Below, piece after piece: positions 1-64,000 of a stretch of 64,000 nt of DNA (positions are counted from its first letter, which is position 1; the number at the start of each line of letters is the position of its first letter). The DNA comes from a bacterium. GTDB lineage: Bacteria > Hinthialibacterota > Hinthialibacteria > Hinthialibacterales > Hinthialibacteraceae. The translations under genes were made by a program, and so were the position numbers. The notes under the pieces were generated by a model. The model had not been told where the DNA came from. It worked only from the letters and a program-made list of their open reading frames with translations, and ran no database searches. The stretch spans positions 7,527 through 71,526 of the forward strand of contig JBHGBC010000007.1 of assembly GCA_041946805.1 (NCBI GenBank), read 5' to 3'.

Positions 1-1107
1 GGCCCGACGGAGATCGATCCCACGCAAAGCCTGCCGGTGATTCGTGACGCCGATCAAGCGGTCGCTCAATTCGACGCTCCAGCCGTGATTCCCATCGGGG
101 CGGAACGCTTGGAATTCAAATTGACCATCAACGCCGGCACGGCGGATGAATCATCCTCCAGCGTCTTTGTCTATCTGCAATCCTTTGGCGGCCCGGATGT
201 GATCCGGGAGGGATTCGCTCCCCCCGCCGGCGGATGGGATTATACATGGGACGGGGATCTCAGCCCCTTGAACAGCATTCAGAAATTCCAGAAAAACTTC
301 AGTTTCGATTACGATTTGGGTTCATACGGTCAAGTGTATTCCGTCCCGCCGGCGGGATGGGCGGGGGTTTGGTGCCAGAGTGACGCGATCGTGACCTTGC
401 ATACGGAATCGGGTCTGATCGTTTGCCGTTATTTCGGGGATACGCTGGGGACTTTTCTCGATTTGGATACGGTGTTATCCGGCCTGGGGGCCAACGGCGT
501 GTTCGACGAGACCGGCGCCACCCTGCTGATCCGGGCCCGCAACCTCGATCTCCTGCGCGATGACGGCCAGCCGTTCAGCGCGTACCCCTGGCCGTTCGAC
601 AGCCGGACCGGGGCCATCGACACCGTGGACGAAAGCGCGTTGAATCCCGACGGCACCCGGATCGGAATCGGGAACAAAACCCAGGACTTGGAAGCCGCGT
701 TGACGTATGGATCCCTGGACAACAACGTGTATGTGATGCACGCGGATGGCGAGGACCCGGCTCTCGATGGCACAGTCATCCCCTCATTATCCATACTCGA
801 TTTTTCCACTCTGTGGGTCACGCTCGGCACGGTGGGAGGGAAAAACACGATCAACGTGTATAACGCGCCGGACAAGGCCGCGGTGGTCACGCAGACCATC
901 ACCCGCCATGCCCGGAGACAAAATCCCTTCGACGGCACGTCCTCCGCGGATCCCAATCTGTCCAACAATTACCTGCGTATCGACATCGAAACCGTTCCCG
1001 GCAGCAGCGAAACCAACGCGCTTTGCATTGATTTCCTTTGCTTGAAACGGGGAATCTTTTCGCCCACGTCCAAGCCCGCGGACGTCAGCCGCTGGATGTT
1101 GTTTTGA
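1..1107 (+). CDS. hypothetical protein, 5'-truncated at window edge (C-terminal 368 aa)
   Basis: Frame 1 is open from nt 1 to the TGA at 1105-1107 and reads as protein-like sequence with high GC3. An intrinsic terminator follows. No family recognised. Confidence 0.55.
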   Translation, partial: GPTEIDPTQSLPVIRDADQAVAQFDAPAVIPIGAERLEFKLTINAGTADESSSSVFVYLQSFGGPDVIREGFAPPAGGWDYTWDGDLSPLNSIQKFQKNFSFDYDLGSYGQVYSVPPAGWAGVWCQSDAIVTLHTESGLIVCRYFGDTLGTFLDLDTVLSGLGANGVFDETGATLLIRARNLDLLRDDGQPFSAYPWPFDSRTGAIDTVDESALNPDGTRIGIGNKTQDLEAALTYGSLDNNVYVMHADGEDPALDGTVIPSLSILDFSTLWVTLGTVGGKNTINVYNAPDKAAVVTQTITRHARRQNPFDGTSSADPNLSNNYLRIDIETVPGSSETNALCIDFLCLKRGIFSPTSKPADVSRWMLF

Positions 1108-1135
1108 CCGGTTTGGACCGGTGGCGATGACCAAA

Positions 1136-1161
1136 GGGCGTGCGCAGGCACGCCCTTTTTT
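1136..1161 (+). terminator. Rho-independent terminator (GGGCGTGC-GCAG-GCACGCCC + TTTTTT)
   Basis: Perfect 8-bp GC-rich stem, 4-nt loop and a 6-T run, 29 nt after the stop of the upstream CDS. Confidence 0.75.
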
Positions 1162-1289
1162 CGAGTTCCGGCCAGTCCGATTGAAGTGCAGCCGAACATG
1201 CTCGATAATAAGTGCGTAAGTGCCGGATGGATTCACATGGGACTGCGCGGCGGGATCGTCCGGAGATTTTGGCCAGGAAAGGAGAAGAG

Positions 1290-2342
1290 ATGAAAGCATC
1301 CACCCGGCGTCAATTCATGAAACGAATGGCCTGCCTCGCCAGTAGCATCTCATTCGCGCGGCGGTCCCCGGCGCAAGACGCTCCGGACGTGTTGGAGGGC
1401 GTCCGGACATTCATTCATCGCACCGCCCAGAAGGATGGCTCCTTCACTCCCGGAATCGATCCCGGCTATCCGGGAATCTCGGATACGAATCTCTCGGGGA
1501 TCGCCGCTCCCGCGTATGCGGTGATTCTTTGCCGGACGTTCGATTGGAGCCTGCCCTATCCCGGGGAAACCAAGGAATTTTTCCACCGCTGCCAAAAGCC
1601 CGATGGCGCCTTTTACCCCCCCGCGGGCACGATGGATCCGAATTCCGCTCAGGCCAAATTCTACAATACCGCTCAAGGCATCGTGGCGTTGAAATTACTG
1701 GGCGAGAAACCGAAATACGATCCCGCGCCGGTCCCGGAGTATTTTTTCAAGGAAGAGGAACTCGAAAAACTGCCGCTTTACATGACCAGCTTCTTTCCCT
1801 ACTTTTACACCGCGCTGGGAATCCCCATGCCCGAACAGGTGGACCGGATGCTGCGCGCCTTGATCGAGAAGAAGCAGACCGCCGATGGGTATGTCGGAAA
1901 CCATGTCGCTTCCACGTTTCACGCCGCCCATTATTTCCGGTTGACCGGTTTGCCCACTCCGAAAGCCGGGGTCATGGTGGAACGAGTCTTGCGGGATCAA
2001 AAGGAAGACGGTTCGTGGCACTTGTTCGAACCGGATTGGGATGTCCATGCCGCCTTCGATGCGCTTTTCATATTACGGCAACTGGGAAACGCGAAAGATT
2101 CCCGCATTCAAAAATCTTGCCAACGCGCCAACCAATGGCTGTTGCGGTGCCGGAAACCGGAGGGAGGCTTCGCGCATTATCCCGGCAATCCCCAGGCGGA
2201 CATGGATGCCACGTACTTCCAAGCCGGAGCCCTGGCGCAAACCGGTTATTTACCCATCTCCGCCAAGTTGGAACATGAGGAAATCTGGGGTTGGGGACAT
2301 GCCATGATCCCCGGGAAACGATATTCGTGTTTGCGCTCCTGA
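1290..2342 (+). CDS. prenyltransferase/squalene-oxidase-repeat (terpene cyclase-like) protein with twin-arginine signal
   Basis: ATG at 1290 follows the RBS AGGAAAGGAGAAG. N-terminus has a Tat-type signal (STRRQFMKRMACLASS). It carries repeated Q-W...DGGF/DGSW alpha-toroid-like motifs (QWLLRCRKPEGGF, DQKEDGSW). The ORF-track start at 1212 is probably too far upstream. Confidence 0.5.
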   Translation: MKASTRRQFMKRMACLASSISFARRSPAQDAPDVLEGVRTFIHRTAQKDGSFTPGIDPGYPGISDTNLSGIAAPAYAVILCRTFDWSLPYPGETKEFFHRCQKPDGAFYPPAGTMDPNSAQAKFYNTAQGIVALKLLGEKPKYDPAPVPEYFFKEEELEKLPLYMTSFFPYFYTALGIPMPEQVDRMLRALIEKKQTADGYVGNHVASTFHAAHYFRLTGLPTPKAGVMVERVLRDQKEDGSWHLFEPDWDVHAAFDALFILRQLGNAKDSRIQKSCQRANQWLLRCRKPEGGFAHYPGNPQADMDATYFQAGALAQTGYLPISAKLEHEEIWGWGHAMIPGKRYSCLRS

Positions 2343-2525
2343 TCTCCCGCGGCCTTCATTTCGGCTGCCTGATGGTTATGTAATCCTATCTGGTGCCTTC
2401 ACTTCCCTGGTGGTTTGGGATCCGAGTATCCAGTATTTTATTGCGAAATTGGCCGCCATGGATTGGCTTTGGTCCCCACCGGGCATGCATTTCCATGATG
2501 CACCCAATTGATCATGAGGTGTTTG

Positions 2526-5459
2526 ATGAAGAAATTTTTTTTGGGAATTTGCCTGAGTTGGCTCAGTTCCGGCATGGCGCTGCCGGCGTGGTGTGAATCA
2601 CGGATCGCCATACTCGATGATTCGCTTCCCCGGCTGGACGCGCAATTGGTGGAGGATCTCGCCAACCGCTTGAAGAGCGAGGGGTATGAAATCATCCGGA
2701 TCACCGCCGATGAACTCTGTGATCCGGCCATTATTACCCCGGACCGCGTCGATCTGCTGCTCCTGCCCGCGGCCGCGGCGCTTCCCGCCGAGAGCATGAA
2801 ACCGGTGGAGGATTTCATCCATCAAGGAGGCGATATCATCGCTCTGCAGGCCCCCGCCTTCACGGAACCGTTGTGGAAATCCGGCGCGGACTGGTTGACC
2901 GTTTCCGAGTGGCGCGGGCGGCTCAACCAGGTCCCTGCCACCCATGTTCTATTTGATTTTGAAAACGAAAAACTGGAACGTTGGACCCGGAATTCCAACA
3001 CTCCCAACTCGCCGGCTTCATGGGAACTGAAAGCGGGATATGAAGGTAAGGCGCTGCATGTTTCCATCGAAAACATGGCGGGGTGGGACACGATGGCCTC
3101 GCCGGTGTTGGACACACCGTTTCCGGACGGGCATACGCTGACCTGCCTTTATGCCAAGGGCGTGGGCAAGACCAACGCCCTGAGCCTGGAGTGGTTGGAG
3201 AAGGACGGTTCGCGCTGGATCGCCGTTTTCCCGGTGACGAACGAATGGCAACGGATCGTGCTGACTCCCCGCGATTTCAAATACTGGAAATCGGTCCCGG
3301 AGCGGGGGCGCGCGGGCGATGGTTTCAATCCACAAAACGCCGTCCGGCTGAACGTAGGCGTGGCTTGGACGCACACCGGGCCGCGGGGCGGGGAATACGA
3401 GTATTTTGTCGATCAAATCGGCACGGCTCCCAATCCCTTCGGCGATCACCTGAGTGAAATCCAGGAACCGCCCCGGATCGAGGGATTCAGCCCCTCGTAC
3501 AAGTTCTATCCACTCACGGATGTGGCAAAGCTGCAACCGCGATGGATTCCGTTTGAGGGGAAAAGCGTACCAGTGCCTTCTTTAGAAACGATGCAAGCGC
3601 ATCATCCCCGGCCCACGGGCAAGGGATTCGGCAAACGCCGGGACTGGCGGTGGATTCCCCTGATCGAAGCGCTGGGGCCGCATGGCGAATGGCGGGGCGC
3701 GCTTGCGGGGTTGTTCGTGGACAACGCGCTCCATCCCGGCAGCCTGCGCGCCTGGTTCGGGATTCAGGATCCCGCGTGGTACCGCCGGCCTGAAGTTCAG
3801 AAGTTCATCGTTCAACTAACCAACCGAATGGCGGAGGGTTTGCTGTTGATGGAAGGGGGAACCGAGTACTTCACGTACCGTGAAGGGCAGCCGGTGATCG
3901 TGGGAACGCAAATCGCCAACCTATTGCGTGATGCGACACAGGAATTCACGGTTTCGTATGAAATATCCGCCAAGAACCATCCCGAGCTTCCACTCGTGAA
4001 ACGGGATACCATCGCCTCAGCCGCGCCCGGTGGGATCCTCTCGGTTTCCAGCCCGGTGTCCTTGCCGGGGAAGGAGAGGCAGTATCAAATCACGGTGCGG
4101 CTGGCGAGGGAGGGAATAGTACTCGATCAAATCACCCACGATTTCTTCATTTACAAACCCAAGCCGGAGGACCAGCGCCGGTTGGTCACGGTCCGCAAGG
4201 GGGATTTTTATCTTGACGGCCGCAAGTGGTATGTCCACGGCGTGAATTACTTGCCCTCGACGGGTATCGGCGTGGATGATTATGGCTTTTTCGAACAATG
4301 GCTGGGCCGCCGCGCGTACGATCCGGAATTCATTCAACGCGACCTGGAACGCTGCCGGGACATGGGCTTGAACTCGGTTTCCATCTTTCTTTACCACCGC
4401 TCCCTGCGCGACAACAACCTGCTGGATATCCTCCGGCGCTGCGAGGAATTGGGGCTGTATGTCAATCTGTCCATCCGGCCCGGCAATCCCATGCAATACG
4501 ACTGGAACCGATGGAGGGAAATCATCGAATTCAACCGGCTGTGGGAACAGGATATCATCTACGCCTACGACATCGCTTGGGAGCCGTTTTTCGGGACGAT
4601 CGAGGAACGGCGGGCGTATGATGCCGATTGGCAAGCCTGGATCATCCAACAATATGGTTCCCTCGAGGCGGTGGAAAAAACCTGGGGCGTGGGCGCTCCC
4701 CGTTTCGACGGGAAAGTCTCCTCTCCCACCCCGGAGCAACTCGGCGAGGATGGCCCGCACCGCCGGATGGTGGCCGATTACCGCCGCTTCGTGGATGATT
4801 TGATCCATGAAAAATACCTGGCGGCGGCGGAGCAGATCCGCGCCCTCGATCCTCATCACCTGGTCAGTTTCCGCATGACGGTGACGGGCGATCCTACCTT
4901 CAAAGGTGATCTCCAAATGCCCTACGATTTCAAGGGCGTGGCGCGGCCGATGGATTTTCTCGCGCCCGAGGGCTATGGCCGCATCGGGGATTGGGAGCGG
5001 GTGAAGCCGGGGATCTTCACCGTGGCCTACGCGCGGTACTGCGCTTCGGACAAGCCGGTCCTGTGGGCGGAAGCCGGGGTACACGTGTGGAACCACCAAA
5101 CCATGCGCGTGGATCCCGAGTTGCTCGACTACCAAGGCCGCTTCTACGAGGATTTCTACCACATGGTGTCGGCCTCGTATTCCAACGGCGTGGTGTGGTG
5201 GTGGTATCCGGGAGGCTACCGCGCCAACGAGCAGTCGGATTATGGAATCATCAATCCGGATGGTACGGACCGCCCGGCCACGAAGGCCATCCGGCGGAAC
5301 GCGGCCCGGGTGTTGGCGGAACGGACCATCCCCCGGCCGGACGTCTGGATCGAAATCGACCGCGACGCCGACGCGCGCGGATTGTATGGTGTTTACGACC
5401 GGGTGAAGGACGCGTTTTGGCGAGCCTTCGACTCCGGCCGTTTTCCCGGCTTGCGGTAA
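2526..5459 (+). CDS. large secreted clan GH-A (TIM-barrel, GH5/GH42-like) glycoside hydrolase family protein
   Basis: Signal peptide MKKFFLGICLSWLSSGMALPAWC. The C-terminal half has the motifs VHGVNYLP...GLNSVSIF...YAYDIAWEP (NEP-like acid/base motif). The N-terminal module resembles a GATase1-like/GH42 middle domain. Family assignment is by motif only. Confidence 0.45.
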   Translation: MKKFFLGICLSWLSSGMALPAWCESRIAILDDSLPRLDAQLVEDLANRLKSEGYEIIRITADELCDPAIITPDRVDLLLLPAAAALPAESMKPVEDFIHQGGDIIALQAPAFTEPLWKSGADWLTVSEWRGRLNQVPATHVLFDFENEKLERWTRNSNTPNSPASWELKAGYEGKALHVSIENMAGWDTMASPVLDTPFPDGHTLTCLYAKGVGKTNALSLEWLEKDGSRWIAVFPVTNEWQRIVLTPRDFKYWKSVPERGRAGDGFNPQNAVRLNVGVAWTHTGPRGGEYEYFVDQIGTAPNPFGDHLSEIQEPPRIEGFSPSYKFYPLTDVAKLQPRWIPFEGKSVPVPSLETMQAHHPRPTGKGFGKRRDWRWIPLIEALGPHGEWRGALAGLFVDNALHPGSLRAWFGIQDPAWYRRPEVQKFIVQLTNRMAEGLLLMEGGTEYFTYREGQPVIVGTQIANLLRDATQEFTVSYEISAKNHPELPLVKRDTIASAAPGGILSVSSPVSLPGKERQYQITVRLAREGIVLDQITHDFFIYKPKPEDQRRLVTVRKGDFYLDGRKWYVHGVNYLPSTGIGVDDYGFFEQWLGRRAYDPEFIQRDLERCRDMGLNSVSIFLYHRSLRDNNLLDILRRCEELGLYVNLSIRPGNPMQYDWNRWREIIEFNRLWEQDIIYAYDIAWEPFFGTIEERRAYDADWQAWIIQQYGSLEAVEKTWGVGAPRFDGKVSSPTPEQLGEDGPHRRMVADYRRFVDDLIHEKYLAAAEQIRALDPHHLVSFRMTVTGDPTFKGDLQMPYDFKGVARPMDFLAPEGYGRIGDWERVKPGIFTVAYARYCASDKPVLWAEAGVHVWNHQTMRVDPELLDYQGRFYEDFYHMVSASYSNGVVWWWYPGGYRANEQSDYGIINPDGTDRPATKAIRRNAARVLAERTIPRPDVWIEIDRDADARGLYGVYDRVKDAFWRAFDSGRFPGLR

Positions 5460-5527
5460 AGTGTTTCCCATTGCGGTTGGCGCGTGAATACTGGAGAGAG
5501 CCCAGCGATCTGGGGAGGTAAAAAACC

Positions 5528-6955
5528 ATGAATCCACAAATCGTAGACCGCCGGACATTTCTGAATAGATTGGGAACAGGCCTGCTGGGCGGGGCCGCGG
5601 CGTTGACCCTGGGCCGCTATGCCGCTGGAGAATCCTCCCATGACCGGTTGAACATCATCTTTATCCTTATCGATGATTTCGGCTGGACCGATTTGGCCTG
5701 TTATGGCAGCCCGTTTTACGAAACGCCGCACATCGACCGCCTGGCCGGCGAGGGGATGAAATTCACCGATGCCTATTCCGCCTGCACGGTCTGTTCACCG
5801 ACTCGCGCCGCCATCATGACCGGAAAGTACCCCGCCCGGTTGGGGATTACGGATTGGATTCCCGGGCATAACCGCCCGTTTGCCAAGCTGCGGATTCCCG
5901 CGATTCACAACCAATTGGCGTTGGAGGAAACCACCATTGCCGAAGTTCTCAATCCCAGCGGATACGCCTGCGCGCACGTCGGCAAATGGCACCTGGGCGG
6001 CGATCCGTTCTATCCCGACGCGCAGGGATTCGACATCAATGTGGGAGGCAATTATTTGGGCCACCCGCCCAGCTACTTCAGCCCGTACAAAATGCCCATC
6101 ATGAAAGAAGGCCCGGAGGGGGAATATTTGACTGACCGTCTGGGAGACGAGGCAGTCTGTTTCATCGAGAAAAACCGGGACCGGCCGTTTTTCCTGTATT
6201 TCGCGCATTATGCGGTGCATAATCCGCTGCAGGCAAAGAAAGAAATCATCGAGCATTACCAGGCCAAGGCCGATCCCAACGCCCGGCATAACCATCCCAT
6301 CTATGCCGCCATGATCCATAGCGTGGACGAAACGGTGGGCCGGATTCTCGAAACGCTGGAAAAACAAGGCATCGCGGACCGTACCGTGATCTTCTTTACG
6401 GGTGACAACGGCGGCCTGCTGCCCAACACCTCCAATGCGCCCCTGCGCGCGGGCAAAGGATCGGCTTACGAGGGCGGGGTGCGCGTGCCGCTATTGGTCC
6501 GTTGGCCGGGCGTGACCCCGCCGGGGAGCGTGTGCGCCGAGCCGGTGATCAGCGTGGATTATTTTCCCACCATCGCGCAAATGGCGAACGTTCCGGCTGG
6601 TTCCGGAGAGGTGGACGGCGTGAGCCTGGTCCCTGTGCTCAGGGATCCCCAGGCTGCCCTGGGCCGCGAGGCGGTCTATTGGCATTACCCGCATTATCAT
6701 CCCGGGGGCGCGGCCCCGTATGGCGCAGTGCGGCGGGGGGAATACAAGCTGATCGAATTCTTCGAAGACGGGAAACTGGAGTTGTACAACCTGAAAGAGG
6801 ATGTGGGTGAATCCAACGATTTGTCCCAAAAACTTCCCGATGTGACATCCGCACTGCGGCAGGATCTGGCGGCCTGGCGCGCACGGGTCAACGCCCAGAT
6901 GCCGCGGCCCAATCCCGATTATGATCCTGAAAAGGCTGGGGAGAGGGGCAGGTAG
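5528..6955 (+). CDS. sulfatase (arylsulfatase family) with Tat signal
   Basis: RBS GGAGG precedes the ATG. Tat motif RRTFLNRLGTGLLGGAAA. Carries the canonical sulfatase signature CSPTRAAIMTGKYPARLG (the Cys would be converted to formylglycine) and LIDDFGWTD. Confidence 0.9.
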   Translation: MNPQIVDRRTFLNRLGTGLLGGAAALTLGRYAAGESSHDRLNIIFILIDDFGWTDLACYGSPFYETPHIDRLAGEGMKFTDAYSACTVCSPTRAAIMTGKYPARLGITDWIPGHNRPFAKLRIPAIHNQLALEETTIAEVLNPSGYACAHVGKWHLGGDPFYPDAQGFDINVGGNYLGHPPSYFSPYKMPIMKEGPEGEYLTDRLGDEAVCFIEKNRDRPFFLYFAHYAVHNPLQAKKEIIEHYQAKADPNARHNHPIYAAMIHSVDETVGRILETLEKQGIADRTVIFFTGDNGGLLPNTSNAPLRAGKGSAYEGGVRVPLLVRWPGVTPPGSVCAEPVISVDYFPTIAQMANVPAGSGEVDGVSLVPVLRDPQAALGREAVYWHYPHYHPGGAAPYGAVRRGEYKLIEFFEDGKLELYNLKEDVGESNDLSQKLPDVTSALRQDLAAWRARVNAQMPRPNPDYDPEKAGERGR

Positions 6956-7133
6956 CATGGATTGTTCGCTGTGCGAGGTTGGCCGCGCTTGGCATCCACT
7001 TGGCCGCCGGCGTATTTGATTGCAGGCTGGACGCCCTCACTGCCATATCATGAATGGCCGCTTTCCTTGGGGATTAATCCTAGATCCACCATAATAACGG
7101 GATACCGATCCCCAGGCGGAGCAGCGTGGTTCC

Positions 7134-8624
7134 ATGGCGGATGCGTTGAATTTCCCGAAATTATCCCGATACAAGAATCCGGACGCGTTCCGCGGGCGGC
7201 TGGCGGAACTGCGGCTGGATCTGCCCCTGGATGACCGCGTCCTCACGGCCGGTGACGATTCGCCCCTGGCGAAGCCGATAGAGATCTTCGGCCGGAAAGT
7301 GGGTAACCGCTGGTGCATTCATCCCATGGAAGGGTGGGACGGAACCCGGGAAGGCATGCCTTCCCCCCTCACGCTGCGGCGGTGGCGGAAATTCGGCCTG
7401 TCGGGCGCCAAGTTGATTTTTGGGGGGGAAGCGACGGCGGTTCAGCCCGGCGGGCGCGCCAATCCCCGCCAACTCATGGCCCTCGAAAGCACCCGCGCGG
7501 GCCTGGCCCAGTTGCTCTCCACGCTGAAGGAAGCGCACCGCGAGACCTGCGGCGCCGTCGATGACCTGCTGGTGGGCCTGCAGCTGACGCATTCCGGCCG
7601 GTTCTGCAAACCGAACGATTGGGGACGCCCCGAGCCCCGGATTCTGTTCCACCACCCGATTCTGGACCGGAGGGTGGGCGTGGCGGCGGATGACGATTCC
7701 GCCATCCTGAGCGACGCGGAGATCGACGCATTGATCGAGGCCTACATTCGGGCGGCCCGGATCGCCGCGGAAACGGGCTTCGATTTCGTGGATGTCAAAC
7801 ATTGCCACGGCTATTTAGGACATGAGTTCCTCGGCGCGCATACCCGGCCGGGGAAATATGGCGGATCGTTGGAAAACCGCACCCGTTTTCTGCGGACCAT
7901 TGTGGAGCGCGTGCGAGATGAAATCCCCGGCCTGGGCATCGCCGTGCGGATCAGCGCGTTTGACCTCGTTCCCTTTCATGATGACGCGGCCACCCGCGTA
8001 GGCCGGCGGAAGGGGACCGGCATTCCCGAACCGTTCGAGCATTGTCTTCCGTACCGGTACGGCTTCGGGGTGGACCCGGAGGATCCCACCCGGTACGACC
8101 TGACGGAAACATGGCAATTGATGCGGATATTGCAGGACCTGGACATTCAACTGGTCAACATCACGGGTGGGAGCCCTTACTACAATCCACACATCCAGCG
8201 TCCGGCGATTTTCCCGCCGTCCGATGGGTACTGGCCCCCGGAGGATCCCCTGGTGGGAGTCCACCGCCATATCGAGGTGACCCGCGTCCTCAAGCAGCGG
8301 TTCCCCCGGATGATCTTCGTGGGCACGGGTTACACTTACTTGCAGGAGTTTTTACCCCACGTGGCCCAGGCGGTGATCCGGCAGGGTTGGACGGACCTGG
8401 TGGGCGTCGGACGGATGGTGTTGTCCTATCCATCCCTCCCCATCGACTCGTTGACCTCCGGGTTGTTGGATACGAAGCACATCTGCCGGACGTTTTCCGA
8501 TTGCACCACCGCGCCCCGCAACGCCCTGGTGTCGGGGTGCTATCCGCTGGACGAGTTCTACCGCGGCCGCGACGAGGCGCGGCGGTTGAAGGAAATCAAG
8601 GGCGTGGCAGGGGAGACGGGGTGA
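7134..8624 (+). CDS. Old Yellow Enzyme family NADH:flavin oxidoreductase
   Basis: OYE TIM-barrel motifs: NRWCIHPMEG (NR.V..PM), GGEATAV, LQLTHSGRF, and the KHCHGYLGHEFLGAHTRPGKYGGSLENRTRF active-site block. Start is uncertain because of a 45-aa N-terminal extension. Confidence 0.8.
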   Translation: MADALNFPKLSRYKNPDAFRGRLAELRLDLPLDDRVLTAGDDSPLAKPIEIFGRKVGNRWCIHPMEGWDGTREGMPSPLTLRRWRKFGLSGAKLIFGGEATAVQPGGRANPRQLMALESTRAGLAQLLSTLKEAHRETCGAVDDLLVGLQLTHSGRFCKPNDWGRPEPRILFHHPILDRRVGVAADDDSAILSDAEIDALIEAYIRAARIAAETGFDFVDVKHCHGYLGHEFLGAHTRPGKYGGSLENRTRFLRTIVERVRDEIPGLGIAVRISAFDLVPFHDDAATRVGRRKGTGIPEPFEHCLPYRYGFGVDPEDPTRYDLTETWQLMRILQDLDIQLVNITGGSPYYNPHIQRPAIFPPSDGYWPPEDPLVGVHRHIEVTRVLKQRFPRMIFVGTGYTYLQEFLPHVAQAVIRQGWTDLVGVGRMVLSYPSLPIDSLTSGLLDTKHICRTFSDCTTAPRNALVSGCYPLDEFYRGRDEARRLKEIKGVAGETG

Positions 8625-8823
8625 TCCGGGGAAGGTACGGTTTTCGAGCGGATAGCAGGGGCGCGTGGCAACGTGCCCCTACAAATTCAGACAATAGGTT
8701 CTGTTGAGTGTTCGCATGGATGATTAACTGAAATGCAGAATTGTCTTTCCAGCGCCAACGGCGGGTAAGAAGCGAGTCCAGGGCAACACCCTGAGAGAAT
8801 GGCGAAAACATAATAAATTTCCC

Positions 8824-8850
8824 CCCTCTGGGAGAGGGATAAGGTGAGGG
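8824..8850. repeat. REP-like palindromic element copy 1 (CCCTCTGGGAGAGGG..GGTGAGGG)
   Basis: Intergenic. Same core as the other 9 copies listed in this table; sits in an AT-rich 360-bp gap. Confidence 0.8.
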
Positions 8851-8988
8851 TAACCGTGGAAGGGCGCAATCCATCCTTTCTCTGCAATTGAGTAAACCGT
8901 TACAAAAAATGATGTGTCCGCTTGAACAACATACCGTGCATCGGTAAATAAGAACGAAAAGCCAACGAAATCCCTTGCAGGTGACATT

Positions 8989-10410
8989 TTGAAATTACCC
9001 CACATTCCGGACGTCGATAGGTATTTGTGCCTCTTTCTATTTGGCGTGCTGGCATTGAGCTTTGGCGGGCATGGATCGTCCGTGGATGAAAACCTGATCA
9101 TCCAGGTGACCGAGTCACTGGTGGAACACGGCGAACTCACCGTCGCCAACATGTTCCAGGCCTTGCCGGGATCGGATGGGAAATACTACAGCCGTTACGG
9201 CATCGCGTTTCCCATGGCGATGGTTCCGTTCTACCTGCTGGGCAAGGGCTTGGAGATATTGTTTCCACCCACGCCGGCGTTTTTTGGGAACGGCCGGTTT
9301 TTCGCGATGCTGTGGGGCAACCTGCTGATCACGGTTTTGACCGGCTGGTTGTTTTACCGTTTGTGCCGGATGGTGGAGGGTAAGGAAAAAGCGTCCGCGG
9401 GATTGGCCGTGGCCTTGATCATGACCACGCCGTTCTGGCCCTACAGCCAGACGCTGTACCGATTGACCGCGGCGGGGGCGGTGCTGACCGGGGCGCTGCT
9501 GCTGATCCTGTCGATTTTCCAGAATCCATCCAAAGCCCGGCTGATCGGGTTGGGGGCATTGACCGCCTTCGGGTTGAATCTGCGCGAGGACCTGGTCTTC
9601 GCGTTTGGGCTCATGGGTATCTATGTCCTGTGCCAGGGGGAAGGAGCCGGGAAATGGAGGTGCGCGGCCGCGATGACCGCCGGGGCGGCGGCCGGCGTGG
9701 TCATCTGGGGGATTCATAACTATATCCGTTTCGGGCAGGTGTTCATCGAGAACTACGAAGATCTGTCGTTTGATTATCCCTTGATCCTGAGCTTGCCCCA
9801 GTTGATCTGGGGAGAACGCCACGGCCTGGTTCCGTATGCCCCCCTGGCGTTGCTCTTGCCGTTCTCCTATGGGGCCGCCTGTAAAAAGCAGCGGACCGGC
9901 CTCTGGTTTTTGTGCGCGGCGGTCATGGTGGTGTATATCGGCCTGTACGGGAAATCGAGCATGTGGCACGGGGGAATCTGCTGGGGGCCGCGGCATTTGT
10001 ATTTTTTGCTGCCGTTCTGTTTGCTGCCTGGCGTCTGGATGTGGGACAATATTTCCTTGCGCCGGTTTCGGTGGTCTATCGGCATGGGCTTTATCATGGG
10101 GATCGTCATGAATTGGCCGGGCGTGTATTCCCACCAGGGCAAATACCAGGATTTTTTCAGCCGCCCCTCGTTTTTCCCGCTGGTTTGGAAGCCGGTGGTC
10201 CATCCGGATTATATTACCTTTGATGAACTGGATCTCTGGTGGATTCGCATGATCAAACTGGAGCCGGTATCTCCATGGCCGGTGCTCTTCGCGGCGCTGC
10301 TACTCTTCACGGCCTGGAGTGGATACCGGTTGTGGAAGGCGATTGCGCGGCCGCGGTTGGAGGAGGAGGGTGGATTAAGCGCAGCGAAATCCGCGAATAT
10401 ATCCGTCTGA
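8989..10410 (+). CDS. polytopic membrane protein, GT-C-type (ArnT/PMT-like) glycosyltransferase candidate
   Basis: About 12 predicted TM segments. A DE motif (SSVDENLII) sits in the first loop after TM1, as in GT-C glycosyltransferases. Has a TTG start, and the start is uncertain. Confidence 0.4.
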   Translation: MKLPHIPDVDRYLCLFLFGVLALSFGGHGSSVDENLIIQVTESLVEHGELTVANMFQALPGSDGKYYSRYGIAFPMAMVPFYLLGKGLEILFPPTPAFFGNGRFFAMLWGNLLITVLTGWLFYRLCRMVEGKEKASAGLAVALIMTTPFWPYSQTLYRLTAAGAVLTGALLLILSIFQNPSKARLIGLGALTAFGLNLREDLVFAFGLMGIYVLCQGEGAGKWRCAAAMTAGAAAGVVIWGIHNYIRFGQVFIENYEDLSFDYPLILSLPQLIWGERHGLVPYAPLALLLPFSYGAACKKQRTGLWFLCAAVMVVYIGLYGKSSMWHGGICWGPRHLYFLLPFCLLPGVWMWDNISLRRFRWSIGMGFIMGIVMNWPGVYSHQGKYQDFFSRPSFFPLVWKPVVHPDYITFDELDLWWIRMIKLEPVSPWPVLFAALLLFTAWSGYRLWKAIARPRLEEEGGLSAAKSANISV

Positions 10411-10504
10411 GGCGGTTTGACGTAAAGGATTTTCCTTCCCCTGGGCTACTCCCTGGGATCTAGTTTTTGAAATTCTGATTATGCGTTGAATTGGATCCCC
10501 TAGG

Positions 10505-10640
10505 GATTAGCAACGATTTACCCGGACGCGGAACTTTCTCAGTGTGTAATTCGTGGTATGACTAAAGAAGGGAACGCGAAACGATTCCCTCTCCCTCCGG
10601 GAGATGGTTAGGGTGAGGGAAGCCCTGAAAAGACGAAATA
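10505..10640. repeat. left arm of a ~135-bp inverted repeat pair (contains REP core at 10587-10619)
   Basis: About 85% identical to the reverse complement of 13445-13585. Shares ATTTACCCG...GGGAACGCGAAACGATTCCCTCTCCC...GGGTGAGGGAAGCCCTGAAA with it. Confidence 0.8.
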
Positions 10641-10681
10641 CATCCTTTCTCTGCAACCGAGTAAATAATTGCAGGGATTGC

Positions 10682-10702
10682 ATGCAGGCAGGCTGCCTGC
10701 AT
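10682..10702. promoter_or_regulatory. perfect 21-bp palindrome ATGCAGGCAG-G-CTGCCTGCAT, candidate operator
   Basis: 10+1+10 perfect dyad, about 90 bp upstream of the 10793 membrane-protein gene. Lies just inside the inverted-repeat-flanked segment. Confidence 0.4.
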
Positions 10703-10792
10703 CACCAGGGCCTGGATCCCCGCTTGCGCGGGGATGACATTACATCAGGCAGCCATAACAAAACATAACACGAAAATGATGATGGATACCGA

Positions 10793-12445
10793 ATGAACAC
10801 CTCTCTTCTCTTGTTTTTTCGTTTGCCTTTCTGGCTCGGGCGCAACCGGGTGCGTTCGGCGGGATTCGAGGATGTACTCAAGCATGGCGTGTTGCTGTTG
10901 TTCGGCCTGGGCGTGGGCTGGGCCGAGTACGCCTTTTTCGAGCGGTTTTGGACCATCTTGGGAACCGTTCCCAATGGTTACGCCCTGTTGCTGCCCCGCT
11001 TCTTTTCCATCCTGGGGTCGTTTCTCTTCGCGTTTCTGGCCTATTCCAGCGTGCTGACCACGCTGGCCGCGTATTATCAATCCGAGGATCTTCCCTTTCT
11101 GTTGTCGTCTCCTCTGCGGTTGCCTTGGATTCTGTTGTACAAGTGGCTGGATGTGGCAGTGCGCAGCGGGGTGACGCTCGTGTTGCTCTCCTTGCCCCCC
11201 ATGATCGCCCTGGGCCTGGTTCTGAAACTCCCTATTTCATTTTACCTCGCTTACCTGGCGGCGGTGATGGCCTTTTCCGGCATCGCCGTCAGCCTGGGCG
11301 TATGGGTGGCCATGGTCATGGTGGCCGTTTTTCCCGTGAAACGGATGCACCAGACGGTGGCGTTTTTGGGATTGAGCCTGGCGGTGTTTTTGATCACCGT
11401 GTTGCGTTTTCTGCACCTCGAAACCTTGTGGAGCGATGCCGCCGCCAGCAATCCGTTGATCCTGTTCCTGCGGTACGAACCGGGCGGGTGGATCCGCTAC
11501 GCGCCCGGGCTGTTCTTCTCGCGCGCCATTCAACCGTTCGTTCTGGCGGAGGCGGGATCCGTCACCGGGTTGTTGCTGCTGTCCGCGCTCAGCGGAGTGG
11601 CAATCACCGGCACGGTGTGGCTTCCGAAGCGTTTATTTCTCCGGGGGTGGTGGAAAAACCAGGAGCAGGCCGATCCCGAGGTTCATCCCCGGGGCTGGAC
11701 ACGGAAAAGCGGCTCCCGTGTTCCTTCGAGGCCCCTGCGGGTGCTGATCAGGAAGGACTGGCTGATATTCAAGCGGGATCCATCGATTTGGACGCAGTTA
11801 TTCATGATGGTTCCGCTGGCCGCCTTGTATTTGTTGAATCTTTCGTTTCTGCCATTGCAGGGAGAGGTGCTGGCGCCGTTTTTCGCTTTGGCGGACGTGG
11901 GCATGATCGGCCTCATCATTGCGGCGGTGGGGGCGCGGTTTTTGTTTCCCGCGGCCAGCCGGGAAGGCCGGCCGGTCTGGATTCCCGCGGTATCGCCGGT
12001 ACCGCCGGGAACGATCATCTGGCAAAAAGTGATCTTTTTGATCCCGCCGGTGATGGTGTTGAGCGCGGTGATGCTGATTTTCTCCAGCCGGATTCTCCGG
12101 CTGCCCCCCGCCCTGGCCCGCTGGTGCTTCGGCTATGGGCTGCTCGTCTCGTTGCAGATCTGCCTGATGGCGGTGTTTTTGGGATTCTGTTTACCCTCGT
12201 ACAAATTCCGGCATGTGCTGGAAGTGTCATTGGGCAAGGGGGCGTTTTTGTTTATGATGCTGGCCTTGGCGCAAATCATGCTGCTGATGTATGGAGCCTG
12301 GAGCCGGTTGATGATCAGCCCCGAACCGGTTTTGCCGCTGTGGGACGGACGTTTTATGATCTGGCTGGCGGGGTGGAGCGGAGTGACCGCGTTTTGCTAT
12401 TGGGCCGGGCGGCGCAGATGGGCCGCCGCCGGAGAAGGGGAATAA
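10793..12445 (+). CDS. polytopic membrane protein (550 aa, ~12 TM; possible ABC-2-type exporter permease-like)
   Basis: Long hydrophobic protein with high GC3. No soluble domain recognised and no ATPase gene adjacent. Confidence 0.5.
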   Translation: MNTSLLLFFRLPFWLGRNRVRSAGFEDVLKHGVLLLFGLGVGWAEYAFFERFWTILGTVPNGYALLLPRFFSILGSFLFAFLAYSSVLTTLAAYYQSEDLPFLLSSPLRLPWILLYKWLDVAVRSGVTLVLLSLPPMIALGLVLKLPISFYLAYLAAVMAFSGIAVSLGVWVAMVMVAVFPVKRMHQTVAFLGLSLAVFLITVLRFLHLETLWSDAAASNPLILFLRYEPGGWIRYAPGLFFSRAIQPFVLAEAGSVTGLLLLSALSGVAITGTVWLPKRLFLRGWWKNQEQADPEVHPRGWTRKSGSRVPSRPLRVLIRKDWLIFKRDPSIWTQLFMMVPLAALYLLNLSFLPLQGEVLAPFFALADVGMIGLIIAAVGARFLFPAASREGRPVWIPAVSPVPPGTIIWQKVIFLIPPVMVLSAVMLIFSSRILRLPPALARWCFGYGLLVSLQICLMAVFLGFCLPSYKFRHVLEVSLGKGAFLFMMLALAQIMLLMYGAWSRLMISPEPVLPLWDGRFMIWLAGWSGVTAFCYWAGRRRWAAAGEGE

Positions 12446-12542
12446 AGGCTCTCCCGGTTTGAACTCCCGCGCCGGGTATAGTAGGATAACTCCGGCAATC
12501 CGACGGATTTTCCACGGCTAAAACAGGGAAAGGAGAAGGAGA

Positions 12543-13325
12543 ATGAAAACGGGTTTTGTATCAGGAGCCGTCATGTTGGCCATCGGAGCGATGTGGCTGA
12601 CTCCCGCCACGTTCGCGGAGGAGCCGGTCAAGGTGCTGTTCTTGACCAAGTCCTCCGGTTTTGAGCATTCGGTGGTGCAACGGGAAAAGGGCGAGCTGGG
12701 CTTCGCGGAAAAAGTCATGTTGGACCTCGCCAAGGACAACAACTTGTTGGTGGTGGTCACCAAGGACGCCGGCATGATCAACGAGAAGCAATTGGCCGCT
12801 TTCGACGTGGTGCTGTTCTACACCACCGGCGATTTGACCCAGCCCAGCAAGGACAACGGCACCCCCATGGGCGCGAAAGGCGTGGACGCGCTGGTGAACT
12901 GGGTGAAAAACGGCGGCGGATACGTGGGATCCCACACCGCGTCGGACACGTTCCATGAGAACCTTGAATACCGCAGACTGTCCGGCGGAGTCTTCAAAAC
13001 CCACGGTCAGCAGGAAACCGCCACGATGAAGGTGGTGGAGCATCCCATCACCAAGCATTTGGGGGATACGTTGACCCTTCAGGACGAGTTCTACATGTTC
13101 AAGGACACGACGAACACTTTCCAACCGTTGCTGATTCTGCAGACCAAGGGCATGAAGCAGGAAATGTACAACCAGGTGGAACCGTATCCCAACACGTGGA
13201 TCGAGGAATTGGGCCAGGGGCGGATCTTCAACTGCGCCCTGGGCCACCGCGAGGACGTCTGGACGAATCCCGGTTTTCAGAAGCTGCTCATCAATGGAAT
13301 CAAGTGGGCGGCGAAGAAATTGTAA
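12543..13325 (+). CDS. ThuA-like (trehalose-utilisation/GATase1-like) secreted protein
   Basis: Strong RBS AAAGGAGAAGGAGA. Signal peptide present. ThuA family blocks: VLFLTKSSGFEH, GGGYVGSHTASDTF, and GQGRIFNCALGHRED. Confidence 0.7.
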   Translation: MKTGFVSGAVMLAIGAMWLTPATFAEEPVKVLFLTKSSGFEHSVVQREKGELGFAEKVMLDLAKDNNLLVVVTKDAGMINEKQLAAFDVVLFYTTGDLTQPSKDNGTPMGAKGVDALVNWVKNGGGYVGSHTASDTFHENLEYRRLSGGVFKTHGQQETATMKVVEHPITKHLGDTLTLQDEFYMFKDTTNTFQPLLILQTKGMKQEMYNQVEPYPNTWIEELGQGRIFNCALGHREDVWTNPGFQKLLINGIKWAAKKL

Positions 13326-13444
13326 CGCCTCCACCTCCAGCACCAGATGATTCAAACAAACCGGGGCAGGGGGATGATCCTGCCCTGGTTTTTTCATTTT
13401 TTAGAGCAACTTTTTTTGCTACTGTTTACTGAATTGCAGCGAAG

Positions 13445-13585
13445 GGATGAATTTCGCCCTTTCAGGGCTTCCCTCACCCTGACCCTCTCCCAGAGGGAGA
13501 GGGAATCGTTTCGCGTTCCCATCAATACTCGTATCACGAATTAGTCATTATGAAAGTTCGGCATTCGGGTAAATAGTTACCTTTT
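13445..13585. repeat. right arm of inverted repeat pair (contains REP core at 13471-13503)
   Basis: Reverse complement matches 10505-10640. Together the two arms flank a 2.8-kb segment holding the 10793 and 12543 genes. Confidence 0.8.
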
Positions 13586-14068
13586 TATTAAACCACGCGG
13601 CCACCAGCGGTTCACGCGCCCGCAATATTCGATGTACGCCTCGCCGAAGGTCCGCCGCAAGGCCGGTTCTTCATAAAGAACGGTAAAGAGATGGCATCCG
13701 GTCACCAGCAGGAGCGCGTACACGAGAAGCGTGCCGGATTCAAAAAAGACGGATTCGCCCAGGATTACCAGGAACATCCCCCAATACATGGGATTCCGGA
13801 CATATTGATACGGGCCTTGCACCACCAGGTGCTTGGGAGGATCGATGGGCGCCGGAGTTCCCTGTCCATACATCACGAAATTCAGGGCGCACCAACCGGC
13901 CAACGCGGTTCCGGCTAGAAACACGGGTAGTCCCAGCCAACGCAGCGGTCCCAACTCCGCTTGGTATAGTTCGCGATGAGTTGAAATAAACCAATACGGA
14001 ATCCATCCGGCCACCGTTCCTGGGATCAATACCGCGAAACAGAGGGTTTTAAGCCATATCTTGGTCAT
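13577..14068 (-). CDS. isoprenylcysteine carboxyl methyltransferase (ICMT)/phospholipid methyltransferase family membrane protein
   Basis: Start MTKIWLK at 14068 gives an ATGA overlap with the upstream gene. Motif VVQGPYQYVRNPMYWGMFLVILGE matches the ICMT/PEMT signature. 4-5 TM segments. Confidence 0.7.
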   Translation of the reverse strand: MTKIWLKTLCFAVLIPGTVAGWIPYWFISTHRELYQAELGPLRWLGLPVFLAGTALAGWCALNFVMYGQGTPAPIDPPKHLVVQGPYQYVRNPMYWGMFLVILGESVFFESGTLLVYALLLVTGCHLFTVLYEEPALRRTFGEAYIEYCGRVNRWWPRGLIKR

Positions 14069-15480
14069 TGTTGCCCGTCCGGAGACACGCGCTTCAAATA
14101 CAGCACCGCGTCCGCTTTTGCGAAGGGTGATTTCAATTGGCGGGTTTCGCCACCGGAAATGGATTCTCCCTTCTCTGTAGTATCCTGTGACGGATTGAAC
14201 CATTCCACCGTGAACGATCCTTCCGCTGGCGTGAGATCCACGGTCACTTCGCCTTCCTCCGGCAGGTAGACCAGATATTCCCGGCCGGGATCGGCCAGGC
14301 AATACCGGCTGGAGGCCAGGTCATCCCGGGGCGTCATGTCCGCGAGGTTCATCCGTTCCGCGTAGCGGAGGGTATATCCCAGGGAGCGTCGGACGGGATC
14401 CCATTGCGGATCGAAGGGATTGCCCAAGGTCACGCCGTCATAGGGATCCATGAAGAGGGGATGGAGGCCGCGGGTGAAGCTCTTCCACACCCAGGCTTGA
14501 TGGCCGCCGATGCCCCAGAGGTGGTCGGTGTCGTTGAGGATGACTTTCCGGCCATCGTTGGCCGGAGGATCTTCCCGGTAACCGCCATCGGGATTGGGGG
14601 AGATCCAATCGGCGGGGCTGTCGAACAGAGACTGATTGCCGCCGCCCTTGTACTGGAACGTCATGCCCACGGGATGCTGCAGGGGCTTGGATTTCTCGTA
14701 CGCGTGAATCAGGCGGATCATGTGATATTGCCACGGCGTGGAAGGCGGGTGGTTCTCATTCGAGATTTCGTACAGCACGTTGTCCAGATCGTTTACCGTG
14801 TCGATCACGTGCTTGACGTAGGCTTCCTGAATGGCCGTGACCGCGGGGTTTTTCAGCGTGTGGATTTCCAAGCCCTGGCCGTCGCTGTTCAAGTCGCCGT
14901 TGATGCCGTTGATGTTGTTGTCTTGGTTGAAGGGATGGCCTTTCCAGGCGCCGGGGGCGAATTGCACTCCCCAGCCTTCGAACAGCATGATGGAGACATA
15001 AATCCCCCGGTCCCGCGCCGCCGCGGTCCGGGAGTGAAGCCGGTCGAAATAATCGGAATTCCAGCGCGCGAGGTCGAACTTGGGCTTGCCGTCCAAGGCG
15101 TTGCCCGGCCCGGTGCGCGCCCAGGGATGCGGCGCCGCGTGGTGCAAGGTAATCGGGGTATGCTGGCTGTTGGCTTCCGTGTTCCACCACACCAGTTCCC
15201 ACGTCCACATGCGCATGAAGTTGTGGTTGAGGTTTTTCATCCAATCGAGGTAAGCGATGTAATCGAAAGGTTTGGGGGGATCTTCCGGACCCATATCCAC
15301 CAGGTTGTACCAGACGTGCGAACCAGTGAGATACACCGCTTTCCCGCTGCCGTCGGTGAAATAGCGGGGATTTTTCTCCAATACCCGCAACGGGCCTTTG
15401 GCGGGATCTCCCGCGGCGGAAAGGACAAGGACGAGCAGGAAGGCGAAGGCAAAACCGGATTGCGGGATTTTAATCTTCAT
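14065..15480 (-). CDS. secreted clan GH-A glycoside hydrolase (GH5-like / DUF4038-type TIM barrel)
   Basis: Signal peptide MKIKIPQSGFAFAFLLVLVLSAAG. Catalytic-type motif LYEISNENHP (NE acid/base). TIM-barrel Trp-rich blocks. Confidence 0.6.
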   Translation of the reverse strand: MKIKIPQSGFAFAFLLVLVLSAAGDPAKGPLRVLEKNPRYFTDGSGKAVYLTGSHVWYNLVDMGPEDPPKPFDYIAYLDWMKNLNHNFMRMWTWELVWWNTEANSQHTPITLHHAAPHPWARTGPGNALDGKPKFDLARWNSDYFDRLHSRTAAARDRGIYVSIMLFEGWGVQFAPGAWKGHPFNQDNNINGINGDLNSDGQGLEIHTLKNPAVTAIQEAYVKHVIDTVNDLDNVLYEISNENHPPSTPWQYHMIRLIHAYEKSKPLQHPVGMTFQYKGGGNQSLFDSPADWISPNPDGGYREDPPANDGRKVILNDTDHLWGIGGHQAWVWKSFTRGLHPLFMDPYDGVTLGNPFDPQWDPVRRSLGYTLRYAERMNLADMTPRDDLASSRYCLADPGREYLVYLPEEGEVTVDLTPAEGSFTVEWFNPSQDTTEKGESISGGETRQLKSPFAKADAVLYLKRVSPDGQQ

Positions 15481-15644
15481 GAGGGCGCTCCTGAACGAGT
15501 CGCTTGGTTTCGGCGCAATGCAGGCGTTTACCGAATAACGGCCCTACTGTAGCACAGGGATTGTGGAGAAGGGCAAGGGGAAATGAGAGGCATGGTGTCA
15601 AAGTCAGGCGTTCCCTTGCCCCGGCCAACGGTTTTCCCCGGTTT

Positions 15645-16814
15645 TCAGATTTGATACTGGATATCCCGTTTGGGGGCGGGGGGGCAATCCGTGCCGAGGT
15701 TGTCGATCAGTTTTTGATAGAGGGCTTCATACTGAGTGGTGATGAGATCCACATTGAATTTGCGTTGGACCAGTTCCCGCCCGGCCGCGCCCATTTGGCG
15801 TTGCAGGCCGGGATTGGTCAGGATCTTGACCGCCGCTTCGGCGATGCCCTGAATGCATCCCACCGGATTCAGAAAACCGGTCACGCCGTCTTCCACCACT
15901 TCCACAACGCCTCCCGCGCGGGTGGCCACCACGGGCGTGCCGCACGACATGGCCTCGGCGATGGTCATCCCGAACGATTCGCGCTCGGAGGTGGAGATCA
16001 GCAGGTCGGAATCCTGCAGAATCTCCCCCACGCCGAGGCGGGGGCCCCAGAATTCGACCTTGTCCTGCAGCCCCAGCCGGTCCACCAGCATCTCCGCCTT
16101 GAGCCGTTCCGGCCCTTCGCCCACGAACACCAGCCGCGCGGGAACGGCCGAGACGATCAGGTCGAACACCTTGATCACGTCCTCGATGCGTTTGACGGGG
16201 CGGAAATTGCTGATGTGCACAAGGGTTTTTTTCCGCCGCGCCGGCCGGGGATCATTGGGTGGCGGGGAAAAATACTCGGTGTCAATCGGATTGTAGATGA
16301 CCTGAATATCCTCTTTGATGTCGAATTCCGCCAACGTGGCTTTTTTCAAGTAATGGCTGACCGCCGTGACCGCGTTACACGAGTCGATGCTGAATTCCAC
16401 CACCGGTTTGTAGGAGGGCATCTGGCCCACCAGTTCCGTGTCCGTGCCGTGCAGGGTGGCCACCACTTTCAAGGCGGCCTGGTATTGCTTGCAGAGCATC
16501 TGCTTGGCCAGGAAGGCGGAAGTGCAATGCGGGATGGCGTAATGCACGTGCAGGATGTCGAAGGGAGTTTCCTGGAAGATCTGGTAGATGCTCGAGGCCA
16601 GCGCCAGGGTGTAAGGAGGAAACTTGAACAGGGGATAGAGGGGGACATCGACGTGATGGAAATGAAACTGTTCAGTCGCTCCCTGAAGACGCCGGGGGAC
16701 GTCGTAGCTGATGAAGTGGACCTGGTGGCCCCGGCGCGCCAGCGATTTGCCCAGTTCGGTGGCGACGATTCCGCTGCCGCCCACGGAGGGATAGCATACT
16801 ATGCCGATTCGCAT
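15645..16814 (-). CDS. bshA: N-acetyl-alpha-D-glucosaminyl L-malate synthase BshA-like GT4 glycosyltransferase
   Basis: N-terminus MRIGIVCYPSVGGSGIVATELGKSLARRGHQVHFI is near-diagnostic for BshA. Also has the GT4 EX7E region (STSERESFGMTIAEAMSCGTPVVATRAGG). Confidence 0.65.
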   Translation of the reverse strand: MRIGIVCYPSVGGSGIVATELGKSLARRGHQVHFISYDVPRRLQGATEQFHFHHVDVPLYPLFKFPPYTLALASSIYQIFQETPFDILHVHYAIPHCTSAFLAKQMLCKQYQAALKVVATLHGTDTELVGQMPSYKPVVEFSIDSCNAVTAVSHYLKKATLAEFDIKEDIQVIYNPIDTEYFSPPPNDPRPARRKKTLVHISNFRPVKRIEDVIKVFDLIVSAVPARLVFVGEGPERLKAEMLVDRLGLQDKVEFWGPRLGVGEILQDSDLLISTSERESFGMTIAEAMSCGTPVVATRAGGVVEVVEDGVTGFLNPVGCIQGIAEAAVKILTNPGLQRQMGAAGRELVQRKFNVDLITTQYEALYQKLIDNLGTDCPPAPKRDIQYQI

Positions 16815-16924
16815 CGTGGTTTCCCCTTCTTTCGGGATTTTTCCGAGACGTGGTCCGCGTAGGTGATAAGGGTATTTCTGCTGGCTGGTTCAGGCGGGCC
16901 CCAAGGTCCGTCCCTGCCAAAATT

Positions 16925-16958
16925 CCCTCACCCTGGCCCTCTCCCCGAGGGAGAGGGG
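16925..16958. repeat. REP-like element copy (CCCTCACCCTGGCCCTCTCCCCGAGGGAGAGGGG)
   Basis: Intergenic, between maf and bshA. Confidence 0.85.
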
Positions 16959-17044
16959 ATTTTGGGTTGATCTCTCAAACCAGACTGTTAGAAGACCAGC
17001 CGAGCTATCTGGAAAATAAGTGCGCGCTTACCGGGTGAACTTAT

Positions 17045-19000
17045 TTATTCATGGGACATGGATTGAATGGATAATCGGGCCAGTTCGACGCATCGCGCGA
17101 AATGGTCCACGATGGTTTTCAATTCCGTGACAATGGATTCGTATTTCGGGATCATGACCTCCAGAAAGGCGTTGCCCGTGTTGTCCCGGGGATATTCGGC
17201 CCGCTGCCGGCGGTAGTAAAGGTGCTGGACCGAATTTCCCAAAAACGCGTCGAACAGCTCGTCGCCGCACATTTCCACCCACAGCGCCTCGAATTCCCGC
17301 CACCGGCTTTGCGCTTCCGCCCCGCTCACGGCCTGGTTCCGGACAAGGTGTTTCCACTGGTTGAGCATTGCCTGCAGCCGGTCACATATCCCCCTGGATA
17401 CCAGGAGGCGTTCATAACCTTGGCTCAGCCTGCCGGTCAGTTCGGTGACCTGAGCGGCGCGGCGCATCCCGCGGAACGTATCCAACCGTTCGGGGACACC
17501 GGGCGTTACGAGATATTTTCGCATCGCATCCCGCAGCGGCAAGCGGACCGTGCCTTCAAAGCGCGCGCCGCCCTCGGTCGCGTCGACGACCTCCACCCCG
17601 CATTCCGCCACGGTTTTTTCCAGGGCCTTGATGTAGAGCGAGAAGGGAACCGTGGTCGGCACTTCGTCTCCGTAATAGCCGGGGACGAGCATCATCTTGC
17701 CGGATTCGGCCGCGGCCTTGCCTTCTTTTCCGCCGATGACCACCGTCCCGTCCTCACGCATGGGTTCGATTTGGCGGGACAAGGCGGCCGAGGCGGCGTG
17801 GGTGGCGCCGCCGCTCCGGGGGAAGGCGAAGTCAAAACCCGCGAGCAGAATGGGCGCGCACCCCATGTGCAGGGCCAGGTTCAAGGCGAGATGGCCGACG
17901 TTCATGGCCCGTTTCATCACGCCGTATTCCGATTCGAGATCGAAGAGAAACCGCAGCAGGGGCGAATTCGAGTCAAACAAGGGCAGGAGATAGGGATGGC
18001 TGGAGTATTTCTGGGTGATCTGCCGGTAAACCTCGGGATGGAACGCCAGAAACGCGTGACCCAGGGAATCGATCTGTTCAAAATGGCTGAAATTCAGGGG
18101 CGTCGGATCGCCGGTGACCACCACATCCGGCGCGACGCCGATGGTTTTCATCGTGTTTTGGGCTGTATCGACGACAAACAGGGCCGCCCGGCCGTTCACC
18201 TCCCGCAGTTGGCGGACGTTCTTGTCCAGGGATGGCCCGGCGGCCGCCACGATGCCGGGAAAACCCCGCAGCAGGCCCGCGCAATCCTTCAAGGCGTACC
18301 CCCGCGCCAGGGATGGCAGGTTCATGAAGATATTGAACTGTCCCCGTCCCTGGTTTTCGATGTTGGTGCGCATGTTGACTTCATCGTAGGTCAGCATGTC
18401 GAGCAGCGCCTGCTGGGCCGCGGCGTAATAATCGGGGTCATAACGCAGGGAGGCGGGATGAGAGAGGATTTGACAGTTGTGGATCACCAGGTCGCGGCGG
18501 GCGTCTTCCAATATCCGGGACGGGAGGGAAGCCGGGACCGCGTCCACCAGAAACTGGGTTCCGGGCCGTTGGAACAGGCTCCGAAGGTCAAGGACCGACA
18601 GCGCCAGCCGGAGAACGCGCGGATCGCGTTCGATCACGACCAAAAAACGGATCCTCGTGACGTGAGCCTTCAACAGGGTCAACAAATGATATCCCAGTCC
18701 GGCGCCCAGGACCAGCACATTGGTGGGCCGTTCGAGGACGACGCTTTCCGCCCACCGCTGGGCTTCGCGCAAGGGATCGTAGGCGCTATGCAGCAAAACC
18801 GGCTTGTCACGTCCCGGCGGGAGGACGCGGAGCGTGGGAGCGCCGCTTTTGGCGTGCGTCAGTTCGGCCGGGAATCCATCCAGGGACGTGGTTTGGATGA
18901 GCCGCGCCAGTTCCGGGTGGGTTTGTTGGACCGCGGCGAGGTTGGCCTCCAGGATCGATGCTGACAAAACGCGCCTCCGGGGGATGGATGATGACGGCAT
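17045..19000 (-). CDS. maf: motility accessory factor (Maf, DUF115/MptE-like) putative flagellin glycosyltransferase
   Basis: Central DUF115-like blocks: IVAAAGPSLDKNV, GVAPDVVVTGDP, and LAGFDFAFPRSGGATHA. Lies directly downstream of motB in the flagellar operon. Start set at MPSSS (19000) to avoid a 95-nt overlap with motB; the start is uncertain. Confidence 0.55.
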   Translation of the reverse strand: MPSSSIPRRRVLSASILEANLAAVQQTHPELARLIQTTSLDGFPAELTHAKSGAPTLRVLPPGRDKPVLLHSAYDPLREAQRWAESVVLERPTNVLVLGAGLGYHLLTLLKAHVTRIRFLVVIERDPRVLRLALSVLDLRSLFQRPGTQFLVDAVPASLPSRILEDARRDLVIHNCQILSHPASLRYDPDYYAAAQQALLDMLTYDEVNMRTNIENQGRGQFNIFMNLPSLARGYALKDCAGLLRGFPGIVAAAGPSLDKNVRQLREVNGRAALFVVDTAQNTMKTIGVAPDVVVTGDPTPLNFSHFEQIDSLGHAFLAFHPEVYRQITQKYSSHPYLLPLFDSNSPLLRFLFDLESEYGVMKRAMNVGHLALNLALHMGCAPILLAGFDFAFPRSGGATHAASAALSRQIEPMREDGTVVIGGKEGKAAAESGKMMLVPGYYGDEVPTTVPFSLYIKALEKTVAECGVEVVDATEGGARFEGTVRLPLRDAMRKYLVTPGVPERLDTFRGMRRAAQVTELTGRLSQGYERLLVSRGICDRLQAMLNQWKHLVRNQAVSGAEAQSRWREFEALWVEMCGDELFDAFLGNSVQHLYYRRQRAEYPRDNTGNAFLEVMIPKYESIVTELKTIVDHFARCVELARLSIQSMSHE

Positions 19001-19043
19001 TGTACCGCCGGCCGGGCCGGGGGATAAGCGTCCACCGGCGGGA

Positions 19044-19910
19044 TCACCGGGACCTTCCGGATGGCCTGTTGCTCCGGTTTCCATTGGTGTTGCGGGGCAC
19101 GAAGTCTTTTTCATCCGGCGCGATCTTGGGATCACCATTTCCCGCCAGGATGCCCGTGAAGGTTTCGGACTGGCCGCCTTGCAAGAGCAAGATCTCCACC
19201 CGGCGGTTCAAGGCCCGGTGTTCCTCGGAATCGTTGGGAAAACGGGGCCGGTTGTCTCCACAGGACATGACGCTGAACCGGTCCTCCGGCACGCGGTTTT
19301 GGGGAGGCTCCAGCTGGACGCTCAGGTAGGTCATGGTTTCGAAAGCGCGCGCCTGCGCCAGCCGCCAACGGTCCTGGAAGGGGGAGTTGCCGGGCAGGGG
19401 CGTGTCATCGGCATGGCCTTCCACCCGTATGCGCAGATGGGGGAAATCGTTGAGGATACCGGCGAGGGTGTTCAAATACTGCTTGCCCTCCGGTGTGAGT
19501 AAAGCCACGCCCGGGTAGAACAGGATCCGGCCGGCCAGGGTGAAGCGGATGCCTTCTTTCACCCCTTCCACACGGACATCCTGGCTGTCTTGATCGGTCA
19601 CCAGCCGGGACCGGGCTTGTTCGACAATGGCTTCCTTGGCCTTTTCGATGGCCGGGTCCCGCTGGACCGGTTCGGCCCGCTGGGGATGGTTGGACGGAGC
19701 CCGGATATACGAGATCGTGAACAGGCCGGGAATGCGGCCCAGCGCGCCCTGGATGGAGCCGATGGCCTGATTGAATTTTTCCTGCTGCATGCTGCAAATC
19801 GAGAAGAGCAGGACAAAAAAGCAAAGCAGCAGCGACATCATGTCGGAGAAGGTGCACATCCATTCCGGCGCGCCGGCCGGTGGATCTTCTTCCTTGCGTC
19901 TGCGAGCCAT
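19044..19910 (-). CDS. motB: flagellar motor stator protein MotB (paralog 1), OmpA-like C-terminus
   Basis: N-terminus PEWMCTFSDMMSLLLCFFVLLF carries the TM segment with the conserved Asp. C-terminal OmpA-like block RIRVEGHADDTPL...NRRVEILL. Confidence 0.85.
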   Translation of the reverse strand: MARRRKEEDPPAGAPEWMCTFSDMMSLLLCFFVLLFSICSMQQEKFNQAIGSIQGALGRIPGLFTISYIRAPSNHPQRAEPVQRDPAIEKAKEAIVEQARSRLVTDQDSQDVRVEGVKEGIRFTLAGRILFYPGVALLTPEGKQYLNTLAGILNDFPHLRIRVEGHADDTPLPGNSPFQDRWRLAQARAFETMTYLSVQLEPPQNRVPEDRFSVMSCGDNRPRFPNDSEEHRALNRRVEILLLQGGQSETFTGILAGNGDPKIAPDEKDFVPRNTNGNRSNRPSGRSR

Positions 19911-19924
19911 GAGTCGAAACCTCC

Positions 19925-20740
19925 TTAGGGGCGCGGGGAATCCGGCGGCATCAAGGGGGTCCGCGGATCCTTCACGAGCGGTTCGCGGAAGTAGGTCCCA
20001 TCGCCTTCATCGGTTTGCAGCAGGGTGATTTCCACCCGGCGGTTTTGTTTGCGGCCGATGGCGGTGGCGTTGTCCGCCCCGGGCACGGGCTGGTATTCAC
20101 CGAACGATTCGTAGACGAACCGGTCTTCACTCACCTGACCGGCGGGGGATCCCATTTCGGAGAGGAATTTCATGACCGTATACGCCCGGTTGGCTCCCAG
20201 CAGCCAGTTCACCCGCCGGTCGCCGCTGGCGTTGGTGTTGTCGGTGTGACCGCCGACCTTGACCGGATTGGTGGGGAATTGGATCAATTCGCCGGCCACG
20301 AATTGCAGGGCCGCGATCCCCTCGGCCTGCAGATGGTATTGCCCCGGCTCGAAAAGCACATCGCCGGAAAGGCGGAACGTGATGCCCAACTCGGTTCCCG
20401 TGACCTGGAGGACATTCTGCAGGTTGAGCGCCTGGATTCGCCGTTGCTCTTCGCGGAGCAGCTCTTCCTTGGCGTAGGATGTCCGTTTTCTGGTCTGGGC
20501 CGGGCGCGAGATCAAGGGATCCGTCTGCCGGAGGGGAAGGGGAGGGACCACGTAGGGGGCGGGGAGTCCGCCGAAAGCCGCCTTCAGGGAACCGGCCGCT
20601 TGGGTCATTTTCTTTTCTTCCATGGTGGACAGGGCAAAGAGCAGAACGAAAAAACACAACAGCAGCGACATCATGTCGGAGAAGGTGCACATCCATTCCG
20701 GCGCGCCGGACGGAGTATCATCGGTTTTTTTTCTGCGCAT
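19925..20740 (-). CDS. motB: flagellar motor stator protein MotB (paralog 2)
   Basis: Start MRRKKTDDTPSGAPEW aligns with paralog 1. Has an identical 24-aa N-terminal TM segment and a divergent OmpA-like C-terminus (VKVGGHTDNTNASGDRRVNW...NRRVEITL). Confidence 0.8.
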   Translation of the reverse strand: MRRKKTDDTPSGAPEWMCTFSDMMSLLLCFFVLLFALSTMEEKKMTQAAGSLKAAFGGLPAPYVVPPLPLRQTDPLISRPAQTRKRTSYAKEELLREEQRRIQALNLQNVLQVTGTELGITFRLSGDVLFEPGQYHLQAEGIAALQFVAGELIQFPTNPVKVGGHTDNTNASGDRRVNWLLGANRAYTVMKFLSEMGSPAGQVSEDRFVYESFGEYQPVPGADNATAIGRKQNRRVEITLLQTDEGDGTYFREPLVKDPRTPLMPPDSPRP

Positions 20741-20789
20741 CGGGTCGTTGCCGGCCTGGTCCCGGGTCCGGGAAGCCGGATCCTCCTTG

Positions 20790-21554
20790 TCAGTCCTCCC
20801 GCGGGGGGCGCATGGTGGGCGCAAGAAACGCGAGCAGTTTTTGTTCCAGAATGCGGGGATTGTCCCCGGATTGGATCGACATCACGCCTTCGATCGCCAC
20901 TTCCTTGACCAGGATTTCTTCCTGGGACCGGGCTTTCAATTTGCCGGCCAGGGGAATGAAGAGCAAGTTGGCCATGAGCGCGCCGTACAGGGTGGTCAAC
21001 AGGGCCACGGCCATGGCGGGGCCGATGGCGGAGGGATCGTCGAGGTTTTTCAGCATGGCCACCAGGCCCACCAGGGTGCCGATCATCCCCAGGGCGGGGG
21101 CGACCGTTCCCATGTAGAGCAGGATGGATTGTCCGTTACGGTGCCGGTCTTCGATAAAGGCCAGTTCGGTTTGGAGGATATCCTTGATGAGCTCCGGTTC
21201 CACGCCGTCGACGGCCAGCCGCAGGCCGGAGCGGACGAACTCGTCTTCGATTTCATCCATGGAGGCTTCCAGCGACAGGATGCCTTCCCGCCGCGCGCGT
21301 TCCGCGAAGCTGACCAAGGTGCTGACGGTGTCCAGGGGAGAGGCGGTTTGGGAGAAAAACGCGTTTTTGATGACGCTGGTCAGACTGAGAACGGAGGGCA
21401 GCGGGAAGTTGATCAAGGCGCAGGCAAAAGTTCCTCCCACCACGATCATCACGGAGGGATAGTCGATATAGGTGTTGAGGCTGCCGCCGGTCAAGATCGC
21501 CGCGATGACCAGTCCGAAGGCGAGTACGAGGCCGACCACAGTCGAAAGATCCAC
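20790..21554 (-). CDS. motA: flagellar motor stator protein MotA
   Basis: 4-TM MotA/TolQ/ExbB family. Motifs: MDLSTVVGLVLAFGLVIAAIL, and LGMIGTLVGLVAMLKNL...AMAVALLTTLYGALMANLLFIP. Confidence 0.9.
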   Translation of the reverse strand: MDLSTVVGLVLAFGLVIAAILTGGSLNTYIDYPSVMIVVGGTFACALINFPLPSVLSLTSVIKNAFFSQTASPLDTVSTLVSFAERARREGILSLEASMDEIEDEFVRSGLRLAVDGVEPELIKDILQTELAFIEDRHRNGQSILLYMGTVAPALGMIGTLVGLVAMLKNLDDPSAIGPAMAVALLTTLYGALMANLLFIPLAGKLKARSQEEILVKEVAIEGVMSIQSGDNPRILEQKLLAFLAPTMRPPRED

Positions 21555-21583
21555 AGGTAAACCTCCTGATTACCGGGGAGTGA

Positions 21584-21778
21584 TTAGGGCCGCGGAGGCA
21601 TCCCGATTTCCCGTTTGTAGTCGATGCATTTTTCCCGCACCCGGTCGACCGGTTCCCGGACGAGGTATTTCCGGCCCGTGACCAGGGTGATGACGGTGTC
21701 CGGAGTCGCTTCGACGGTTTCGATCAGTTCGGCGTTCATCATGAAGGGCGTTCCGTTGAGTTTGGTCAGCTGGATCAA
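21584..21778 (-). CDS. flbD: flagellar protein FlbD
   Basis: TTG start preceded by GGAGAT. LIQLTKLNGTPFMMNAELIETVEATPDTVITLVTGRKYLVREPVDRVREKCIDYKRE matches the FlbD consensus (MIKLTRLNG...PDTVITL.NGKKY.V.E). Sits immediately upstream of motA. Confidence 0.85.
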   Translation of the reverse strand: MIQLTKLNGTPFMMNAELIETVEATPDTVITLVTGRKYLVREPVDRVREKCIDYKREIGMPPRP

Positions 21779-22355
21779 GCCGGATCTCCTATAGAGAACT
21801 CCGGGCATGGCTTGCTGGATCAAGCTGTCCGGAATCGGTTCCTGAAATTTCTTCGTCAGCTCCTGACGGATACGCTGAATCCGATTTGCATCCCAAGGGC
21901 CCATGGTCATGGTATCTAAACGGAAACAGGGGAAAAACCGGCTTTTCCCCATGGATAAATCCTTCCCGGCCGCAGTGGGCCGAACCGCCTTCATTATCAG
22001 CGTGCCGCCGGGCAAACTTGAGTGGTAGCCCGGTAAACGCCCGCGAGGACAGCGGGGGCTTTGCCCAAAGATATTTGAGTATCCGGAATGATTCGGCATC
22101 CATTTTAAAATCGAGTCCACCCAGACCCAAGGGATGCCGGACCCTCGCCGCGTTATTGCGTGAAGGGATGGGGGCGAACCCCCGGCCGCCTCCTGCCCCC
22201 TCCTGATTCGGATCAAAGCCCCATCGTGCTTTGATCTGAGGATGTATGAGGCGAGCCGGGGCCTGTGGCGTCCTGCTCCTGTTGTCATATGCTGGAGCCC
22301 CATGTGATCGCATTGTCATCCCCGGCCGCAAGCATGCGCCGCAACAGGAAAAGTC

Positions 22356-22383
22356 AGGCCGGAAATTCCAAGAAATTTCCGGC
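22356..22383 (-). terminator. 11-bp perfect stem-loop (GGCCGGAAATT-N6-AATTTCCGGCC) after flgE, candidate attenuator/terminator
   Basis: 42 nt downstream of the flgE stop on the minus strand, followed by TGACTTTTCC. Lies within a 650-bp gene-free gap. Confidence 0.35.
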
Positions 22384-22424
22384 CCCCTCAACACGCAAGA
22401 TCAATAGGGATCTCGAAAGAGTAT

Positions 22425-25409
22425 TTACCGTTTCAGGGAGACCACCTCGGTCAGAATCTGGTCGCCGGTGGTGATCACCCGGGCGTTGGCCTGATAAGCC
22501 CGCTGGGCGATGATCAGGTTGGTGAATTCCTGCGCCAGATCCACGTTCGACAGCTCCAATGCGCCGGAGTTGATCTCGCCGCCTTCCACGCCCGCTTCCA
22601 CGTAAACGCGTTCGCCGGAGTTGGGGCCGGTGGTGAACACGGTGGCCCCGTCCTGGATCAAGCCGCCCTCGTTGGTCACCTTGGCCAGAAGGATCTTGCC
22701 AAGAGACTGTGTGTCGCCATTGGTGAAGATACCCATAATATCACCGTTTTGCGTGACGGTGACACTGTCCAGGCTGCCCGCCGCGCGTCCGTCCTGGCTT
22801 TGAAACTGGGCGGTGTTGGAACCGCTGAAGTAGGTGATCCCATCGAGAGCCATCTGGACGGAAATGGGGGCGACGCCGCTGTTGTTCGGATCCGTGCTGT
22901 CCGGATCGAAGGTGATCACCGGCGCGCCATCTCCGTCGCCGTAGGATTGGAAGCGGCCTTCGCTGTCGAAGATCAAGGTACCGGTGGTCTGGCCGGCTTG
23001 GCCGCGGGGATCGTTGGGAACCACCGCCTGGTAATTGACCGTGTTGCGGATCATACCCGGCTGATGGATGGTGTTGGTGGTGAACGACTGGCCGGAGCCG
23101 TCCCGCGCCACGATTCCCACCGGGACCTGGGGCGCCTGGTCCGCGCCCGGCCGGCCGTCGAAGTTCGTGGGGATGCCGTAGCCTTCTTGATTGAATAACG
23201 CCCGGAACGCGGTGACCTCGGGTTGGAACGCGGCGTACCCGTCGAATTTCTCCGTGGTCAGACTGGTGTTGGTGGGATACACGCCCGTGCTCAAGGCCAC
23301 CAGGTGAACGCCGGAATCGTTGATGCCCGAGGGCAAGGTCGTGGCGGAACTGCCGGAGGCGGAACTGCCGTCGTGGTTGGCCACGCCGAAAGCCTTGGAG
23401 AGGTCGGGATCGAAGGGATCGGCGGATTTGATGAAGCCCGTCGCCTTGCCGCTGTCGGCGGGATTGGCCAGGGGTTCCAGGGGATTGAGGGTGCTGACCC
23501 GGACGGAGCGGGTTTTCGCGGCCAAGTCCAGGACCAGGCCCAATTTATCCTCGCCTCCGGCGGCGGAGATCAGGTTTTGTGTGAGGGTGGCGTCATCCGA
23601 CACGGACATGCCCAGGCTGCCTCCCTTCGCGCTGAAGGCCAGGCTTCCCTCCGGCGTCAACGTGATCTGAATGGTGGGAATTTCGGCCGGGGCGGAAAGC
23701 GTGGTGATGCCGTTCAGGTTCAGGCCGGTGGCGGCGGGATCGATTTTCGTGAGATTCATGGCCACCTGTTGTATGGCGGCGTTGATCCGGTTCTCGATCT
23801 GGGTGCGCATCTCATCCAGGGTGGTGGTGGGACTGAATCCCGTGTCACCCAGCAATCCGCCGCCGGAATTGTTGTTGCTGGTCAGATTCAGCATAGAATC
23901 GCCGGTCACATCCAGCCCGGCGGCGGTGAAGTTCGCGTCGATTCCGCCATCGGCCTGGATGGGAACGTTGAAGGTTCCCCCGTTGAAGGAGAGGGCGCCG
24001 TCGGAAAGCCGCAGGGCGATCAGGTTCCCGCCGCCGTCCTTGAAGGTATAGATTCCCTGGGTGGCGACAATGTTGCTGATTTGGCGGGCGGTGAATACGG
24101 CGGTGTTGTTGGCCGTGTCGAGCACCGGTTCATTGTATTCCGGTTCCGCGGGGATGACGCCGCCCGGGATAAGCGGACGTCCCTGGCTGTCCTGGAACTG
24201 GCTGACACGGGTGGCCCCATCCGCGGGCGGGGTTTGGGTGTCCTTCGCCAGGCCGACCGTGATGGTGTGCGTTTTCCCCTGGGAATCGTAGATGTCGATG
24301 GACGTGGTGGTGTCGGCCCGGCGGATTTTGTTGGTCTGTACGACGGAATCCGGATTGACATTGAGTGTCTTGGTGAAATCGGGGTCGTCCTGGTTCATGA
24401 AGAGATTGCCGATCCGCTGGTTGGCGTCCGCGGGCGGCGTGTCCGAATTGTTCCGGGGGGTCACACCGAGCCGGATGCCTTGGTACGCGTTGTCTCCGCT
24501 GTTGGCCAGTTCGAATTGGCCGGCGCTGGTGAAACTGACCTCCAGTCCGCTGGTCCGAGACGGATCGATGCTCGAGGCCGCCTGGTTGAAGAAATGGTTC
24601 AGGGCGGCCTGCAAATCGGCCACGGTGGTGGTGGAGGTGACGGTCAGGATCACTCCTTTCCCCTTGCCCGTGTCGACACCGGTCAGATCGACCGGATTTT
24701 GGATACTCTCCGGTGGATTTCCGAGGTTCATGTATCCGGTCTCGAAGCGGATGACATCGCCATTCATCAGGCCGAAGGATTTCCCCGTGGCATCGAACAG
24801 TCCCAGCAGGTTCGTCGAGTTTTGAGCCATCTGGACCGCATCGCCGCTGTTGGGATCGCCGATCCGGGCGTTGAAGTTGCCAGCCGCCCGGACGGTATCC
24901 GTCTGTTTGGGCAACGACTGCCGGTTGAAATCGATCTGCAGTTCCGACGGGGCTTCCGTGCTTTGCAACACGCCGTTCGCATCCGCCATCCGCCCGGTCA
25001 ACCGGTAACCGGAGCCGGGATCGACGATGTAGCCTTCGTTGTCGAGGGTGAAGTTACCCGCCCGGGTGAGAAATTCCTGCCCGGCCCCATCCTTGAGGAC
25101 AAAGAAGCCGTCCCCATTGATGGCCAAATCCAGCAAACGGCCGGTGGTCTGGGGGCTGCCCTGGGTGAAAATAGTATCCACGCTGCCCAGATTCACGCCC
25201 GTGCCGATTTGCAGCGGATTGATGCCCCCGATGTTGCCCGTGGCGCCCGATCCGTTGAATAAGGTTTGATAGAAAATATCGTTGAAGGTCGGCCGGCTCG
25301 CGCGGAATCCGACCGTGTTGATGTTGGCGATGTTGTTGCCGATGACGTCGATGTTGTGTCCCATGGCGGTGAGGCCGGTGAGACCCATGAAGATGGATTG
25401 TACTGTCAT
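22425..25409 (-). CDS. flgE: flagellar hook protein FlgE, unusually large (994 aa) with expanded central domain
   Basis: RBS GGAGG. N-terminus MTVQSIFMGLTGLTAMGHNIDVIGNNIANINTVGF and C-terminus GALELSNVDLAQEFTNLIIAQRAYQANARVITTGDQILTEVVSLKR are canonical Flg_bb_rod / FlgE motifs. About 600 aa of Gly/Thr/Asn-rich insert lies between them. Confidence 0.9.
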   Translation of the reverse strand: MTVQSIFMGLTGLTAMGHNIDVIGNNIANINTVGFRASRPTFNDIFYQTLFNGSGATGNIGGINPLQIGTGVNLGSVDTIFTQGSPQTTGRLLDLAINGDGFFVLKDGAGQEFLTRAGNFTLDNEGYIVDPGSGYRLTGRMADANGVLQSTEAPSELQIDFNRQSLPKQTDTVRAAGNFNARIGDPNSGDAVQMAQNSTNLLGLFDATGKSFGLMNGDVIRFETGYMNLGNPPESIQNPVDLTGVDTGKGKGVILTVTSTTTVADLQAALNHFFNQAASSIDPSRTSGLEVSFTSAGQFELANSGDNAYQGIRLGVTPRNNSDTPPADANQRIGNLFMNQDDPDFTKTLNVNPDSVVQTNKIRRADTTTSIDIYDSQGKTHTITVGLAKDTQTPPADGATRVSQFQDSQGRPLIPGGVIPAEPEYNEPVLDTANNTAVFTARQISNIVATQGIYTFKDGGGNLIALRLSDGALSFNGGTFNVPIQADGGIDANFTAAGLDVTGDSMLNLTSNNNSGGGLLGDTGFSPTTTLDEMRTQIENRINAAIQQVAMNLTKIDPAATGLNLNGITTLSAPAEIPTIQITLTPEGSLAFSAKGGSLGMSVSDDATLTQNLISAAGGEDKLGLVLDLAAKTRSVRVSTLNPLEPLANPADSGKATGFIKSADPFDPDLSKAFGVANHDGSSASGSSATTLPSGINDSGVHLVALSTGVYPTNTSLTTEKFDGYAAFQPEVTAFRALFNQEGYGIPTNFDGRPGADQAPQVPVGIVARDGSGQSFTTNTIHQPGMIRNTVNYQAVVPNDPRGQAGQTTGTLIFDSEGRFQSYGDGDGAPVITFDPDSTDPNNSGVAPISVQMALDGITYFSGSNTAQFQSQDGRAAGSLDSVTVTQNGDIMGIFTNGDTQSLGKILLAKVTNEGGLIQDGATVFTTGPNSGERVYVEAGVEGGEINSGALELSNVDLAQEFTNLIIAQRAYQANARVITTGDQILTEVVSLKR

Positions 25410-25604
25410 TGGTGTATGACCTCCCTGTCCAAGCGTTTGGCGCCTTGGCGCCCGGTTCCTCCTTGAACCGCCGTCAATCCGATTGTGGGTGATTTCCAGG
25501 CTCCGGATACACGGGAGCGGAAATCCGGGTGTGGGACCGCGTCCAGCGGTCGGCGGTCCCCAAGGCTTCCTCGGAGAGGTCCAGCCTTGCTGAGGATCGA
25601 TTGT

Positions 25605-26018
25605 TTACCCTGGCGTGGGCATGACCACGGTACTGTCGATCTGGGTGAAGACGATTTTTTGCAACTGGGACTGGTCCATCGCGGTGACCACCGTGCGGTT
25701 GTCCACGTTCACCACGAAGGCTTTGCGGTCCATCAGGATGAGGGAGAGGTGGCCCCCCTTCTCCTTGGCCAGGTCGATGGCCTGGTCCAGCTGGGTCAGG
25801 GTTTGGTCATCCAGATCGATGCCCCGGGATTCCACGCGTTGCCGGGCGTGGGCGGAGAGGTTGACGTCCACGCCGGGTGGAACCATTTTCTCACGCAGAA
25901 TATCCCCGAATGAACGGCCTTGATTGGCCGCGGGCCGCATGCCCACGATCGGCGGTTGGAGAAAATCGGTGATCGCCGGGGTTGGCAATCCGGCCGGCGG
26001 CAGTTGGATCGAATTCAC
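25605..26018 (-). CDS. flagellar operon protein (TIGR02530-like small protein found between flgD and flgE)
   Basis: 137 aa. ATGA-coupled to flgD. Placed between flgD and flgE as in Clostridia/Thermotogae operons. Family call is from context and rough similarity only. Confidence 0.45.
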   Translation of the reverse strand: MNSIQLPPAGLPTPAITDFLQPPIVGMRPAANQGRSFGDILREKMVPPGVDVNLSAHARQRVESRGIDLDDQTLTQLDQAIDLAKEKGGHLSLILMDRKAFVVNVDNRTVVTAMDQSQLQKIVFTQIDSTVVMPTPG

Positions 26019-26698
26019 GCGGCGTTCCTCCTTTCATAGACGGCTTGCACATCCGATAACGGCGCGGCCTGGCCGTTGATCAGCAAAATGGGAGTTCCAT
26101 CCAGGAAGGTGACTCCATCCACCAGATCCCGGATATAAACCGGTATTTCGCTTTCGTTGCCTCCCGCGTCCACGGTGGAGCCGATGGAAATCTGGTAATT
26201 CCCTGCCGTGAGCGTCTGGCCCTTGGCGTTTTTCCCATCGAAGTCGTATTCAACTTCTCCGGGGGCGGGGGCGTTGATCACATCGTTGTAAACAATGCGG
26301 CCCGAGGCATCCGTCACCTGGACCGGAATTTCGCCCGCCTGGGGCGCCTGAAACACGAAATGGACAGCCTCGTCCGGCTGGAAGGCGAACTGATTGCCCA
26401 CCACGGTCGCTTCCTTGCCGATCAAGGAAAGCGCCTGGGCGGTGGCGTTGTTTTGCTGTCCCGCGACCAGTTGCTCCAGGAGTTTGGTTTGCGTTTGTTG
26501 CTGCTCGAGCGAACTGAAGGTCGCCAGTTCCGCCACGAATTCCTGGTTTTCGATGGGATTGAGCGGATCCTGATGCTGCAATTGGGCAATCAACAGGCGC
26601 AGGAAGTCTTCCTTGTTGACGTTGTCCGTGCTCGTGGAGGTCAGCGTGGTTTCGTTTTGGGACACCGGGCTGTTCATGGCGGAAACGGCGGCGGTCAT
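26015..26698 (-). CDS. flgD: flagellar hook capping/assembly protein FlgD
   Basis: KEDFLRLLIAQLQHQDPLNPIENQEFVAELATFSSLEQ is the canonical FlgD N-terminal motif. C-terminal Ig-like domain. Confidence 0.9.
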   Translation of the reverse strand: MTAAVSAMNSPVSQNETTLTSTSTDNVNKEDFLRLLIAQLQHQDPLNPIENQEFVAELATFSSLEQQQTQTKLLEQLVAGQQNNATAQALSLIGKEATVVGNQFAFQPDEAVHFVFQAPQAGEIPVQVTDASGRIVYNDVINAPAPGEVEYDFDGKNAKGQTLTAGNYQISIGSTVDAGGNESEIPVYIRDLVDGVTFLDGTPILLINGQAAPLSDVQAVYERRNAA

Positions 26699-26724
26699 GG
26701 TTCAAGCTCCTTTATCGATCCGCG

Positions 26725-29070
26725 TCATTGGAAATAATCCATCGCGGTAAACCGGTCTTTCCAATACGAATTGTTCCGGCGGGAATGGCGCTCCCCGGAC
26801 GAGCGGCGGCCGGACCGGTCATCCTCTCCGGCGGGATCGTGCCGGCTGGACCGGTTGGATTGGGAATCGTTCTTGGCGGAATCCTGTTGTTTGGCGTCCA
26901 GCGTCTCCTTGGAGATGGTCAACCGTTCCACGCGAATGCCTTGATCGTCGAACGCGGAACGCAGGGCGGTGATATTCTGTTCCAGCAAGGCGCGGGTGGC
27001 GTGTTTTTCGGCGCTGATCTGGGCGGACAACAGGTTGTTTTCCAAGGTCATGCGCACGACGATATGGCCGAGCGATTCGGGAACCAGGCGCAAGCTGACC
27101 TGGCTGCGCTGCGAGCCGAGTGATCCTTGCACGGCGCGCACGATCTGGCGGGAAGCGGTTTCCTGCAATTGGGCGATTTTTTCGGTATAGGCCTGGGCCA
27201 TGCCGGACGCGGAGGGAGTCTGGGCTGCGTGGGTTTCATTCATCACCGGCGGCGCGGCGTCTGGATGCATGGGCTGGTGGCATTGCGCCTGAACGATTTC
27301 CGGATGGACCGGGGTTGCCGGGGTGGTGGCCGGACGGGAAGCCGGCGGCAAGGTTTCCACTACCGTGTCCAGGGTGGCGCCAGAAGACGGTGGCGCAGAT
27401 TCGGTTTGGGATTCCGGAATCCGCTGGAGCTGGGTGTCCGGTTCGCGGTTGGCGGCTTCACGGTGAAGAGAAGCAGATGCGGTTGTCTTTTTCACAACCG
27501 GTATGGCTATCTTTTCCATGGATTCGTTCGAGCATTGGTCCGATGGGCCGTCCTCGGCCATGACATCGATCCCAGGGATGAAATTCTTCCGTTTGTCATC
27601 CAGTTTCACCGAGCCGGGATCATGGGATGGGATTGTCTTACGGGCTTGCGGATTCGCGGCGGACAGGAAAACTGTCTGATCATCTTTCATTCCCCACTTG
27701 GAAGGGATTTCACTGGAGTCCGAAGTGAACAAGAGAGGGGAACGGTCCGGGTACTCCGGGGCTGTGCCCGGGGCGCCGGTTGATGGGAATCCGTTCTGAA
27801 ATCCGGAGGGCATTCCCTGAAACGGAGGAAGAGAATTGGCTGATTGGATGGTCTCCCTTGTTGTGGAAGTGTTGATTTCATCCGTACATTCAATGGGCTC
27901 TTCCAAGGTTATTTGAGTGAAAACAGATTCCGCCGGGAGAGACGGTTTCTCAGTTTTCCGCTGCATGTTCATATCTATTGGGGAGGAATGAACCTTGCCG
28001 GCGGCATGCGGCATGGAACCATGGTGGTCCGCGGATATTCTAGAATGCTCCGTCAGAAACGTGGTTTCAGCGGATAGTTGTGCGCCGGACTGGAAGTGTG
28101 TGACTTTCCTGACCGTCTTCTCTGAACTTATCCCTACGGGAATTGCGGTGTTGTCATTATTGGCGCTTTTGATGCCAACCGACTCCTCTTTGATACTCCG
28201 CTTTGGGGAGTGCTTTGATTCCTGTATTTTATATTTCCCGGTGGGTGCCGGCTGATCAGGGCTGGACTGGATATTCAATGCCATCGGCCTGTCGGGAGTG
28301 GCTAAAAAATGCCGAGAATCGGCAATATTTTCCCACGTTGGGATATCATTTGGGGGGATGGATGGCCCGGATGGAGAAGGGATGGGAATGTCCGTTCCCT
28401 GAGGGTATCCTTGCACGGCAGGTTGGGACGGAAAATCGAAAGAAACACGTGTAGTTTGGCACTCATGCGATGCATTCGAGTCGAGGATGGTTTTTGACAC
28501 ATCGATGGAGTTGTATCCGTTTGACTTGGCATCCCCTCGTTTATCCCGGACCAGGCTGCCAGCGTGAATAATCCGGGGGGAGAGAGCCGGGAGTTCGCCT
28601 GTTTCTTGCGGCGCCGATGCGAAGTCCAGCAGCCGTTCCGTCAAAGGGGAATCCGGTTTCGAGGAAATGCGGTTGCCTTCCAGATTTCCGCCCGCCGGGA
28701 GGGCCAGCGGATCCTGAGTGGAATCCGGCGGGGAAAGTATATTTAAGTGAATCGTGGGATTTTTGTCTTGGCCCTCGGTCCGCGTGGATTCGTGGGACAA
28801 GAAAAGCGCACGGGCAGAGCTTTCCTTTAAGTTCTCTGCCGATATTGCTTTTCGAGACTGGCCAGGCCGGGCCGGGGAGGTTATGGTCACTTCCTGGCGG
28901 GAAGAATGATTGGTTGAAGGACGATGCAGCGCTTCCTGAAACAGGGGGAAGAAGGGGGAAGTGGAGGTTGAGTTCAAAACCGTGGGAGCCTTGGCTCGAA
29001 GCCCGGCCGCCGTATTGGAACGGGAGCGGTCCAAAAAGAAAACAGCGGCGTTTTGTCCCATGTTTACCAT
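26725..29070 (-). CDS. fliK: flagellar hook-length control protein FliK, large Ser/Pro-rich form
   Basis: C-terminal Flg_hook domain: VSLRLVPESLGHIVVRMTLENNLLSAQISAEKHATRALLEQNITALRSAFDDQGIRVERLTI. Long low-complexity N-terminal region. Start is ambiguous (29061-29103). Confidence 0.7.
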   Translation of the reverse strand: MVNMGQNAAVFFLDRSRSNTAAGLRAKAPTVLNSTSTSPFFPLFQEALHRPSTNHSSRQEVTITSPARPGQSRKAISAENLKESSARALFLSHESTRTEGQDKNPTIHLNILSPPDSTQDPLALPAGGNLEGNRISSKPDSPLTERLLDFASAPQETGELPALSPRIIHAGSLVRDKRGDAKSNGYNSIDVSKTILDSNASHECQTTRVSFDFPSQPAVQGYPQGTDIPIPSPSGPSIPPNDIPTWENIADSRHFLATPDRPMALNIQSSPDQPAPTGKYKIQESKHSPKRSIKEESVGIKSANNDNTAIPVGISSEKTVRKVTHFQSGAQLSAETTFLTEHSRISADHHGSMPHAAGKVHSSPIDMNMQRKTEKPSLPAESVFTQITLEEPIECTDEINTSTTRETIQSANSLPPFQGMPSGFQNGFPSTGAPGTAPEYPDRSPLLFTSDSSEIPSKWGMKDDQTVFLSAANPQARKTIPSHDPGSVKLDDKRKNFIPGIDVMAEDGPSDQCSNESMEKIAIPVVKKTTASASLHREAANREPDTQLQRIPESQTESAPPSSGATLDTVVETLPPASRPATTPATPVHPEIVQAQCHQPMHPDAAPPVMNETHAAQTPSASGMAQAYTEKIAQLQETASRQIVRAVQGSLGSQRSQVSLRLVPESLGHIVVRMTLENNLLSAQISAEKHATRALLEQNITALRSAFDDQGIRVERLTISKETLDAKQQDSAKNDSQSNRSSRHDPAGEDDRSGRRSSGERHSRRNNSYWKDRFTAMDYFQ

Positions 29071-29278
29071 CCGTGGCGACTTTCGCGGCGGCTCCGGCCG
29101 CAATGTGGGAACAGATAATGATCAAGGAAAAGCAAAGTCGATGCCAGGTTTGATTTATGGCAAGAAACCAGCGTGAGTATACGGTAATCACTTGATTTTG
29201 TTGAGCTAAAAACCACAATGGCGAAGGAGGGACGGGCAGGGGAAGTCAGGGAAAGGGGCAATTTTTGCCCAGGATGGG

Positions 29279-29695
29279 ATGGATCGCCAATCGGGCATCA
29301 CAGGGAAGCAAAGGATCAAACGCGTGAGTGACCGGATTTATCTGGAAGATGTAGTGGTTATGGCGCGGGTGGGGGCTGGAAAGCGGGAACGGGGAGAGCC
29401 GCAGCCTATCCGTTTGACGATTGTCATGGATTTCGACGCGAGGGCGGCGGGACGATCGGACAACCTGGCCGAAACGTTGAATTATGTGAAAGCCTACGAG
29501 ACCGTGGTGCGGGTGGCTCAATCCCGCCCCTTTGCCTTGTTGGAAGCGCTTGGCGAACGGATCGCGGAGGAGTTGCTGGCCTTGAAAGCCGAGGCGGTAC
29601 GTGTCAAGGCGTATAAAGAGAGGAATCCGATTCCCGGAATGCAAGGCCGGGTGGCGGTGGAAATCGTTCGCAACCGTGAACGGATGGGAACATGA
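29279..29695 (+). CDS. folB: dihydroneopterin aldolase
   Basis: DRIYLEDVVVMARVGAGKRERGEPQPIRLTIVMDFD...AAGRSDNLAETLNYVKAYETVV fits the FolB fold motifs. A GTG at 29324 may be the true start and would give 123 aa. Confidence 0.65.
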   Translation: MDRQSGITGKQRIKRVSDRIYLEDVVVMARVGAGKRERGEPQPIRLTIVMDFDARAAGRSDNLAETLNYVKAYETVVRVAQSRPFALLEALGERIAEELLALKAEAVRVKAYKERNPIPGMQGRVAVEIVRNRERMGT

Positions 29696-31977
29696 CGCGA
29701 AATCCAAAGCCTCTCGATAAACTAGCATCCGTCCGGGGATTCAAGGGGGGATTGGAGACGCCTATCCAATTCTGCCCCGGGGTAGGTCCGCAGCGGGGGG
29801 CGATATTTGAAAGGCTGGGGATTTATACGATTCAGGATTTGTTTTGGCATCTTCCCCGGGGATACGAGGATTATCACAGCCGGACGCCGGTGCTACGCCT
29901 GCGGGCGGGGGAATTGGCCACGGTGTCGGTGGAAGTGACCGCGGTGGAAGAACGGCTTCCCCGTCACGCCGGCAAGGTACGGCATATTCTGGAGGCGCGG
30001 GTCAGCGACCGGACCGCCGACATGATCGTAGTCTGGTTCAATCAGCCTTTTTTACGGGACAAGGTCAAGAGGGGAGTTCGGTTGCTGCTGCACGGCAAGG
30101 TCGAGTTATACAACTCGTTTTTGCAGATGTCTTCTCCAAAATACCAAATTTTGGACCGGGAGGAGCCGGAAACAGGGGAAAGCGGGATACTGCCTCTGTA
30201 TCCCTTGAGTGAGGGATTGACGCAAGGCGTGGTGCGCAAGGTGATCCAAAAAGCCTTGGAGCGCTTCGGAGCGTATTGCGAGGAATTCCTCCCCCCGGAA
30301 TGGCTGGAACGGCATGGGTATCCCGGCCGCAGGCGGGCGTTTTCCATCTTGCATTGTCCCAAACCAGGTGACGGCGCTCCCACCGATGTAAACGTAAGGC
30401 AGATGAATTTCCTGTGGGAAAGCGGAGAGGAAGAAGCGTTGCCGGTTCCCTGTTTGACCGGCGCGCCGGATTCCATCTGGGAAAAAGCCCGGCGGCGGCT
30501 GGTGTTCGAGGAATTCTGGCTGCACCAGTTGCTGACCCAGAAAAACCGGGCGGCGCGCCAACAACAACGGGGAATCGCGCATCCGTCACCCGATCCCAGC
30601 CCGTGGGGGGAAGACGCGGCCGCCGCGAATCCAAGCAATCCCCGGAGCTGGCCGGCGGTGTTTGTGAACCATCTGCCGTTCCGCCTGACGGAAGACCAAA
30701 TCCGGGTATGCCGGGAATTCGAGCAGGACATGAATTCCTCCCGGCCGATGAACCGGCTGTTGCAAGGGGACGTGGGATCGGGCAAGACGGTGGTATCGCT
30801 GTATGCGATGGTGGTGGCGGCGGCCGGCGGTGCGCAGGCGGCGCTGATGGCTCCCACGGAATTGCTCGCCCAGCAGCATGCCAACACCGTCCGCAAACTG
30901 ACCGCCGGCCTGCCGGAATTGAAGACGGTTTTGCTGATCGGCAGCGATACTCCTTCGGAACGGCAGGCGCATCTGCAGGCGTTGGCGGATGGATCGGCGC
31001 GGATCGCGGTGGGCACGCACGCCCTGTTTCAGGAACAGGTGGAATTCGCCAACCTGGGCCTGGTGGTCGTGGACGAGCAGCACAAGTTCGGCGTGCAGCA
31101 GCGGCAGCGGTTGATCGAAAAGGGGACTCACCCCGACTTGCTGGTGGCCACGGCTACCCCGATTCCCCGCACCTTGTCGCTGACGATGTTCGGGGACATG
31201 GATGTCTCGGTGATCCGCTCCCTCCCTCCTGGACGGCCGGCGGTGATCACCCGCTGGACGACCTGGGATAAGGAAACCAAGGTGTGGGAATTCGTGGAGG
31301 AGAAGATCGCGGCGGGCCAGCAGGCTTACGTGGTCTGCCCGATCATTGAACCGTCCGAGAACGTTCCCCATTTGCCTTCCACGGAAGAAGCATTCGAGAA
31401 ATTGTCGCGAACCTTCTTGCCCCACCGGCGGGTTGAACTCCTGCATGGGCGGCATTCGGCGGAAACCAAGGCCGGCATAATGGCGCGCATGCAAGCGGGG
31501 GAGGTCGACGTCGTGGTGGCGACCACGGTCATCGAGGTGGGCGTCGATCTGCCTAACGCCACGATCATGGTGGTGCTGGGGGCGGACCGCTTCGGCCTGG
31601 CGCAATTGCATCAGCTCAGGGGACGAGTGGGACGGGGAACTCGGAAGTCCTACTGCATTCTGATCACGCCCGATACGATTTCGCCCTTCGCCCTGAAACG
31701 CATGCAGGCGATGGAAAAGACGCGGGACGGTTTCGTGATCGCCGAGGAAGATCTGCGGCTGCGCGGGCCGGGCGAATCGTTCGGAATCCGACAAAGCGGG
31801 CATCTCAAGTTCCGGCTGGCCGATCCGTTTCATGATTTGGATTTATTGCAGGAAGCGCATGAGGAGGCGAAGAAGCTGTATCAGGAAGATCCCAGCCTGT
31901 CGCTGGCCTCGAATCAGCGGATTCAAAAAGAGCTCGACAAGGCCGGCCATCATTTCGAGGGATTACGGCCTTCGTGA
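29692..31977 (+). CDS. recG: ATP-dependent DNA helicase RecG
   Basis: Wedge domain followed by helicase motifs: LTEDQIRVCREFEQDM, LLQGDVGSGKTVVSLYAM (Walker A), DEQHKFGV, VATATPIPRTL, and QLRGRVGRG. Has an ATGA overlap with folB. Confidence 0.9.
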   Translation: MTRNPKPLDKLASVRGFKGGLETPIQFCPGVGPQRGAIFERLGIYTIQDLFWHLPRGYEDYHSRTPVLRLRAGELATVSVEVTAVEERLPRHAGKVRHILEARVSDRTADMIVVWFNQPFLRDKVKRGVRLLLHGKVELYNSFLQMSSPKYQILDREEPETGESGILPLYPLSEGLTQGVVRKVIQKALERFGAYCEEFLPPEWLERHGYPGRRRAFSILHCPKPGDGAPTDVNVRQMNFLWESGEEEALPVPCLTGAPDSIWEKARRRLVFEEFWLHQLLTQKNRAARQQQRGIAHPSPDPSPWGEDAAAANPSNPRSWPAVFVNHLPFRLTEDQIRVCREFEQDMNSSRPMNRLLQGDVGSGKTVVSLYAMVVAAAGGAQAALMAPTELLAQQHANTVRKLTAGLPELKTVLLIGSDTPSERQAHLQALADGSARIAVGTHALFQEQVEFANLGLVVVDEQHKFGVQQRQRLIEKGTHPDLLVATATPIPRTLSLTMFGDMDVSVIRSLPPGRPAVITRWTTWDKETKVWEFVEEKIAAGQQAYVVCPIIEPSENVPHLPSTEEAFEKLSRTFLPHRRVELLHGRHSAETKAGIMARMQAGEVDVVVATTVIEVGVDLPNATIMVVLGADRFGLAQLHQLRGRVGRGTRKSYCILITPDTISPFALKRMQAMEKTRDGFVIAEEDLRLRGPGESFGIRQSGHLKFRLADPFHDLDLLQEAHEEAKKLYQEDPSLSLASNQRIQKELDKAGHHFEGLRPS

Positions 31978-32047
31978 ATGGATTTGGAGGTGAAGCGGGT
32001 GTTGCAACCGGTTTCCATCCCCGAACGGAGCATGGTGGGGATTCAAG

Positions 32048-33016
32048 TCAACCGGCCAGATACTCCCGGATCAGCCGGATATTTCCGGGGGGCGTTTCCA
32101 AGGGCAGCGCGCCGGTGCCCATCAGGCAATTGGACCGGTTGCCGGTGATGCCAAGAATAAAATCGATCGCGCGGTAGATGCGTTCCGGTTCGCGGCAGGC
32201 CACGACGCCGGGATCCAGATTGACTCGGATTTGGACCGTGGGGCGGGCGCGTGTGGCGGCTTCGACAAACGCCTGCTGATTAGTTTCGACGTTGCAGACG
32301 ACGTATCCGGTGCCGGTGGAAAGAATATCCTCGAGTATCGGATAGGTGTTGCCGCCCATGATGCAGGGCACGGGATGCCCGACGCATTCCGCCGCGATTT
32401 CCAGGATGCGCCGGAGCGCGGGCAATTCCACCTGGTGGAACATCCGGGGAGACAGCATGGGGGGCGAGGCCGCCGATTCGAAAAACGCGAGGTCGAGGCC
32501 CGCGTCCGCCACGGCGCGGCACAGGACGGCCTGGTTCTCCGCGAGCCGCCGCAGGAAGGCCGCGGTGATCTCGGGGCGAACCGCGACGTCCTCACACAAT
32601 TGATTGATGCCGCGGAGATTGAAGGCGATCGAGAACGGGCCCGCCACGGGGATGCGCACATCGGCCTCGGGGAATTCCCGCTTCAGGCGTTGCCCCACGC
32701 CGATGACCATCGCGATCCGCCCATCGCGCCGGGGATCGAAAGGCTTCAGCGCCAAGCCATCCTCCAGCGAGTCCAGCAGGGGCTTATGAATGGCGGGGAT
32801 GCCGTTGGCGCCCGGCACCTGGATCGTGGCCCCGTACGCTTCGGCCTCGAGGTTGTAGATATCGATTCCCACGGCGATCATCTGGTGGCGGTATTCCAAG
32901 TACGCCGCGCGATGGCCGGCGAAGAGGAGTTCCGGATCGCGGGAGACTTCCCAGGGCGTGTGGCCCGTGAAACGGGCGGCGTGTTCGTAAATAACGGGCG
33001 TGAACGGAATCTTCAT
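32048..33016 (-). CDS. uroporphyrinogen decarboxylase (URO-D)-like family protein
   Basis: URO-D/MtaA-like TIM barrel of ~320 aa. Similarity is general rather than a diagnostic motif. Confidence 0.45.
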   Translation of the reverse strand: MKIPFTPVIYEHAARFTGHTPWEVSRDPELLFAGHRAAYLEYRHQMIAVGIDIYNLEAEAYGATIQVPGANGIPAIHKPLLDSLEDGLALKPFDPRRDGRIAMVIGVGQRLKREFPEADVRIPVAGPFSIAFNLRGINQLCEDVAVRPEITAAFLRRLAENQAVLCRAVADAGLDLAFFESAASPPMLSPRMFHQVELPALRRILEIAAECVGHPVPCIMGGNTYPILEDILSTGTGYVVCNVETNQQAFVEAATRARPTVQIRVNLDPGVVACREPERIYRAIDFILGITGNRSNCLMGTGALPLETPPGNIRLIREYLAG

Positions 33017-33074
33017 GGTGATACCTCCCAGGGCGCCAGGGACGCCTTATTTTTCCCAGTTTTCTTTCCGTGTA

Positions 33075-33286
33075 CGGCTCATCCGGCCAGCGCGTACTTT
33101 TTTTCAAGCATGCCCGGCCGCTTTTCAACCGGGCGGGCCGGGGGACGTAACCACCAAATCCCCTCACCCTCGGGGAGAGGGCCTGGGTGAGGGCCTATTT
33201 GCAGGGGCGGACCTGGGTGTCCGTCCGAATCCTTGAGTGGATAGTCCGCCTACCTCATTAGCCGGTACGCGCTGGCCGGATGAACC
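33075..33286. mobile_element. MITE-like ~210-bp element copy A with terminal inverted repeats (TCATCCGGCCAGCGCGTAC...GTACGCGCTGGCCGGATGA) and embedded REP core
   Basis: Perfect 19-bp terminal inverted repeats. Internal REP core at 33160-33193. Internal hairpin CGGACCTGGGTGTCCG. Shares overall architecture with the copies at 51224 and 60447. Confidence 0.7.
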
Positions 33287-33420
33287 CCATGTCAGAACCT
33301 ACCCTATCATGTTTTTCACGGGGATGAAACGAGGGGGACGAAGGTCTGGCGGATGGCGGTTTGGATCGCCCTATCCCTTTCGCCCCGGCCGTGATTCATT
33401 GAGAGGTTGCGTGTCAATTC

Positions 33421-34938
33421 TTGAGATGCGGGAGAGACTTCATGGATGCCTCCTTGGGATGGTTGGATAGCGGAATTCTGATCGTCTACGCGGTCTTGAT
33501 GGTTGGGACAGGAATTTATTCGATGGGGAAAAGCCGCACGGCCGAACAGTTCATGGTCGCCGGGCGGTCCATTCCCGCGTGGGCCGCGGGATTGGCGATT
33601 TTCGGCGCGTACACCAGCAGCATTTCGTACATCGCCACGCCGGGCAAGGCCTTCGACACCAACTGGCACCCGTTCATCTTCTCGCTGACGATTTTTCCCG
33701 TGGCCTGGGTCTCGTGCCGGTACGTGATTCCCCACTACCGGAACTCCGGGCTCATATCCGTGTACGCTTTTTTGGAAGACCGCTTGGGTTCGTGGGCCCG
33801 GTTCTATTCCTCGTTTTCCTTCCTGCTGTACGAGACCAGCCGCACGGCCGTCATCCTGTACCTGGTGGGATTGCTGGTGAGCCATTACCTGCCGCTGAGC
33901 ATCGGGACAATCATCATCCTGGTGGGATTCATCACCATCTTGTACACCCTGATGGGGGGCATGGAAGCGGTGGTGTGGACGGATGTGATTCAATCCCTGG
34001 TGATGATCGCCGGCATCGCCTTTTGCGCCTACATGCTGACCATGGCCGTGTTCGCCCCGCCCGCTTATTTGATCCAAACGGCCTGGGACCAACACAAATT
34101 CAGTCTGGGCAGTTGGGATTTGTCCTTGTCCCCGCGGGAGGGCTCCCGGACGGTCTGGGTGATGATCATCTATGGCGTGGTGGAAAATCTCCGCAGCCTG
34201 ATCGCCGATCAGAATTACGTGCAAAAGTACGTTTCCGTGGCCACCGAGAAAGAAGCCCGGCGTTCGGTCTGGATCGGCATGCTGGTCTATGCGCCGCTCA
34301 CGGTGGTCTTCCTGTACATCGGAACCGCCTTGTTCGCGTTTTATTCCCCCGGGGGACACCCCCTCCCGGACTCCGTCACCAAGGGCGACCAGGTTTTTCC
34401 GTATTTCATCGCCACCCAGGTGCCCATGGGGTTGAAAGGGCTGATCATCGCCGCGATCATGGCCGCCGCCATGAGCACGGTGTCTTCGTCGTTGAATTGC
34501 GCCGCGACCGTTACCCTGATCGATTTTTGGCAAGTGTATGTCAATCCCCACATCAGCGAGAAACACAGTGTCCGGTTGCTGCGGTGGATGACATTGGTCT
34601 GGGGCGTTCTGGGCACGGGTTTCGCCTTGTTGATGATCAAGGCCGCCAGCGCGCTGGATGTCTGGTGGACGTTCGCGGGCATCTTCGGCGGAGGCATGCT
34701 GGGCTTGTTCGTGCTGGCGTTGTTTGGAGTCCCGCTGCGTGCCTGGCAGGGAGTGACGATCATCGCCATCAGCATTTTCGTCATCATCTGGGGGACTTTT
34801 TCCTCCAGTCTGCCGGCGTCCTGGCAATGGGCGGCGCTGTCGGTGGACGATATCCTGCTGGGCTCGATGGGTACCGCCGCCATGCTGGTCTTCGCGCTGC
34901 TGTTTGGATGGAGCAACCGGAAGAGCCACGGGCGATAG
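33421..34938 (+). CDS. sodium:solute symporter family (SSF) transporter
   Basis: About 13 TM segments. SSF-type blocks: FMVAGRSIPAWAAGLAIFGAYTSSISYIATPG and GLKGLIIAAIMAAAMSTVSSSLN. Confidence 0.8.
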   Translation: MRCGRDFMDASLGWLDSGILIVYAVLMVGTGIYSMGKSRTAEQFMVAGRSIPAWAAGLAIFGAYTSSISYIATPGKAFDTNWHPFIFSLTIFPVAWVSCRYVIPHYRNSGLISVYAFLEDRLGSWARFYSSFSFLLYETSRTAVILYLVGLLVSHYLPLSIGTIIILVGFITILYTLMGGMEAVVWTDVIQSLVMIAGIAFCAYMLTMAVFAPPAYLIQTAWDQHKFSLGSWDLSLSPREGSRTVWVMIIYGVVENLRSLIADQNYVQKYVSVATEKEARRSVWIGMLVYAPLTVVFLYIGTALFAFYSPGGHPLPDSVTKGDQVFPYFIATQVPMGLKGLIIAAIMAAAMSTVSSSLNCAATVTLIDFWQVYVNPHISEKHSVRLLRWMTLVWGVLGTGFALLMIKAASALDVWWTFAGIFGGGMLGLFVLALFGVPLRAWQGVTIIAISIFVIIWGTFSSSLPASWQWAALSVDDILLGSMGTAAMLVFALLFGWSNRKSHGR

Positions 34939-35029
34939 GGAAGCCGATGGATTACGCGCCGCGCGTCAATCCATCCACCCCACGGGACCGCCGCTTTCTC
35001 GAGGATGACATGAGGAGCACGAAATGGAC

Positions 35030-35794
35030 TTACATGCCCCGCTCTCGCAGTAATTCTTCCGCGCGGCGCAGGTCTTCCGGCGTGTCCACGGCAAAGCCGG
35101 TGAAGGTGGAATCCGCGACGGAGGTTTTCACCACCTTGATCTTATAGCCATGCTCCAAGACCCTCAGCTGCTCGAGTGATTCTTCCCGTTCCAAGGGGGT
35201 CGGACTCAGCGTGGCCAGGATCCGCAGGAAATCCCGGCGGTATCCGTAGATGCCGATATGGTCATAGATGGGAATTCCGGTATGCTGGCGGGGATAGGGA
35301 ATCAGCGAACGGGAAAAGTAGAGCGCGTAGCCTTGCCGGTCCGTAACGGTCTTGACAATGGCCGGATTGGTGTAATCTTCCGGGCGCTCAATCCGGTAAA
35401 TGGAGGTTCCCATGGGAACGGCGGGATCTGCGCGCAGCGCGTCGACGATTTCGTCGATCATGCCGGGATGGACGAACGGCATGTCCCCCTGGATGTTGAT
35501 GACGAGTTCCGGGCGGATCCCCTCCTGCTGTTCCAGAATATCCACGGCCTCGGCGATCCGGTCGGTGCCCGATGGATGATCGGGCGAGGTCAAAACCGCC
35601 TGGCCGCCGATCCTTTCGAGTTCCGCGGCGATCCGGGAATCGTCGGTGGCCACGTACAGCCAATCGAGGGTGCGGCAGCTAGAGGCTTGTTCATACACGC
35701 GTTGAATCAGGCTTTTTCCCGCGATGGAAGCCAACGGTTTGCCGGGCAACCGCGTGGATCCAAACCGGGATGGAATGACGCCCAGGACGGCCAT
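35030..35794 (-). CDS. kdsB: 3-deoxy-manno-octulosonate cytidylyltransferase (CMP-Kdo synthetase)
   Basis: MAVLGVIPSRFGSTRLPGKPLASIAGKSLIQRV matches the KdsB N-terminal signature. IYGYRRDFL region. Confidence 0.85.
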   Translation of the reverse strand: MAVLGVIPSRFGSTRLPGKPLASIAGKSLIQRVYEQASSCRTLDWLYVATDDSRIAAELERIGGQAVLTSPDHPSGTDRIAEAVDILEQQEGIRPELVINIQGDMPFVHPGMIDEIVDALRADPAVPMGTSIYRIERPEDYTNPAIVKTVTDRQGYALYFSRSLIPYPRQHTGIPIYDHIGIYGYRRDFLRILATLSPTPLEREESLEQLRVLEHGYKIKVVKTSVADSTFTGFAVDTPEDLRRAEELLRERGM

Positions 35795-35939
35795 GTTTTT
35801 TCCCCTTTCATGGGACCTCTGGATGAAATGGATCCGGTTCCGCTGTAAAATACAAAAGGGAACACGCCAGGGTAAGTTTGGATGAGGGATTTTTTCTATT
35901 ATTTGGGATGAACACCCTTTTTTCGCCCTTTCGGGGCTG

Positions 35940-35972
35940 CCCTCACCCTGGCCCTCTCCCGGAGGGAGAGGG
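35940..35972. repeat. REP-like element copy (CCCTCACCCTGGCCCTCTCCCGGAGGGAGAGGG)
   Basis: Intergenic, between kdsB and the 36094 gene. Confidence 0.85.
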
Positions 35973-36093
35973 AATAGGAGGCCCGCCCATGGGGAGACTG
36001 ATCAACTGGTTTGGACAACAAGCGTGTACAGTGGATGAGGCCAATTTTCTTGGGTGATAGATCTGTCCAATTTCTTTTTAAAAGGAAAATTCC

Positions 36094-37287
36094 ATGAAAC
36101 CGGAACGCAAACGAATCGAGGAATGGCGCGCGGCGCTTTCCCCGGAATGCCGCGGCCGGATCGATCAGGCCTGTGACATAATCTGCCGGACGAAGGAACG
36201 GGGCGGCAAAATCGCCGTGGTGACCGGTAGCGGGCCGAACGTGCATGAAGGCGTCACGACGCAGATCGCCGAACTGATGCGGGCGGGAATCGTCGATGGG
36301 GTCACCACCAGCGCCGCGGTGGTGGCGCACGAAATGGGGGGCGTGCTGGACCGGGTGAAACGGGTGGACGGCCGCGCCTTGGGCATCGCGCCTGACCTGC
36401 TGCCCCGGGGCGGATTGTTTGAGTTTTCGTTGATCGATAAGACACGGCTGGAAGTGGTCGCCGGCGATCTCCCCATCGATTGGGAACTGTGGAACCAAGG
36501 GGAGAAAGCCAGCGGCGCGGTGATCATCAAGGCCGCGGGCAACATGGGCTATCCCATGGGATTGTGGATCGAGCAGGCGGCGGAGCGCATTCTCCATCTG
36601 GCCCGGGACCAGAATCAGCCATTCGAAAAAATCGCGGGAGACTATGCCGATGAACGCACCATGACCGGCCAGGGCGCGCGCCGCGGAGTGCCAATGTTGG
36701 TCACGATTCCCCAGTTGGTTGGCGGGGGGATGGTGGGATTGGCCATCGGCGACAGCATCCCCATTTCCCAGCGCGCCCGCCGGATCGCGGAACTGCTCGA
36801 ATCGGCCGAGGTCATCATCGAATCCGCCGTGGTTTTGACCCAGGAGATCCACGACGGCCCCTATGAAACCTTTACCGGACACGGCATCTGGGCGGGCTGG
36901 CAAGGCCAATCCACCTACCGGCTGGAAAACAAGCAGCTGATCCGCATCGATCTGGATTCCGCCCTCGACCGCGCCTGGCGGTTCGAACGCGAATCGCGGA
37001 CCGTACAGGAGGCGATCGACAAGGGACTTCCAAAAACCAAACTCATGGATATTCCGTTTCGCATGGAAATGTCGGGATTCGCCCGGCTGGAAGGCAGTTT
37101 GCCCATCATCGCCGACATCGGTGTGGTGTGGCCCATTCTCGCGGCGGGCCTGGAGGAACGGCTGGGGATCGAGTTGGACTTTATTTCCGCCCCGCAACAG
37201 ACGCCGGAAGGCCAGCGCATGCGCGCATGGATCGCGGACGAAATCCAGCCGATCCAGCCGGTGCGGGAGAGAACGCTTACCGGATGA
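36094..37287 (+). CDS. hypothetical protein (397 aa), Rossmann-like N-terminus
   Basis: Protein-like composition and GC3. The antisense 524-aa ORF is Arg/Gly/Pro-rich junk that spans a REP. No family recognised (IAVVTGSGPNVHEG). Confidence 0.5.
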   Translation: MKPERKRIEEWRAALSPECRGRIDQACDIICRTKERGGKIAVVTGSGPNVHEGVTTQIAELMRAGIVDGVTTSAAVVAHEMGGVLDRVKRVDGRALGIAPDLLPRGGLFEFSLIDKTRLEVVAGDLPIDWELWNQGEKASGAVIIKAAGNMGYPMGLWIEQAAERILHLARDQNQPFEKIAGDYADERTMTGQGARRGVPMLVTIPQLVGGGMVGLAIGDSIPISQRARRIAELLESAEVIIESAVVLTQEIHDGPYETFTGHGIWAGWQGQSTYRLENKQLIRIDLDSALDRAWRFERESRTVQEAIDKGLPKTKLMDIPFRMEMSGFARLEGSLPIIADIGVVWPILAAGLEERLGIELDFISAPQQTPEGQRMRAWIADEIQPIQPVRERTLTG

Positions 37288-37356
37288 TCCATTATTCTTC
37301 TGAAAAATACGATCGGTAATCATCCGAATTGACTGGCCAAATTTTTCACCTGATCC

Positions 37357-37387
37357 CCTGTCCTCCGGGAGAGGGTTCGGGTGAGGG
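37357..37387. repeat. REP-like element copy (CCTCCGGGAGAGGGTTCGGGTGAGGG)
   Basis: Intergenic. Lies downstream of both the convergent 36094 and 37504 genes. Confidence 0.8.
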
Positions 37388-37503
37388 AGGTCCTTGCTTG
37401 GGCGTCCCTCACCCGGCTGCTCCCTGATGGGGGGGAGAAGAAAAACAAACTGGCGAGGCATCGGTGTTTCCAAGGAAAATTGGCTAGGGACTGGAATCCA
37501 GGC

Positions 37504-37851
37504 TTAGCTGGATGACTGGGCTTCGGGCGGCTCGTGTTTCGGCTTCTGAAGTTCCATCATGCGCGACCACACCCAGGTACAGGCTTGGTGATATTCCTCC
37601 TTGCCGGGTGGAATCGAATTCTTGAAGTTCGTGTAATCCATGGTTTGGACATAATCCGCGAGCCATTTTTCCACTTCCGCCACTGGAAGGAACGCGCGGA
37701 AGCGGTAATCGGCTTCAGGGTCCTGAAAAACCTCCGCGTCCGGAAAAGCGGATTCGATATCCCCTTGGCAACGGGCGCGGACCAAGCGGCGCTCCGGATG
37801 GTTCCGGTCTTTCACGATCGAGAGAAAAGCCTGGCTGGTGAAGATCCACAT
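37504..37851 (-). CDS. small hypothetical protein (115 aa), partner of the HIRAN-domain protein
   Basis: 24-nt gap to the upstream HIRAN gene on the same strand. Protein-like sequence (MWIFTSQAFLSIVKDRNHPERRLVRARCQGDIESAFPDAEVF...). No family recognised. Confidence 0.5.
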   Translation of the reverse strand: MWIFTSQAFLSIVKDRNHPERRLVRARCQGDIESAFPDAEVFQDPEADYRFRAFLPVAEVEKWLADYVQTMDYTNFKNSIPPGKEEYHQACTWVWSRMMELQKPKHEPPEAQSSS

Positions 37852-37875
37852 GTATCTCTTCCTCCGCGCGATGAT

Positions 37876-39366
37876 TTACGATTCCACCGGGAACGCCGCG
37901 AGATGGCAGAGGGAATCCTCGAACCACACGCCGGTCCCGTAGAGGGAGGATTCCCGCACCATCAGTTCGTTGCCCAATCCGATGGACGGATCGCACAGAT
38001 TGACCGATAGGCTGAGCCGGACGAGGAAATCGCGGGCTGCCTGGGGATCGGTTTTCGGCAGGCGGCGGGGATCGAAAGCCGCCTGGGTGAAGTACGATCC
38101 GGCCAGCTGGTCCCAGCAATCCTTGAAAACGCCGGGATCATGGAAGAAATCCAGGCCGATGATGGCATCCCCGCTGCCCACGAGGACCCCCGCCGCGTTG
38201 TCCGGCAGTACCAATTTTTCCCGGAAGGATTGTGTCTTTTCCTCCGATTGCTGGTAGCCGTCGGTGACCGAGGAGGTGGGGGAGCAGGCGTGCAACTCAT
38301 GCAGGTGCAGATCCACCTCTTCCCAGACCTCGCCCTGATCGCTCATGGCCATCCCGGTGGAGGCCCGGCATTCCTGGACACTGCGCATTTTCTTGCCGCG
38401 CAGCCGGGGGTGGGCGTAATACGCGGATTGGAAGCGGCGGGACGAATACCGCCAGCGCCCCCGCTCCACGCAACTGACGGGGATGCGCAGCGACTGCTTC
38501 GCGGCGACCAGGATCGACACGTTGACCACCCGGTTCTGCTTGGCCCCCACCAGAATTTCCCCCTCGGGGACCAGGAGGGGTTTGGAACCGAGGTTGTGGA
38601 CCGTCAGTTCCTGCACCCGGCCTTCTTCGGACACTTCCTCGATCTGCGCCTCGCCGGTTTCCAGGGCCTTGCGCAGCAGGACGAAGGGGGCCTGCGAGCC
38701 GTTGAGCGGATACAGCGGGAACAGGGTGAGGTTTTGGTGATGGATGGCATCGCCCATTTTCAAGCCGCCGATTTTTTCGCGGATCGTGTCCAGCAGCGAG
38801 TAGGTCCGCGAGTGTTTCAGGGCTTCCGCCTTGGCGGGAAAGAGGGCGAGAAGCAGGTGCGTTTCGGGAGCCACGCCGCGCGCCGCGGTTTTCTCCAGCC
38901 GTTTGGACAGACCCCAGATCACGTCCGGATTTTTGTAGGTGTCCAGTTTGACGAACACCTCGCGGATGGTCTCATGCAGCGCCTCGACGTCGGTGGCGGG
39001 ATTTTCGATGGGCGCCAGGATCGAAAAACCGTGCCGCGTCAGGAACACCTTGAGTTCCGCGGGAAAGCCCTCGTGCCGGCGGAAGGGATTCGGATTCCAC
39101 GAGGCGGGAACCCGGGCCTCGAGCCAGACCGCTCCCCGGTCGATCAAGGGCGCAAGCCACCGCGTCATCTCGCGGGAAAGATAACCGACCCGCGCGAAAT
39201 CCGGATTCTTCACCAGAATCGCGTTGGAGTCGTGCGGATTGTAGATGTCCCGCTCCAGATGCAATTCGTCCCCGGGACGGACTTCGCCCGCCACGTATTG
39301 GCACCCGGTCAGCCTTGTCTGAATCTCACCCAGATACTTTTCTTGTACATCGCCGATGGGGGTCAT
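37876..39366 (-). CDS. HIRAN-domain protein fused to an uncharacterised ~380-aa C-terminal domain
   Basis: Start MTPIGDVQEK at 39366 follows the RBS GGGAGA. The N-terminal ~110 aa match the HIRAN consensus: GEVRPGDELHLERDIYNPHDSNAILVKNPDFARVGYLSREMTRWLAPLIDRG (L.L.REP.NPYD.NAI.V....GYL.RE.A..LAPL.D.G). The C-terminal region (LTLFPL...GEILVGAKQNRVVNVSILV...) is not recognised. Confidence 0.65.
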   Translation of the reverse strand: MTPIGDVQEKYLGEIQTRLTGCQYVAGEVRPGDELHLERDIYNPHDSNAILVKNPDFARVGYLSREMTRWLAPLIDRGAVWLEARVPASWNPNPFRRHEGFPAELKVFLTRHGFSILAPIENPATDVEALHETIREVFVKLDTYKNPDVIWGLSKRLEKTAARGVAPETHLLLALFPAKAEALKHSRTYSLLDTIREKIGGLKMGDAIHHQNLTLFPLYPLNGSQAPFVLLRKALETGEAQIEEVSEEGRVQELTVHNLGSKPLLVPEGEILVGAKQNRVVNVSILVAAKQSLRIPVSCVERGRWRYSSRRFQSAYYAHPRLRGKKMRSVQECRASTGMAMSDQGEVWEEVDLHLHELHACSPTSSVTDGYQQSEEKTQSFREKLVLPDNAAGVLVGSGDAIIGLDFFHDPGVFKDCWDQLAGSYFTQAAFDPRRLPKTDPQAARDFLVRLSLSVNLCDPSIGLGNELMVRESSLYGTGVWFEDSLCHLAAFPVES

Positions 39367-39654
39367 GATCGTTCTCCCTGTCTGGACAGTATGGACCAGC
39401 CTCAATTCCAAGCCTGCCATGCCCGGTTCCTTGGAAATCCCATGAAGAGGATGTCTTCTTGGGATTCCCCTTGAATACAAGAACGATGCCAGGTTGCGAT
39501 GGCGCGGGACTCCCGGGGCGTAATTGTCTGAATCCAGTGATCCTGATGAAGATAAAATTACCAATAGGGTAATATTTCGGCGGGGTTGGGGCCAGGATTT
39601 GAGTTCAATTATTGCGTGGGAGATTCAATATTTGAGCACGGGGCGGCGGCGGGA

Positions 39655-41229
39655 TCATTCGTCCTGCACCCATTTGCGGACGGTGTTGGGGGAGATCCCC
39701 AACGCCTCGGCCGCCTGAGAGATGTTGCCGCCGAAAAGCCGGTGGACGTGCCGGATGTAGGTTTTGCGGATTTCCGCCTCGGTCACGACCTCGGCGGGAT
39801 GGGATGGACAGAACATACGCCGGCCGGAGGCGTTGTCCTCATCCGCGCGGGCGGTGCCGGCGTGGAACAGGGCGATTTCCTCGGCCAGAATATCCCGCAC
39901 CGGCTGTTTCATGTAAGCCGCCCGCCGGAGGATGTTGATGAATTGGCGGATGTTGCCCGGCCAATCGTATTTGTAAATGGCCTCCCAGTCGGCCTTGGTG
40001 ATTTCCAGGGCATACCCTTTGTGCTTGAGTTCATAGATCTCGCTGCGGGCGATGGAGGGGAGATCCTCCAGCCGTTCCTTGAGCGGGGGAACGTGCAAAA
40101 ACAGGACATTGAGGCGGTGGAACAGGTCCCGGCGGAACGTGCCCGCGCGGACCATGGCCGGCAGGTCCTGATTGGTGGCGGCGATCACGCGCACATCCAC
40201 GTCATGGGATTTCATGGTGCCCAGGGGCGTGACCCGGCGTTCCTCGAGCACGCGCAGCAGCTGGGTTTGCACGGGCAGCGGAAGCTCGCCGGCTTCGTCA
40301 AGGAACAGGGTACCATCGTCAGCCGCGGCGAACGCCCCGGGCTGGGCGTCCTTCGCTCCCGTGTAAGCCCCCGCGGCATGGCCGAACAGCCGGTCGTGGG
40401 CCAGATCGGTGTTGAGGCTGAGGATGGCGCAATTGACCGGAATGAAGGGACCTGGGCGGCCGCTGGCCTCGTGCAGCAGCCGGGCGGCGATTTCCTTGCC
40501 GGATCCCGTGGGACCGATCACCAGCACGGGCTCGGGGACCGGTCCCAGGCGGGCGATCTGAGTGCGCATGCGCTGCATGGCCTTGCTGTTGCCCAAGGGA
40601 ATGGCGTAGCGCCCCTCTTTCCGGTAGGATACGGCTACGCGGCGGTCGGCTTCGGTGAAGGGAACCAGCCCCGCGAGTTTTTGGATGACATGGATGTAAC
40701 TGGACTTGTCCTCGTATTTGAAATACCGGCTGGCGCCGGCCGCGATCAAATCGTGCCAAAGGGCATCGGTTTCCGACCGCTTCAGGTCGCGGTTCACAAA
40801 TTGCCGGGCCAGGGTCAACAAAGTTCCCGTGATCTCGGTGTCCCGGATTTTGAGATGCTGATACACCGCCTCGGTGTTGCTCGAACAGGGTATAAACACC
40901 GGCACGCACACTGGGATCAACAAGGTCCGGTATTCATCCAGGTATCCCCGCCCGCAGTACCACAAGACCTTGATCCGCTTTTTTACAAACGCTCCGAGGA
41001 CGGTGGTCACCCCCGCGATGTTATCATACACACCCACGCCGCAGATATGGATGATGCCCGGCGGGGGATCCAGTCCGGCGATTTCCTCCAGGGTCAGGGC
41101 GATCCGTTGCGCGCTGGTGGTGACGATCTGGGCCTTGGGGAAGCGCTGCAACACCATGGCGGCGGCGCATGCCCCATCCGTGCCGTTGGTGGTGAGAATC
41201 AAATGCGGCTGATTTTGGGAATACGGCAT
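39655..41229 (-). CDS. sigma-54-dependent transcriptional activator (bEBP) with non-receiver N-terminal domain
   Basis: AAA+ sigma-54 activation domain: Walker A VLVIGPTGSGKE, GAFTGA-variant FGHAAGAYTGA, and GTLFLDEAGELPLPVQTQLLRVLEE. C-terminal Fis-type HTH (GNISQAAEALGISPNTVRKW). The ~240-aa N-terminus lacks the REC-domain acidic pocket. Confidence 0.85.
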   Translation of the reverse strand: MPYSQNQPHLILTTNGTDGACAAAMVLQRFPKAQIVTTSAQRIALTLEEIAGLDPPPGIIHICGVGVYDNIAGVTTVLGAFVKKRIKVLWYCGRGYLDEYRTLLIPVCVPVFIPCSSNTEAVYQHLKIRDTEITGTLLTLARQFVNRDLKRSETDALWHDLIAAGASRYFKYEDKSSYIHVIQKLAGLVPFTEADRRVAVSYRKEGRYAIPLGNSKAMQRMRTQIARLGPVPEPVLVIGPTGSGKEIAARLLHEASGRPGPFIPVNCAILSLNTDLAHDRLFGHAAGAYTGAKDAQPGAFAAADDGTLFLDEAGELPLPVQTQLLRVLEERRVTPLGTMKSHDVDVRVIAATNQDLPAMVRAGTFRRDLFHRLNVLFLHVPPLKERLEDLPSIARSEIYELKHKGYALEITKADWEAIYKYDWPGNIRQFINILRRAAYMKQPVRDILAEEIALFHAGTARADEDNASGRRMFCPSHPAEVVTEAEIRKTYIRHVHRLFGGNISQAAEALGISPNTVRKWVQDE

Positions 41230-41642
41230 GATTTGTAAGAACAAGCATCTCTATTCGGGTGATCAAGCTTCTATACTATATTATTCCAGGACGGGTCATG
41301 GTAGATCTCATGGAACACGCATCCGGATTTTCGATGAGTGTTGACGATCCATGGTTATATATTTCTGGGGGAGAAATAGGGATGTTGTCCGAGAGGTCTC
41401 CCCATCGATTGGTTACGCGAAGGGTGTCATCCAGGCGAAACGGGGTTCTGGCGATTGTCCAGGATTGAAACTCCGGATGCCAGAGGATCCTCCAATATTA
41501 TGGAAGGGAGGCGCGTTGCCGCGTGCCCCCATTATTTGAATTGGACATCCCTCCCTCCTCTCCCAGAGAAATTGGTTCCTCGATTTGATTCAGTTGCGGG
41601 ATGCAACGCATCAAAACCGAACAATTCCCGGATGGCCCATTT

Positions 41643-44600
41643 TTAATGCGTCCCTTTCCACCTATCCGAGAAGAGCAGCAAGTCTTTCCGGTCGATCCGG
41701 CCGTCCTGGTTGAGATCGGCGGCGGATGATCCATGCCAGTTGTGGATGAGGATCAGCAGGTCCACGCGGTTGACGAACCCGTCCTGGTTCAGATCACCGA
41801 ATAGTGAATGAGCCTTCGTCGTAAACCAGGCGAACTCGGACCACTCGCTCCATTGTTCGTTGGCGTCCTGGTACCGGACGCGCCATTCGTAGTTTTGGCC
41901 GCTTTGGAGTGGACCTAACGGGATCTTGGTTTGGGAGGTGGGAGCGAGGGATCCGCTTTCCCAAACCAATGTGCCGAAGGTGTACTCGCGGATTTCGAAT
42001 TGCGCCGCCTTCCGCGGAGTGCCCAGGGGATGCGCGTATTCCGAGGCTTGCAGGACCGGGGTCAAGGCGGGCGAATACGCGCCGGCCACGGGAGAAAGAG
42101 CCTCGGGCGGGTTGGGCGGCTGCGTGGCGAGAGTATGGATGGTTTCGTTGGTGACGATCGCCGCGTTTGCGTCGAACACGATGGATGCCTGGTTGCGGAT
42201 GGCGGTCCCCGGCTGCAATCCGGCCGCGGGATCGATCCGGAACGTGACATGGCCCTCGCCGCGGCCCGTGGCGGAGTCGTTGGGCGGCAGGAAGCCCGCG
42301 GTCCCGTCCAGGGGGATCGCGCCGGTTTCGGGATCGATCAGGGTCAACGTCCACCGCGCCCGGCCGGTGTAGGGATTCAGGCGCGCCTCGATGTCCACCG
42401 CGTATTCATCCCAGGCCACACGTTGATAGTGATCGGTATGCCCCGCCGGGATGGGAATGATCCGGCCGCCGATGGCCACCTCGGACAGCTCGAAGGAAGT
42501 CCAGTCCAATTGGTTGCTCAGATCGTCGGTGAGGATGACCTGTTGGACCGAGGCCGTGGCTTCCGGGGTGTTTTCGAAGAAGATGGTGTAGGTCAGGGGA
42601 TCCTGGCCGGAGATGACCGCCTCCTTGCCGCCGGGACCGGTCTTCTCGTTGGGATCGCGAGTGACGACCACAGGGGAGTTGGTTTGCTGGACGGGGGTCG
42701 TGGGCGGCTGGGGGAAGGGAGATTTTTCGCCCGTGCAATCGAGATACTTTTGAAACGCCTTTTGCGCCCGCGCGACGTACAACTGATACGCGTGGTAGCG
42801 TCCGGAGGCGGCGTTGGTGTTATCGCGGATGCTGCGGACCGCATCGATGGTGGATTCGACCAGTTTGATCGATTCGTTGACGATCCCGATCAGGTTGAGG
42901 ACCGGTTCGAAGGCGCGCTTGAATTCTTCACTCTTAATCATATTCATAAGTGGTTTCAACTTGGCCAGGAGACCCAGGAAGGTATGAAATTCCTCGGCGA
43001 TGGAGCGCCAAGTCAGCTCGTTGTTCCGTGCGTCTTTCAAGAAGGTGAGCCGGCCCTTGTATTGTTCGATGTAGGAAAGCACCTTGAGCAGCCGCTGCCC
43101 CCAGACTTTGCCTTCCTTCAGTTTCTGGATGGCGGCGATGATCTTGGGGCCGTTGACCACGGCGGCGGCTCCGGCTTCGTAAGCGGCCAGTTCGAGCTCG
43201 GCGATCTTCCCGGCCAGCACCGCGGCCTGCAGGCCTACTTCGCCACCGCTGGCCAGCCAGGTGAAATTGGCGTTGCCCTTGGCCTTCCAGGCGTCCATGT
43301 AGACATATTCCGATTGCGCGAGCAGTTTGCCCACGTTTTTCGCTTCATTACGGCATTGGGCATCGGGATTTTTGACGATGGCGTTCCAGTTTTGCAATCC
43401 GCCCGCGTGGTTGATCATCTCCATCACGCGGGGATCGCGGGCCAGGCCGCTGCGTTCGGTCACGAACAGACGGTAATCCGCGGGAATGTTGGTGTTGGAA
43501 AGCCAATCGAGGAATCCATCGAGATATTCTTGAAAGCCCCGGGCATTCATCAACGATGCGCTTGGATCATCGGCGAGTTTTTTGGTGGTATCGACGAATT
43601 GCGGTGTGATGGGCCAGGGATCGAAGCCCGCGCCCGGCGCGAGCGGCAGTGCTATATCCTTGACGAATGAGCCGGATAGATCGGTGACTTCCACGCTGTC
43701 TTTGGCAACCTGGGAACCGAAAATAATATCCAATTGATAACTTCCGACAGCGAGAGGCGTGGACTGATACACCCCCTCCGCGCTCGCGGTGGAGCGGGCG
43801 GCTTCCAGGCCATCCAGTTTGAAGATCACCACCGCGCCCGCCAGTGGCAACAGGGATGCGCTGTCCCGGATCGTGCCGGTTACGGTTTGGTCTTCACTGG
43901 GCAGGGTGATGCTCAATGGCGGTGTCGCGCCACTCTCCAGCACCGCAAATCCGGACTGCTTGTACCGGGGGAATCCCGCGGCTTGCACGTGGACCTCATA
44001 GGTTCCGGCGGCCATCCCTGCCATGGTGAAAGTTCCATCCCCGGCGCTGAAAGATTTGAGTCCGGGATCCCCGGCCGCTTCTTTGAATAGGACCACTGCG
44101 TCCGAGACGGGATCTCCGGTCCGCGCGGAGACGATTTTGCCCGTGACCAGGCTCTCCGCGGGCAGGGCGAAATCCAGGGATAATGCGGAATCGCCCAGCG
44201 TGACTTGTTGCGTCATCCGGCCCAGGCCGGGTGCGATGACCGCCAGCAGGTAGTTCCCCGGAACCAGGTGGTTCAACTCATACTGGCCGTCCGCGCCGGA
44301 TGAGGCCATCGATCCCTGCCGTACCTCCGCGCCGGGATCGAGAGGAACCGCCTCGATGATGGCGTTCTCCACTCCCAGGGCCGAGGTTCCCGCGGTGATG
44401 GTCCCGGCGATCTTTCCCGATGCCGCGATGAGAGTGATTCCATCCATGTTTCCGTTGACCTGGATGGTCTGTCGCGGGAATGTGTAATCGGCCAGCAAGG
44501 CGCTGAGAGTCAGACTGCGTTGGGGCAGGTTATGGAAGGCGAATCCGCCTTGCCCATCACTCATCACCATGCCCAGCACGACTCCATCCACGCTGACCGC

Positions 44601-47600
44601 CGAGACGAGGCTGTCCGCCAGGGGCGTAATGCCGTCCGCGTCCAGCACCCGGCCGGTGAGGGATCCACCGGGCGGGAGGAGCACGTCGCCCAGCGTGTTG
44701 GCCGCGCCGCTCTGGATTTCGATCATCCGGATTTGCAGTTCATATCCGGTGGCGTTGATCCAGACGCTATGGATTCCCGGCGTAAGCCGGGACACGGTGA
44801 AATTCCCGAGCGCGTTGGTTTGGGCGGTGTCGGACGTTTGCGTGACCAGGTTGGTGAACAGCAGGATGGCATTCTCCAAGGGTGATCCCGCCGCGGCATC
44901 CAAGACCCGGCCTTGGCAGACCGCGCCGCGCTTCATCTGGATCGTCAGGCCGTTGAGTCCCGATTCGGGCACGGTGACCGCGAGCGGCGCGAGGACCTGG
45001 TACCCGTCCGCCTGGCAGCGCAATTCATAATTACCCGGCGCGAGTTCGGCAATGGAATATGTCCCATCCTCGAATGACCAGGCAGGCAGAAGGCTTCCCT
45101 GGGGAGTTTTGAGATAGATCATCGGGTTGGCGATAGGCTGGCCGGTATCGGCGTCCTGGACCACGCCGTTCAAGTACACGGAAGGCTCGAGCAGGAAATC
45201 CACTTCCTTCAAGGCCCGGCCGTTCCAGACCTGCAGCCCGTCGTAGCGTTTGGCGGCGTACGAGGGATGCAGCGCTTCGAGGCTGTAAAGGCCCGCGGGC
45301 AGGGCGGGGAAGCGGTAGGCCCCTGTTTCATCCGCCACCATGGCGCGGATTCCGCCCAGGCCGTCCTGCAGCGTGAGCATGACGCCCTCGAAGGGCGTAC
45401 GGCCGGGCATCTCGAATACGGTTCCCTCGATGATCCCGCCATAGGGAACCCGCCATTCCACGCCGGATACGATTTGCCCTTCGTTCACGTTGATTTGACC
45501 CGGATTGACGCCGGGGTAACCGTTGACCTCGATGGAGTAGATGCCGGAGGGCAGATTGATGAACTCGAATTGCCCTTCGGCGTTGGTATCGGCGGTGGTG
45601 GAGAAGGCGGGAATCCCGGAGCTGGAGATGTTTTGGATCAAGATACTCGCCCCGGTCTGGGGATGGCCGTATTCCTCATCCACCAGCCGGCCGTGGATTT
45701 CCCCGCCCGGTTTTTGTTGGAGGGGGCCGAGGAGGCGGGCCAGCAGTTCATCCGCGCCGGCCAGGATGACGCCCTGACTCCACAAGCCGGTGGCCATTGT
45801 GGCGAGGGCGTCTTGGTAATCACCCCAGGTGGGGCCCACCGCGTCCACGTAGGCGGTCCATTCCGGCGCGTCCCACGCCACCAGCGAATTCAAGTCCTGG
45901 ATGGCCTCCAGGCTGAACGAAATGCGATTCGCGGCGCCTGACTGGAAATAAACGGCGATGGAACCTTCCGCGCCGGGGGCCAGAATCCCCGCCGGGCCTT
46001 CCCGGGGGACCGCGAGGAACCGGACGGGCTTCGTCTCCAGCGGCGCGTCCGGATCGAGGCCGAGGGGGACATCCGCTTCGGACCGGAGCAGCAACACCGG
46101 CGCGGTCATGTCCGCGTCGCCGGTATTTTGATACCGGATCAGCAGCGTATACGTACGTCCCGGGCGGATGGCGTTGGGGGCCAGCAATTCCGCTTCCAGG
46201 CGCGGGCCGATACCGGGAGTCACCTGGAACGCGTTTTCGAAGGTAGATTGAGCGATGCCGCCCGGCCATTTCACCTCGAGATTGTACGAACCGATTGGCG
46301 CACCGCGCAGATTCATCCGCGCGTGCAGTTTCGTTGAATCGGGAACCAGGATTTCATAGGCGGAAATGGCCGTCCCGCCCGGTCCCGCCAGGCGTACCTC
46401 CACGCCGGATTGGAAGAGGGAGCCTTCGAGGGACAATGTGACATCGCCGAGATTGCCACCCTGCGTGGGCGACAGCGAAACGACATATTGGTCCACATAG
46501 TCGAATTGGATTTGATACGTTTCCTGGCTGTCAGCCAAACCGATGGCGAAGACGAGGAAATAATAATCCCCCTCCCCGGTTTGGGTCATCAGCAATTCAT
46601 ACGCGGGCCGCAGTTGAGGTGTAATAGACCGGCGGTCATACCGCGCGGGAGAAGGTTCGTACCCCAGGGCGGCAAAGATGTGGTACCGGCTGGAAGCGTT
46701 GGCGTGGATCAGACGGCACAACAAGTTGCGCCCGGCTTGCGCGTGGAATTTGTACAATTTCAGGCCATATTTCTCGACGGTTTCGGAATAGGGCGTATGG
46801 AGCTCCACCTCGCGCGCCACGAGGACCTGATCCGGGACCTGCTCTTCGCTGGTGAACCACGGCTCGAACAGGACTCCCTGCGAGACGGAGTCCCCGTTCC
46901 CCGGGCCGCTTCCCGAGGGGCCGTTCGCGCTGCCCCACCAGTTGAAGGTGGCGTTCACGTTGATCGAGGGCGAGAGGTTGTTCACTCCCGCCTGGTTGCC
47001 CACGATGTGGGAAAACTGCACGGCCGCGTCCATGCCCGATTGCCCGTTGGTTTCCAGCGCCGTCCCGTTGTTCAGAAAGCGGCTGTAGGCGGTGGTCATG
47101 CGGGCGGATTGCAGCACACGCAAGGCAAATTGATTGTATTCGAAACGGCAGCTCTCCAGGCTCACATCCGCCAGGCCCCGCGCTTCCACACCCGCCCGGC
47201 CGATGCCCGCGTTGCGGATCACCGCATGGCGGATCGATCCCTTGCCTTCATCCTGGAGGAGAATGCCGGCATAGACCGACCAGCGCGTCGCGTCGGGAAC
47301 CGTGGGTGGAGCGGCCAGCTGGACAGGCTGATTTATCTGGCCGTTGATGCCCAGGAATCCCGAGACCACGAATCCCGCATCCCCTCCTTCGAGGGCGATG
47401 AAAGTCCCCGGCCGGATTTGCAAGGAACCGGTGGGCGCGATGGTCCGCGAACGGTGAATTTCGTAATATCCGCCCAGGAGCGCGTGGAGCGCGCCGCTTT
47501 CTTTCAACTCCCCGCTGCCGATCTCCAATCCGGCCTGGTCTCCGGAGACGATGTTGCCCGGCTCGGATGACGCGGCGGTGAGGAAATTCACCGAACCCGT

Positions 47601-50600
47601 CCGGTTGTTGCCCAGAAATTGATTGTTGCCGAAGCGGATACGCGATTCATCGCCGTAGGTGAACAACGCGTCCGTGTTTTCCTGGAACACGTTGCCCCGC
47701 AGCGTGAGTTGGGCCTGGTCCCGCACAGCCACGCCCTGCCCGTTTTTTGTGAACCGGCTGGCGGTGATTTCCACCGCGGCCTTCTGATCGCCCCGGAGGC
47801 CGCCCCGGGTGTTATCCTCGAACGACAGGTTGGTGAGCGTGGCGGCGGTGGCTTCGGCGATCATCCCGTAGTTCAGGCTCTCGCGCAGCGTCAGGTTTTC
47901 CAACGTCACATCGGCGCCTGCCATGAGGCGGAACTGAGATTCCAATCCCTCGGACGCGAAATTGGAGCCGCCGTATTCCACCTCCGCCTGGCTGAGGCGC
48001 CCGGACGATCCGGCCGTGAACACCAGCGCGCCCCAATGACCCCGGGCGGGAACTGTCTGGGCCGATGTGAAAAGAATGGGGAGCGTATCGGAACCGGCCG
48101 CATCCAATCTCCCTTTTATGAGAAGATCCGATGAGATTTGCAGAAACTGAATCGTGTTGCCCTTGGCAATGGTAATCCGGGCTTCCGGGGCGATTTCGAC
48201 GTCCTCGGAGATCAGGTAGGGAATGCCCGGTTCGATCCACTCGCCGCTGCCGGTCCAGCTGCCGCCCGCGATCTTGATGGCGTTGAAGCGGTTGGCCACG
48301 GCGGCGGCATCCTGAATGACGGGAAACGCGTTGGGGAAAATCTGCGCCGCGAGGCCCTTGTTATTTTGGATGACCGGTTCGATGAACACGGGGGAGCCGT
48401 TCTTGATCCAAATGCCGTCGCTGTTGCTGTATTGAAACACGCAATTTTCCAAGGCGGGCGAGGCTCCGTCACAAAATACCATGGAAGCCTGCGTAAGGCT
48501 GGCGAAGTTGGAACCGCCGTATTCCATCACGCAATGCTGGAGCCGGGTGATGGCGTTGTTGGTGGTGGAGCTGAAATAGATCCCGCCCCAGGATCCCGGC
48601 GCGGGCGTCCGATGGAGCGAAGTGAAACGGATGGGATTGGACACGGTCCCCACGGCCCACAGCGCGCCGTCCACCCGGAGATCGGCCGCGATGTCCGTGA
48701 ACTGGAGTTCCGTTCCCGGATCGATGGTCAGCATGGCTTCCGGGGCGATCACCACATCGTTGCGGATCAGGTAGGGGATTTCGGCATAATCCCACCGCCC
48801 GCTGCTATTCATGGTTCCGTTCAGGATCAGGATGCCGTCGAACTGGTTACTCTCCGCCGAGACCGCAGTGAATTGCGGGAAAGATTGGAGGTCCATGAAA
48901 GCGGCGTAATTGGCGTTGGCTGCGAAACGCACGGATGCCACGTTCGCGCGGGAAGTGATCAGGCTCAATCCGTTGGTATGGGAGTTGGCGATCCAGCAAT
49001 CGCTCAGCGTGGGGGATGATGCTTCGCAGCGGATCATGGAATCCACCGTGGCGGAGGCGAAATTGGTTCCACCGTAGCGGATCTGGCAATGTTTCAAGAT
49101 CGAGCCATCCGATCCCGAGTTGCTGAAGAGGATTCCTCCCCACGCGTTATCGGGGATGTCTTTCAGGGAGGTGAACACGATGGGCCGGCCGGTTTCCCCC
49201 GCCGCGTACAAGGTTCCCTGGATGATGAAATCCGTGGCGATGTCTCGGGATTGCACCACCGTCCCCGGATCGATGGTCAACGTGGCGCCGGAGGCGAGGG
49301 TGATGTCCGAATCGAGAAGATAGGGGATTTCCGCGTAGTCCCAGCGGCCGCCGGCCAGGATGGTCCCTCCCCGGATCAGGAGCGCGTCGTATCCGTTGCC
49401 CTCGGCCGTGATGCCGGTGAACACGGGGAAACACCGCGCGTCCATGTAGAGGGCGGCCGCCCGGTTGTTCACGAAGTGAATGGAGGTCAATTGGGCCTGG
49501 GAATCGATCAGGCTGATCCCGGCGTTGGCGGAATCCTCAACCCGGCACGCGTTGAACGTGGGCGAGCTGCTTTCGCACCGGATCATGGAATCAATCGCCG
49601 CGGACGCGAAATTGCTTCCCCCGTGGCGGACCGCGCAATGTTCCAAAACCGAGGCGTTGGCCGTGGAACCCGTGAAGAGGATGCCTCCCCAGCGGTTTTC
49701 CGGTTTGTCTCCCATCGATGTAAACAATATAGGTTGGTCCGCGCCGCCCACGGCATGCAAGGTTCCCTTGACCAGCAGGTCGACGGCCAGGTCTCCCGTT
49801 TGGATGACCGTGGCGGGATCGATGGTCAACGTCACGCCGGATTCGAGGGTCACATCGCCCGCGAGGAGGTAGGGGAGTTCGGCATAGTCCCAACGCCCAC
49901 TGGCAGTCAATGATCCGCTCCGGACCTGGATGGCGTCGAAACCGTTGCCCTCGGCGGTGACGGACGTGAACACGGGAAACGAGGCGGTGTCCATGGTGAC
50001 CGCCGCGCGGGGATTCCCCTTGAACAGGACCGATGAGATCACGGCGGCTGAATTCACCAGGCACATCCCGTGATTCTTTGAAGCCTCCATCCGGCAATTG
50101 CGGAACAGGGGGGAGGCGTTTTCGCAGCGGATCATGGCGTCCTGGGTGGCCGAGGCGAAATTGCTGCCCCCGTGGCGGAGCTCGCAATATTCCAGCAGGG
50201 ACGCGTTGGTTTCATTGCCTGAAAATAGAATACCGCCCCAACTGTTCGCGGCCTCGTCGTTCAGGGAGGTGAAAACAATCGGATTGCCGCTGGCGCCCAC
50301 CGCCGTCAGTTTGCCGGCCGCGATCAGGTCGTCTTCGATTCCGGCAAACTGGATGACGGCGCCCGCCTCGATGGTCAACGCCGCGCCGCTGTCGATCTGG
50401 ATATCATGGTCAACCAGGTACGGCAGGTTCGAAAACCGCCAGACATTCGTTTCCAGGATATGGCCCCCATCGATACGGAGGCCATCGAAGCGGTTGCCCG
50501 TGGCGCTGTTGTTGGACAAGGCGGGGGAGCAGGAGGGAGTCATCTGGACCGCGTCTTGCGCGTTGGCGGTAAAGACGCAATCGGAAAGGACCGCTTCCGA

Positions 50601-51101
50601 ATTTTCCATGCGGAGCCCGTTCGAGTGGCTGTTCCGGAACGTGCAATGCCGGAACCGGGGGGAGGCGTCAAGCACGCGGAACTGGGTGGCCGCCGTGGAG
50701 GAGGCGAAATTGGATCCTCCGCCTTCAATGACGGCGTATTCCAGGCTGCTGGGCCGCCCGGGCGATTCACCGTTGATGAATATCCCGCCCCAGGTGTTGA
50801 CGCCTGCCGCGGGCTGGAAGGTGACCGGCGCGTTCGTTGTTCCTTGCGCATCCAAAACGCCTAGGACTTCCATATCCACGCTGATATCGGCGAATTGTAT
50901 GACGCAGCCGGGAAGGATGGTGAGAGTGATATTTTCCGGCACCGTCAGGTCGCCTTTCACCAGCACCGCCTGGTTGGGTCCCCAGGTGGTATCCGAGGGC
51001 AAGACGCCGGAGATTTCAAGAACTTGTCCCCAACTGGAGAGTACCAAGCTCCCGGACACAAAAAGCCACCCCATCCGACGAATCAAGAGATTGATTTTCA
51101 T
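41643..51101 (-). CDS. giant (3152 aa) secreted repetitive surface protein: ~8 beta-helix-like 185-aa repeats, PPC domain, ~10 CarboxypepD_reg-like domains, helical module, Ig/FN3-like domains, C-terminal dockerin
   Basis: RBS AGGTGGGAAG. Signal peptide present. Tandem repeats carry WGGILF / GGSNFAS / WDYAEIPYL / TIDPGTV motifs, and their antisense frames are also repetitive. Repeated G.V.D..G.P...A.V modules. C-terminus DLNQDGFVNRVDLL...DLNQDGRIDRKDLL is a double dockerin-type calcium-binding segment. Confidence 0.8.
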   Translation of the reverse strand: MKINLLIRRMGWLFVSGSLVLSSWGQVLEISGVLPSDTTWGPNQAVLVKGDLTVPENITLTILPGCVIQFADISVDMEVLGVLDAQGTTNAPVTFQPAAGVNTWGGIFINGESPGRPSSLEYAVIEGGGSNFASSTAATQFRVLDASPRFRHCTFRNSHSNGLRMENSEAVLSDCVFTANAQDAVQMTPSCSPALSNNSATGNRFDGLRIDGGHILETNVWRFSNLPYLVDHDIQIDSGAALTIEAGAVIQFAGIEDDLIAAGKLTAVGASGNPIVFTSLNDEAANSWGGILFSGNETNASLLEYCELRHGGSNFASATQDAMIRCENASPLFRNCRMEASKNHGMCLVNSAAVISSVLFKGNPRAAVTMDTASFPVFTSVTAEGNGFDAIQVRSGSLTASGRWDYAELPYLLAGDVTLESGVTLTIDPATVIQTGDLAVDLLVKGTLHAVGGADQPILFTSMGDKPENRWGGILFTGSTANASVLEHCAVRHGGSNFASAAIDSMIRCESSSPTFNACRVEDSANAGISLIDSQAQLTSIHFVNNRAAALYMDARCFPVFTGITAEGNGYDALLIRGGTILAGGRWDYAEIPYLLDSDITLASGATLTIDPGTVVQSRDIATDFIIQGTLYAAGETGRPIVFTSLKDIPDNAWGGILFSNSGSDGSILKHCQIRYGGTNFASATVDSMIRCEASSPTLSDCWIANSHTNGLSLITSRANVASVRFAANANYAAFMDLQSFPQFTAVSAESNQFDGILILNGTMNSSGRWDYAEIPYLIRNDVVIAPEAMLTIDPGTELQFTDIAADLRVDGALWAVGTVSNPIRFTSLHRTPAPGSWGGIYFSSTTNNAITRLQHCVMEYGGSNFASLTQASMVFCDGASPALENCVFQYSNSDGIWIKNGSPVFIEPVIQNNKGLAAQIFPNAFPVIQDAAAVANRFNAIKIAGGSWTGSGEWIEPGIPYLISEDVEIAPEARITIAKGNTIQFLQISSDLLIKGRLDAAGSDTLPILFTSAQTVPARGHWGALVFTAGSSGRLSQAEVEYGGSNFASEGLESQFRLMAGADVTLENLTLRESLNYGMIAEATAATLTNLSFEDNTRGGLRGDQKAAVEITASRFTKNGQGVAVRDQAQLTLRGNVFQENTDALFTYGDESRIRFGNNQFLGNNRTGSVNFLTAASSEPGNIVSGDQAGLEIGSGELKESGALHALLGGYYEIHRSRTIAPTGSLQIRPGTFIALEGGDAGFVVSGFLGINGQINQPVQLAAPPTVPDATRWSVYAGILLQDEGKGSIRHAVIRNAGIGRAGVEARGLADVSLESCRFEYNQFALRVLQSARMTTAYSRFLNNGTALETNGQSGMDAAVQFSHIVGNQAGVNNLSPSINVNATFNWWGSANGPSGSGPGNGDSVSQGVLFEPWFTSEEQVPDQVLVAREVELHTPYSETVEKYGLKLYKFHAQAGRNLLCRLIHANASSRYHIFAALGYEPSPARYDRRSITPQLRPAYELLMTQTGEGDYYFLVFAIGLADSQETYQIQFDYVDQYVVSLSPTQGGNLGDVTLSLEGSLFQSGVEVRLAGPGGTAISAYEILVPDSTKLHARMNLRGAPIGSYNLEVKWPGGIAQSTFENAFQVTPGIGPRLEAELLAPNAIRPGRTYTLLIRYQNTGDADMTAPVLLLRSEADVPLGLDPDAPLETKPVRFLAVPREGPAGILAPGAEGSIAVYFQSGAANRISFSLEAIQDLNSLVAWDAPEWTAYVDAVGPTWGDYQDALATMATGLWSQGVILAGADELLARLLGPLQQKPGGEIHGRLVDEEYGHPQTGASILIQNISSSGIPAFSTTADTNAEGQFEFINLPSGIYSIEVNGYPGVNPGQINVNEGQIVSGVEWRVPYGGIIEGTVFEMPGRTPFEGVMLTLQDGLGGIRAMVADETGAYRFPALPAGLYSLEALHPSYAAKRYDGLQVWNGRALKEVDFLLEPSVYLNGVVQDADTGQPIANPMIYLKTPQGSLLPAWSFEDGTYSIAELAPGNYELRCQADGYQVLAPLAVTVPESGLNGLTIQMKRGAVCQGRVLDAAAGSPLENAILLFTNLVTQTSDTAQTNALGNFTVSRLTPGIHSVWINATGYELQIRMIEIQSGAANTLGDVLLPPGGSLTGRVLDADGITPLADSLVSAVSVDGVVLGMVMSDGQGGFAFHNLPQRSLTLSALLADYTFPRQTIQVNGNMDGITLIAASGKIAGTITAGTSALGVENAIIEAVPLDPGAEVRQGSMASSGADGQYELNHLVPGNYLLAVIAPGLGRMTQQVTLGDSALSLDFALPAESLVTGKIVSARTGDPVSDAVVLFKEAAGDPGLKSFSAGDGTFTMAGMAAGTYEVHVQAAGFPRYKQSGFAVLESGATPPLSITLPSEDQTVTGTIRDSASLLPLAGAVVIFKLDGLEAARSTASAEGVYQSTPLAVGSYQLDIIFGSQVAKDSVEVTDLSGSFVKDIALPLAPGAGFDPWPITPQFVDTTKKLADDPSASLMNARGFQEYLDGFLDWLSNTNIPADYRLFVTERSGLARDPRVMEMINHAGGLQNWNAIVKNPDAQCRNEAKNVGKLLAQSEYVYMDAWKAKGNANFTWLASGGEVGLQAAVLAGKIAELELAAYEAGAAAVVNGPKIIAAIQKLKEGKVWGQRLLKVLSYIEQYKGRLTFLKDARNNELTWRSIAEEFHTFLGLLAKLKPLMNMIKSEEFKRAFEPVLNLIGIVNESIKLVESTIDAVRSIRDNTNAASGRYHAYQLYVARAQKAFQKYLDCTGEKSPFPQPPTTPVQQTNSPVVVTRDPNEKTGPGGKEAVISGQDPLTYTIFFENTPEATASVQQVILTDDLSNQLDWTSFELSEVAIGGRIIPIPAGHTDHYQRVAWDEYAVDIEARLNPYTGRARWTLTLIDPETGAIPLDGTAGFLPPNDSATGRGEGHVTFRIDPAAGLQPGTAIRNQASIVFDANAAIVTNETIHTLATQPPNPPEALSPVAGAYSPALTPVLQASEYAHPLGTPRKAAQFEIREYTFGTLVWESGSLAPTSQTKIPLGPLQSGQNYEWRVRYQDANEQWSEWSEFAWFTTKAHSLFGDLNQDGFVNRVDLLILIHNWHGSSAADLNQDGRIDRKDLLLFSDRWKGTH

Positions 51102-51223
51102 GGCTTCCCACCTTTTCCCGCCTGGAACCGGGAGCCCGATTGGTAAGGATATGGAGGAGCTATAAAGGATGTGTAATTTTAGCCAAATTCTGGTTAATTT
51201 TCTATCTATTTTTTAAAAAAAGG

Positions 51224-51432
51224 GGTTCATCCGGCAAGTGCGTACTTTTCATCAAATGGCCAACCCGCGACTCGTTGAAGGGACCCATGAAAACCACCCC
51301 CAAAATCCCCTCTCCCTCTGGGAGAGGGCCAGGGTGAGGGAATTCAGGTCGGTGCGGACCTGGAAGTCCGCCCTCATCCCGGGGTGAATGAAATCAATTT
51401 TACAACATCCGGTACGCACTTATCGGATGAAC
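51224..51432. mobile_element. MITE-like ~210-bp element copy B (TTCATCCGGCAAGTGCGTAC...GTACGCACTTATCGGATGAA) with embedded REP core 51307-51340
   Basis: Same architecture as copy A. The terminal inverted repeat positions differ from copy A in a compensatory way. Internal hairpin GCGGACCTGGAAGTCCGC. Confidence 0.7.
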
Positions 51433-51631
51433 CAAAAAAGGGATATAACAAGCGCTTGCTGTGCTTTGAAAAAGGAGCGGTGCACAGTTTTTGAATCCTT
51501 GACAACTCGGGAAGATCATGTCCGTTCCGGCCCGGGATACTCATTATTTCAATTGTTCACAATCACTTCACACCGCGGACCGGTTCCAGCACAATGATGT
51601 TCATAACAAAATAGCAAAGGCTGAATTAGCC

Positions 51632-54139
51632 ATGACCCAAGTTTTCAGTTTCAAATTCCCTAGGCCTTGGTTAATTTTCTGTTTCATGGTGTGGTTTACA
51701 ATGGGGCCCGATGCCTCCATGGCTCAAGAATCCGTTCCCCGGTCCATCGGCGGGATCTATCCGCATCTGGCGTACTGGAATCCCAACGACGAATGCGGCA
51801 CGGGCGCGGTCGTCCCCTGGGCCGGAAAACTCTGGGTGATCACCTACTCCCCGCACTTTCCTCAGGGATCCGAAGACAAACTGTATGAAATCACGCCGGA
51901 TTTACACGTCACGGCCTTTACCGGCAGCGTGGGCGGAACCCCGGCCAACCGCATGATTCACCGGGAAACCAATCAACTCCTCATCGGGCCGTATGTCATC
52001 GATCAGGAAGGCACTGTCCGCGTCATCCCCCCCGCCCAGATGTTCGGACGCCTCACCGGCAACGCCCGTCATCTCTTCGAGCCCGAAAGAAAAATTTACT
52101 ACGCCACGATGGAAGAAGGTTTTTATGAAGTCGATCTGGTCACGCTGGAAGTCAACGAGCTGTTCCGCGACGATCAGGGAAGCATCCAAGGCGGACATCT
52201 GGCTGATAGCGTGACGGCGAAACCGTTGGCGGATTTGCCGGGCTATCATGGCAAAGGCTTTTATTCGGGCCAAGGCCGGGTGATCTACGCGAACAACGGC
52301 GATCCATCGGCCGAGGCCCGCCGCCGTCCCGACGTCCCCTCGGGTTGCCTGGCGGAATGGGATGGCCAAAGCGCGAAATGGAACATCGTCCGCCGCAACC
52401 AATTCTGCGATGTGCGCGGCCCCGGCGGAATTCATGGCAATCCGAATCCGGACACCGATCCGGTGTGGGCAATCGGCTGGGATCACCGTTCCTTGATCCT
52501 GATGTTGTTGGATGGCGGGCAATGGCACGCCTACCGGCTGCCCAAGGCGTCGCATACCTATGACGGCGCGCATGGCTGGAACACCGAATGGCCGCGGATC
52601 CATGACATCGGGGAAGAAGACCTGGTCATGAACATGCACGGGATGTTCTGGCGGTTTCCACGTACCGTTTCGCACAAGAACTCCGCGGGTCTCCGGCCCC
52701 GGTCCACTTATTTGAAAGTCGTGGGGGATTATGGCCGCTGGGGGGACCGGCTGGTGTTCGGCTGTGACGACACGGCCAAAAGCGCGTTTCTCAATACCTG
52801 CCGCGCGAAGGGGAAACTGGCCGCCCCCGGGCAGTCCAATTCCAACCTGTGGTTCGCCAAGCCCTCCATTCTAGATGAACTGGGCCCCCCGCTGGGACGC
52901 GGCGGAGTATGGGCCAACGAGGACGTCAAAGCGAATCAGCCCTCGGATTCGTACCTGTTCCAGGGATTCCAACGACGTGGAGTCCACGTCGAGCACAACA
53001 CGGACGCGCCGGTGAAGTTTACTTTCGAAATCGACCGCGAAGGCAATGGGCAATGGCAATTCTTCCGGGACGTGACCGTCCCGGGGCAATCGGCCACCTG
53101 GTGGTCATTTGATTCGGATGCCCCCGGCATATGGATTCGTGTGTCAACGGATAGAGACTGTCTGGGCGCGTCGGTTCAGTTCGCCTACTCGAACGCGGAC
53201 ACCCGGAGCATGGAAGCCGATCCAATTTTTAATGGCCTGGCCGGGCTGGGATCGCGCAATCTCTCCGGTGGCATCGTGCACGTGCGCGGCCATGATCTGA
53301 AAACGTTGGCTTTCGCGGCCGTGCGGGCATCCGAGGGCAAAATCTCCGAACCCCGCTTTTATGAGTTGGATGGAAACCTGGTTCTAAAACGGGTTGATGA
53401 TCAACCGGCATTGCAATGGACGCTGGACAACTGCGCGATCCCCGAAAATATCCTGATTCATGACGCGGCATCCATAATTTACATTGACGATGACGGCAAC
53501 CGGTGGCGGTTGCCCAAGGGCCATCGTGCATTCGACACCAATGGATGCCTGGGGCCCGCGCGGATCGACCGCGAGGTGGTCACGGAACGGGATCTGTTCC
53601 ATTGCGGCGGGATCTTTTATGAACTGCCCGCGCGCAACGCGGGCGGTTTCGCCAAAATCCGGCCGATTGGCCATCACCATTTCCGGATTCATGATTATTG
53701 CAGCTACCGGGGCATGCTGATCCTGACCGGTGTGGAGACTGATTTTCCGTCCGGTAATCCGCATATCATCCGTTCGGATGACGGCCGTGTGGCGCTATGG
53801 GCGGGCGTGATCGATGATCTGTGGAAGCTGGGCAAACCCGCCGGCGTGGGCGGCCCTTGGAATGACAGCGAAGTTCAAGCGAAGGTTCCATCCGATCCCT
53901 ACTTGATGACCGGCTTTGACAACAAGTCCGTTACCCTGTCCCATCGTTCCCCAAGGCCGGTTACTTTCACCCTGCAGGTAGAAATCGATGGCGCGGGCAC
54001 CTGGGTGGATTACCGATCGTTCACCGTTCCGGCGGGTGAAACCGTGACATATCAATTCCCGCCGGAATTCTCGGCCTATTGGATCCGCGCGGTCAGCGAT
54101 CAGGATACCCAGGCCGGCGTACTATTCACGTACCGGTAA
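51632..54139 (+). CDS. secreted hypothetical protein (835 aa) with internally duplicated C-terminal beta-sandwich-like module
   Basis: Start MTQVFSFKFPRPWLIFCFMVWF (signal peptide) follows the RBS AAAGG. Two homologous ~90-aa segments: NQPSDSYLFQGF...WIRVSTDRD and VPSDPYLMTGF...WIRAVSDQD. No family recognised. Confidence 0.55.
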   Translation: MTQVFSFKFPRPWLIFCFMVWFTMGPDASMAQESVPRSIGGIYPHLAYWNPNDECGTGAVVPWAGKLWVITYSPHFPQGSEDKLYEITPDLHVTAFTGSVGGTPANRMIHRETNQLLIGPYVIDQEGTVRVIPPAQMFGRLTGNARHLFEPERKIYYATMEEGFYEVDLVTLEVNELFRDDQGSIQGGHLADSVTAKPLADLPGYHGKGFYSGQGRVIYANNGDPSAEARRRPDVPSGCLAEWDGQSAKWNIVRRNQFCDVRGPGGIHGNPNPDTDPVWAIGWDHRSLILMLLDGGQWHAYRLPKASHTYDGAHGWNTEWPRIHDIGEEDLVMNMHGMFWRFPRTVSHKNSAGLRPRSTYLKVVGDYGRWGDRLVFGCDDTAKSAFLNTCRAKGKLAAPGQSNSNLWFAKPSILDELGPPLGRGGVWANEDVKANQPSDSYLFQGFQRRGVHVEHNTDAPVKFTFEIDREGNGQWQFFRDVTVPGQSATWWSFDSDAPGIWIRVSTDRDCLGASVQFAYSNADTRSMEADPIFNGLAGLGSRNLSGGIVHVRGHDLKTLAFAAVRASEGKISEPRFYELDGNLVLKRVDDQPALQWTLDNCAIPENILIHDAASIIYIDDDGNRWRLPKGHRAFDTNGCLGPARIDREVVTERDLFHCGGIFYELPARNAGGFAKIRPIGHHHFRIHDYCSYRGMLILTGVETDFPSGNPHIIRSDDGRVALWAGVIDDLWKLGKPAGVGGPWNDSEVQAKVPSDPYLMTGFDNKSVTLSHRSPRPVTFTLQVEIDGAGTWVDYRSFTVPAGETVTYQFPPEFSAYWIRAVSDQDTQAGVLFTYR

Positions 54140-54330
54140 ATCCGTGTCCATTCGATAAAACGGACTTTCCTCGATGGCCGGGATCTCTGCTCGTATTTCA
54201 TTGTCATCCTTCCCGCCTGAAAATGGGAATTCACTTGGCATGATTCCATGTTCGCCGATATGGTATAGAGGGCAAGAGGATTTTCCTCCAGGAATTTCTG
54301 ATAATAAGCGTACAGGCGAGAGAAAATCAC

Positions 54331-54684
54331 ATGTCTATTCAAATCAAACGCGCGTATGATCCGCCGGATCCCGGCGATGGATTCCGGATTCTGGTGGACC
54401 GGATCTGGCCCCGGGGACTGAAAAAGGAAGAGGCGAAAATTGACCTGTGGCTTAAGGACGCCGCTCCCAGCACGGAACTGCGCAGGTGGTTCGATCATCA
54501 ATCCGAACGCTGGGAGGGATTTCAAGAAAAATACCTCGCCGAGTTGAAAGCGCGCCCCGCGGTTCTCGAACCGTTACGGGAAACGTTGCGAAGGGAAAAA
54601 AACGTCACGTTGGTTTTTGCCGCCAAGGATGCCGAACATAACAACGCCGTGGTGCTGCGGGATTATCTGGCGCGTGGACACTAA
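54331..54684 (+). CDS. DUF488 family protein
   Basis: MSIQIKRAYDPPDPGDGFRILVDRIWPRGLKKEEAKIDLWLKDAAPSTELRRWF matches the DUF488 pattern. Confidence 0.6.
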   Translation: MSIQIKRAYDPPDPGDGFRILVDRIWPRGLKKEEAKIDLWLKDAAPSTELRRWFDHQSERWEGFQEKYLAELKARPAVLEPLRETLRREKNVTLVFAAKDAEHNNAVVLRDYLARGH

Positions 54685-54708
54685 CCGTGGCTCCTCGTAA
54701 AATTATTC

Positions 54709-54740
54709 CCACTCCCTCTGGGAGAGGGCCAAGGTGAGGG
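54709..54740. repeat. REP-like element copy (CCCTCTGGGAGAGGGCCAAGGTGAGGG)
   Basis: Intergenic, downstream of the DUF488 gene. Confidence 0.85.
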
Positions 54741-55009
54741 AATACCTTTTCAAAGTGTTTTTACTTCCCAAATCACGCAAATGCCCCTGGTGATCAATCA
54801 TGGATGTTTCCTTTCGGGAAAGGCTCTTCCGTTGCCCGGGTTTTCAACCCCAAATTCCCGGCTCACCTGCTCAAAAGCCGGGGAACATGATATGATTTCT
54901 GGATTCGGCCGCGCGCGGGGGCGAGAAGATATTTCGTACATTTCCCAGGCCCCGGCGGGCGGACACAATCCGCAACGAGAAACGCAGTTGGTCAGGGGAA
55001 TACCGAATA

Positions 55010-56389
55010 GTGGATGAAATGGTCCATATCGAAATACAGAATGCCAAAGCCATAACGCTCCCCGCATGGCATCCCGGCGGTTGGCGGTCGCGGCCGGTTC
55101 TGCAACAGCCCGAGTACGAGGATCCCGCGCGGCTGGAGCAGTGCGTCGACGTGTTGCGCGAGAAACCGCCGCTGGTCGCCCGGGGCGAAGTGGACCGGCT
55201 CCGTTCGATCCTGGCCGAAGCGGTGCGGGGGAAACGGTTCGTCCTGCATGGCGGGGATTGCGCGGAACGGTTCACGGATTGCACCAGCGCGGCCTTGACC
55301 GCCAAACTCCAGGTCCTTTTGCAAATGAGCCTGGTGTTGACGTACGCCACCCGCAAACCGGTGATCCGCATCGGGCGTCTGGCCGGCCAATACGCCAAGC
55401 CCCGCAGCGAACCCTACGAGCGGATCGGACAGGCGCAACTGCCGGTTTACCGCGGCGATCTGGTCAATTCCCATGAAGCGAATCCCGAGGCGCGCCGGGC
55501 GGATCCCGGCCGGATCATCGAGGGGTACCATCACGCGGCCGCCAGCCTGAATTTCATCCGCGCCCTGATCGAGGGCGGTTTCGCCGATTTGCATCATCCC
55601 GAGCAATGGAACCTGGATTTCGTCAAGAACGGCGCGTACAACCAATCCTACCGCCGGGTGGTCGACGCCATCACCGACGCCATCGCCTTCATGGAAACCG
55701 TGGGAGTGTCCGATTCCGCCGAGCATCTCAAACGCATCGAATTTTACACGTCGCATGAGGCGCTGCTGCTTCCGTACGAGGAAGGCCTGACCCGTGGATT
55801 CGGAGAACGGGACTTCTACAATCTGGGCGCGCACTTCCTCTGGCTGGGGTACCGGACCAGTATCCCGGACGGCGCACATGTGGAATACCTGCGGGGGATC
55901 CGCAATCCGGTGGGCATCAAGGTGGGGCCGCGGACGAAACTGGACAACCTGTTGGAAATTCTCGAGCGGCTCGATCCGGAGCGAGAACCGGGGCAGGTTA
56001 CGCTCATCACCCGCTTCGGGGCCGCCCAGGTCGATGCCGGCCTGCCCCTTCTCCTCCACGCCGTCGCGGAGAGCGGCCACCCGGTGTTGTGGAGTTGCGA
56101 TCCCATGCACGGGAACCTCGAATATACCCGCGAGGGACGCAAAACCCGCCGTCTCGGTTCTATCTTTTCCGAGTTGGAACAGACCTTTGCCATCCACAAC
56201 CGCCTGGGTTCGTGCCTGGGGGGGGTCCATTTCGAACTCACCGGCGAGGCGGTCACCGAGTGTGTCGGGGGATCCAGCGGATTGACGGAATCGGACCTGT
56301 CGCAATGCTACGAAACCGCCTGCGATCCCCGGCTCAATGGCGCTCAGGCCCTGGAGATGGCCTTTTTAATCGCGGACCTGCTGCGGTGA
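55010..56389 (+). CDS. aroF: 3-deoxy-7-phosphoheptulonate (DAHP) synthase, class II
   Basis: Class II DAHPS blocks: WRSRPVLQQPEYEDPA, HGGDCAERF, KPRSEPYE, LPVYRGDLVNS, and WCDPMHGN. Exact start is uncertain. Confidence 0.85.
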   Translation: MDEMVHIEIQNAKAITLPAWHPGGWRSRPVLQQPEYEDPARLEQCVDVLREKPPLVARGEVDRLRSILAEAVRGKRFVLHGGDCAERFTDCTSAALTAKLQVLLQMSLVLTYATRKPVIRIGRLAGQYAKPRSEPYERIGQAQLPVYRGDLVNSHEANPEARRADPGRIIEGYHHAAASLNFIRALIEGGFADLHHPEQWNLDFVKNGAYNQSYRRVVDAITDAIAFMETVGVSDSAEHLKRIEFYTSHEALLLPYEEGLTRGFGERDFYNLGAHFLWLGYRTSIPDGAHVEYLRGIRNPVGIKVGPRTKLDNLLEILERLDPEREPGQVTLITRFGAAQVDAGLPLLLHAVAESGHPVLWSCDPMHGNLEYTREGRKTRRLGSIFSELEQTFAIHNRLGSCLGGVHFELTGEAVTECVGGSSGLTESDLSQCYETACDPRLNGAQALEMAFLIADLLR

Positions 56390-56490
56390 AGCTGCGGGGT
56401 TGCTCTCCAGATTCCTAAGCGGAAGCAGGTTGAGACACTAACGGTTTTTTCTCCTTCCGCCGGCGGCGGAGTGGATCGTCTGAGAAAGTC

Positions 56491-56844
56491 ATGAATCCGA
56501 TCCCCATTCCCCCTCTGGATGAAGATCTGTTGGCTGAATGTGACCTGGAAACCTTCCGTTCCAGCGGCAAGGGCGGCCAGAATGTCAACCGGAGGGAAAC
56601 GGCCGTGCGGCTGCGCCACCGCCCCAGCGGGATAGTCGTCGCCTGCCAGCAGGAACGCACGCAATTCCGCAACAAGCAGATCGCCCTGATGATTCTCCGG
56701 CGCAAACTGGAACGCCTGAATCAGCGGCGGCGGCCCCGGGTTGCCACCGCCATGCCCCGCAATGTCCGGGAACGGATTCTGGAATCCAAAAAACGCCACT
56801 CGATCAAAAAACAACTCCGAACCAAACCGGACAGGGACGATTAA
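56491..56844 (+). CDS. arfB: ArfB-like peptidyl-tRNA hydrolase / class-I release-factor-domain ribosome rescue protein
   Basis: GGQ motif in [29 protein letters not shown]. Basic C-terminal tail. 117 aa. Confidence 0.8.
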
Positions 56845-57092
56845 GATTTTTCCAATTCCTTTTTGCCGAGGGCTGGGAGCAGGGAATTGGCCCGGGATGG
56901 ATTTTGTGTCCGCCCCGGCCATCCGGTTTTCCTGCTTGGGAATAGGTTTTTTTTCAATTCCCTGTGAGTTTTGTTTGATTTTTCCCTTTGAATATGATAT
57001 AGACGATACGTGCCAGCCAAGGGAAAACCAAATCAGTCGCATTTTTCGGTATCCCGTATCCACGGTCATCGTGCCGGTCCGGATTTCTTTTC

Positions 57093-58019
57093 ATGATCCA
57101 GGTGGAAAATCTCCAGAAAAGTTACGGCAATCTCCGGGCGGTGGATGGGATCTCGTTCGAAGTCCCGGAAGGCGAGTTGTTCGGTTTCTTGGGGCCGAAC
57201 GGGGCGGGGAAAACCACCACCATTTCCATGATATCCGGCTTGTTGAAGCCCGATGCCGGCAGTATCCGGATCGGCGACATCGATGTCTGGCACACGCCCA
57301 AGGCCGCCAAACGGATCTTGGGGCTGGTTCCTCAAGATGTTTCCTTGTACGAGGAACTGACCGGGTGGGAGAACCTCCAGTTCTGGGGCAGCCTGTACGA
57401 TCTGCCGCGCGCCGAATTGAAGGCGAACATTGGTGAATGGCTGGAACGGGTGGGACTGTCCGACCGCGCGCGCGATCCGGTCGCGAAATATTCCGGCGGC
57501 ATGAAGCGGCGGCTGAATCTGGCTGTGGGATTGGTTCATAATCCCAAAGTGGTGCTGCTGGACGAACCGACCGTGGGCATCGATCCCCAGGCGCGCAACG
57601 CCATCATGGAAATCATCCGCGAGATCGCCCGGTCGGGTGTGACGATCTTGTTCACCACGCATCATCTGGAAGAGGCGGAAAGCCTGTGCCAGCGGATCGC
57701 CATCATGGATCACGGCCAGATCCTGGTGACCGGCAGCGTGGCCGAGTTGGCGAAAGTGGTGGGTGACGGCGACATCGTCACCGTGCGCGGCCCCTTTACC
57801 TCCGTGCAACTCAAAACGGTTTTTGAAAACGATGCCCTCCGCTTTTTGAGCCTGGCGGATGGTGAGGCGGTGATCAGTGTGCCCTCCGTGGGCAGCGGTC
57901 TGGCCTTGATCACCCAGCGGCTCAGCGAGGCGGGCATCGAGATCGCTAATTTAACGATCCAAAAACCTACCTTGGAAAGCGTGTTTCTCAAACTGACCGG
58001 AAGAGAGTTGCGCGATTGA
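57093..58019 (+). CDS. ABC transporter ATP-binding protein (ABC-2 exporter type)
   Basis: Walker A GPNGAGKTTT. Signature motif YSGGMKRRLNLAV. Walker B VVLLDEPTVGID. H-loop present. Confidence 0.9.
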   Translation: MIQVENLQKSYGNLRAVDGISFEVPEGELFGFLGPNGAGKTTTISMISGLLKPDAGSIRIGDIDVWHTPKAAKRILGLVPQDVSLYEELTGWENLQFWGSLYDLPRAELKANIGEWLERVGLSDRARDPVAKYSGGMKRRLNLAVGLVHNPKVVLLDEPTVGIDPQARNAIMEIIREIARSGVTILFTTHHLEEAESLCQRIAIMDHGQILVTGSVAELAKVVGDGDIVTVRGPFTSVQLKTVFENDALRFLSLADGEAVISVPSVGSGLALITQRLSEAGIEIANLTIQKPTLESVFLKLTGRELRD

Positions 58020-58696
58020 AAACCATCTGGATCCTGGTCCAAAAAGATTTGCTGCGGGACCTGAAACGCCCGTGGGGGGTGATCGTGCTCATGTGCATCC
58101 CGGTGATCACGGGATGGTTCATGTCCCTGGCCTTCGGAGGCGGGGAGGGAACCGAATCCGCGATCGTGATCCACGTCGCGGTCCTCGATCAGGACGAGAA
58201 TTTCTTTGGCGGCATGATGCGGTCCATGGGATCGCAGGGAGATTCCCGGCAAAATCTGCAAATTCATCCCGTCACAACGGTGGAGGAAGGCATCCGCATG
58301 TTGGAGCGGCGCAAGGCCTCGGCGTTTTTGGTCCTGCCCGAAAATCTGACGAATGATTTGATCGGCGGAGTGACCGCCGCTGTTCAATTGTACAAAAATC
58401 CCGCGGAGGCCATGCTGCCCAAGGTGGTGGAGCAGGGAACCGGCCTGCTGGCGGTGGGCATATCGGAGTTTATGGACCTGATCGGGCCGCAAGTCAAAGA
58501 TGTGGTGGACATGCTGGAAAGCGACACCGCGCCGTCCAACTGGGTGTTGGCCATGCGGTTTTATCAAGGTCTTCAGAAATTGGACACCGTGCGTGATTAT
58601 GTGTTCCCGCCCCTGATTGGGTTCGAGACGGTGGCCGCCAAGGAATATATCCCCAGCGCCTCCCGGATCGCGTCCGGCACGGGAGGCGCGCCATGA
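58016..58696 (+). CDS. ABC-2 permease, N-terminal fragment (TM1 + extracytoplasmic loop)
   Basis: TTGA overlap with the ATPase gene. Has a single TM segment (GVIVLMCIPVITGWFMSLAF) then a ~190-aa soluble loop. Matches the N-terminal half of the intact permease at 59301. Confidence 0.6.
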   Translation: MKTIWILVQKDLLRDLKRPWGVIVLMCIPVITGWFMSLAFGGGEGTESAIVIHVAVLDQDENFFGGMMRSMGSQGDSRQNLQIHPVTTVEEGIRMLERRKASAFLVLPENLTNDLIGGVTAAVQLYKNPAEAMLPKVVEQGTGLLAVGISEFMDLIGPQVKDVVDMLESDTAPSNWVLAMRFYQGLQKLDTVRDYVFPPLIGFETVAAKEYIPSASRIASGTGGAP

Positions 58697-59304
58697 ATGA
58701 AATATTCACGTATATGTTTCCCGGATTGATGATGATGTGGATGATCTTCATCGGGCAGAATATCATGGCCGATGTCTATACGGAGTCGGAGAGGAAAACC
58801 CTGCCGCGGATGCTGGGGACTCCCGTGACTTTAAATCAATTCCTTCTGTCCAAGATCATTCGTTGCGTTCTCGTTTGCTTGATCGCCGAGGGGCTGCTGA
58901 TTGTCTTCACCGCGGTGGTTTTTCGCGTGCGCTGGGGCAATCCCTTTTGGTTGATCCTGGTAATCGGGGCGGCCAATCTCTCGATTACCGGGCTTCTGGC
59001 GGCCGTGTACGGCCGGGCGAAAACCAAAACCCTGGCGGACGCCATCACCGTGGTGGTGGCTTTGCTGACCTCCATCGTGGGGGGAGGCATGATACCCTAC
59101 GACGAGATGCCCACCTTCATGAAGACCATCGGAGCGTGGAGCTTTGTCCACTGGAGCGTGCAGGGGATTCAATCGGTCATGAACGCCCGGCCGCTGGGGG
59201 AGACCGCCGTGCCGGTGATGAAGTTGTTGCTCTTCGGCGCGGTGAGCATCTCCTTGGGAATTTATTGGATGAAACACCGCTTTCAGGCAGGCCGTGTCTC
59301 ATGA
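58693..59304 (+). CDS. ABC-2 permease, C-terminal fragment (TM2-TM6)
   Basis: ATGA overlap. Aligns with the C-terminal half of the 59301 permease (LPAYLIMFVLVNTLMFGGVTLVNERAQKQL vs EIFTYMFPGLMMMWMIFIGQNIMADVYTESERKTL). Confidence 0.6.
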   Translation: MNEIFTYMFPGLMMMWMIFIGQNIMADVYTESERKTLPRMLGTPVTLNQFLLSKIIRCVLVCLIAEGLLIVFTAVVFRVRWGNPFWLILVIGAANLSITGLLAAVYGRAKTKTLADAITVVVALLTSIVGGGMIPYDEMPTFMKTIGAWSFVHWSVQGIQSVMNARPLGETAVPVMKLLLFGAVSISLGIYWMKHRFQAGRVS

Positions 59305-60446
59305 ATATTCTCCGCATAGCCCTGTGCGACATGCGCCGGGTCCTCAAGGACCGGCAGATCCTCTTCTGGTGGGTGGCCATGCCCATGGGATTCGTATTGC
59401 TGTTCGGTTCGCTGGGTGGCAATCCCATGCAGCGGCAAGTCTGGATTCCTGTAGTGAACCGGGACGATCATGAATTGTCACGGATTTTCTGTGAGCAACT
59501 CCAGGCGGCAGGTTTCAACGTGGACATCCGTTCCGCCACGGACGAGGCCTACGTGAAAAACTGGTCCCGCGCCATTGTCATACCGGCTGCCTTTTCGGCG
59601 GATGTCCTGAGCGGGACGCCGGCGGGTTTCACGTTCCTGAGGGGCCAGGGGGACATGGAGCAAACCCTCACGGCTCAGGCGCGGGTGCTGCACACCATTG
59701 TCAAATTTACGGGCGCGATGGCCGCGGCGGACGTTATTCGCAACAAATGGAACGAAGCCACGAAGGAGAAACTCCTGGCTGAATTGAGCAAGCCCCAGTT
59801 GCTGTCCGTGGAGACGCCGAGTCACCCGTCCTTGCGTCCCCCGCCTTCCGGCCGGGCTTTTACCTTGCCGGCCTATCTGATCATGTTCGTCCTCGTGAAT
59901 ACCCTCATGTTCGGGGGAGTGACGCTGGTTAATGAGCGCGCCCAGAAGCAGCTGATCCGGCTGATGGCCTCTCCCACCCGCGCCGTGGATATTTTCTTGG
60001 GCAAGATTCTAGGCCGCATGCTGCAACCTATGCTGCAGATTTTGATCTTGCTGCTGCTCGGCAATTTCCTCATGCATGTCTCCCTGGGGGATCATCCCCT
60101 GACTCTCTTGCCCGTCATTTTGTGTTTCGCCCTATGCTGCGGAAGCCTCAGCGTCCTGCTGGGTTCGGTCTGTTCCACCGAGCAACAGATCAGCAGCATC
60201 GGATTGTTGCTGACCATGGTCCTGTCGGCTTTGGGCGGCTGCTGGTGGCCCATGGAGCTGGTTCCGCCTTTTCTTCAGTCCATCGCGATGTTCACGCCCA
60301 CCTTTTGGGGACTGCACGGTTTTCACCAAGTCATGTATTTCGGCAAATCGTTCCCTGACATCCTGATGGATTGCGCCCTTCTGCTGGGATACGCCGCCGC
60401 CTTCATTCTCATCGCCATCCCGCTGTTTCGGTTTGAAAGAAATTGA
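59301..60446 (+). CDS. ABC-2 family exporter permease (intact, 381 aa)
   Basis: ATG at 59301 overlaps the previous stop (ATGA). TM1, a loop, then 5 TM segments. The ORF-track ORF 58737..60446 is a frame chimera. Confidence 0.75.
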   Translation: MNILRIALCDMRRVLKDRQILFWWVAMPMGFVLLFGSLGGNPMQRQVWIPVVNRDDHELSRIFCEQLQAAGFNVDIRSATDEAYVKNWSRAIVIPAAFSADVLSGTPAGFTFLRGQGDMEQTLTAQARVLHTIVKFTGAMAAADVIRNKWNEATKEKLLAELSKPQLLSVETPSHPSLRPPPSGRAFTLPAYLIMFVLVNTLMFGGVTLVNERAQKQLIRLMASPTRAVDIFLGKILGRMLQPMLQILILLLLGNFLMHVSLGDHPLTLLPVILCFALCCGSLSVLLGSVCSTEQQISSIGLLLTMVLSALGGCWWPMELVPPFLQSIAMFTPTFWGLHGFHQVMYFGKSFPDILMDCALLLGYAAAFILIAIPLFRFERN

Positions 60447-60654
60447 GGTTCATCCGGCAGGAGTTTACTATTTTACCCGGCCGCCGGCACGCGTTGCCTC
60501 GCACTGACCGGCGAAAACCTCCGCCAAACTGCCCTCTCCCTCTGGGAGAGGGCCAGGGTGAGGGCATCTGGTCAGGAGAGTACCTTTGGATTCGTTGCCT
60601 CATTCAAGTGATGATGCCTTTATCAGGCTCGCGCGCGCATTACCGGATGATCCC
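60447..60654. mobile_element. MITE-like element copy C (degenerate right terminal inverted repeat) with REP core 60532-60565
   Basis: Left terminal repeat GGTTCATCCGGCAGGAGTTTAC. Right end CATTACCGGATGATCC. Internal REP core identical to copy B. Confidence 0.6.
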
Positions 60655-60680
60655 GAGGCGATGAGAATAGCCCCGCCATC

Positions 60681-61955
60681 ATGACCGGAATCCACTCGAT
60701 TCCCATAATCGCTTTCGCCGGCCTGCTTGGAATTCTGGCGTGCAGTCCCCCGAATCCTGAGCAAGGTGGAGTCCCCCATTCCTTGTCCACTGGGGAAGAA
60801 GAAATCCCCTTGGAGCCGATGGAGGCGGTTCCCGCGATCGACCCCGCCGTCAAACAACAACTCGAGGCCATTGGCTACACGGCCTCCGCGCATCCCGCCC
60901 CGCCCCAAGCCAATGTTACAATTTACGACCCCGCACGGGCCGGGAATGGATTGAACCTCTACGCCTCCTGGCACGCCCCGGAAGCGATGCTCATGGACAT
61001 GCGCGGCCGGGTGCTGCACACCTGGCGGTACGCGTTCGAGGAGGTCTGGCCCGCGCCTGAAAGCCGCGCCGAGATCGACCATCCCGATTTCTGGCGGCGC
61101 GCGCGCCTGCTCGGGAACGGGCATCTGCTGGCCATTTACGAAGGTTACGGCTTGATCCGAGTGGACGCCGCGTCACGTATCGTCTGGGTTTATCCCGGAA
61201 AATGCCATCATGACCTGGACGTGACGGGGGAAGGGAAGATCTACGTGCTCACCCGCGAAGCCAAGCTGTTGCCACAAATCCATCCCAGCGAGCCGGTTTT
61301 GGAGGACGGCATCGCGGTTTTGGATTTGGACGGGCGGGAACTCGCGAAGTACTCCATCCTCGAATGCTTCGAAAATTCGAATTACGCGCCTCTGCTGCGC
61401 AATCTGCCTAGGCGGGAAGGGGATATATTCCATACCAACACCATCCGGGTATTCGATGGGACTTTGGTGCACCGGTCGTCCTTGTTCAAAAAAGGCAATG
61501 TGCTGATTTCCATCCTGCATACCGATACCATCGCCATTCTGGATCTGGAAAAGCGAAGCGTGCTGTGGGCGCTTTCGGGGATGTGGGATGCGCAGCACGA
61601 TCCTTCGCTGCTGCCCAACGGCCGCATGTTGATTCTGGATAACCTGGGCAATGGGGGCCAATCGCGCGTGCTGGAGTTCGATCCCTTCACCCAGGCGGTG
61701 GTATGGATGTACACGGGCGAGCCGGACAAGCCTTTTTTCACCCAAGGCTGCGGGACCTGCGCGCGGCTGCCCAACGGCAACACCTTGATCACCGAGACCG
61801 ATTTCGGCCGGGCCTTCGAGGTGACGCCGGATCGAACCATCGTGTGGGAATTCATCAATCCCCACCGGGCCGGGCCCAACCAGGATCAAATCGCCAAGAT
61901 CGCCGAAATGATCCGCCTGGATTCATCCACCTCCTTGGATTGGATACCCAGGTAG
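60681..61955 (+). CDS. arylsulfotransferase (ASST) family beta-propeller protein, secreted/lipoprotein
   Basis: Signal peptide with ILAC lipobox-like motif. Repeated beta-propeller blades. General ASST-like pattern, not a single diagnostic motif. Confidence 0.45.
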   Translation: MTGIHSIPIIAFAGLLGILACSPPNPEQGGVPHSLSTGEEEIPLEPMEAVPAIDPAVKQQLEAIGYTASAHPAPPQANVTIYDPARAGNGLNLYASWHAPEAMLMDMRGRVLHTWRYAFEEVWPAPESRAEIDHPDFWRRARLLGNGHLLAIYEGYGLIRVDAASRIVWVYPGKCHHDLDVTGEGKIYVLTREAKLLPQIHPSEPVLEDGIAVLDLDGRELAKYSILECFENSNYAPLLRNLPRREGDIFHTNTIRVFDGTLVHRSSLFKKGNVLISILHTDTIAILDLEKRSVLWALSGMWDAQHDPSLLPNGRMLILDNLGNGGQSRVLEFDPFTQAVVWMYTGEPDKPFFTQGCGTCARLPNGNTLITETDFGRAFEVTPDRTIVWEFINPHRAGPNQDQIAKIAEMIRLDSSTSLDWIPR

Positions 61956-61962
61956 GCTCGAT

Positions 61963-63921
61963 TTACTTCAATTCACCGGTGACGGATTCAATCTCCGCTT
62001 GACCGGCCGGGAGTGCGTTCGCGGAAGGCGTTTCGGTGGGGACCGTCCCTTCCGGTTCCGGCCCGATGATTTGGATGGATTGAAATTCGGCCCGCGTGTT
62101 CCAAGTTCCCACGCCCAGGCGGCCTTCGAGGGGAAGATCGAGTTGGGTGGTAATCACTTTCCGGCCGTCCACATATCCCTCAAACCGGCTGGTGTCTGAG
62201 TCGATGACCGCGCGGATATCATGCCAGAGGCCATGGATGAACGAATAACGCACCGGTTGATTTTTCATGCCTTGGGGAAATGGATTCAAGCCGCTCCATA
62301 GTTCGATACTGGGGTACTTGTAGTTCCATTCTCCGATATTCCACGAGTGAAATTGATTGAACGACGCGAAGCCGAAGATGATCTGGGCTCTCTCCGCTCC
62401 CCCGCTGGTTTTCACCCGCAGGCGGATCTCGCCGGTTAGCATATAAGGGCTGAAAAGCAACACCGCGGGCTGGACGGCCGTTTCGGTTTGCTCGAAGGTC
62501 TCCCCGTTTTGGAGCCATCCCCCCCGCAACGGCAGGTAATGCTCCTCGGAGCGAAGGGTCAGGGATCCGGTCCAAGGCGTATCTTCCCATTGTTTATCCG
62601 CGATCATCCGATCTTCCCGGAGGGTGATGGGAGGGCCGGGCATGATGCCACCCGGTCCGCGCGGTCCGCCCGGTCCGCCAAAGCCATACCCGCCCATCCC
62701 CATCATCCCCATCCCGCCGATGAATCCTCCAGGACCATTGGGTGGATAAATCTTCGAAGGAGTAATCCGGGGGATCGTCGATAGGGTCACGGTCCGGGAC
62801 TCCGGCGCGCCGCTCCGGGTAATGGTGAGAGTGATCGTGGAGCGGCCTTCTCCGGAGGCAAGCGCAAGGGCCTTTTCAATGAGGGAGCGGTATTGTGAGG
62901 GATCATCCAGCGGGATGCCTTCCACGGCGGTGATGAGGTCATCGCTTTGCAGGCCGGCCACAAACGCGGGTGAATTGTACACGACGGCATGGATGGGGAT
63001 TCCGGGCCGGCCGGTTGATTCCCACACCACGCGGATTCCCAACTTGTTGAAGAATTCCTTCGGGTTCGTGAGGGTAGCGGGATAGACCGGGCCGGAAGAA
63101 CCCGTTCCCGTGACGCGGATGGACTTGAAACTGGCGTGGGTCAACCATGTTCCGATACCCAACCGCCCCTCGAAGGTATCGGGAATTACGCATTCCAGGA
63201 TTTGTGCGCCGTCAACATACCCTTCCACCCGTTTCTCGCTGGAATCGAGCACCAGACGGATGTCGTGCCATTGCCCGTGGGATAGTTGGAAGGGTACGCG
63301 CGGCGTGATTTCCTCCAAGATCCGTTCGTGCAAGTGAGACCATTTTTCCACCATGCTGCACGTGTTGTCCCACCCGCCGAGGTTCCATACGAAATACCGA
63401 GTGGGGGAATTATACCCGAAGACTACCCGCACGCCTTCCTGCCCGGCGTCCGGCCGCGCTTGGAAGTGGATCTCTCCATTGGCCATCACCGGGCTGAAGA
63501 GCAGGATCGTTTGCGTGAAGCCAGGATTCGCCTGCTCGATCTCCCCGTTCTTCCAGTTCCAGTGTCCCCGGAGGGGAAGCACCTGGTTGGGTGTCTCGAT
63601 GTCCAGCGGACCCGCGATCAGGTTGGAAAGCCATCCTTGATCCCGGAGGGCTTGTTCTTCCTCACCCTGGGGCACATGCTTGCCCAGGGAGTATCCCATT
63701 CCCTCGTCGATATACAGCCAGCCATCGTTTTCCGATTCAGCCCCGGTGTCTCCGGGATTGGGGGATGCAGCCGCGGTTGGGGTGGAACTATCCACTTCGG
63801 CGGGACTGTTCAGACCGGTTCCCATGAAACCCAAGAGAAAAGGGATCAGAAGAAAAACCGGAACGGTCCAGTAAGTGGCGTCATGGAACGTGCGTTGGAA
63901 ATGGGGTGTGGACTTCGGCAT
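61963..63921 (-). CDS. membrane-anchored protein with two DUF1080 (3-keto-disaccharide hydrolase-like) domains and a central PDZ domain
   Basis: Two homologous segments (WHDIRLVLDSSEKRVEGYVDGAQI...RLGIGTW and WHDIRAVIDSDTSRFEGYVDGRKV...RLGVGTW) typical of DUF1080. PDZ-like segment GIPIHAVVYNSPAFVAGLQSDDLITAVEGIPL. Gly/Met-rich linker. Confidence 0.55.
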   Translation of the reverse strand: MPKSTPHFQRTFHDATYWTVPVFLLIPFLLGFMGTGLNSPAEVDSSTPTAAASPNPGDTGAESENDGWLYIDEGMGYSLGKHVPQGEEEQALRDQGWLSNLIAGPLDIETPNQVLPLRGHWNWKNGEIEQANPGFTQTILLFSPVMANGEIHFQARPDAGQEGVRVVFGYNSPTRYFVWNLGGWDNTCSMVEKWSHLHERILEEITPRVPFQLSHGQWHDIRLVLDSSEKRVEGYVDGAQILECVIPDTFEGRLGIGTWLTHASFKSIRVTGTGSSGPVYPATLTNPKEFFNKLGIRVVWESTGRPGIPIHAVVYNSPAFVAGLQSDDLITAVEGIPLDDPSQYRSLIEKALALASGEGRSTITLTITRSGAPESRTVTLSTIPRITPSKIYPPNGPGGFIGGMGMMGMGGYGFGGPGGPRGPGGIMPGPPITLREDRMIADKQWEDTPWTGSLTLRSEEHYLPLRGGWLQNGETFEQTETAVQPAVLLFSPYMLTGEIRLRVKTSGGAERAQIIFGFASFNQFHSWNIGEWNYKYPSIELWSGLNPFPQGMKNQPVRYSFIHGLWHDIRAVIDSDTSRFEGYVDGRKVITTQLDLPLEGRLGVGTWNTRAEFQSIQIIGPEPEGTVPTETPSANALPAGQAEIESVTGELK

Positions 63922-64000
63922 GGTTCGCCAGGCTCCCCTGTGTTCTCGATCAGTTTTTCCAGTTTAAAGAGACTTCTACGCACGGCCGGATTCAGCTCAT

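What the first reader, a model, noticed from the sequence alone, without database searches (positions are those of the whole stretch)
19044..20740. Tandem motB paralogs with one motA; identical 50-nt 5' segment
Two MotB genes lie back to back downstream of a single motA. They share a nucleotide-identical stretch (AGCAGCGACATCATGTCGGAGAAGGTGCACATCCATTCCGGCGCGCCGG) encoding the TM/plug segment PEWMCTFSDMMSLLLCFFVLLF. Their periplasmic OmpA-like domains are strongly diverged. This suggests either alternative stator B-subunits (as in the MotA/MotB1/MotB2 arrangement of some thermophiles) with different peptidoglycan-anchoring properties, or ongoing gene conversion at the 5' end.
Basis: seen in the sequence. 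Interest (0 to 1): 0.55.

Follow-up and report, generated by a model that had tools for sequence, protein, structure and literature searches.

The report
One motA, two conserved motB genes
This flagellar operon encodes one MotA channel protein and two intact MotB anchor proteins whose membrane segments are kept identical, partly by DNA copying between the two genes; the arrangement is already known from Aquifex and is found here throughout a little-studied candidate phylum.

Summary
Two complete motB genes (19925-20740 and 19044-19910, minus strand) follow a single motA (20790-21554) in a fliK-flgD-flgE-flbD-motA-motB-motB-maf operon. They share an exact 50-nt run (19827-19876 = 20660-20709) that encodes GAPEWMCTFSDMMSLL, the half of the transmembrane helix carrying the channel Asp.

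Both genes are functional-looking. Each has MotB_plug and OmpA domains and a canonical predicted fold, and orthologue dN/dS is 0.06-0.21. The pair occurs in all 22 relatives fetched, a clade that includes SURF_12 and homologues named Ca. Hinthialibacter (phylum Hinthialibacterota/OLB16). About 140 other loci outside this clade carry one motB, with one exception (L104).

The periplasmic parts form two mirror-image orthologue clades, so the duplication is old. The transmembrane block evolves in concert within genomes. Synonymous sites are homogenised, 11 of 15 rare residue changes hit both copies, and the 50-nt run exceeds every one of 418 cross-genome comparisons (maximum 29 nt). This indicates recurrent short-tract gene conversion together with selection for fit to the shared MotA.

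The arrangement matches the published Aquifex motA/motB1/motB2 operon, so this is a new member of a known kind. Whether the two MotB proteins form alternative stators or mixed dimers is unresolved. Interest is moderate.

The parts
20790..21554 (-). motA (254 aa), the only stator A-subunit gene found in the window
   Evidence: Pfam MotA_ExbB, E 2e-31. The best solved relatives are Clostridium MotA 6ysf/8ucs and Vibrio PomA 8bri, E about 1e-63 to 1e-66. tblastn finds no second motA in the window.
19925..20740 (-). motB_up (271 aa), the first B-subunit paralogue. It has a TM helix with Asp, a plug helix, a disordered linker, an OmpA-like domain and a conserved C-terminal tail.
   Evidence: Pfam MotB_plug 4.7e-19 and OmpA 2.2e-11. 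It equals P0060, which NCBI annotates as MotB. AF2 model me14058b97ce8 matches MotS/PomB/HpMotB C-domains with TMt 0.84-0.87. Orthologue dN/dS is 0.06-0.18. The orthologue clade has 90% bootstrap.
19044..19910 (-). motB_dn (288 aa), the second B-subunit paralogue. It has the same architecture and a periplasmic part closest to PomB.
   Evidence: Pfam MotB_plug 9.4e-19 and OmpA 2.5e-12. It equals P0001. The best solved relative is Vibrio PomB 8bri, E 6.5e-29. AF2 model m7eb61db63e85 reaches TMt 0.85-0.89. dN/dS is 0.09-0.21. The orthologue clade has 91% bootstrap. A strong SD sequence AAGGAGG lies 7 nt upstream of the ATG.
20660..20709 (-). The 50-nt identical tract, copy in motB_up (the inferred donor). 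It encodes (S)GAPEWMCTFSDMMSLL.
   Evidence: In this tract W_up differs at 3-4 sites from its orthologues L161_up and L001_up.
19827..19876 (-). The 50-nt identical tract, copy in motB_dn (the inferred recipient of a recent gene conversion).
   Evidence: W_dn has 0 differences from W_up here but 6 and 7 differences from its own orthologues L161_dn and L001_dn. Downstream of codon 16 it carries dn-type synonymous states again.
19803..19876 (-). The 24-codon protein-identical block GAPEWMCTFSDMMSLLLCFFVLLF in motB_dn. The equivalent block in motB_up lies at about 20636-20709.
   Evidence: The block is almost invariant in 44 sequences from 22 genomes. Paralogue dS in the block is 0.42, against saturation in the rest of the gene.
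21584..21790 (-). flbD. The FlbD domain occupies only the last ~60 codons of the 239-aa longest ORF (21584-22303); the true start is uncertain.
   Evidence: Pfam FlbD 7.6e-26 at residues 177-233. Relatives-131 aa.
22425..25409 (-). flgE (994 aa), upstream in the same flagellar gene string
   Evidence: Pfam Flg_bb_rod, FlgE D1/D2 and Flg_bbr_C. The same synteny is seen in relatives.
17045..19000 (-). maf-like gene (MptE-like / Maf N-terminal domain) directly downstream of motB_dn. Its start codon is uncertain.
   Evidence: Pfam MptE-like 2e-29 and Maf_flag10_N 1.8e-6. It is conserved downstream of the motB pair in all of L162-L167. There is no minus-strand terminator-like site between motA and maf.

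Best explanation
This is a conserved stator module with one A-subunit and two B-subunits. A tandem duplication of motB happened before the radiation of the clade, which includes Ca. Hinthialibacterota/OLB16 members. Both copies have been kept as working genes ever since, co-transcribed with a single motA.

Both MotB proteins must insert their transmembrane helix, with the ion-binding Asp, into the same MotA ring (inferred). That helix is therefore held almost invariant. When it does change, it changes in both copies of a genome.

Two processes keep the helices matched:
- Recurrent short-tract gene conversion between the 5' ends of the tandem genes. The most recent event is in this genome's lineage, ran from motB_up to motB_dn, and left a tract of about 50 nt.
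- Parallel selection for the same residue in both copies.

Conversion tracts do not spread into the periplasmic part. That part (plug-proximal region, linker, OmpA-like peptidoglycan-binding domain and a conserved C-terminal tail) has diverged into two orthologue families, each under purifying selection.

The functional consequence is inferred, not shown. The same MotA channel can be tethered through two different periplasmic anchoring and activation modules. This could happen either as two kinds of homodimeric stator or as mixed MotB_up/MotB_dn dimers.
For: Anatomy and integrity:
- ORFs, Pfam domains and the SD sequence are described.
- Both AF2 models show a TM helix, a plug helix, a disordered linker and an OmpA-like domain. 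They match MotS/PomB/MotB C-domains with TMt 0.84-0.89.
- The GH(T/A)D ... NW/RW-x-L ... RA ... NRRVEI motifs are present in both copies.
- Orthologue dN/dS is 0.06-0.21 for both copies.

Conservation:
- motA-motB-motB is present in all 12 species-representative genomes of the clade. It is also present in 10 further assemblies, except that L164 has no motA at the locus and the short contigs L007 and L161 show only part of it or none.
- About 140 loci from other phyla have a single motB.

Age of the duplication:
- The periplasmic-part tree gives an up clade (90% bootstrap) and a dn clade (91%) with mirrored topologies.

Concerted evolution of the TM block:
- Synonymous codon mismatch between up and dn is 0.47 within genomes and 0.62 across genomes (permutation p = 5e-5). 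In the rest of the gene it is 0.59 against 0.64.
- After GC3 matching and subtracting the rest-of-gene effect, the mean excess is 0.11, positive in 15 of 20 genomes (Wilcoxon p = 4e-4).
- The longest identical run is 48 nt counted from the GAP codon in W (50 nt in full), against a maximum of 29 in 418 cross-genome pairs. L003, L009, L012, L004 and L163 also fall in the top 0.5-2%.
- Of 15 genome-by-position non-consensus residue events in the block, 11 hit both copies of the same genome. L166 adds two more.
- The serine codon-family switch to AGC appears in both copies of L004 and of L010.

Direction and extent in W. The chance probability from codon usage is about 1.5e-4.

Precedent: Aquifex motA/motB1/motB2, with TM 97% and periplasm 23% identical (PMC4525482).
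Against: - No experiment or expression data exist for this uncultured lineage.
- Only 64 kb of the genome is visible, so a second motA elsewhere cannot be excluded.
- In one relative (L164/L168) motA is absent within 10 kb either side of the motB pair.
- The signal of conversion is episodic. L001, L005, L007, L008 and L081 show no synonymous excess.
- For W alone the whole-block excess is modest: 5 of 20 codon mismatches against an expected 0.46-0.47. The case rests on the clustered run and the orthologue comparison.
- Some concerted residue changes use different codons or even different residues in the two copies (L165 Leu CTC against TTG; L006 Q/L and G/A). Conversion therefore cannot be the only process.
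- Monophyly of up and dn together has only 23% bootstrap. Acquisition of one periplasmic module from outside, rather than simple duplication, is not excluded.
- The genomes are phylogenetically related, so the p-values overstate independence.
Confidence: 0.8

Rival explanations
1. No gene conversion has occurred. The identical nucleotides are the by-product of extreme purifying selection on the transmembrane residues combined with strong codon bias in a high-GC genome (GC3 about 0.79).
For: - The 24-residue block is nearly invariant in all 44 sequences, and similar blocks occur in other phyla.
- Most of the 16 codons in the tract are preferred codons.
- Same-residue codons outside the block already match in 52% of cases in this genome.
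- Several relatives show no synonymous excess.
Against: - Codon-usage probability of the 16-codon match is 1.5e-4, or 3e-5 by homozygosity.
- Among GC3-matched high-GC genomes the longest cross-genome up/dn run is 26 nt, against 48 nt within W.
- W_dn is closer to W_up (0 differences) than to its own orthologues (6 and 7 differences).
- The within-genome synonymous excess survives GC3 matching and a rest-of-gene control (p = 4e-4).
- The shared AGC serine-family switch in both copies of L004 and of L010 is hard to obtain by selection on protein.
Confidence: 0.07
2. The two MotB proteins form an obligate or preferred heterodimer inside a single MotA5 ring (MotA5-MotB_up-MotB_dn). The locus would then encode one asymmetric stator, not two alternative stators.
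For: - The TM helices are identical, so either chain fits either position in the ring.
- The genes are tightly coupled in all genomes, with gaps from -11 to +47 nt and several start/stop overlaps, which suits equimolar synthesis.
- Neither copy was lost in any of the 22 genomes.
- The two families have mirrored trees, meaning they co-diverge.
- Residue changes in the TM are mirrored in both copies even where the codons differ.
Against: - There is no direct evidence, and multimer modelling was not available here.
- All solved MotB/PomB/MotS periplasmic domains are homodimers, as far as I know.
- In Aquifex, MotA plus MotB1-chimera and MotA plus MotB2-chimera each worked alone in E. coli (PMC4525482). 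A heterodimer is therefore not required for channel function there.
- Every observation listed in favour is equally expected if two homodimeric stators share one MotA.
Confidence: 0.25
3. One copy is redundant or decaying, or the duplication is an assembly artefact.
For: - W_dn has GHADD instead of GHTD and RW instead of NW in the OmpA-like motif.
- The sequence comes from a metagenome-assembled genome.
Against: - Both ORFs are full length, with Pfam hits above the curated cut-offs.
- dN/dS is 0.06-0.21 in both families.
- The folds are confidently predicted, with pLDDT 80-93 in the OmpA-like domain.
- The pair is present in 22 independent assemblies from NCBI, JGI, ENA and Logan.
- The two copies are only 40% identical in protein, so they cannot be a collapsed or duplicated repeat.
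Confidence: 0.02
4. The identical stretch is conserved because it acts at the RNA or DNA level, for example as a regulatory RNA target, a structure or a binding site, rather than because of recombination.
For: The tract begins with a perfect 12-nt palindrome, CCGGCGCGCCGG, in both copies.
Against: - Across the clade the same codons vary freely at synonymous sites, so there is no nucleotide-level conservation between species.
- There is no Rfam match at E <= 1 in 18500-22500.
- The palindrome is not conserved in relatives.
Confidence: 0.02

Closest known systems
Aquifex aeolicus motA/motB1/motB2 operon (Takekawa et al. 2015, PMC4525482; also PMC4987623)
   Same: One motA is followed by two motB genes in one operon. 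The N-terminal/TM regions of the two MotB proteins are almost identical (97% in Aquifex; 24 of 24 residues in the block here). The periplasmic regions are strongly diverged (23% in Aquifex; about 35% here, 40% over the whole protein). The roles of the two B-subunits are not established in either case.
   Different: The phylum differs: a mesophilic, high-GC uncultured Hinthialibacterota-type lineage against hyperthermophilic Aquificota. Common origin of the two duplications was not tested because no Aquifex sequence was available. Here the arrangement is shown to be conserved across a whole clade, and the TM identity is shown to be maintained by concerted evolution (gene conversion plus parallel selection). 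The Aquifex papers I read do not report that. Na+ coupling was shown for Aquifex chimeras and is unknown here.
Dual-stator systems with two complete A/B sets (Pseudomonas MotAB+MotCD, Shewanella PomAB+MotAB, Bacillus MotAB+MotPS)
   Same: More than one kind of stator B-subunit is available to one flagellar motor, with different periplasmic domains.
   Different: Those systems have a dedicated A-subunit for each B-subunit, usually at separate loci, and the TM segments differ, often with different ion specificity. Here there is one motA, and the TM segments are identical.
Vibrio PomB and Clostridium/Bacillus MotB/MotS (solved stator B-subunits)
   Same: The domain order and fold are the same. 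motB_dn is closest in sequence to PomB (8bri, E 6.5e-29). motB_up is closest to Clostridium sporogenes MotB (6ysf, E 2.3e-24). Both models superpose on MotS/PomB C-domains.
   Different: Sequence identity is only 24-30% in the periplasmic domain. Both paralogues carry family-specific conserved C-terminal tails that are not covered by the solved domains.
Concerted evolution of tandem bacterial paralogues by short-tract gene conversion (general phenomenon; tuf genes and rRNA operons are the textbook cases, from my own knowledge)
   Same: Within-genome homogenisation of a bounded tract while the flanking sequence keeps an orthologue-like phylogeny.
   Different: The tract here is very short (tens of nucleotides). 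It is confined to one functional module of otherwise strongly diverged genes. It is accompanied by parallel amino-acid replacement that conversion alone does not explain.

Membership tests
MotB/PomB flagellar stator B-subunit | N-terminal single transmembrane helix carrying the invariant channel Asp, followed by a plug segment (Pfam MotB_plug) | tested here: met
   MotB_plug E 9.4e-19 (dn) and 4.7e-19 (up), both above the cut-off. FSDMM with Asp is present in both copies and in 44 of 44 clade sequences. AF2 predicts helices at 16-40 and 43-58 in dn and 16-55 in up.
MotB/PomB flagellar stator B-subunit | C-terminal OmpA-like peptidoglycan-binding domain with the MotB-C fold | tested here: met
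   Pfam OmpA E 2.5e-12 and 2.2e-11. Foldseek top hits are MotS, PomB and H. pylori MotB C-domains, with TMt 0.84-0.89 and E about 1e-13.
MotB/PomB flagellar stator B-subunit | Conserved peptidoglycan-contact residues of OmpA-like domains (Asp of G-x-T-D, N-x-x-L-S-x-x-R-A, N-R-R-V). The motif is taken from my general knowledge. | tested here: inconclusive
   The up copy has GHTDNT ... NWLLGANRA ... NRRVEI. The dn copy has GHADDT ... RWRLAQARA ... NRRVEI in W, and GHTD ... NWRLA.ARA in the family consensus. The Asp and Arg residues are kept, the Ser of L-S is replaced in both families, and binding itself was not tested.
MotB/PomB flagellar stator B-subunit | Encoded next to motA within a flagellar gene cluster | tested here: met
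   The order fliK-flgD-flgE-flbD-motA-motB-motB-maf is seen in the window and in relatives.
MotB/PomB flagellar stator B-subunit | Forms an ion-conducting, torque-generating complex with MotA | not testable with these tools
   This needs genetics or biochemistry.
One-A/two-B stator operon (Aquifex motA/motB1/motB2 type) | A single motA followed by two motB genes in one transcription unit | tested here: met
   The gap between the motB genes is 14 nt, and there is no terminator-like site on the minus strand between motA and maf. Only one motA is seen in the 64-kb window. The rest of the genome is not visible.
One-A/two-B stator operon (Aquifex motA/motB1/motB2 type) | Near-identical N-terminal/TM regions with strongly diverged periplasmic regions | tested here: met
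   The block is 24 of 24 residues identical, against 40% overall and about 35% in the periplasm. Aquifex shows 97% and 23%.
One-A/two-B stator operon (Aquifex motA/motB1/motB2 type) | Descent from the same duplication as the Aquifex pair | not tested
An independent origin is plausible, since L104 shows a separate, younger duplication.
Dual-stator system (two complete MotAB-type sets) | A dedicated A-subunit gene for each B-subunit gene | tested here: not met
   One motA per locus in the window and in the 19 clade loci that hold a full-length motA.
Gene conversion between paralogues | Paralogues within a genome are more alike than orthologues in a bounded tract, including at synonymous sites, while the flanks keep the orthologue phylogeny | tested here: met
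   See the best explanation for details.

The most novel reading that the evidence does not exclude
The two MotB paralogues assemble as a heterodimer inside one MotA pentamer. This would give an intrinsically asymmetric stator whose two periplasmic arms bind different targets, for example peptidoglycan and a periplasmic motor scaffold. On this reading, the concerted evolution of the TM helices reflects a requirement that both chains be equivalent for the rotating MotA ring. The same rule would hold wherever two motB genes share one motA: this clade, Aquifex and the L104 lineage.
Probability: 0.25. Interest if true: 0.75.

Novelty: new member of a known kind. Interest (0 to 1): 0.42.

Why it matters
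The role of the second MotB in one-A/two-B stator operons has not been resolved since the arrangement was described in Aquifex. This result shows three things.

- The arrangement is fixed across the whole clade sampled here, which includes Hinthialibacterota/OLB16 members, with both copies under purifying selection. It is not a curiosity of a single genome.
- The channel-forming helix of the two B-subunits evolves in concert. This provides an evolutionary read-out of how tightly the MotB helix must fit the MotA ring.
- It yields a natural set of matched pairs (same helix, two periplasmic modules). These could be used to dissect stator anchoring and activation, or to test for heterodimeric stators.

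It is also a clear example of gene conversion whose tract is limited by selection to a single functional module. The result does not change the current picture of how stators work.

Tried and rejected
- Assembly artefact or pseudogene. Rejected; see the rival explanations.
- Known RNA element in the identical tract. No Rfam hit at E <= 1 and no nucleotide conservation between species.
- Codon bias as the sole cause. Tested with codon-usage probabilities, GC3-matched cross-genome controls and a rest-of-gene control, and rejected as the sole cause.
- Co-variation of MotA TM3/TM4 with the lineage-specific MotB changes. I aligned 19 MotA sequences. Many lineage-specific differences are present, but there was no clear pairing with the MotB changes by eye, and I did not pursue it.
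- Placing the Aquifex MotB1 and MotB2 in the tree.
- First NJ and bootstrap run. It timed out. A second run was distorted by an undefined distance correction. I report only the corrected run.
- Literature search for gene conversion between motB paralogues. It found nothing relevant in the held library.
- Metagenome scan. It added only two further clade loci (L081, L100); most hits were distant single-motB loci.
Full report
**1. What is in the sequence**

On the minus strand the window carries a flagellar gene string:
- fliK (26725-29103)
- flgD (26015-26698)
- flgE (22425-25409, 994 aa)
- flbD (domain at the end of ORF 21584-22303)
- motA (20790-21554)
- motB_up (19925-20740, 271 aa)
- motB_dn (19044-19910, 288 aa)
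- a maf-like gene (17045 to about 19000)
- a GT4 glycosyltransferase (15645-16814)

The two motB genes are 14 nt apart, and AAGGAGG lies in front of the second. No terminator-like site lies on the minus strand between motA and maf.

The exact run is 50 nt: 19827-19876 = 20660-20709. It lies inside a 181-nt direct repeat of 72% identity.

The run encodes GAPEWMCTFSDMMSLL. The next eight residues, LCFFVLLF, are identical in protein but differ at 6 nucleotide positions in 5 codons, all synonymous. Overall the proteins are 40% identical.

**2. Both genes look functional**

- Each protein hits Pfam MotB_plug and OmpA above the curated cut-offs.
- AlphaFold2 models built on orthologue alignments show the same architecture in both. 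Each has a TM helix, a plug helix, a low-confidence linker and an OmpA-like domain with pLDDT 80-93.
- Foldseek places both on the periplasmic domains of B. subtilis MotS, Vibrio PomB and H. pylori MotB, with TM-score 0.84-0.89 normalised to the target.
- By sequence, motB_dn is closest to Vibrio PomB (E 6.5e-29). motB_up is closest to Clostridium sporogenes MotB (E 2.3e-24).
- The Asp of G-H-x-D, the R-A of the helix motif and N-R-R-V-E-I are present in both.
- Between orthologues, dN/dS of the periplasmic part is 0.06-0.21 for both copies.

**3. The pair is old and conserved in a clade**

A protein search returned many contigs with two hits each. One hit was 55-85% identical to motB_dn and the other 36-40% identical. 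Some of these have adjacent locus tags.

Scanning one genome per GTDB species gave 12 loci, L001-L012, with motA-motB-motB in the same order (L007 is cut within motA). Loci L013-L080 from other phyla had motA plus one motB. These phyla include Hydrogenedentota, Planctomycetota and Desulfobacterota.

Ten more assemblies show the same pair, most with the flgE-flbD-motA ... maf synteny. These are L081, L100 and L161-L167.

One of the loci is MAG SURF_12, which the literature places in phylum OLB16, now Ca. Hinthialibacterota (PMC9324843). Some homologues are named Ca. Hinthialibacter.

A neighbour-joining tree of the periplasmic parts gives an up clade with 90% bootstrap and a dn clade with 91%. 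Their internal topologies mirror each other. The joint monophyly of the two clades is weakly supported (23%). The duplication, or the acquisition of the second module, therefore predates the radiation of this clade.

The artefact criterion is also not met. Twenty-two independent assemblies agree.

**4. The transmembrane block evolves in concert within genomes**

The 24-residue block is almost invariant in all 44 sequences. When it varies, it varies in both copies of the same genome:
- L003 has Ser to Ala, with GCC in both copies.
- L165 has Cys to Ala, Met to Leu and Cys to Thr in both copies.
- L166 has Cys to Thr and Met to Leu in both copies.
- L010 has Glu to Leu in both copies.
- L011, L100 and L162 have Val to Ile in both copies.

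Of 15 genome-by-position non-consensus events, 11 hit both copies.

At synonymous sites, the codon mismatch between up and dn is 0.47 within genomes and 0.62 across genomes (permutation p = 5e-5). In the rest of the gene the corresponding figures are 0.59 and 0.64, which measures the effect of shared codon bias. After matching genomes for GC3 and subtracting the rest-of-gene effect, the mean excess is 0.11. It is positive in 15 of 20 genomes (Wilcoxon p = 4e-4).

The serine codon family is switched to AGC in both copies of L004 and of L010. Paralogue dS in the block is 0.3-0.6 in W, L003, L006 and L012, but saturated elsewhere.

The signal is episodic. L001, L005, L007, L008 and L081 show none.

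**5. The event in this genome**

Counted from the GAP codon, the identical run is 48 nt in W, and 50 nt in full. The maximum among 418 cross-genome up/dn pairs is 29 nt, and among GC3-matched high-GC genomes it is 26 nt. Even orthologue pairs reach only 14-26 nt. From the window's codon usage, the chance of the 16-codon match is about 1.5e-4.

Within the 16 codons the differences are as follows:

| Comparison | Differences |
|---|---|
| W_dn vs W_up | 0 |
| W_dn vs its orthologue L161_dn | 6 |
| W_dn vs its orthologue L001_dn | 7 |
| W_up vs its orthologue L161_up | 3 |
| W_up vs its orthologue L001_up | 4 |

From codon 17 onward, W_dn carries dn-type synonymous states again.

The simplest reading is a conversion from motB_up into motB_dn in this lineage. 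It would have happened after the split from L161, at orthologue dS of about 0.5, and its tract is about 50 nt.

**6. How it most likely works**

Shown:
- one motA and two intact, conserved, co-oriented and tightly spaced motB genes;
- a shared helix;
- two diverged periplasmic families.

Inferred:
- Both MotB proteins pair with the same MotA ring. The helix must therefore stay compatible with it.
- Short-tract recombination between the tandem 5' ends repeatedly resets the two copies to the same sequence.
- Selection removes tracts that extend into the diverged periplasmic part.

Some mirrored replacements use different codons (L165 Leu CTC against TTG) or different residues (L006 Q/L and G/A). 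Parallel selection must therefore act alongside conversion.

What the two periplasmic modules do differently is not known. Both have family-specific conserved tails after the OmpA-like domain, which may be partner-binding motifs.

Two assembly modes remain open: alternative homodimeric stators or mixed dimers. The tight coupling (gaps from -11 to +47 nt) and the absence of any loss of either copy would fit both.

**7. Comparison with what is known**

The closest known case is the Aquifex aeolicus operon motA/motB1/motB2. There the two MotB proteins are 97% identical in the N-terminal/TM region and 23% identical in the periplasm. Each works with MotA as a chimera in E. coli, with Na+ dependence (PMC4525482; PMC4987623).

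The present locus meets both structural criteria of that arrangement. Common descent with the Aquifex pair could not be tested.

It is not a dual-stator system of the MotAB/MotCD or PomAB/MotAB kind, because there is only one motA at the locus.

An unrelated contig, L104, carries a separate and younger tandem motB pair. Its periplasmic parts are 60% identical, the pair has 100% bootstrap, and it groups with Planctomycetota-type MotB. Thirty N-terminal/TM residues are identical between its two copies. The arrangement has therefore arisen more than once.

I found no report of gene conversion between motB paralogues in the held library.

**8. Verdict**

It is a new member of a known kind, the one-A/two-B stator operon, in a candidate phylum where it is universal among the genomes sampled. 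The added finding is that the channel helix is kept identical by concerted evolution.

Interest is moderate at 0.42. A motor specialist would find it useful rather than surprising. The heterodimer reading would be more notable, but nothing here shows it.

Noticed in passing
L164 1-5828 and L168 1-20828 (GCA_040755155.1, JBFMBP010000102.1): This relative keeps flbD-motB_up-motB_dn-maf, but neither motA nor flgE lies within 10 kb either side. Only 208 nt separate flbD from motB_up. The shared motA must be elsewhere in the genome or missing from the MAG.
   Followed up: partly
L104 about 950-3200 (Ga0255039_10000008): This is an independent, younger tandem motB pair after one motA, in a lineage whose MotB groups with Planctomycetota/Phycisphaerae-type proteins. 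The two copies share 30 identical N-terminal/TM residues (APEWMVTFGDMMSLLLCFFVIIVSLSEIKE) and 60% identity in the periplasmic part.
   Followed up: partly
window 22425-25409 (-): The hook protein FlgE is 994 aa, and 1009-1027 aa in relatives. That is more than twice the usual length as I recall it. A long stretch between the D1 and D2 Pfam matches has no domain hit.
   Followed up: no
window 41643-51101 (-): A very long ORF of 3152 aa. It was not examined.
   Followed up: no
window 19044-19180 and 19925-20010 (-); alignment of 44 sequences: Both MotB families carry conserved C-terminal tails beyond the OmpA-like domain. The up family has QTDEGxGTxF...KNPRTPL and the dn family has LLQG..SETI.G.LEG...PDExDFVP. 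The models predict them disordered (pLDDT below 50), so they may be partner-binding motifs.
   Followed up: partly
window 19865-19876 and 20698-20709: The gene-5' edge of the identical tract is a perfect 12-nt palindrome, CCGGCGCGCCGG, in both copies. It is not conserved in relatives.
   Followed up: partly
window 19044-19138: The longest maf-like ORF (17045-19138) would overlap the 3' end of motB_dn by 95 nt. Relatives start maf 14-80 nt after motB_dn, so the true start is probably an internal ATG.
   Followed up: no
window 22356-22385 (-): A terminator-like hairpin (13 pairs followed by a T-rich tail) lies just after flgE and before flbD. The flbD-motA-motB-motB-maf genes may therefore form a separate transcription unit.
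   Followed up: no
window 20790-21554 (-) and the TM block of both motB genes: MotA is about equally close to Vibrio PomA and Clostridium MotA (E about 1e-63 to 1e-66). The MotB helix closely resembles that of PomB (WMGTFADLMSLLMCFFVLLL). The coupling ion (Na+ or H+) is open.
   Followed up: partly
window 21584-22303 (-): The longest flbD ORF is 239 aa, but the FlbD domain fills only residues 177-233. Relatives annotate 64-131 aa, so the N-terminal part is probably not coding.
   Followed up: no

Follow-up and report, generated by a model that had tools for sequence, protein, structure and literature searches.

The three co-directional genes on the minus strand at 37504-41244 of the window (the whole 64,000-nucleotide stretch of DNA analysed here) encode a sigma-54 activator, a fusion of a HIRAN domain with an ARPP-1 domain and a 115-aa protein. 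The pairing of this activator with HIRAN-ARPP-1 is conserved, and the conservation in diverged genomes of a sigma-54 (-24/-12) promoter in front of the target is a new finding. We put about even chances on the reading that the genes form an operon that depends on sigma-54, is induced by a signal and has its own activator, and in which a HIRAN-docked ARPP-1 domain would act on sugar at the DNA 3' end. The gene arrangement, including the 115-aa gene 24 nt downstream, is as the original prediction had described it:

39655-41229, minus strand: sigma-54 enhancer-binding activator (bEBP), 524 aa (Pfam and full-length orthologues)
37876-39366, minus strand: HIRAN-ARPP-1 protein, 496 aa (Pfam, homologues, multiple alignment)
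37504-37851, minus strand: small115, putative 115-aa accessory gene of a phage-borne family, with a GGAGGA ribosome-binding site
37379-37414, no strand: REP-like inverted repeat GGGTGAGGG/CCCTCACCC between convergent gene ends

The activator reading frame (39655-41244) reaches a TTG at 41244, and its start is likely the ATG at 41229, which fits the orthologue lengths, while the HIRAN-ARPP-1 protein is identical to the NCBI-called protein P0001. Long plus-strand frames at 38140-39474 and 39586-41238 were rejected as shadow reading frames in GC-rich sequence. Similarity to the DNA of the closest relative spans exactly 41232-37541 with unrelated flanks, which supports a conserved, discrete unit; in the same comparison, the trio acts as a unit that relocates. 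In the window, the trio is flanked by ordinary genes (kdsB, a transporter, recG and a giant surface protein), with no defence island around it. The REP-like repeats beside the module are evident from ten copies of the 9-mer GGGTGAGGG in the window, where about one is expected, and from the inverted pair, which probably bounds the operon at its 3' end or serves as its terminator. No part of the module matched a housekeeping family.

The regulatory part of the module comprises the following features:

40585-41229, minus strand: N-terminal sensor domain of the activator, residues 1-215, RecJ/Cdc45-type DHH fold without catalytic motifs
40096-40593, minus strand: AAA+ sigma-54 interaction domain with Walker A and GAYTGA loop
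40492-40515, minus strand: Walker A GPTGSGKE in the AAA+ domain
40354-40371, minus strand: GAYTGA loop, activator residues 287-292
39673-39741, minus strand: predicted DNA-binding C-terminal Fis-type helix-turn-helix (Pfam HTH_8, E 7.8e-6)
39604-39634, minus strand: pair of near-palindromic boxes of the TCAA-N3-TTGA type, 20 nt apart (direct repeat D1), candidate upstream activator sites
39554-39576, minus strand: palindrome AATATTACC-N5-GGTAATTTT (inverted repeat I4), candidate upstream activator site
39476-39491, minus strand: sigma-54 (-24/-12) promoter TGGCATCGTTCTTGTA, its start 125 nt ahead of the ATG of HIRAN-ARPP-1

In Pfam, the activator matches Sigma54_activat (E 7e-56), AAA_lid_14 and HTH_8, and RtcR models score best over its AAA+/helix-turn-helix core (NCBIfam, 250 bits; PADLOC RtcR_PspF2, E 1.4e-90). 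Its loop indeed reads GAYTGA and not GAFTGA, in common with the activators of the related loci L003, L001, L083 and L085, whereas those of L008, L009, L012 and L015 have GAFTGA instead. A search of the leader (39367-39654) for a -24/-12 promoter yielded the sigma-54-type element TGGCAT-N5-TTGT. The strict pattern TGGCAY-N5-TTGY also precedes the orthologous operons of L083 (TGGCATTTTTCTTGT), L003 (TGGCATCCTTCTTGT), L008 (TGGCACACTATTTGT) and L001 (TGGCACTCCTCTTGC), with looser related elements in L009, L012, L015, L177/178 and L180, and is rare, with a total of only 15 occurrences across all loci (2.66 Mb of strand-bases). A point against sigma-54 control is that the -12 element of the window clade is TTGT, as opposed to the consensus TTGC. 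Boxes akin to the pair at 39604-39634 occupy the same position in L083 and L003, and the palindrome is nearly identical in L083 (CGAAATATTACTCTATTGATAATT); both may be upstream activator sites. In favour of sigma-54 control, the fliK gene of the same window is also preceded by a canonical sigma-54 promoter; against it, rpoN is absent from the window. We propose that the activator binds these sites, just past its own stop codon, through its helix-turn-helix and that its AAA+ domain uses the GAYTGA loop to remodel sigma-54 RNA polymerase on the promoter, upon which HIRAN-ARPP-1 would be expressed and small115 co-transcribed as an optional accessory.

Activator and HIRAN-ARPP-1 occur as a pair in about 10 of some 22 distinct HIRAN-ARPP-1 loci. 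Full-length orthologues sharing the N-terminus of the window activator adjoin the fusion gene in L001, L003, L008, L009, L012, L015, L083/84 and L085, and L004 holds a remnant. A search that started from the activator turned up adjacent ARPP-1 genes in L173, L177, L178, L180, L183, L185 and L194. No ARPP-1 gene lay within 7 kb of the activator in L176, L186, L181 and L182, so the regulator is not exclusive to an ARPP-1 target; a DnaB_C-like protein and DUF2779 are other targets of activators of this type. The conserved pairing and promoter nevertheless bear out the dedicated sigma-54 activator that had been predicted, and the proposed check of neighbourhood conservation came out in favour of the pair. 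MerR regulators stand beside ARPP-1 genes in seven loci.

The N-terminus of the activator, which had been taken for a non-receiver domain of ~240 aa, is shorter (~215 aa) but has no Pfam, NCBIfam or PADLOC match and is therefore not a receiver. It is an inactivated DHH fold of the RecJ/Cdc45 type from which the metal-binding DxD and DHH motifs have been lost; at the sequence level, a PDB profile search detected no similarity to the DHH superfamily (~10% identity). By analogy with RecJ, Cdc45, NrnA and GdpP, the domain would be a ligand sensor, with single-stranded DNA, a nucleotide derivative or a short oligonucleotide bearing a 5' phosphate as candidate ligands, such as may arise when nucleic acids are damaged or degraded, e.g. 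during phage attack or replication stress. Instead of a ligand, the DHH-like pocket could serve metal binding or redox sensing: Cys21, Cys63, Cys92 and Cys108 are conserved within the subfamily, and in the wider family each is kept in only 35-43 of ~60 sequences. Most likely, a nucleic-acid stress signal induces the operon, whose product would be a 3'-end-targeted enzyme acting on sugar or ADP-ribose.

The domains and motifs of this product are located as follows:

39106-39330, minus strand: HIRAN domain, residues 13-87 (Pfam E 2.5e-17, above the Pfam cut-off)
39220-39240, minus strand: NPHDSNA motif of the HIRAN domain, with which NPYDKNA of HLTF 4s0n aligns
37891-38763, minus strand: ARPP-1 domain, residues 202-492 (PF20208, E 9.8e-78, 261.9 bits against a cut-off of 27)
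38530-38547, minus strand: GAKQNR, invariant ARPP-1 motif
38452-38481, minus strand: PVSCVERGRW, invariant ARPP-1 motif
38323-38343, minus strand: SDQGEVW, invariant ARPP-1 motif

HIRAN-ARPP-1 has 643 homologues, and its ~495-aa architecture is widespread. The HIRAN assignment of the N-terminus was confirmed by the Pfam match and by alignment with the solved human HLTF HIRAN domain (chain 4s0n, E 1.3e-9; profile E 5.5e-17), whereas the ~380-aa C-terminal domain, considered unplaceable at first, proved to be ARPP-1, in which Q277, N278, R279, C299, E301, R304 and W305 are invariant among 24 diverse sequences. ARPP-1 has no solved structure or solved relative. HIRAN domains bind DNA 3' ends and stalled forks. 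The HIRAN domain would accordingly dock the protein on free 3'-OH ends at stalled nascent strands, gaps or breaks, where ARPP-1, through the invariant Cys299, Gln277, Glu301, Arg304 and Trp305, would act on the sugar at or near the 3' end, its substrate being either a sugar that is abasic or damaged or an ADP-ribose adduct. A computational study of 2022 defined ARPP and noted its link to HIRAN (Iyer, Burroughs, Anantharaman, Aravind 2022, Viruses 14:1977; PMC9503650). The fusion was already known from that work, and its sigma-54 regulation appears to be new. The same authors suggested that ARPP forms a covalent cross-link to sugar in the manner of SRAP (PMC9503650), which would fit a role in DNA-damage tolerance, with Cys299 forming a protective covalent link to an abasic or oxidised sugar by a stalled 3' end, like HMCES and YedK, in an SOS-independent response. 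The HLTF alignment and the 3'-end and fork binding of HIRAN agree with such a role, as do AddAB-like genes, a PafC-like WYL regulator, a PDDEXK nuclease and RmuC around HIRAN-ARPP-1 in L002 and UvrD/PcrA near the module in L083. We nevertheless regard it as rather unlikely, given that ARPP-1 lacks homology to SRAP, that its conserved Cys is internal whereas SRAP chemistry needs the N-terminal Cys2, and that the patchy, mobile distribution of HIRAN-ARPP-1 with its variable accessories is more readily reconciled with a conflict system than with a core repair factor.

The 115-aa gene is not the fixed third member that it had seemed to be, as small115 accompanies HIRAN-ARPP-1 in only four lineages (the window, L083/84/173, L003 and L001) and is otherwise found alone or in phages; from this distribution, it is best described as an optional accessory from a phage-borne family. 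In phages, the gene nearest to it is more often one for a MuF head protein than any other (7 of 75 non-redundant neighbours). A number of these MuF genes carry fused ADP-ribosyltransferases belonging to two distinct families (DRAT-like in 12 and ADPrib_exo_Tox/ART in 6 of 80 loci), and this adjacency holds down to ~40% identity among small115 homologues. Together with the ADP-ribosylglycohydrolase genes that follow HIRAN-ARPP-1 in five loci (L009, L011, L012, L180, L185) and the definition of ARPP by its association with ADP-ribosylglycohydrolase systems (PMC9503650), these neighbours would suit an inducible counter to phage ADP-ribosyltransferases that extends the ARG-centred systems, HIRAN-ARPP-1 removing or neutralising ADP-ribose on DNA ends and small115 being a captured phage inhibitor or immunity protein against virion-delivered enzymes. 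We consider this improbable, however. Genes for an ADP-ribosylglycohydrolase, macro, NADAR or phosphatase protein are missing from the window, and ARPP-1 occurs in none of the viral loci. In most such phages, small115 and the MuF-ADP-ribosyltransferase gene converge, small115 not lying downstream, and other phages place small115 after DNA polymerase A or among unrelated genes. The adjacency may reflect phage synteny, and closely related phage contigs inflate its count.

An abortive-infection or toxic effector, i.e. a DNA-end toxin that stops invading or host DNA from being replicated, stays silent until the activator senses infection and has small115 as antidote or modulator, is very improbable, for although the tight, off-by-default sigma-54 control, the BREX (L001) and NERD-kinase plus MAD7 (L085) neighbourhoods, the movement of the trio as a unit and a domain-level match of the HIRAN region to the candidate defence protein PDC-M03B would be in keeping with it, the majority of HIRAN-ARPP-1 genes have neither small115 nor another constant small partner, which makes an antitoxin role unlikely, and the presence of ARPP-1 in secreted proteins and beside sugar-acting enzymes (PMC9503650) does not suggest a nuclease-like toxin. 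What the original prediction had observed stands, and its stress or phage-defence interpretation holds in part: related loci adjoin DNA-repair and defence-type genes, but the module matches PADLOC in single domains and no complete system, so defence is something we infer.

Among the systems closest to the inducible sigma-54 operon that we favour are the ARG-centred anti-ADP-ribosylation systems and the two-gene or fusion HIRAN-ARPP neighbourhoods of Iyer et al. (PMC9503650), with which the operon shares the ARPP-1 domain, its invariant Cys and Gln and the association with HIRAN, and with which its related loci share WYL regulators, vWA proteins and ADP-ribosylglycohydrolase. The available part of that account describes negative one-component regulators (WYL, Nudix) and neither sigma-54 control nor small115 and sp125 accessory genes (PMC9503650), whereas control in the window is positive, through an ATP-dependent sigma-54 activator whose sensor has a DHH fold, and the window has no ARG or phosphatase gene. 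Compared with HLTF, Rad5 and SHPRH, the HIRAN domain keeps the N-P-aromatic-D-x-N-A motif but is fused to ARPP-1 instead of an SNF2 helicase, RING or nuclease, in a bacterial, presumably inducible, stand-alone protein. The sensor differs from the DHH superfamily (RecJ, archaeal GAN/RecJ-Cdc45, eukaryotic Cdc45, NrnA, GdpP, PggH) in lacking the DHHA1 domain besides both motifs, in its fusion to a transcription activator and in having Cys at the presumed positions of metal ligands. The ligands of WYL and CARF domains are nucleic acids or nucleotides. Of the 78 loci in which an ARPP-1 gene was called, 21 have a WYL regulator next to that gene, in the place that the activator holds here; in the WYL-regulated damage and defence regulons (PafBC, DriD, BrxR/CapW), however, the regulator is a sigma-70 repressor or activator, differing in family and mechanism from the sigma-54 AAA+ activator. 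In Acidobacteria, RtcR/CARF-type activators (PF06956, E 1e-6 to 4e-8) adjoin stand-alone ARPP-1 genes, before which no sigma-54 promoter was found. RtcR itself, a sigma-54 activator with a CARF domain, controls the rtcBA RNA-repair operon, and it shares with the window activator a common logic of an N-terminal Rossmann-like, nucleic-acid-type sensor, an AAA+ domain, a helix-turn-helix and a dedicated nucleic-acid-related operon.

The solid outcome of the analysis of the module at 37504-41244 is that a single protein, uniting a DNA 3'-end reader with an ARPP-1 domain, stands behind a sigma-54 switch of its own. Its three genes are arranged head to tail, all on the minus strand, and are listed here with the elements around them (numbered loci, L001 to L194, are relative or phage loci compared with the window; L083, L084 and L173 form one lineage, the closest relative):

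39655-41244, minus: activator ORF; the likely start, ATG at 41229, gives 524 aa, equal to the orthologue lengths
39604-39634: two TCAA-N3-TTGA-type boxes between the activator stop codon and the promoter
39554-39576: palindrome between the activator stop codon and the promoter, nearly identical in L083
39476-39491, minus: sigma-54 promoter TGGCATCGTTCTTGTA, starting 125 nt upstream of the HIRAN-ARPP-1 ATG
39433-39469, minus: inverted repeat directly downstream of the -12 element, 16-nt arms, 88% complementary
37876-39366, minus: HIRAN-ARPP-1 (gene 2), 496 aa, identical to the NCBI "ARPP-1 family domain-containing protein"
37504-37851, minus: small115 (gene 3), 115 aa, 24 nt after HIRAN-ARPP-1, with a GGAGGA ribosome-binding site
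37379-37414: REP-like inverted repeat, probably closing the module at its 3' end

The N-terminus of gene 2 had been recognized as a HIRAN domain from the sequence, and it was identified as such by Pfam (PF08797, E 2.5e-17, 62.9 bits vs. a cut-off of 24.7) and by comparison with the solved HIRAN chains of human HLTF (E 1.3e-9 as single sequence, 5.5e-17 as profile). In HLTF HIRAN, the Asp of NPYD and stacking aromatics are the residues of the 3'-OH binding pocket. The HLTF motif NPYDKNA aligns with NPHDSNA of gene 2, and the Tyr of G-x-x-Y is retained; judged from this alignment, the pocket residues appear to be present. The C-terminal part, considered unplaceable in the original prediction, is ARPP-1: PF20208 spans residues 202-492 with 261.9 bits (cut-off 27, E 1e-77), end to end from profile position 2 to 297 of 297. 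Among 24 diverse full-length proteins, Q277, N278, R279, C299, E301, R304 and W305 are invariant, and C299 and Q277 represent the absolutely conserved Cys and Gln of the family. Relatives of ARPP-1 were found in 592 candidate stretches of bacterial and archaeal genomes (one genome per species). In its passages on the family, the study of Iyer, Burroughs, Anantharaman and Aravind (Viruses 2022, PMC9503650) defines ARPP computationally as part of systems built around ADP-ribosylglycohydrolase, for which a role against viral ADP-ribosylation is predicted, reports the absolutely conserved Cys and Gln, and describes conserved neighbourhoods with HIRAN, WYL regulators and an aminosugar deacetylase. 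Our search of literature and structures yielded neither an ARPP experiment nor a solved ARPP structure, and the HIRAN-ARPP-1 fusion is therefore of an already known, uncharacterized kind.

A search of the leader at 39367-39654 for a -24/-12 promoter had been suggested, and the conserved element TGGCATCGTTCTTGTA was located there, with TTGT instead of TTGC as the -12 sequence in the clade of the window. Taken alone, this element has a probability of approximately 5% of occurring accidentally. Matching elements stand upstream of the orthologous operons in L083 (TGGCATTTTTCTTGT), L003 (TGGCATCCTTCTTGT) and L008 (TGGCACACTATTTGT); apart from the promoter, L003 and L008 can barely be aligned in their intergenic regions. 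The L001 operon is preceded by the canonical TGGCACTCCTCTTGC, and related elements were identified in L009, L012, L015, L177/178 and L180. The strict pattern occurred only 15 times in the 2.66 Mb strand-bases of all loci. The palindrome and the TCAA-N3-TTGA-type boxes are plausible activator-binding sites. The predicted 5' UTR opens with the hairpin at 39433-39469, which is not conserved in L083. A scan for sigma-70 promoters and terminators revealed nothing above background.

Sigma-54 promoters are not confined to the module, as a second one was found in the window:

29131-29146, minus: near-consensus sigma-54 promoter CTGGCATCGACTTTGCT, approximately 30 nt upstream of the ORF 26725-29103 (minus)

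This ORF encodes 792 aa, the C-terminus of which matches FliK, the flagellar hook-length protein (PDB 2rrl, E 2.5e-7). Since a canonical sigma-54-type promoter precedes a fliK-like gene, the host organism very probably uses sigma-54, and the flagellar genes in the window are probably sigma-54 dependent. Further downstream of the fliK-like ORF, flgE is located at 22425-25409.

The activator carries a Sigma54_activat AAA+ core (PF00158, E 7e-56, 189 bits vs. a cut-off of 20.2), an AAA lid and a Fis-type helix-turn-helix according to Pfam. Like a bEBP, it possesses an AAA+ sigma-54 interaction domain with Walker A (GPTGSGKE) and Walker B motifs as well as a sigma-54 contact loop at residues 287-292, which reads GAYTGA as originally described. 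This conservative variant of GAFTGA is common to five orthologues, with GAFTGA in four others. An assignment as RtcR was rejected: the activator reached 250 bits with the RtcR model NF038308 (cut-off 650), with the core alone covered, it lacks the N-terminal CARF domain (PF06956), and its neighbours are HIRAN-ARPP-1 and small115, not rtcBA.

For the sensor, the N-terminal 215 aa of the activator, neither the window protein nor any of 60 relatives matched a known family, and it does not resemble the CARF domain of RtcR (hhalign probability 0.2%). A word-indexed protein search resulted in two matches only, and the wider set of 89 clusters was obtained by searching 1.84 billion representative proteins exhaustively with HMMER. 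The full-length relatives are mostly about 500-550 aa long, with the domain at the N-terminus. In the alignment of 60 sequences (59 proteins and the window fragment), 51 carry a sigma-54 AAA+ domain, and the sensor therefore looks like a module largely dedicated to sigma-54 activators. The AlphaFold2 model derived from this alignment is very confident (pLDDT 95.6, pTM 0.92) and displays an alpha/beta core of five strands with a helical bundle after it, an architecture that corresponds to the DHH-domain fold of the DHH phosphoesterase superfamily. The catalytic motifs of this superfamily (DxD, D, DHH, D) and a DHHA1 domain are absent; the sequences after the strands, assigned by secondary structure and not by structural superposition, are TNGTDGAC, HICGVG and WYCGRG, with no DHH triad. 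Comparison of the sensor profile with solved DHH proteins provided no sequence-level link and only spurious matches to repeat proteins.

Cys21, Cys63, Cys92 and Cys108 are invariant in the sensor clade adjoining HIRAN-ARPP-1, and these residues would take the place of the metal ligands, possibly for metal or redox gating. Each of them is kept in 35-43 of the approximately 60 sequences of the wider family and all four in 19 of 60, which weakens the idea of a universal Cys4 metal site. We found no paper on a DHH-type input domain of a sigma-54 activator. A sensor with this predicted fold would widen the repertoire of these activators by a new input domain, and would be the second inactivated RecJ-like module, after Cdc45, to be reused in a non-nuclease role.

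The module is a discrete unit: compared with L173/L083, the closest relative, the window shows DNA similarity (76% nucleotide identity) exactly from 41232 to 37541, with unrelated flanks. Because the flanks differ in L083, the giant ORF directly upstream lies outside the conserved unit. The location between a giant surface-protein gene and REP elements, as noted before, holds, and the surroundings contain the following:

41643-51101, minus: giant ORF, 3152 aa, repeated beta-helix-like modules
36094-37287, plus: sizeable ORF convergent with the module, no Pfam match at E 1e-5
51518-54139, plus: sizeable ORF, no Pfam match at E 1e-5
54992-56305, minus: sizeable ORF, no Pfam match at E 1e-5
10611, 13471, 16925, 33161/33185, 35940, 37379/37406, 51332, 60556: sites of the REP-like 9-mer GGGTGAGGG

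The 9-mer is intergenic and present in 10 copies in the window vs. approximately one expected; two of its sites are inverted pairs able to form hairpins between genes.

For the analysis of neighbourhoods, 80 ARPP-1 loci from a one-genome-per-species scan were combined with loci fetched via individual homologues. Of the trio regarded as one module in the original prediction, the pair of activator and HIRAN-ARPP-1 recurs, in about 10 of approximately 22 distinct full-length HIRAN-ARPP-1 loci, whereas small115 accompanies HIRAN-ARPP-1 in few lineages only. Activators of the window type adjoin HIRAN-ARPP-1 in L001, L003, L008, L009, L012, L015, L083/84 and L085, and a metagenome scan from the activator side (motif WYCGRGYL) again showed adjoining ARPP-1 in L173, L177, L178, L180, L183, L185 and L194. 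In L004, a DDE transposase (IS element) separates an activator remnant from HIRAN-ARPP-1 (L004:546-3017). Decay is also visible at L008:8531-10005, where HIRAN-ARPP-1 is broken into two ORFs (175 and 339 aa). Other full-length HIRAN-ARPP-1 loci have a WYL regulator instead (five) or MerR and a vWA protein (one). Once ORFs had been called and clustered, WYL regulators (21 loci) proved the most frequent neighbours across all ARPP-1 loci, ahead of sigma-54 activators (18), ADP-ribosylglycohydrolase (11) and MerR (7). A further group of activators belongs to Acidobacteria:

L020:8374-9948, L027:8374-10005, L052:6175-7908, L067:7484-9880: sigma-54 activators directly upstream of stand-alone ARPP-1

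Pfam, applied to L020, L027 and L067, identified a true RtcR/CARF N-terminal domain (PF06956) in all three, and no -24/-12 sigma-54 promoter was found before the ARPP-1 genes adjoining RtcR-type activators. In the planctomycete locus L002 (positions 1-12000, carrying protein P0060), HIRAN-ARPP-1 is placed among AddA/AddB-like genes, DUF6717, a PafC-like WYL regulator and RmuC, and a second contig with the P0060 protein additionally has a PDDEXK_4 nuclease in the same neighbourhood. The L002 neighbourhood looks like a DNA-damage gene cluster.

In most other loci with a window-type activator, the first gene behind the sigma-54 promoter is sp125, a 125-aa family distinct from small115, with the N-terminus MAINGxRF and no Pfam match:

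L001:5563-5940, L085:7547-7930, L009:3102-3482, L012:9137-9514, L015:9117-9494: sp125

It is also present in L177, L178, L180-L183, L185, L188 and L194 and is tied to the activator more tightly than ARPP-1. The window lacks it, and no remnant was detected in the leader. Window-type activators without nearby ARPP-1 are divergent from a DnaB_C-like protein of approximately 900 aa (L176:4075-6774 and L186:4007-6733, minus) or precede sp125 and a DUF2779 protein (L181:7335-8861). Given these neighbours, the regulator family controls several DNA-related targets.

The product of gene 3 had been seen as the partner of the module, a role that our data reduce to an accessory, not fixed one. Only four lineages have small115 behind HIRAN-ARPP-1, namely the window, L083/84/173, L003 and L001, in the last of which it comes three genes later. 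An obligate partnership is ruled out, as Candidatus Hinthialibacter has a lone small115, with a WYL regulator and a Cas3-like helicase nearby, and small115 is also encoded by at least 80 IMG/VR viral contigs, none of which contains ARPP-1 or the activator. The protein had no match in Pfam, NCBIfam, PADLOC or PHROGs, and its model, an alpha/beta fold (pLDDT 83), no significant structural match. The phage origin of small115 is a new detail. Of the families represented by its 75 non-redundant nearest phage neighbours, MuF head protein (7) leads, and a virion morphogenesis protein (5), ADPrib_exo_Tox (4), DNA polymerase A (3), ART (3) and DRAT (2) come next in frequency. MuF fused to a DRAT-like ADP-ribosyltransferase is convergent to small115 at a distance of 220-300 nt in 12 loci, and fusions to an exoenzyme-type ADP-ribosyltransferase (ADPrib_exo_Tox/ART) show the same arrangement in 6 loci. 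Examples from Mu-like phage contigs are:

L096:5596-7815, L114:3787-5991, L102:5522-7642, minus: MuF-ADP-ribosyltransferase fusions
approximately 5001-5303 in L096, L114 and L102, plus: small115 homologues facing these fusions

In further lineages (L125, L152, L142 and L154), small115 adjoins giant MuF polyvalent proteins, down to approximately 40% identity among the small115 homologues. In other phage contigs, a family A DNA polymerase gene comes before the homologue, with the start of the latter at the polymerase stop codon or overlapping it (L090:4103-6456, L159:1476-3650, L161:3076-5300). The adjacency to MuF is a lead towards ADP-ribosylation and makes a link to the proposed anti-ADP-ribosylation role testable, but phage synteny may also account for it.

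DHH-fold, CARF and WYL domains bind nucleic acids or nucleotides, which by analogy suggests that the module is induced by a nucleic-acid-derived signal. MerR is also among the alternative regulators, and the control of ARPP-1 genes by WYL, RtcR/CARF-type, MerR or DHH-type proteins points to a shared nucleic-acid or nucleotide signal. With respect to the chemistry of ARPP-1, ADP-ribose processing on DNA is one candidate. SRAP-like trapping of damaged sugars is another: the parts of PMC9503650 on this topic speculate that ARPP is covalently cross-linked to sugars, a likeness that is mechanistic speculation only. Gene 2 did not match the SRAP fold in Pfam or PDB, and the SRAP nucleophile (HMCES/YedK) is the N-terminal Cys2, whereas the conserved Cys of the ARPP-1 protein is residue 299. 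Toxic action on DNA ends is the third candidate. ARPP-1 is widespread, with invariant catalytic-looking residues. Its combination with a DNA 3'-end reader and a strict sigma-54 switch of its own is a convenient entry point for experiments, the inducer leading to the physiological trigger and HIRAN to the substrate class.

A comprehensive reading, which we regard as unlikely in its entirety, would be an inducible operon defending against phage-delivered DNA-modifying ADP-ribosyltransferases. A catalytically dead, RecJ/Cdc45-derived DHH sensor would detect nucleic-acid products of the attack and constitute a new class of input domain for sigma-54 activators, possibly metal- or redox-gated via the four Cys. 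The 3'-end-targeted ARPP-1 enzyme would remove or trap ADP-ribose on DNA, and small115 would be a phage-captured inhibitor or immunity factor of MuF-fused ADP-ribosyltransferase toxins.

Overall, the observation behind the original prediction is confirmed and its interpretation partly supported. With respect to the suggested defence-type module, the components match no defined anti-phage system in PADLOC-DB v2: the matches are at domain level only (RtcR_PspF2 for the AAA+/HTH core and PDC-M03B for the HIRAN segment), with none for small115. The systems described by Iyer et al. (2022) have ADP-ribosylglycohydrolase as core gene, usually together with a phosphatase. No such glycohydrolase gene was detected by Pfam and NCBIfam among the module-adjacent window genes; among the related loci, it occurs only in L009, L011, L012, L180 and L185. 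The fusion belongs to a published, computationally defined family, to which the regulatory wiring and the predicted DHH-fold sensor add new details.

Follow-up and report, generated by a model that had tools for sequence, protein, structure and literature searches.

A probable MITE family carrying the BoxC/PIT/TMECO motif in a poorly studied bacterial lineage

Introduction

The intergenic regions of the 64,000-nucleotide stretch of bacterial DNA that was analysed here (the window) contain several copies of a repeat, F1, of ~209 bp, which has no open reading frame and no coding capacity. Each copy is built around inverted ends, a spacer, a G-rich core and a hairpin, and the original prediction read the differences between copies as compensatory changes that preserve pairing in a selected DNA or RNA structure. 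The question that the locus at 51,224 raises is whether F1 is a mobile element, a folded molecule maintained by selection, or a patchwork of modules spread by recombination. The reading that we favour, with a probability of about 85%, is that F1 is a MITE with 22-bp imperfect inverted ends and 8-bp A+T-rich target-site duplications (TSDs), moved in trans by a DDE transposase and carrying a BoxC core as a cargo module.

Results

Copies of F1 and their anatomy

Copies A (33076-33286, plus strand, 211 bp), B (51224-51433, plus strand, complete, 210 bp) and C (60447-60653, plus strand, decayed) are all intergenic, and they can be aligned over their whole length with a mean column identity of 75%. 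The module order noted earlier, end, spacer, core, hairpin and end, holds in all three. The original prediction was correct in listing these three copies, but it undercounted the family, since a fourth, degenerate copy D lies on the minus strand at ~16835-17041, where a left end with four mismatches, the spacer, the core and the hairpin are followed by a right end truncated after TACGCG. The 64-kb window thus contains four copies of F1. The start given for copy B was also right, but its end had been set 1 nt short, and the inverted ends are present as described but longer, at 22 nt.

The left end of F1 is GGYTCATCCGGCAAGTGCGTAC and the right end is GTACGCACTTNNCGGATGAACC. These form imperfect terminal inverted repeats, which are complementary at 21 of 22 positions in copy A and 20 of 22 in copy B, while the right end of copy C has decayed and is only partly recognisable. 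In copy B the left end (GGTTCATCCGGCAAGTGCGTAC, 51224-51245, plus strand) equals the family consensus, and the right end (GTACGCACTTATCGGATGAACC, 51412-51433, plus strand) departs from full complementarity by one G·T and one C·A. The 8-bp direct repeat AAAAAAGG borders this copy at its left flank (51216-51223) and again at its right flank (51434-51441). The BoxC/PIT/TMECO-like core of copy B, CCCTCTCCC-TCT-GGGAGAGGG-CCA-GGGTGAGGG (51308-51340, plus strand), matches the motif pattern exactly, and consists of a 9-bp hairpin and then a third G-rich block, with four G3 tracts altogether. Downstream of it lies a second internal hairpin, GCGGAC-CTGGAA-GTCCGC (51354-51371, plus strand; helix 4), in which 89.6% of cells are paired over 30 copies.

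The ends of copy A occupy 33076-33097 and 33265-33286 and its core 33161-33193; its flanks agree at five of eight positions, and a partial ortholog, L159, has the left half in common with it. Copy C begins directly after the stop codon of an ABC-2 permease gene and has no TSD. Orientation with respect to the neighbouring genes is not the same among copies A, B and C, and a scan for promoters and terminators around copy B found nothing inside the element.

A flagellar cluster on the minus strand (19044-29103; two MotB-like genes, FlbD, FlgE-like, FlgD and FliK), together with genes for a sulfatase, RecG and DAHP synthase, marks the window as a normal piece of chromosome rather than a mobile island. 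On one side of copy B, an open reading frame of 3152 aa (41643-51101, minus strand) contains repeats with a 549-nt period (~183 aa) at 47900-50750. It matches its ortholog in L140 at 65-79% over most of 50.4-51.2 kb, and it has diverged from L140 much further than has the gene on the opposite flank of copy B.

A dispersed family with 8-bp target-site duplications

To collect relatives, public metagenomes were scanned with a pattern that demanded both the F1 left end and, within the core, its G-rich half, and left the right end free. There were 53 matching loci, for the most part in assemblies from anaerobic digesters and activated sludge, and the F1 copies found in this way include ~30 that are distinct and full length, at 206-214 bp. 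Nearly all of these carry the unrequired right end GTACGCACTTNNCGGATGAACC at a near-constant ~82 nt 3' of the core, and the C-rich arm of the core, which the scan did not require either, is almost invariant. The closest named relative of the F1 carriers is a Candidatus Omnitrophota MAG (Ch114). In a first scan, of a collection of genome contigs for TCATCCGG followed after a gap by the core, most matches belonged to an unrelated composite of Rhizobiales type, described below; the only true relatives among them were two loci of the Ch114 MAG (L079 and L084), the former being the ortholog of copy B.

Perfect direct repeats of 8 bp flank 11 of the 30 F1 copies, against 0.1% in a control in which each left flank was paired with the right flanks of other copies. 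Perfect repeats of other lengths occur in none of the 30 copies at 4, 6, 10 or 11 bp, in one each at 7 and 9 bp and in two at 5 bp. Within one set of F1 copies, a further five agree at seven of eight positions and seven at six of eight (controls, 1% and 3.8%). The duplicated 8-mers, among them GTATTTTT, TGTTTTTT, ATAAAAAT, ACTTTTTT and AAAAAAGG, are 84% A+T; the window is 59% G+C. The insertion of copy B, with an identical TSD, is also found in L079 and L140 (genome ~85% identical at the nucleotide level).

A combination of inverted ends with duplications of one fixed length is what a DDE transposase leaves when it moves a non-autonomous element. The proposal of a MITE-like family therefore holds up well, with conserved 22-bp inverted ends, no open reading frame, dozens of copies and a TSD length sharply at 8 bp, and the suggested count of copies and search for duplications came out in its favour. 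Copy B is in place in both of its close orthologs, L079 and L140, and no empty orthologous site was recovered, so the case for mobility rests on the TSD statistics; homologs of copy B's neighbour gene, used in a further search for an empty site, have 70-72% amino-acid identity and different upstream neighbours, and synteny is lost.

One locus among the related contigs, L177, has at 3801-3965 a 165-nt element without the core and with F1-like termini, GGTTCCTCC ... CGGATGAACC. It sits 35 nt upstream of a homolog, 70% identical in amino acids, of copy B's neighbour gene, and its interior does not resemble F1 above the level of shuffled sequence (80.5 versus 70.2 ± 7.3).

Pairing of the ends without family-wide covariation

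Covariation was evaluated on an alignment of 30 copies with RNAalifold and with explicit pair counts. Between copies A and B the ends do differ in a compensatory way at two pairs, from A-T to C-G at pair 13 and from T-A to C-G at pair 16, with pairing kept, and this part of the original prediction stands. Across the family, such compensation is almost absent: two-sided changes in the end helix affect five pairs, each in one copy (two in copy A, two in L125 and one in the second copy of L155), so that compensated ends are seen in three of 30 copies, against ~100 one-sided departures from the end consensus. Of the 30 copies, 10 carry a C·A mismatch at position 3 of the ends, and pairing fails at position 12 in 18. 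The covariation term contributes -0.55 of -40.3 kcal/mol in the RNAalifold consensus of the 30 copies. The internal hairpin, which had been described as covarying, has the same CGGAC/GTCCG stem in copies A and B, and A differs only by a C-to-T change at the stem edge. With so weak a signal from both methods, the claim that a DNA or RNA structure is under selection is not sustained.

Over the 22 end pairs and three internal hairpins, 91.3% of cells are paired, compared with 90.8 ± 0.3% when partners are shuffled within each column; a fraction as high as the one observed came up in 14 of 500 shuffles, and related sequences alone reach such a range in 5-25% of unconstrained alignments. The end pairs taken by themselves are paired in 90.5% of cells over the 30 copies. 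The end helix has 38 G·T cells and 24 A·C cells, and since G·T does not dominate A·C, no transcribed strand is favoured. As a single strand, copy B folds at -47.6 kcal/mol (z = -5.2), and a strong fold of this kind is expected for any element with 22-nt inverted ends. Orthologous F1 copies are 93-97% identical, which is no more than the 5' end of the adjacent gene or the flanking DNA.

The C at position 16 of copy A is also found in copy D and in the ortholog L159, which suggests a sublineage with variant ends and not repeated selection for pairing. The two compensated pairs of copy A most likely mark this sublineage. The alternative is arm-to-arm conversion, and a small contribution from such correction would be in keeping with a paired fraction slightly above that of the column shuffles. 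Pairing between the two ends is a property of any terminal inverted repeat, and it probably follows from both being one transposase-binding sequence and not from a selected fold.

The core is the BoxC/PIT/TMECO motif

The core had been labelled a REP core. Comparison with published sequences and with six E. coli loci identifies it instead as the known E. coli BoxC/PIT/TMECO motif: both have the same 33-nt pattern, CCCTCTCCC-N3-GGGAGAGGG-N3-GGGTGAGGG, of which CCCTCTCCCTGTGGGAGAGGGCCGGGGTGAGGGC is an E. coli example. The core matches the TMECO sequences in Table 1 of Holder et al. 2015 (PMC4666352) and HPG1/2 of Kaplan et al. 2016 (PMC5100583), two papers that were located by a full-text search for the two G-blocks. 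The motif is present in >260 genomes besides E. coli (Holder et al. 2015, PMC4666352; Kaplan et al. 2016, PMC5100583), and HPG1/HPG2 have been described as a 'G-quadruplex-hairpin-duplex switch' (Kaplan et al. 2016, PMC5100583). Formation of an intrastrand triplex or G-quadruplex has been shown only in vitro, with E. coli sequences; the motif acts neither as a promoter nor as a terminator, tends to lie where the genome varies locally, and was reported to have no link with transposons or with remnants of transposases (Holder et al. 2015, PMC4666352).

The E. coli motif and the core described here are alike in being always intergenic, on either strand and associated with local rearrangement. They differ in that F1 and a second family, F2 (below), hold the motif inside two TSD-bounded MITE families. 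When read directly, the six E. coli K-12 loci have a conserved unit of ~45 nt with unique flanks and so without inverted ends, and they have no TSD.

There are 10 occurrences of the 33-nt core in the window, spread over at least four contexts, and a strict form of the pattern has seven matches against 0.00 expected. The occurrences include a core with an F2-like hairpin after it and no recognisable ends (35940-35972, minus strand), a solo, diverged core (37352-37390, plus strand) and a solo core (54705-54743, plus strand). A public Logan contig, L001, which is identical to 51404-54741 of the window, begins within copy B's right end and breaks off in this last core; it is bounded by repeats, which indicates that short-read assemblies break at them. 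A blastn search of copy B against plasmids matched the core alone, in 524 records from many genera, and never the F1 ends.

Rfam has no match in the window at gathering score, and none of its families appears at the E-value threshold either. The core attracts hairpin matches below threshold only. One of these (51306-51341, plus strand) is to whalefall-1 (RF01762), whose consensus, CUCUCC-loop-GGAGAG ... AGGGUGAGG, resembles it. The core was rejected as a whalefall-1 member, because it scores 15.9 bits where the gathering score is 37 and lacks the central 24 nt of the model. As the whalefall-1 consensus resembles BoxC, this metagenomic 'RNA motif' may be a BoxC relative.

A second family and hybrids joined at the core

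F2 is a MITE of 163 bp that has the core and adjacent hairpin as in F1 and different ends, GTAACNATTTACCCGAATGC. Two 163-bp copies are in the window, at 10510-10672 (plus strand; ends GCAACGATTTACCCGGACGC / GCAACCGAGTAAATAATTGC; flanking 8-mers AGGGATTA / AGGGATTG) and at 13418-13580 (minus strand; ends GTAACTATTTACCCGAATGC / GCAATTCAGTAAACAGTAGC; flanking 8-mers ATAAAAAG / AAAAAAAG), and ~8815-8903 (plus strand) holds a right half only, consisting of a degenerate core, the hairpin and the right end. The 8-bp TSDs of F2 agree at seven of eight positions twice in the window, and at all eight in L145 (GAAAAACC).

Hybrids whose left half comes from F1 and whose right half comes from F2, with the core linking the two, are found at no fewer than five independent loci (L084/L133, L135, L142/L169, L146 and L166), and all are without TSDs. 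Resemblance to F1 stops at the core or at its 3' edge in ~12 of the ~14 distinct F1 copies that have been rearranged, and the breaks in two lie further downstream. The ~50 nt that F1 and F2 have in common around the core may be the point of recombination or breakage, and breakage there would yield hybrids without TSDs and half elements. This pattern of breakpoints fits the motif instability that has been reported for E. coli.

The Rhizobiales-type composite that filled the first scan has the form CCCCTCATCCGGCCTGCCGGCCACCTTCTCCCCG..CGGGGAGAAGGG..core..GGGTGAGGGGC, with inverted ends (GCCCCTCAYCC / GGGTGAGGGGC). It is represented by 88 copies (L002-L116, e.g. L009, L012, L013, L035, L038 and L040). 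MAGs of Planctomycetota, Verrucomicrobiota and Chloroflexota carry it too, as do isolates of Arenimonas and Dyella. None of the 88 copies showed a target duplication.

Candidates for the transposase

The search for a cognate transposase that had been proposed gave none. The 37 open reading frames of the window that were scanned against Pfam are housekeeping genes, with no transposase and no RAYT, and no autonomous partner with F1 ends was found in the window, in ~250 kb of related loci, in viral contigs (0 matches to the F1 end) or in plasmids. End-like sequences across all related loci belong to MITE copies and fragments only. The type of enzyme that the original prediction had in mind, IS200/IS605 or IS630, is contradicted by the duplication: IS200/IS605 is not known to make a target duplication and IS630 duplicates TA, and both are excluded because F1 duplicates 8 bp.

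Our best guess is that the cognate enzyme would be an ISL3-family transposase, a suggestion that draws on TSD length, target composition and a 12/19 resemblance of the ends to one published element, and that denotes a likeness of sequence and not demonstrated membership. That element, CLJ-ISL3 of Pseudomonas aeruginosa, has ends GGGTATCCGGAATTTCTGGTTGAT and makes 8-bp duplications such as TTCTTTTT at T-rich targets, and 8 bp has been called the classical duplication length for ISL3 (PMC7643977). F1 shares with it the 8-bp duplication at T/A-rich targets, the GG with which the ends start and an ATCCGG block (ISL3, GGGTATCCGG...; F1, GGTTCATCCGG...), but the resemblance of the ends is partial, and no transposase gene was found with F1 ends. 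The cognate transposase gene would be expected to be bounded by the F1 end sequence GGYTCATCCGGYAAGTGCGTAC. Other families that combine an 8-bp TSD with GG ends are IS6, IS256 and IS1595, and the F1 transposase could come from one of these instead.

Discussion

As a MITE family F1 is new but otherwise ordinary, and it comes from a lineage that has been little studied. On the favoured reading, a DDE transposase whose gene lies elsewhere would bind both F1 ends, make 8-bp staggered cuts at A+T-rich targets and so move the element in trans. F1 resembles Correia/NEMIS, ERIC, RUP and BOX elements, which are likewise short, non-coding, intergenic and numerous, with inverted ends and TSDs, and which can also form long hairpins if transcribed; their ends and cargo are unlike those of F1. 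The 2024 review of these elements (PMC10969869) does not mention ISL3, or triplex or quadruplex cargo.

One competitor to a MITE is a structured RNA gene, a cis-regulatory RNA or a selected single-strand DNA fold. The low folding energy of copy B, the 91% of cells that are paired in the proposed structure, the two compensated pairs of copy A, the 14 of 500 shuffles that reach the paired fraction and the near-invariance of a core arm that the scan did not require could all be read in its favour. Compensated end changes are seen in only three of 30 copies, though, and one-sided changes outnumber them by far, two positions of the ends are frequently mismatched, the covariation term is a small part of the total energy and the G·T and A·C counts carry no strand signal. 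Orientation towards the neighbouring genes varies among copies A, B and C, orthologs are no more alike than the adjacent 5' coding sequence, and Rfam offers no family at gathering score, while TSDs, truncations and hybrids are traits of a transposon and not of a gene. We consider a structured RNA or selected fold highly improbable. Less credible again, to the point of being very nearly dismissed, is that F1 is a REPIN-like unit, a pair of inverted REPs that travels as a hairpin of single-stranded DNA with the help of a RAYT, a tyrosine transposase of the IS200/IS605 type. REPINs, like BIME and RIME units, have inverted arms around a spacer or short palindromic units that are shuffled modularly, and arm-to-arm compensation is a feature of REPINs that this mechanism would explain in copy A as well. 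A true REP-like palindrome with terminal CTAC/GTAG also exists in the related contigs. Yet this palindrome is a separate repeat that is absent from the window, the ends of F1 are not self-palindromic hairpins with a GTAG guide, and at 209 bp F1 has 165 bp between its arms. REPINs, BIMEs and RIMEs are without TSDs, and REPINs depend on RAYT, whereas F1 is bounded by exact 8-bp duplications.

A third reading takes F1 as a non-mobile intergenic mosaic of the BIME or RIME kind, whose modules have spread by recombination or gene conversion. The several contexts of the core within the window, the frequency of hybrids and half elements with junctions clustered at the core, and the Rhizobiales-type composite, which holds the same core and shows no TSD in 88 copies, are what such a mosaic would produce. 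It does not account for exact 8-bp duplications that bound the full unit in 11 of 30 copies, or for a length and module order that are nearly constant. Moreover, the hybrids are precisely the copies that have no TSD, which fits secondary rearrangement of an element that had already transposed. A mosaic origin is thus very unlikely in our view.

The REP-like palindrome of the related contigs, GATGGGTTACGCGCTNNCGCGCTAACCCATCCTAC, adjoins some F1 copies (L147/L153, L159 and L160); read in reverse it starts with GTAG, as in RAYT-associated REPs.

The carriage of BoxC by F1 and F2 also invites a wider and more speculative reading, which we hold to be possible though doubtful: MITEs may have spread the BoxC motif, which has been unexplained since the 1990s, both within phyla and from one phylum to another as part of their interior; it would be functional for them, and the solo ~45-nt copies of E. 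coli and elsewhere would be relics or recombination products of such elements. As part of that reading, the hairpin, triplex or G4 could stall replication or recruit a host factor, and in this way promote transposition or recombination.

In the window, F1 and core repeats fill intergenic regions about once per 6 kb, break assemblies and mark points of rearrangement. The hybrids of F1 and F2 are joined at the BoxC motif, which thus marks their recombinant junctions. What is new with respect to published work is a link between the BoxC motif and mobile elements, which earlier work had reported to be absent: a triplex- and G4-associated motif that is conserved from E. coli to PVC-group bacteria has a mobile carrier here, in the form of two MITE families. 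Carriage by MITEs provides a concrete and testable route for the spread of BoxC, and also a setting for studying the part that the motif has been proposed to play in genome instability.
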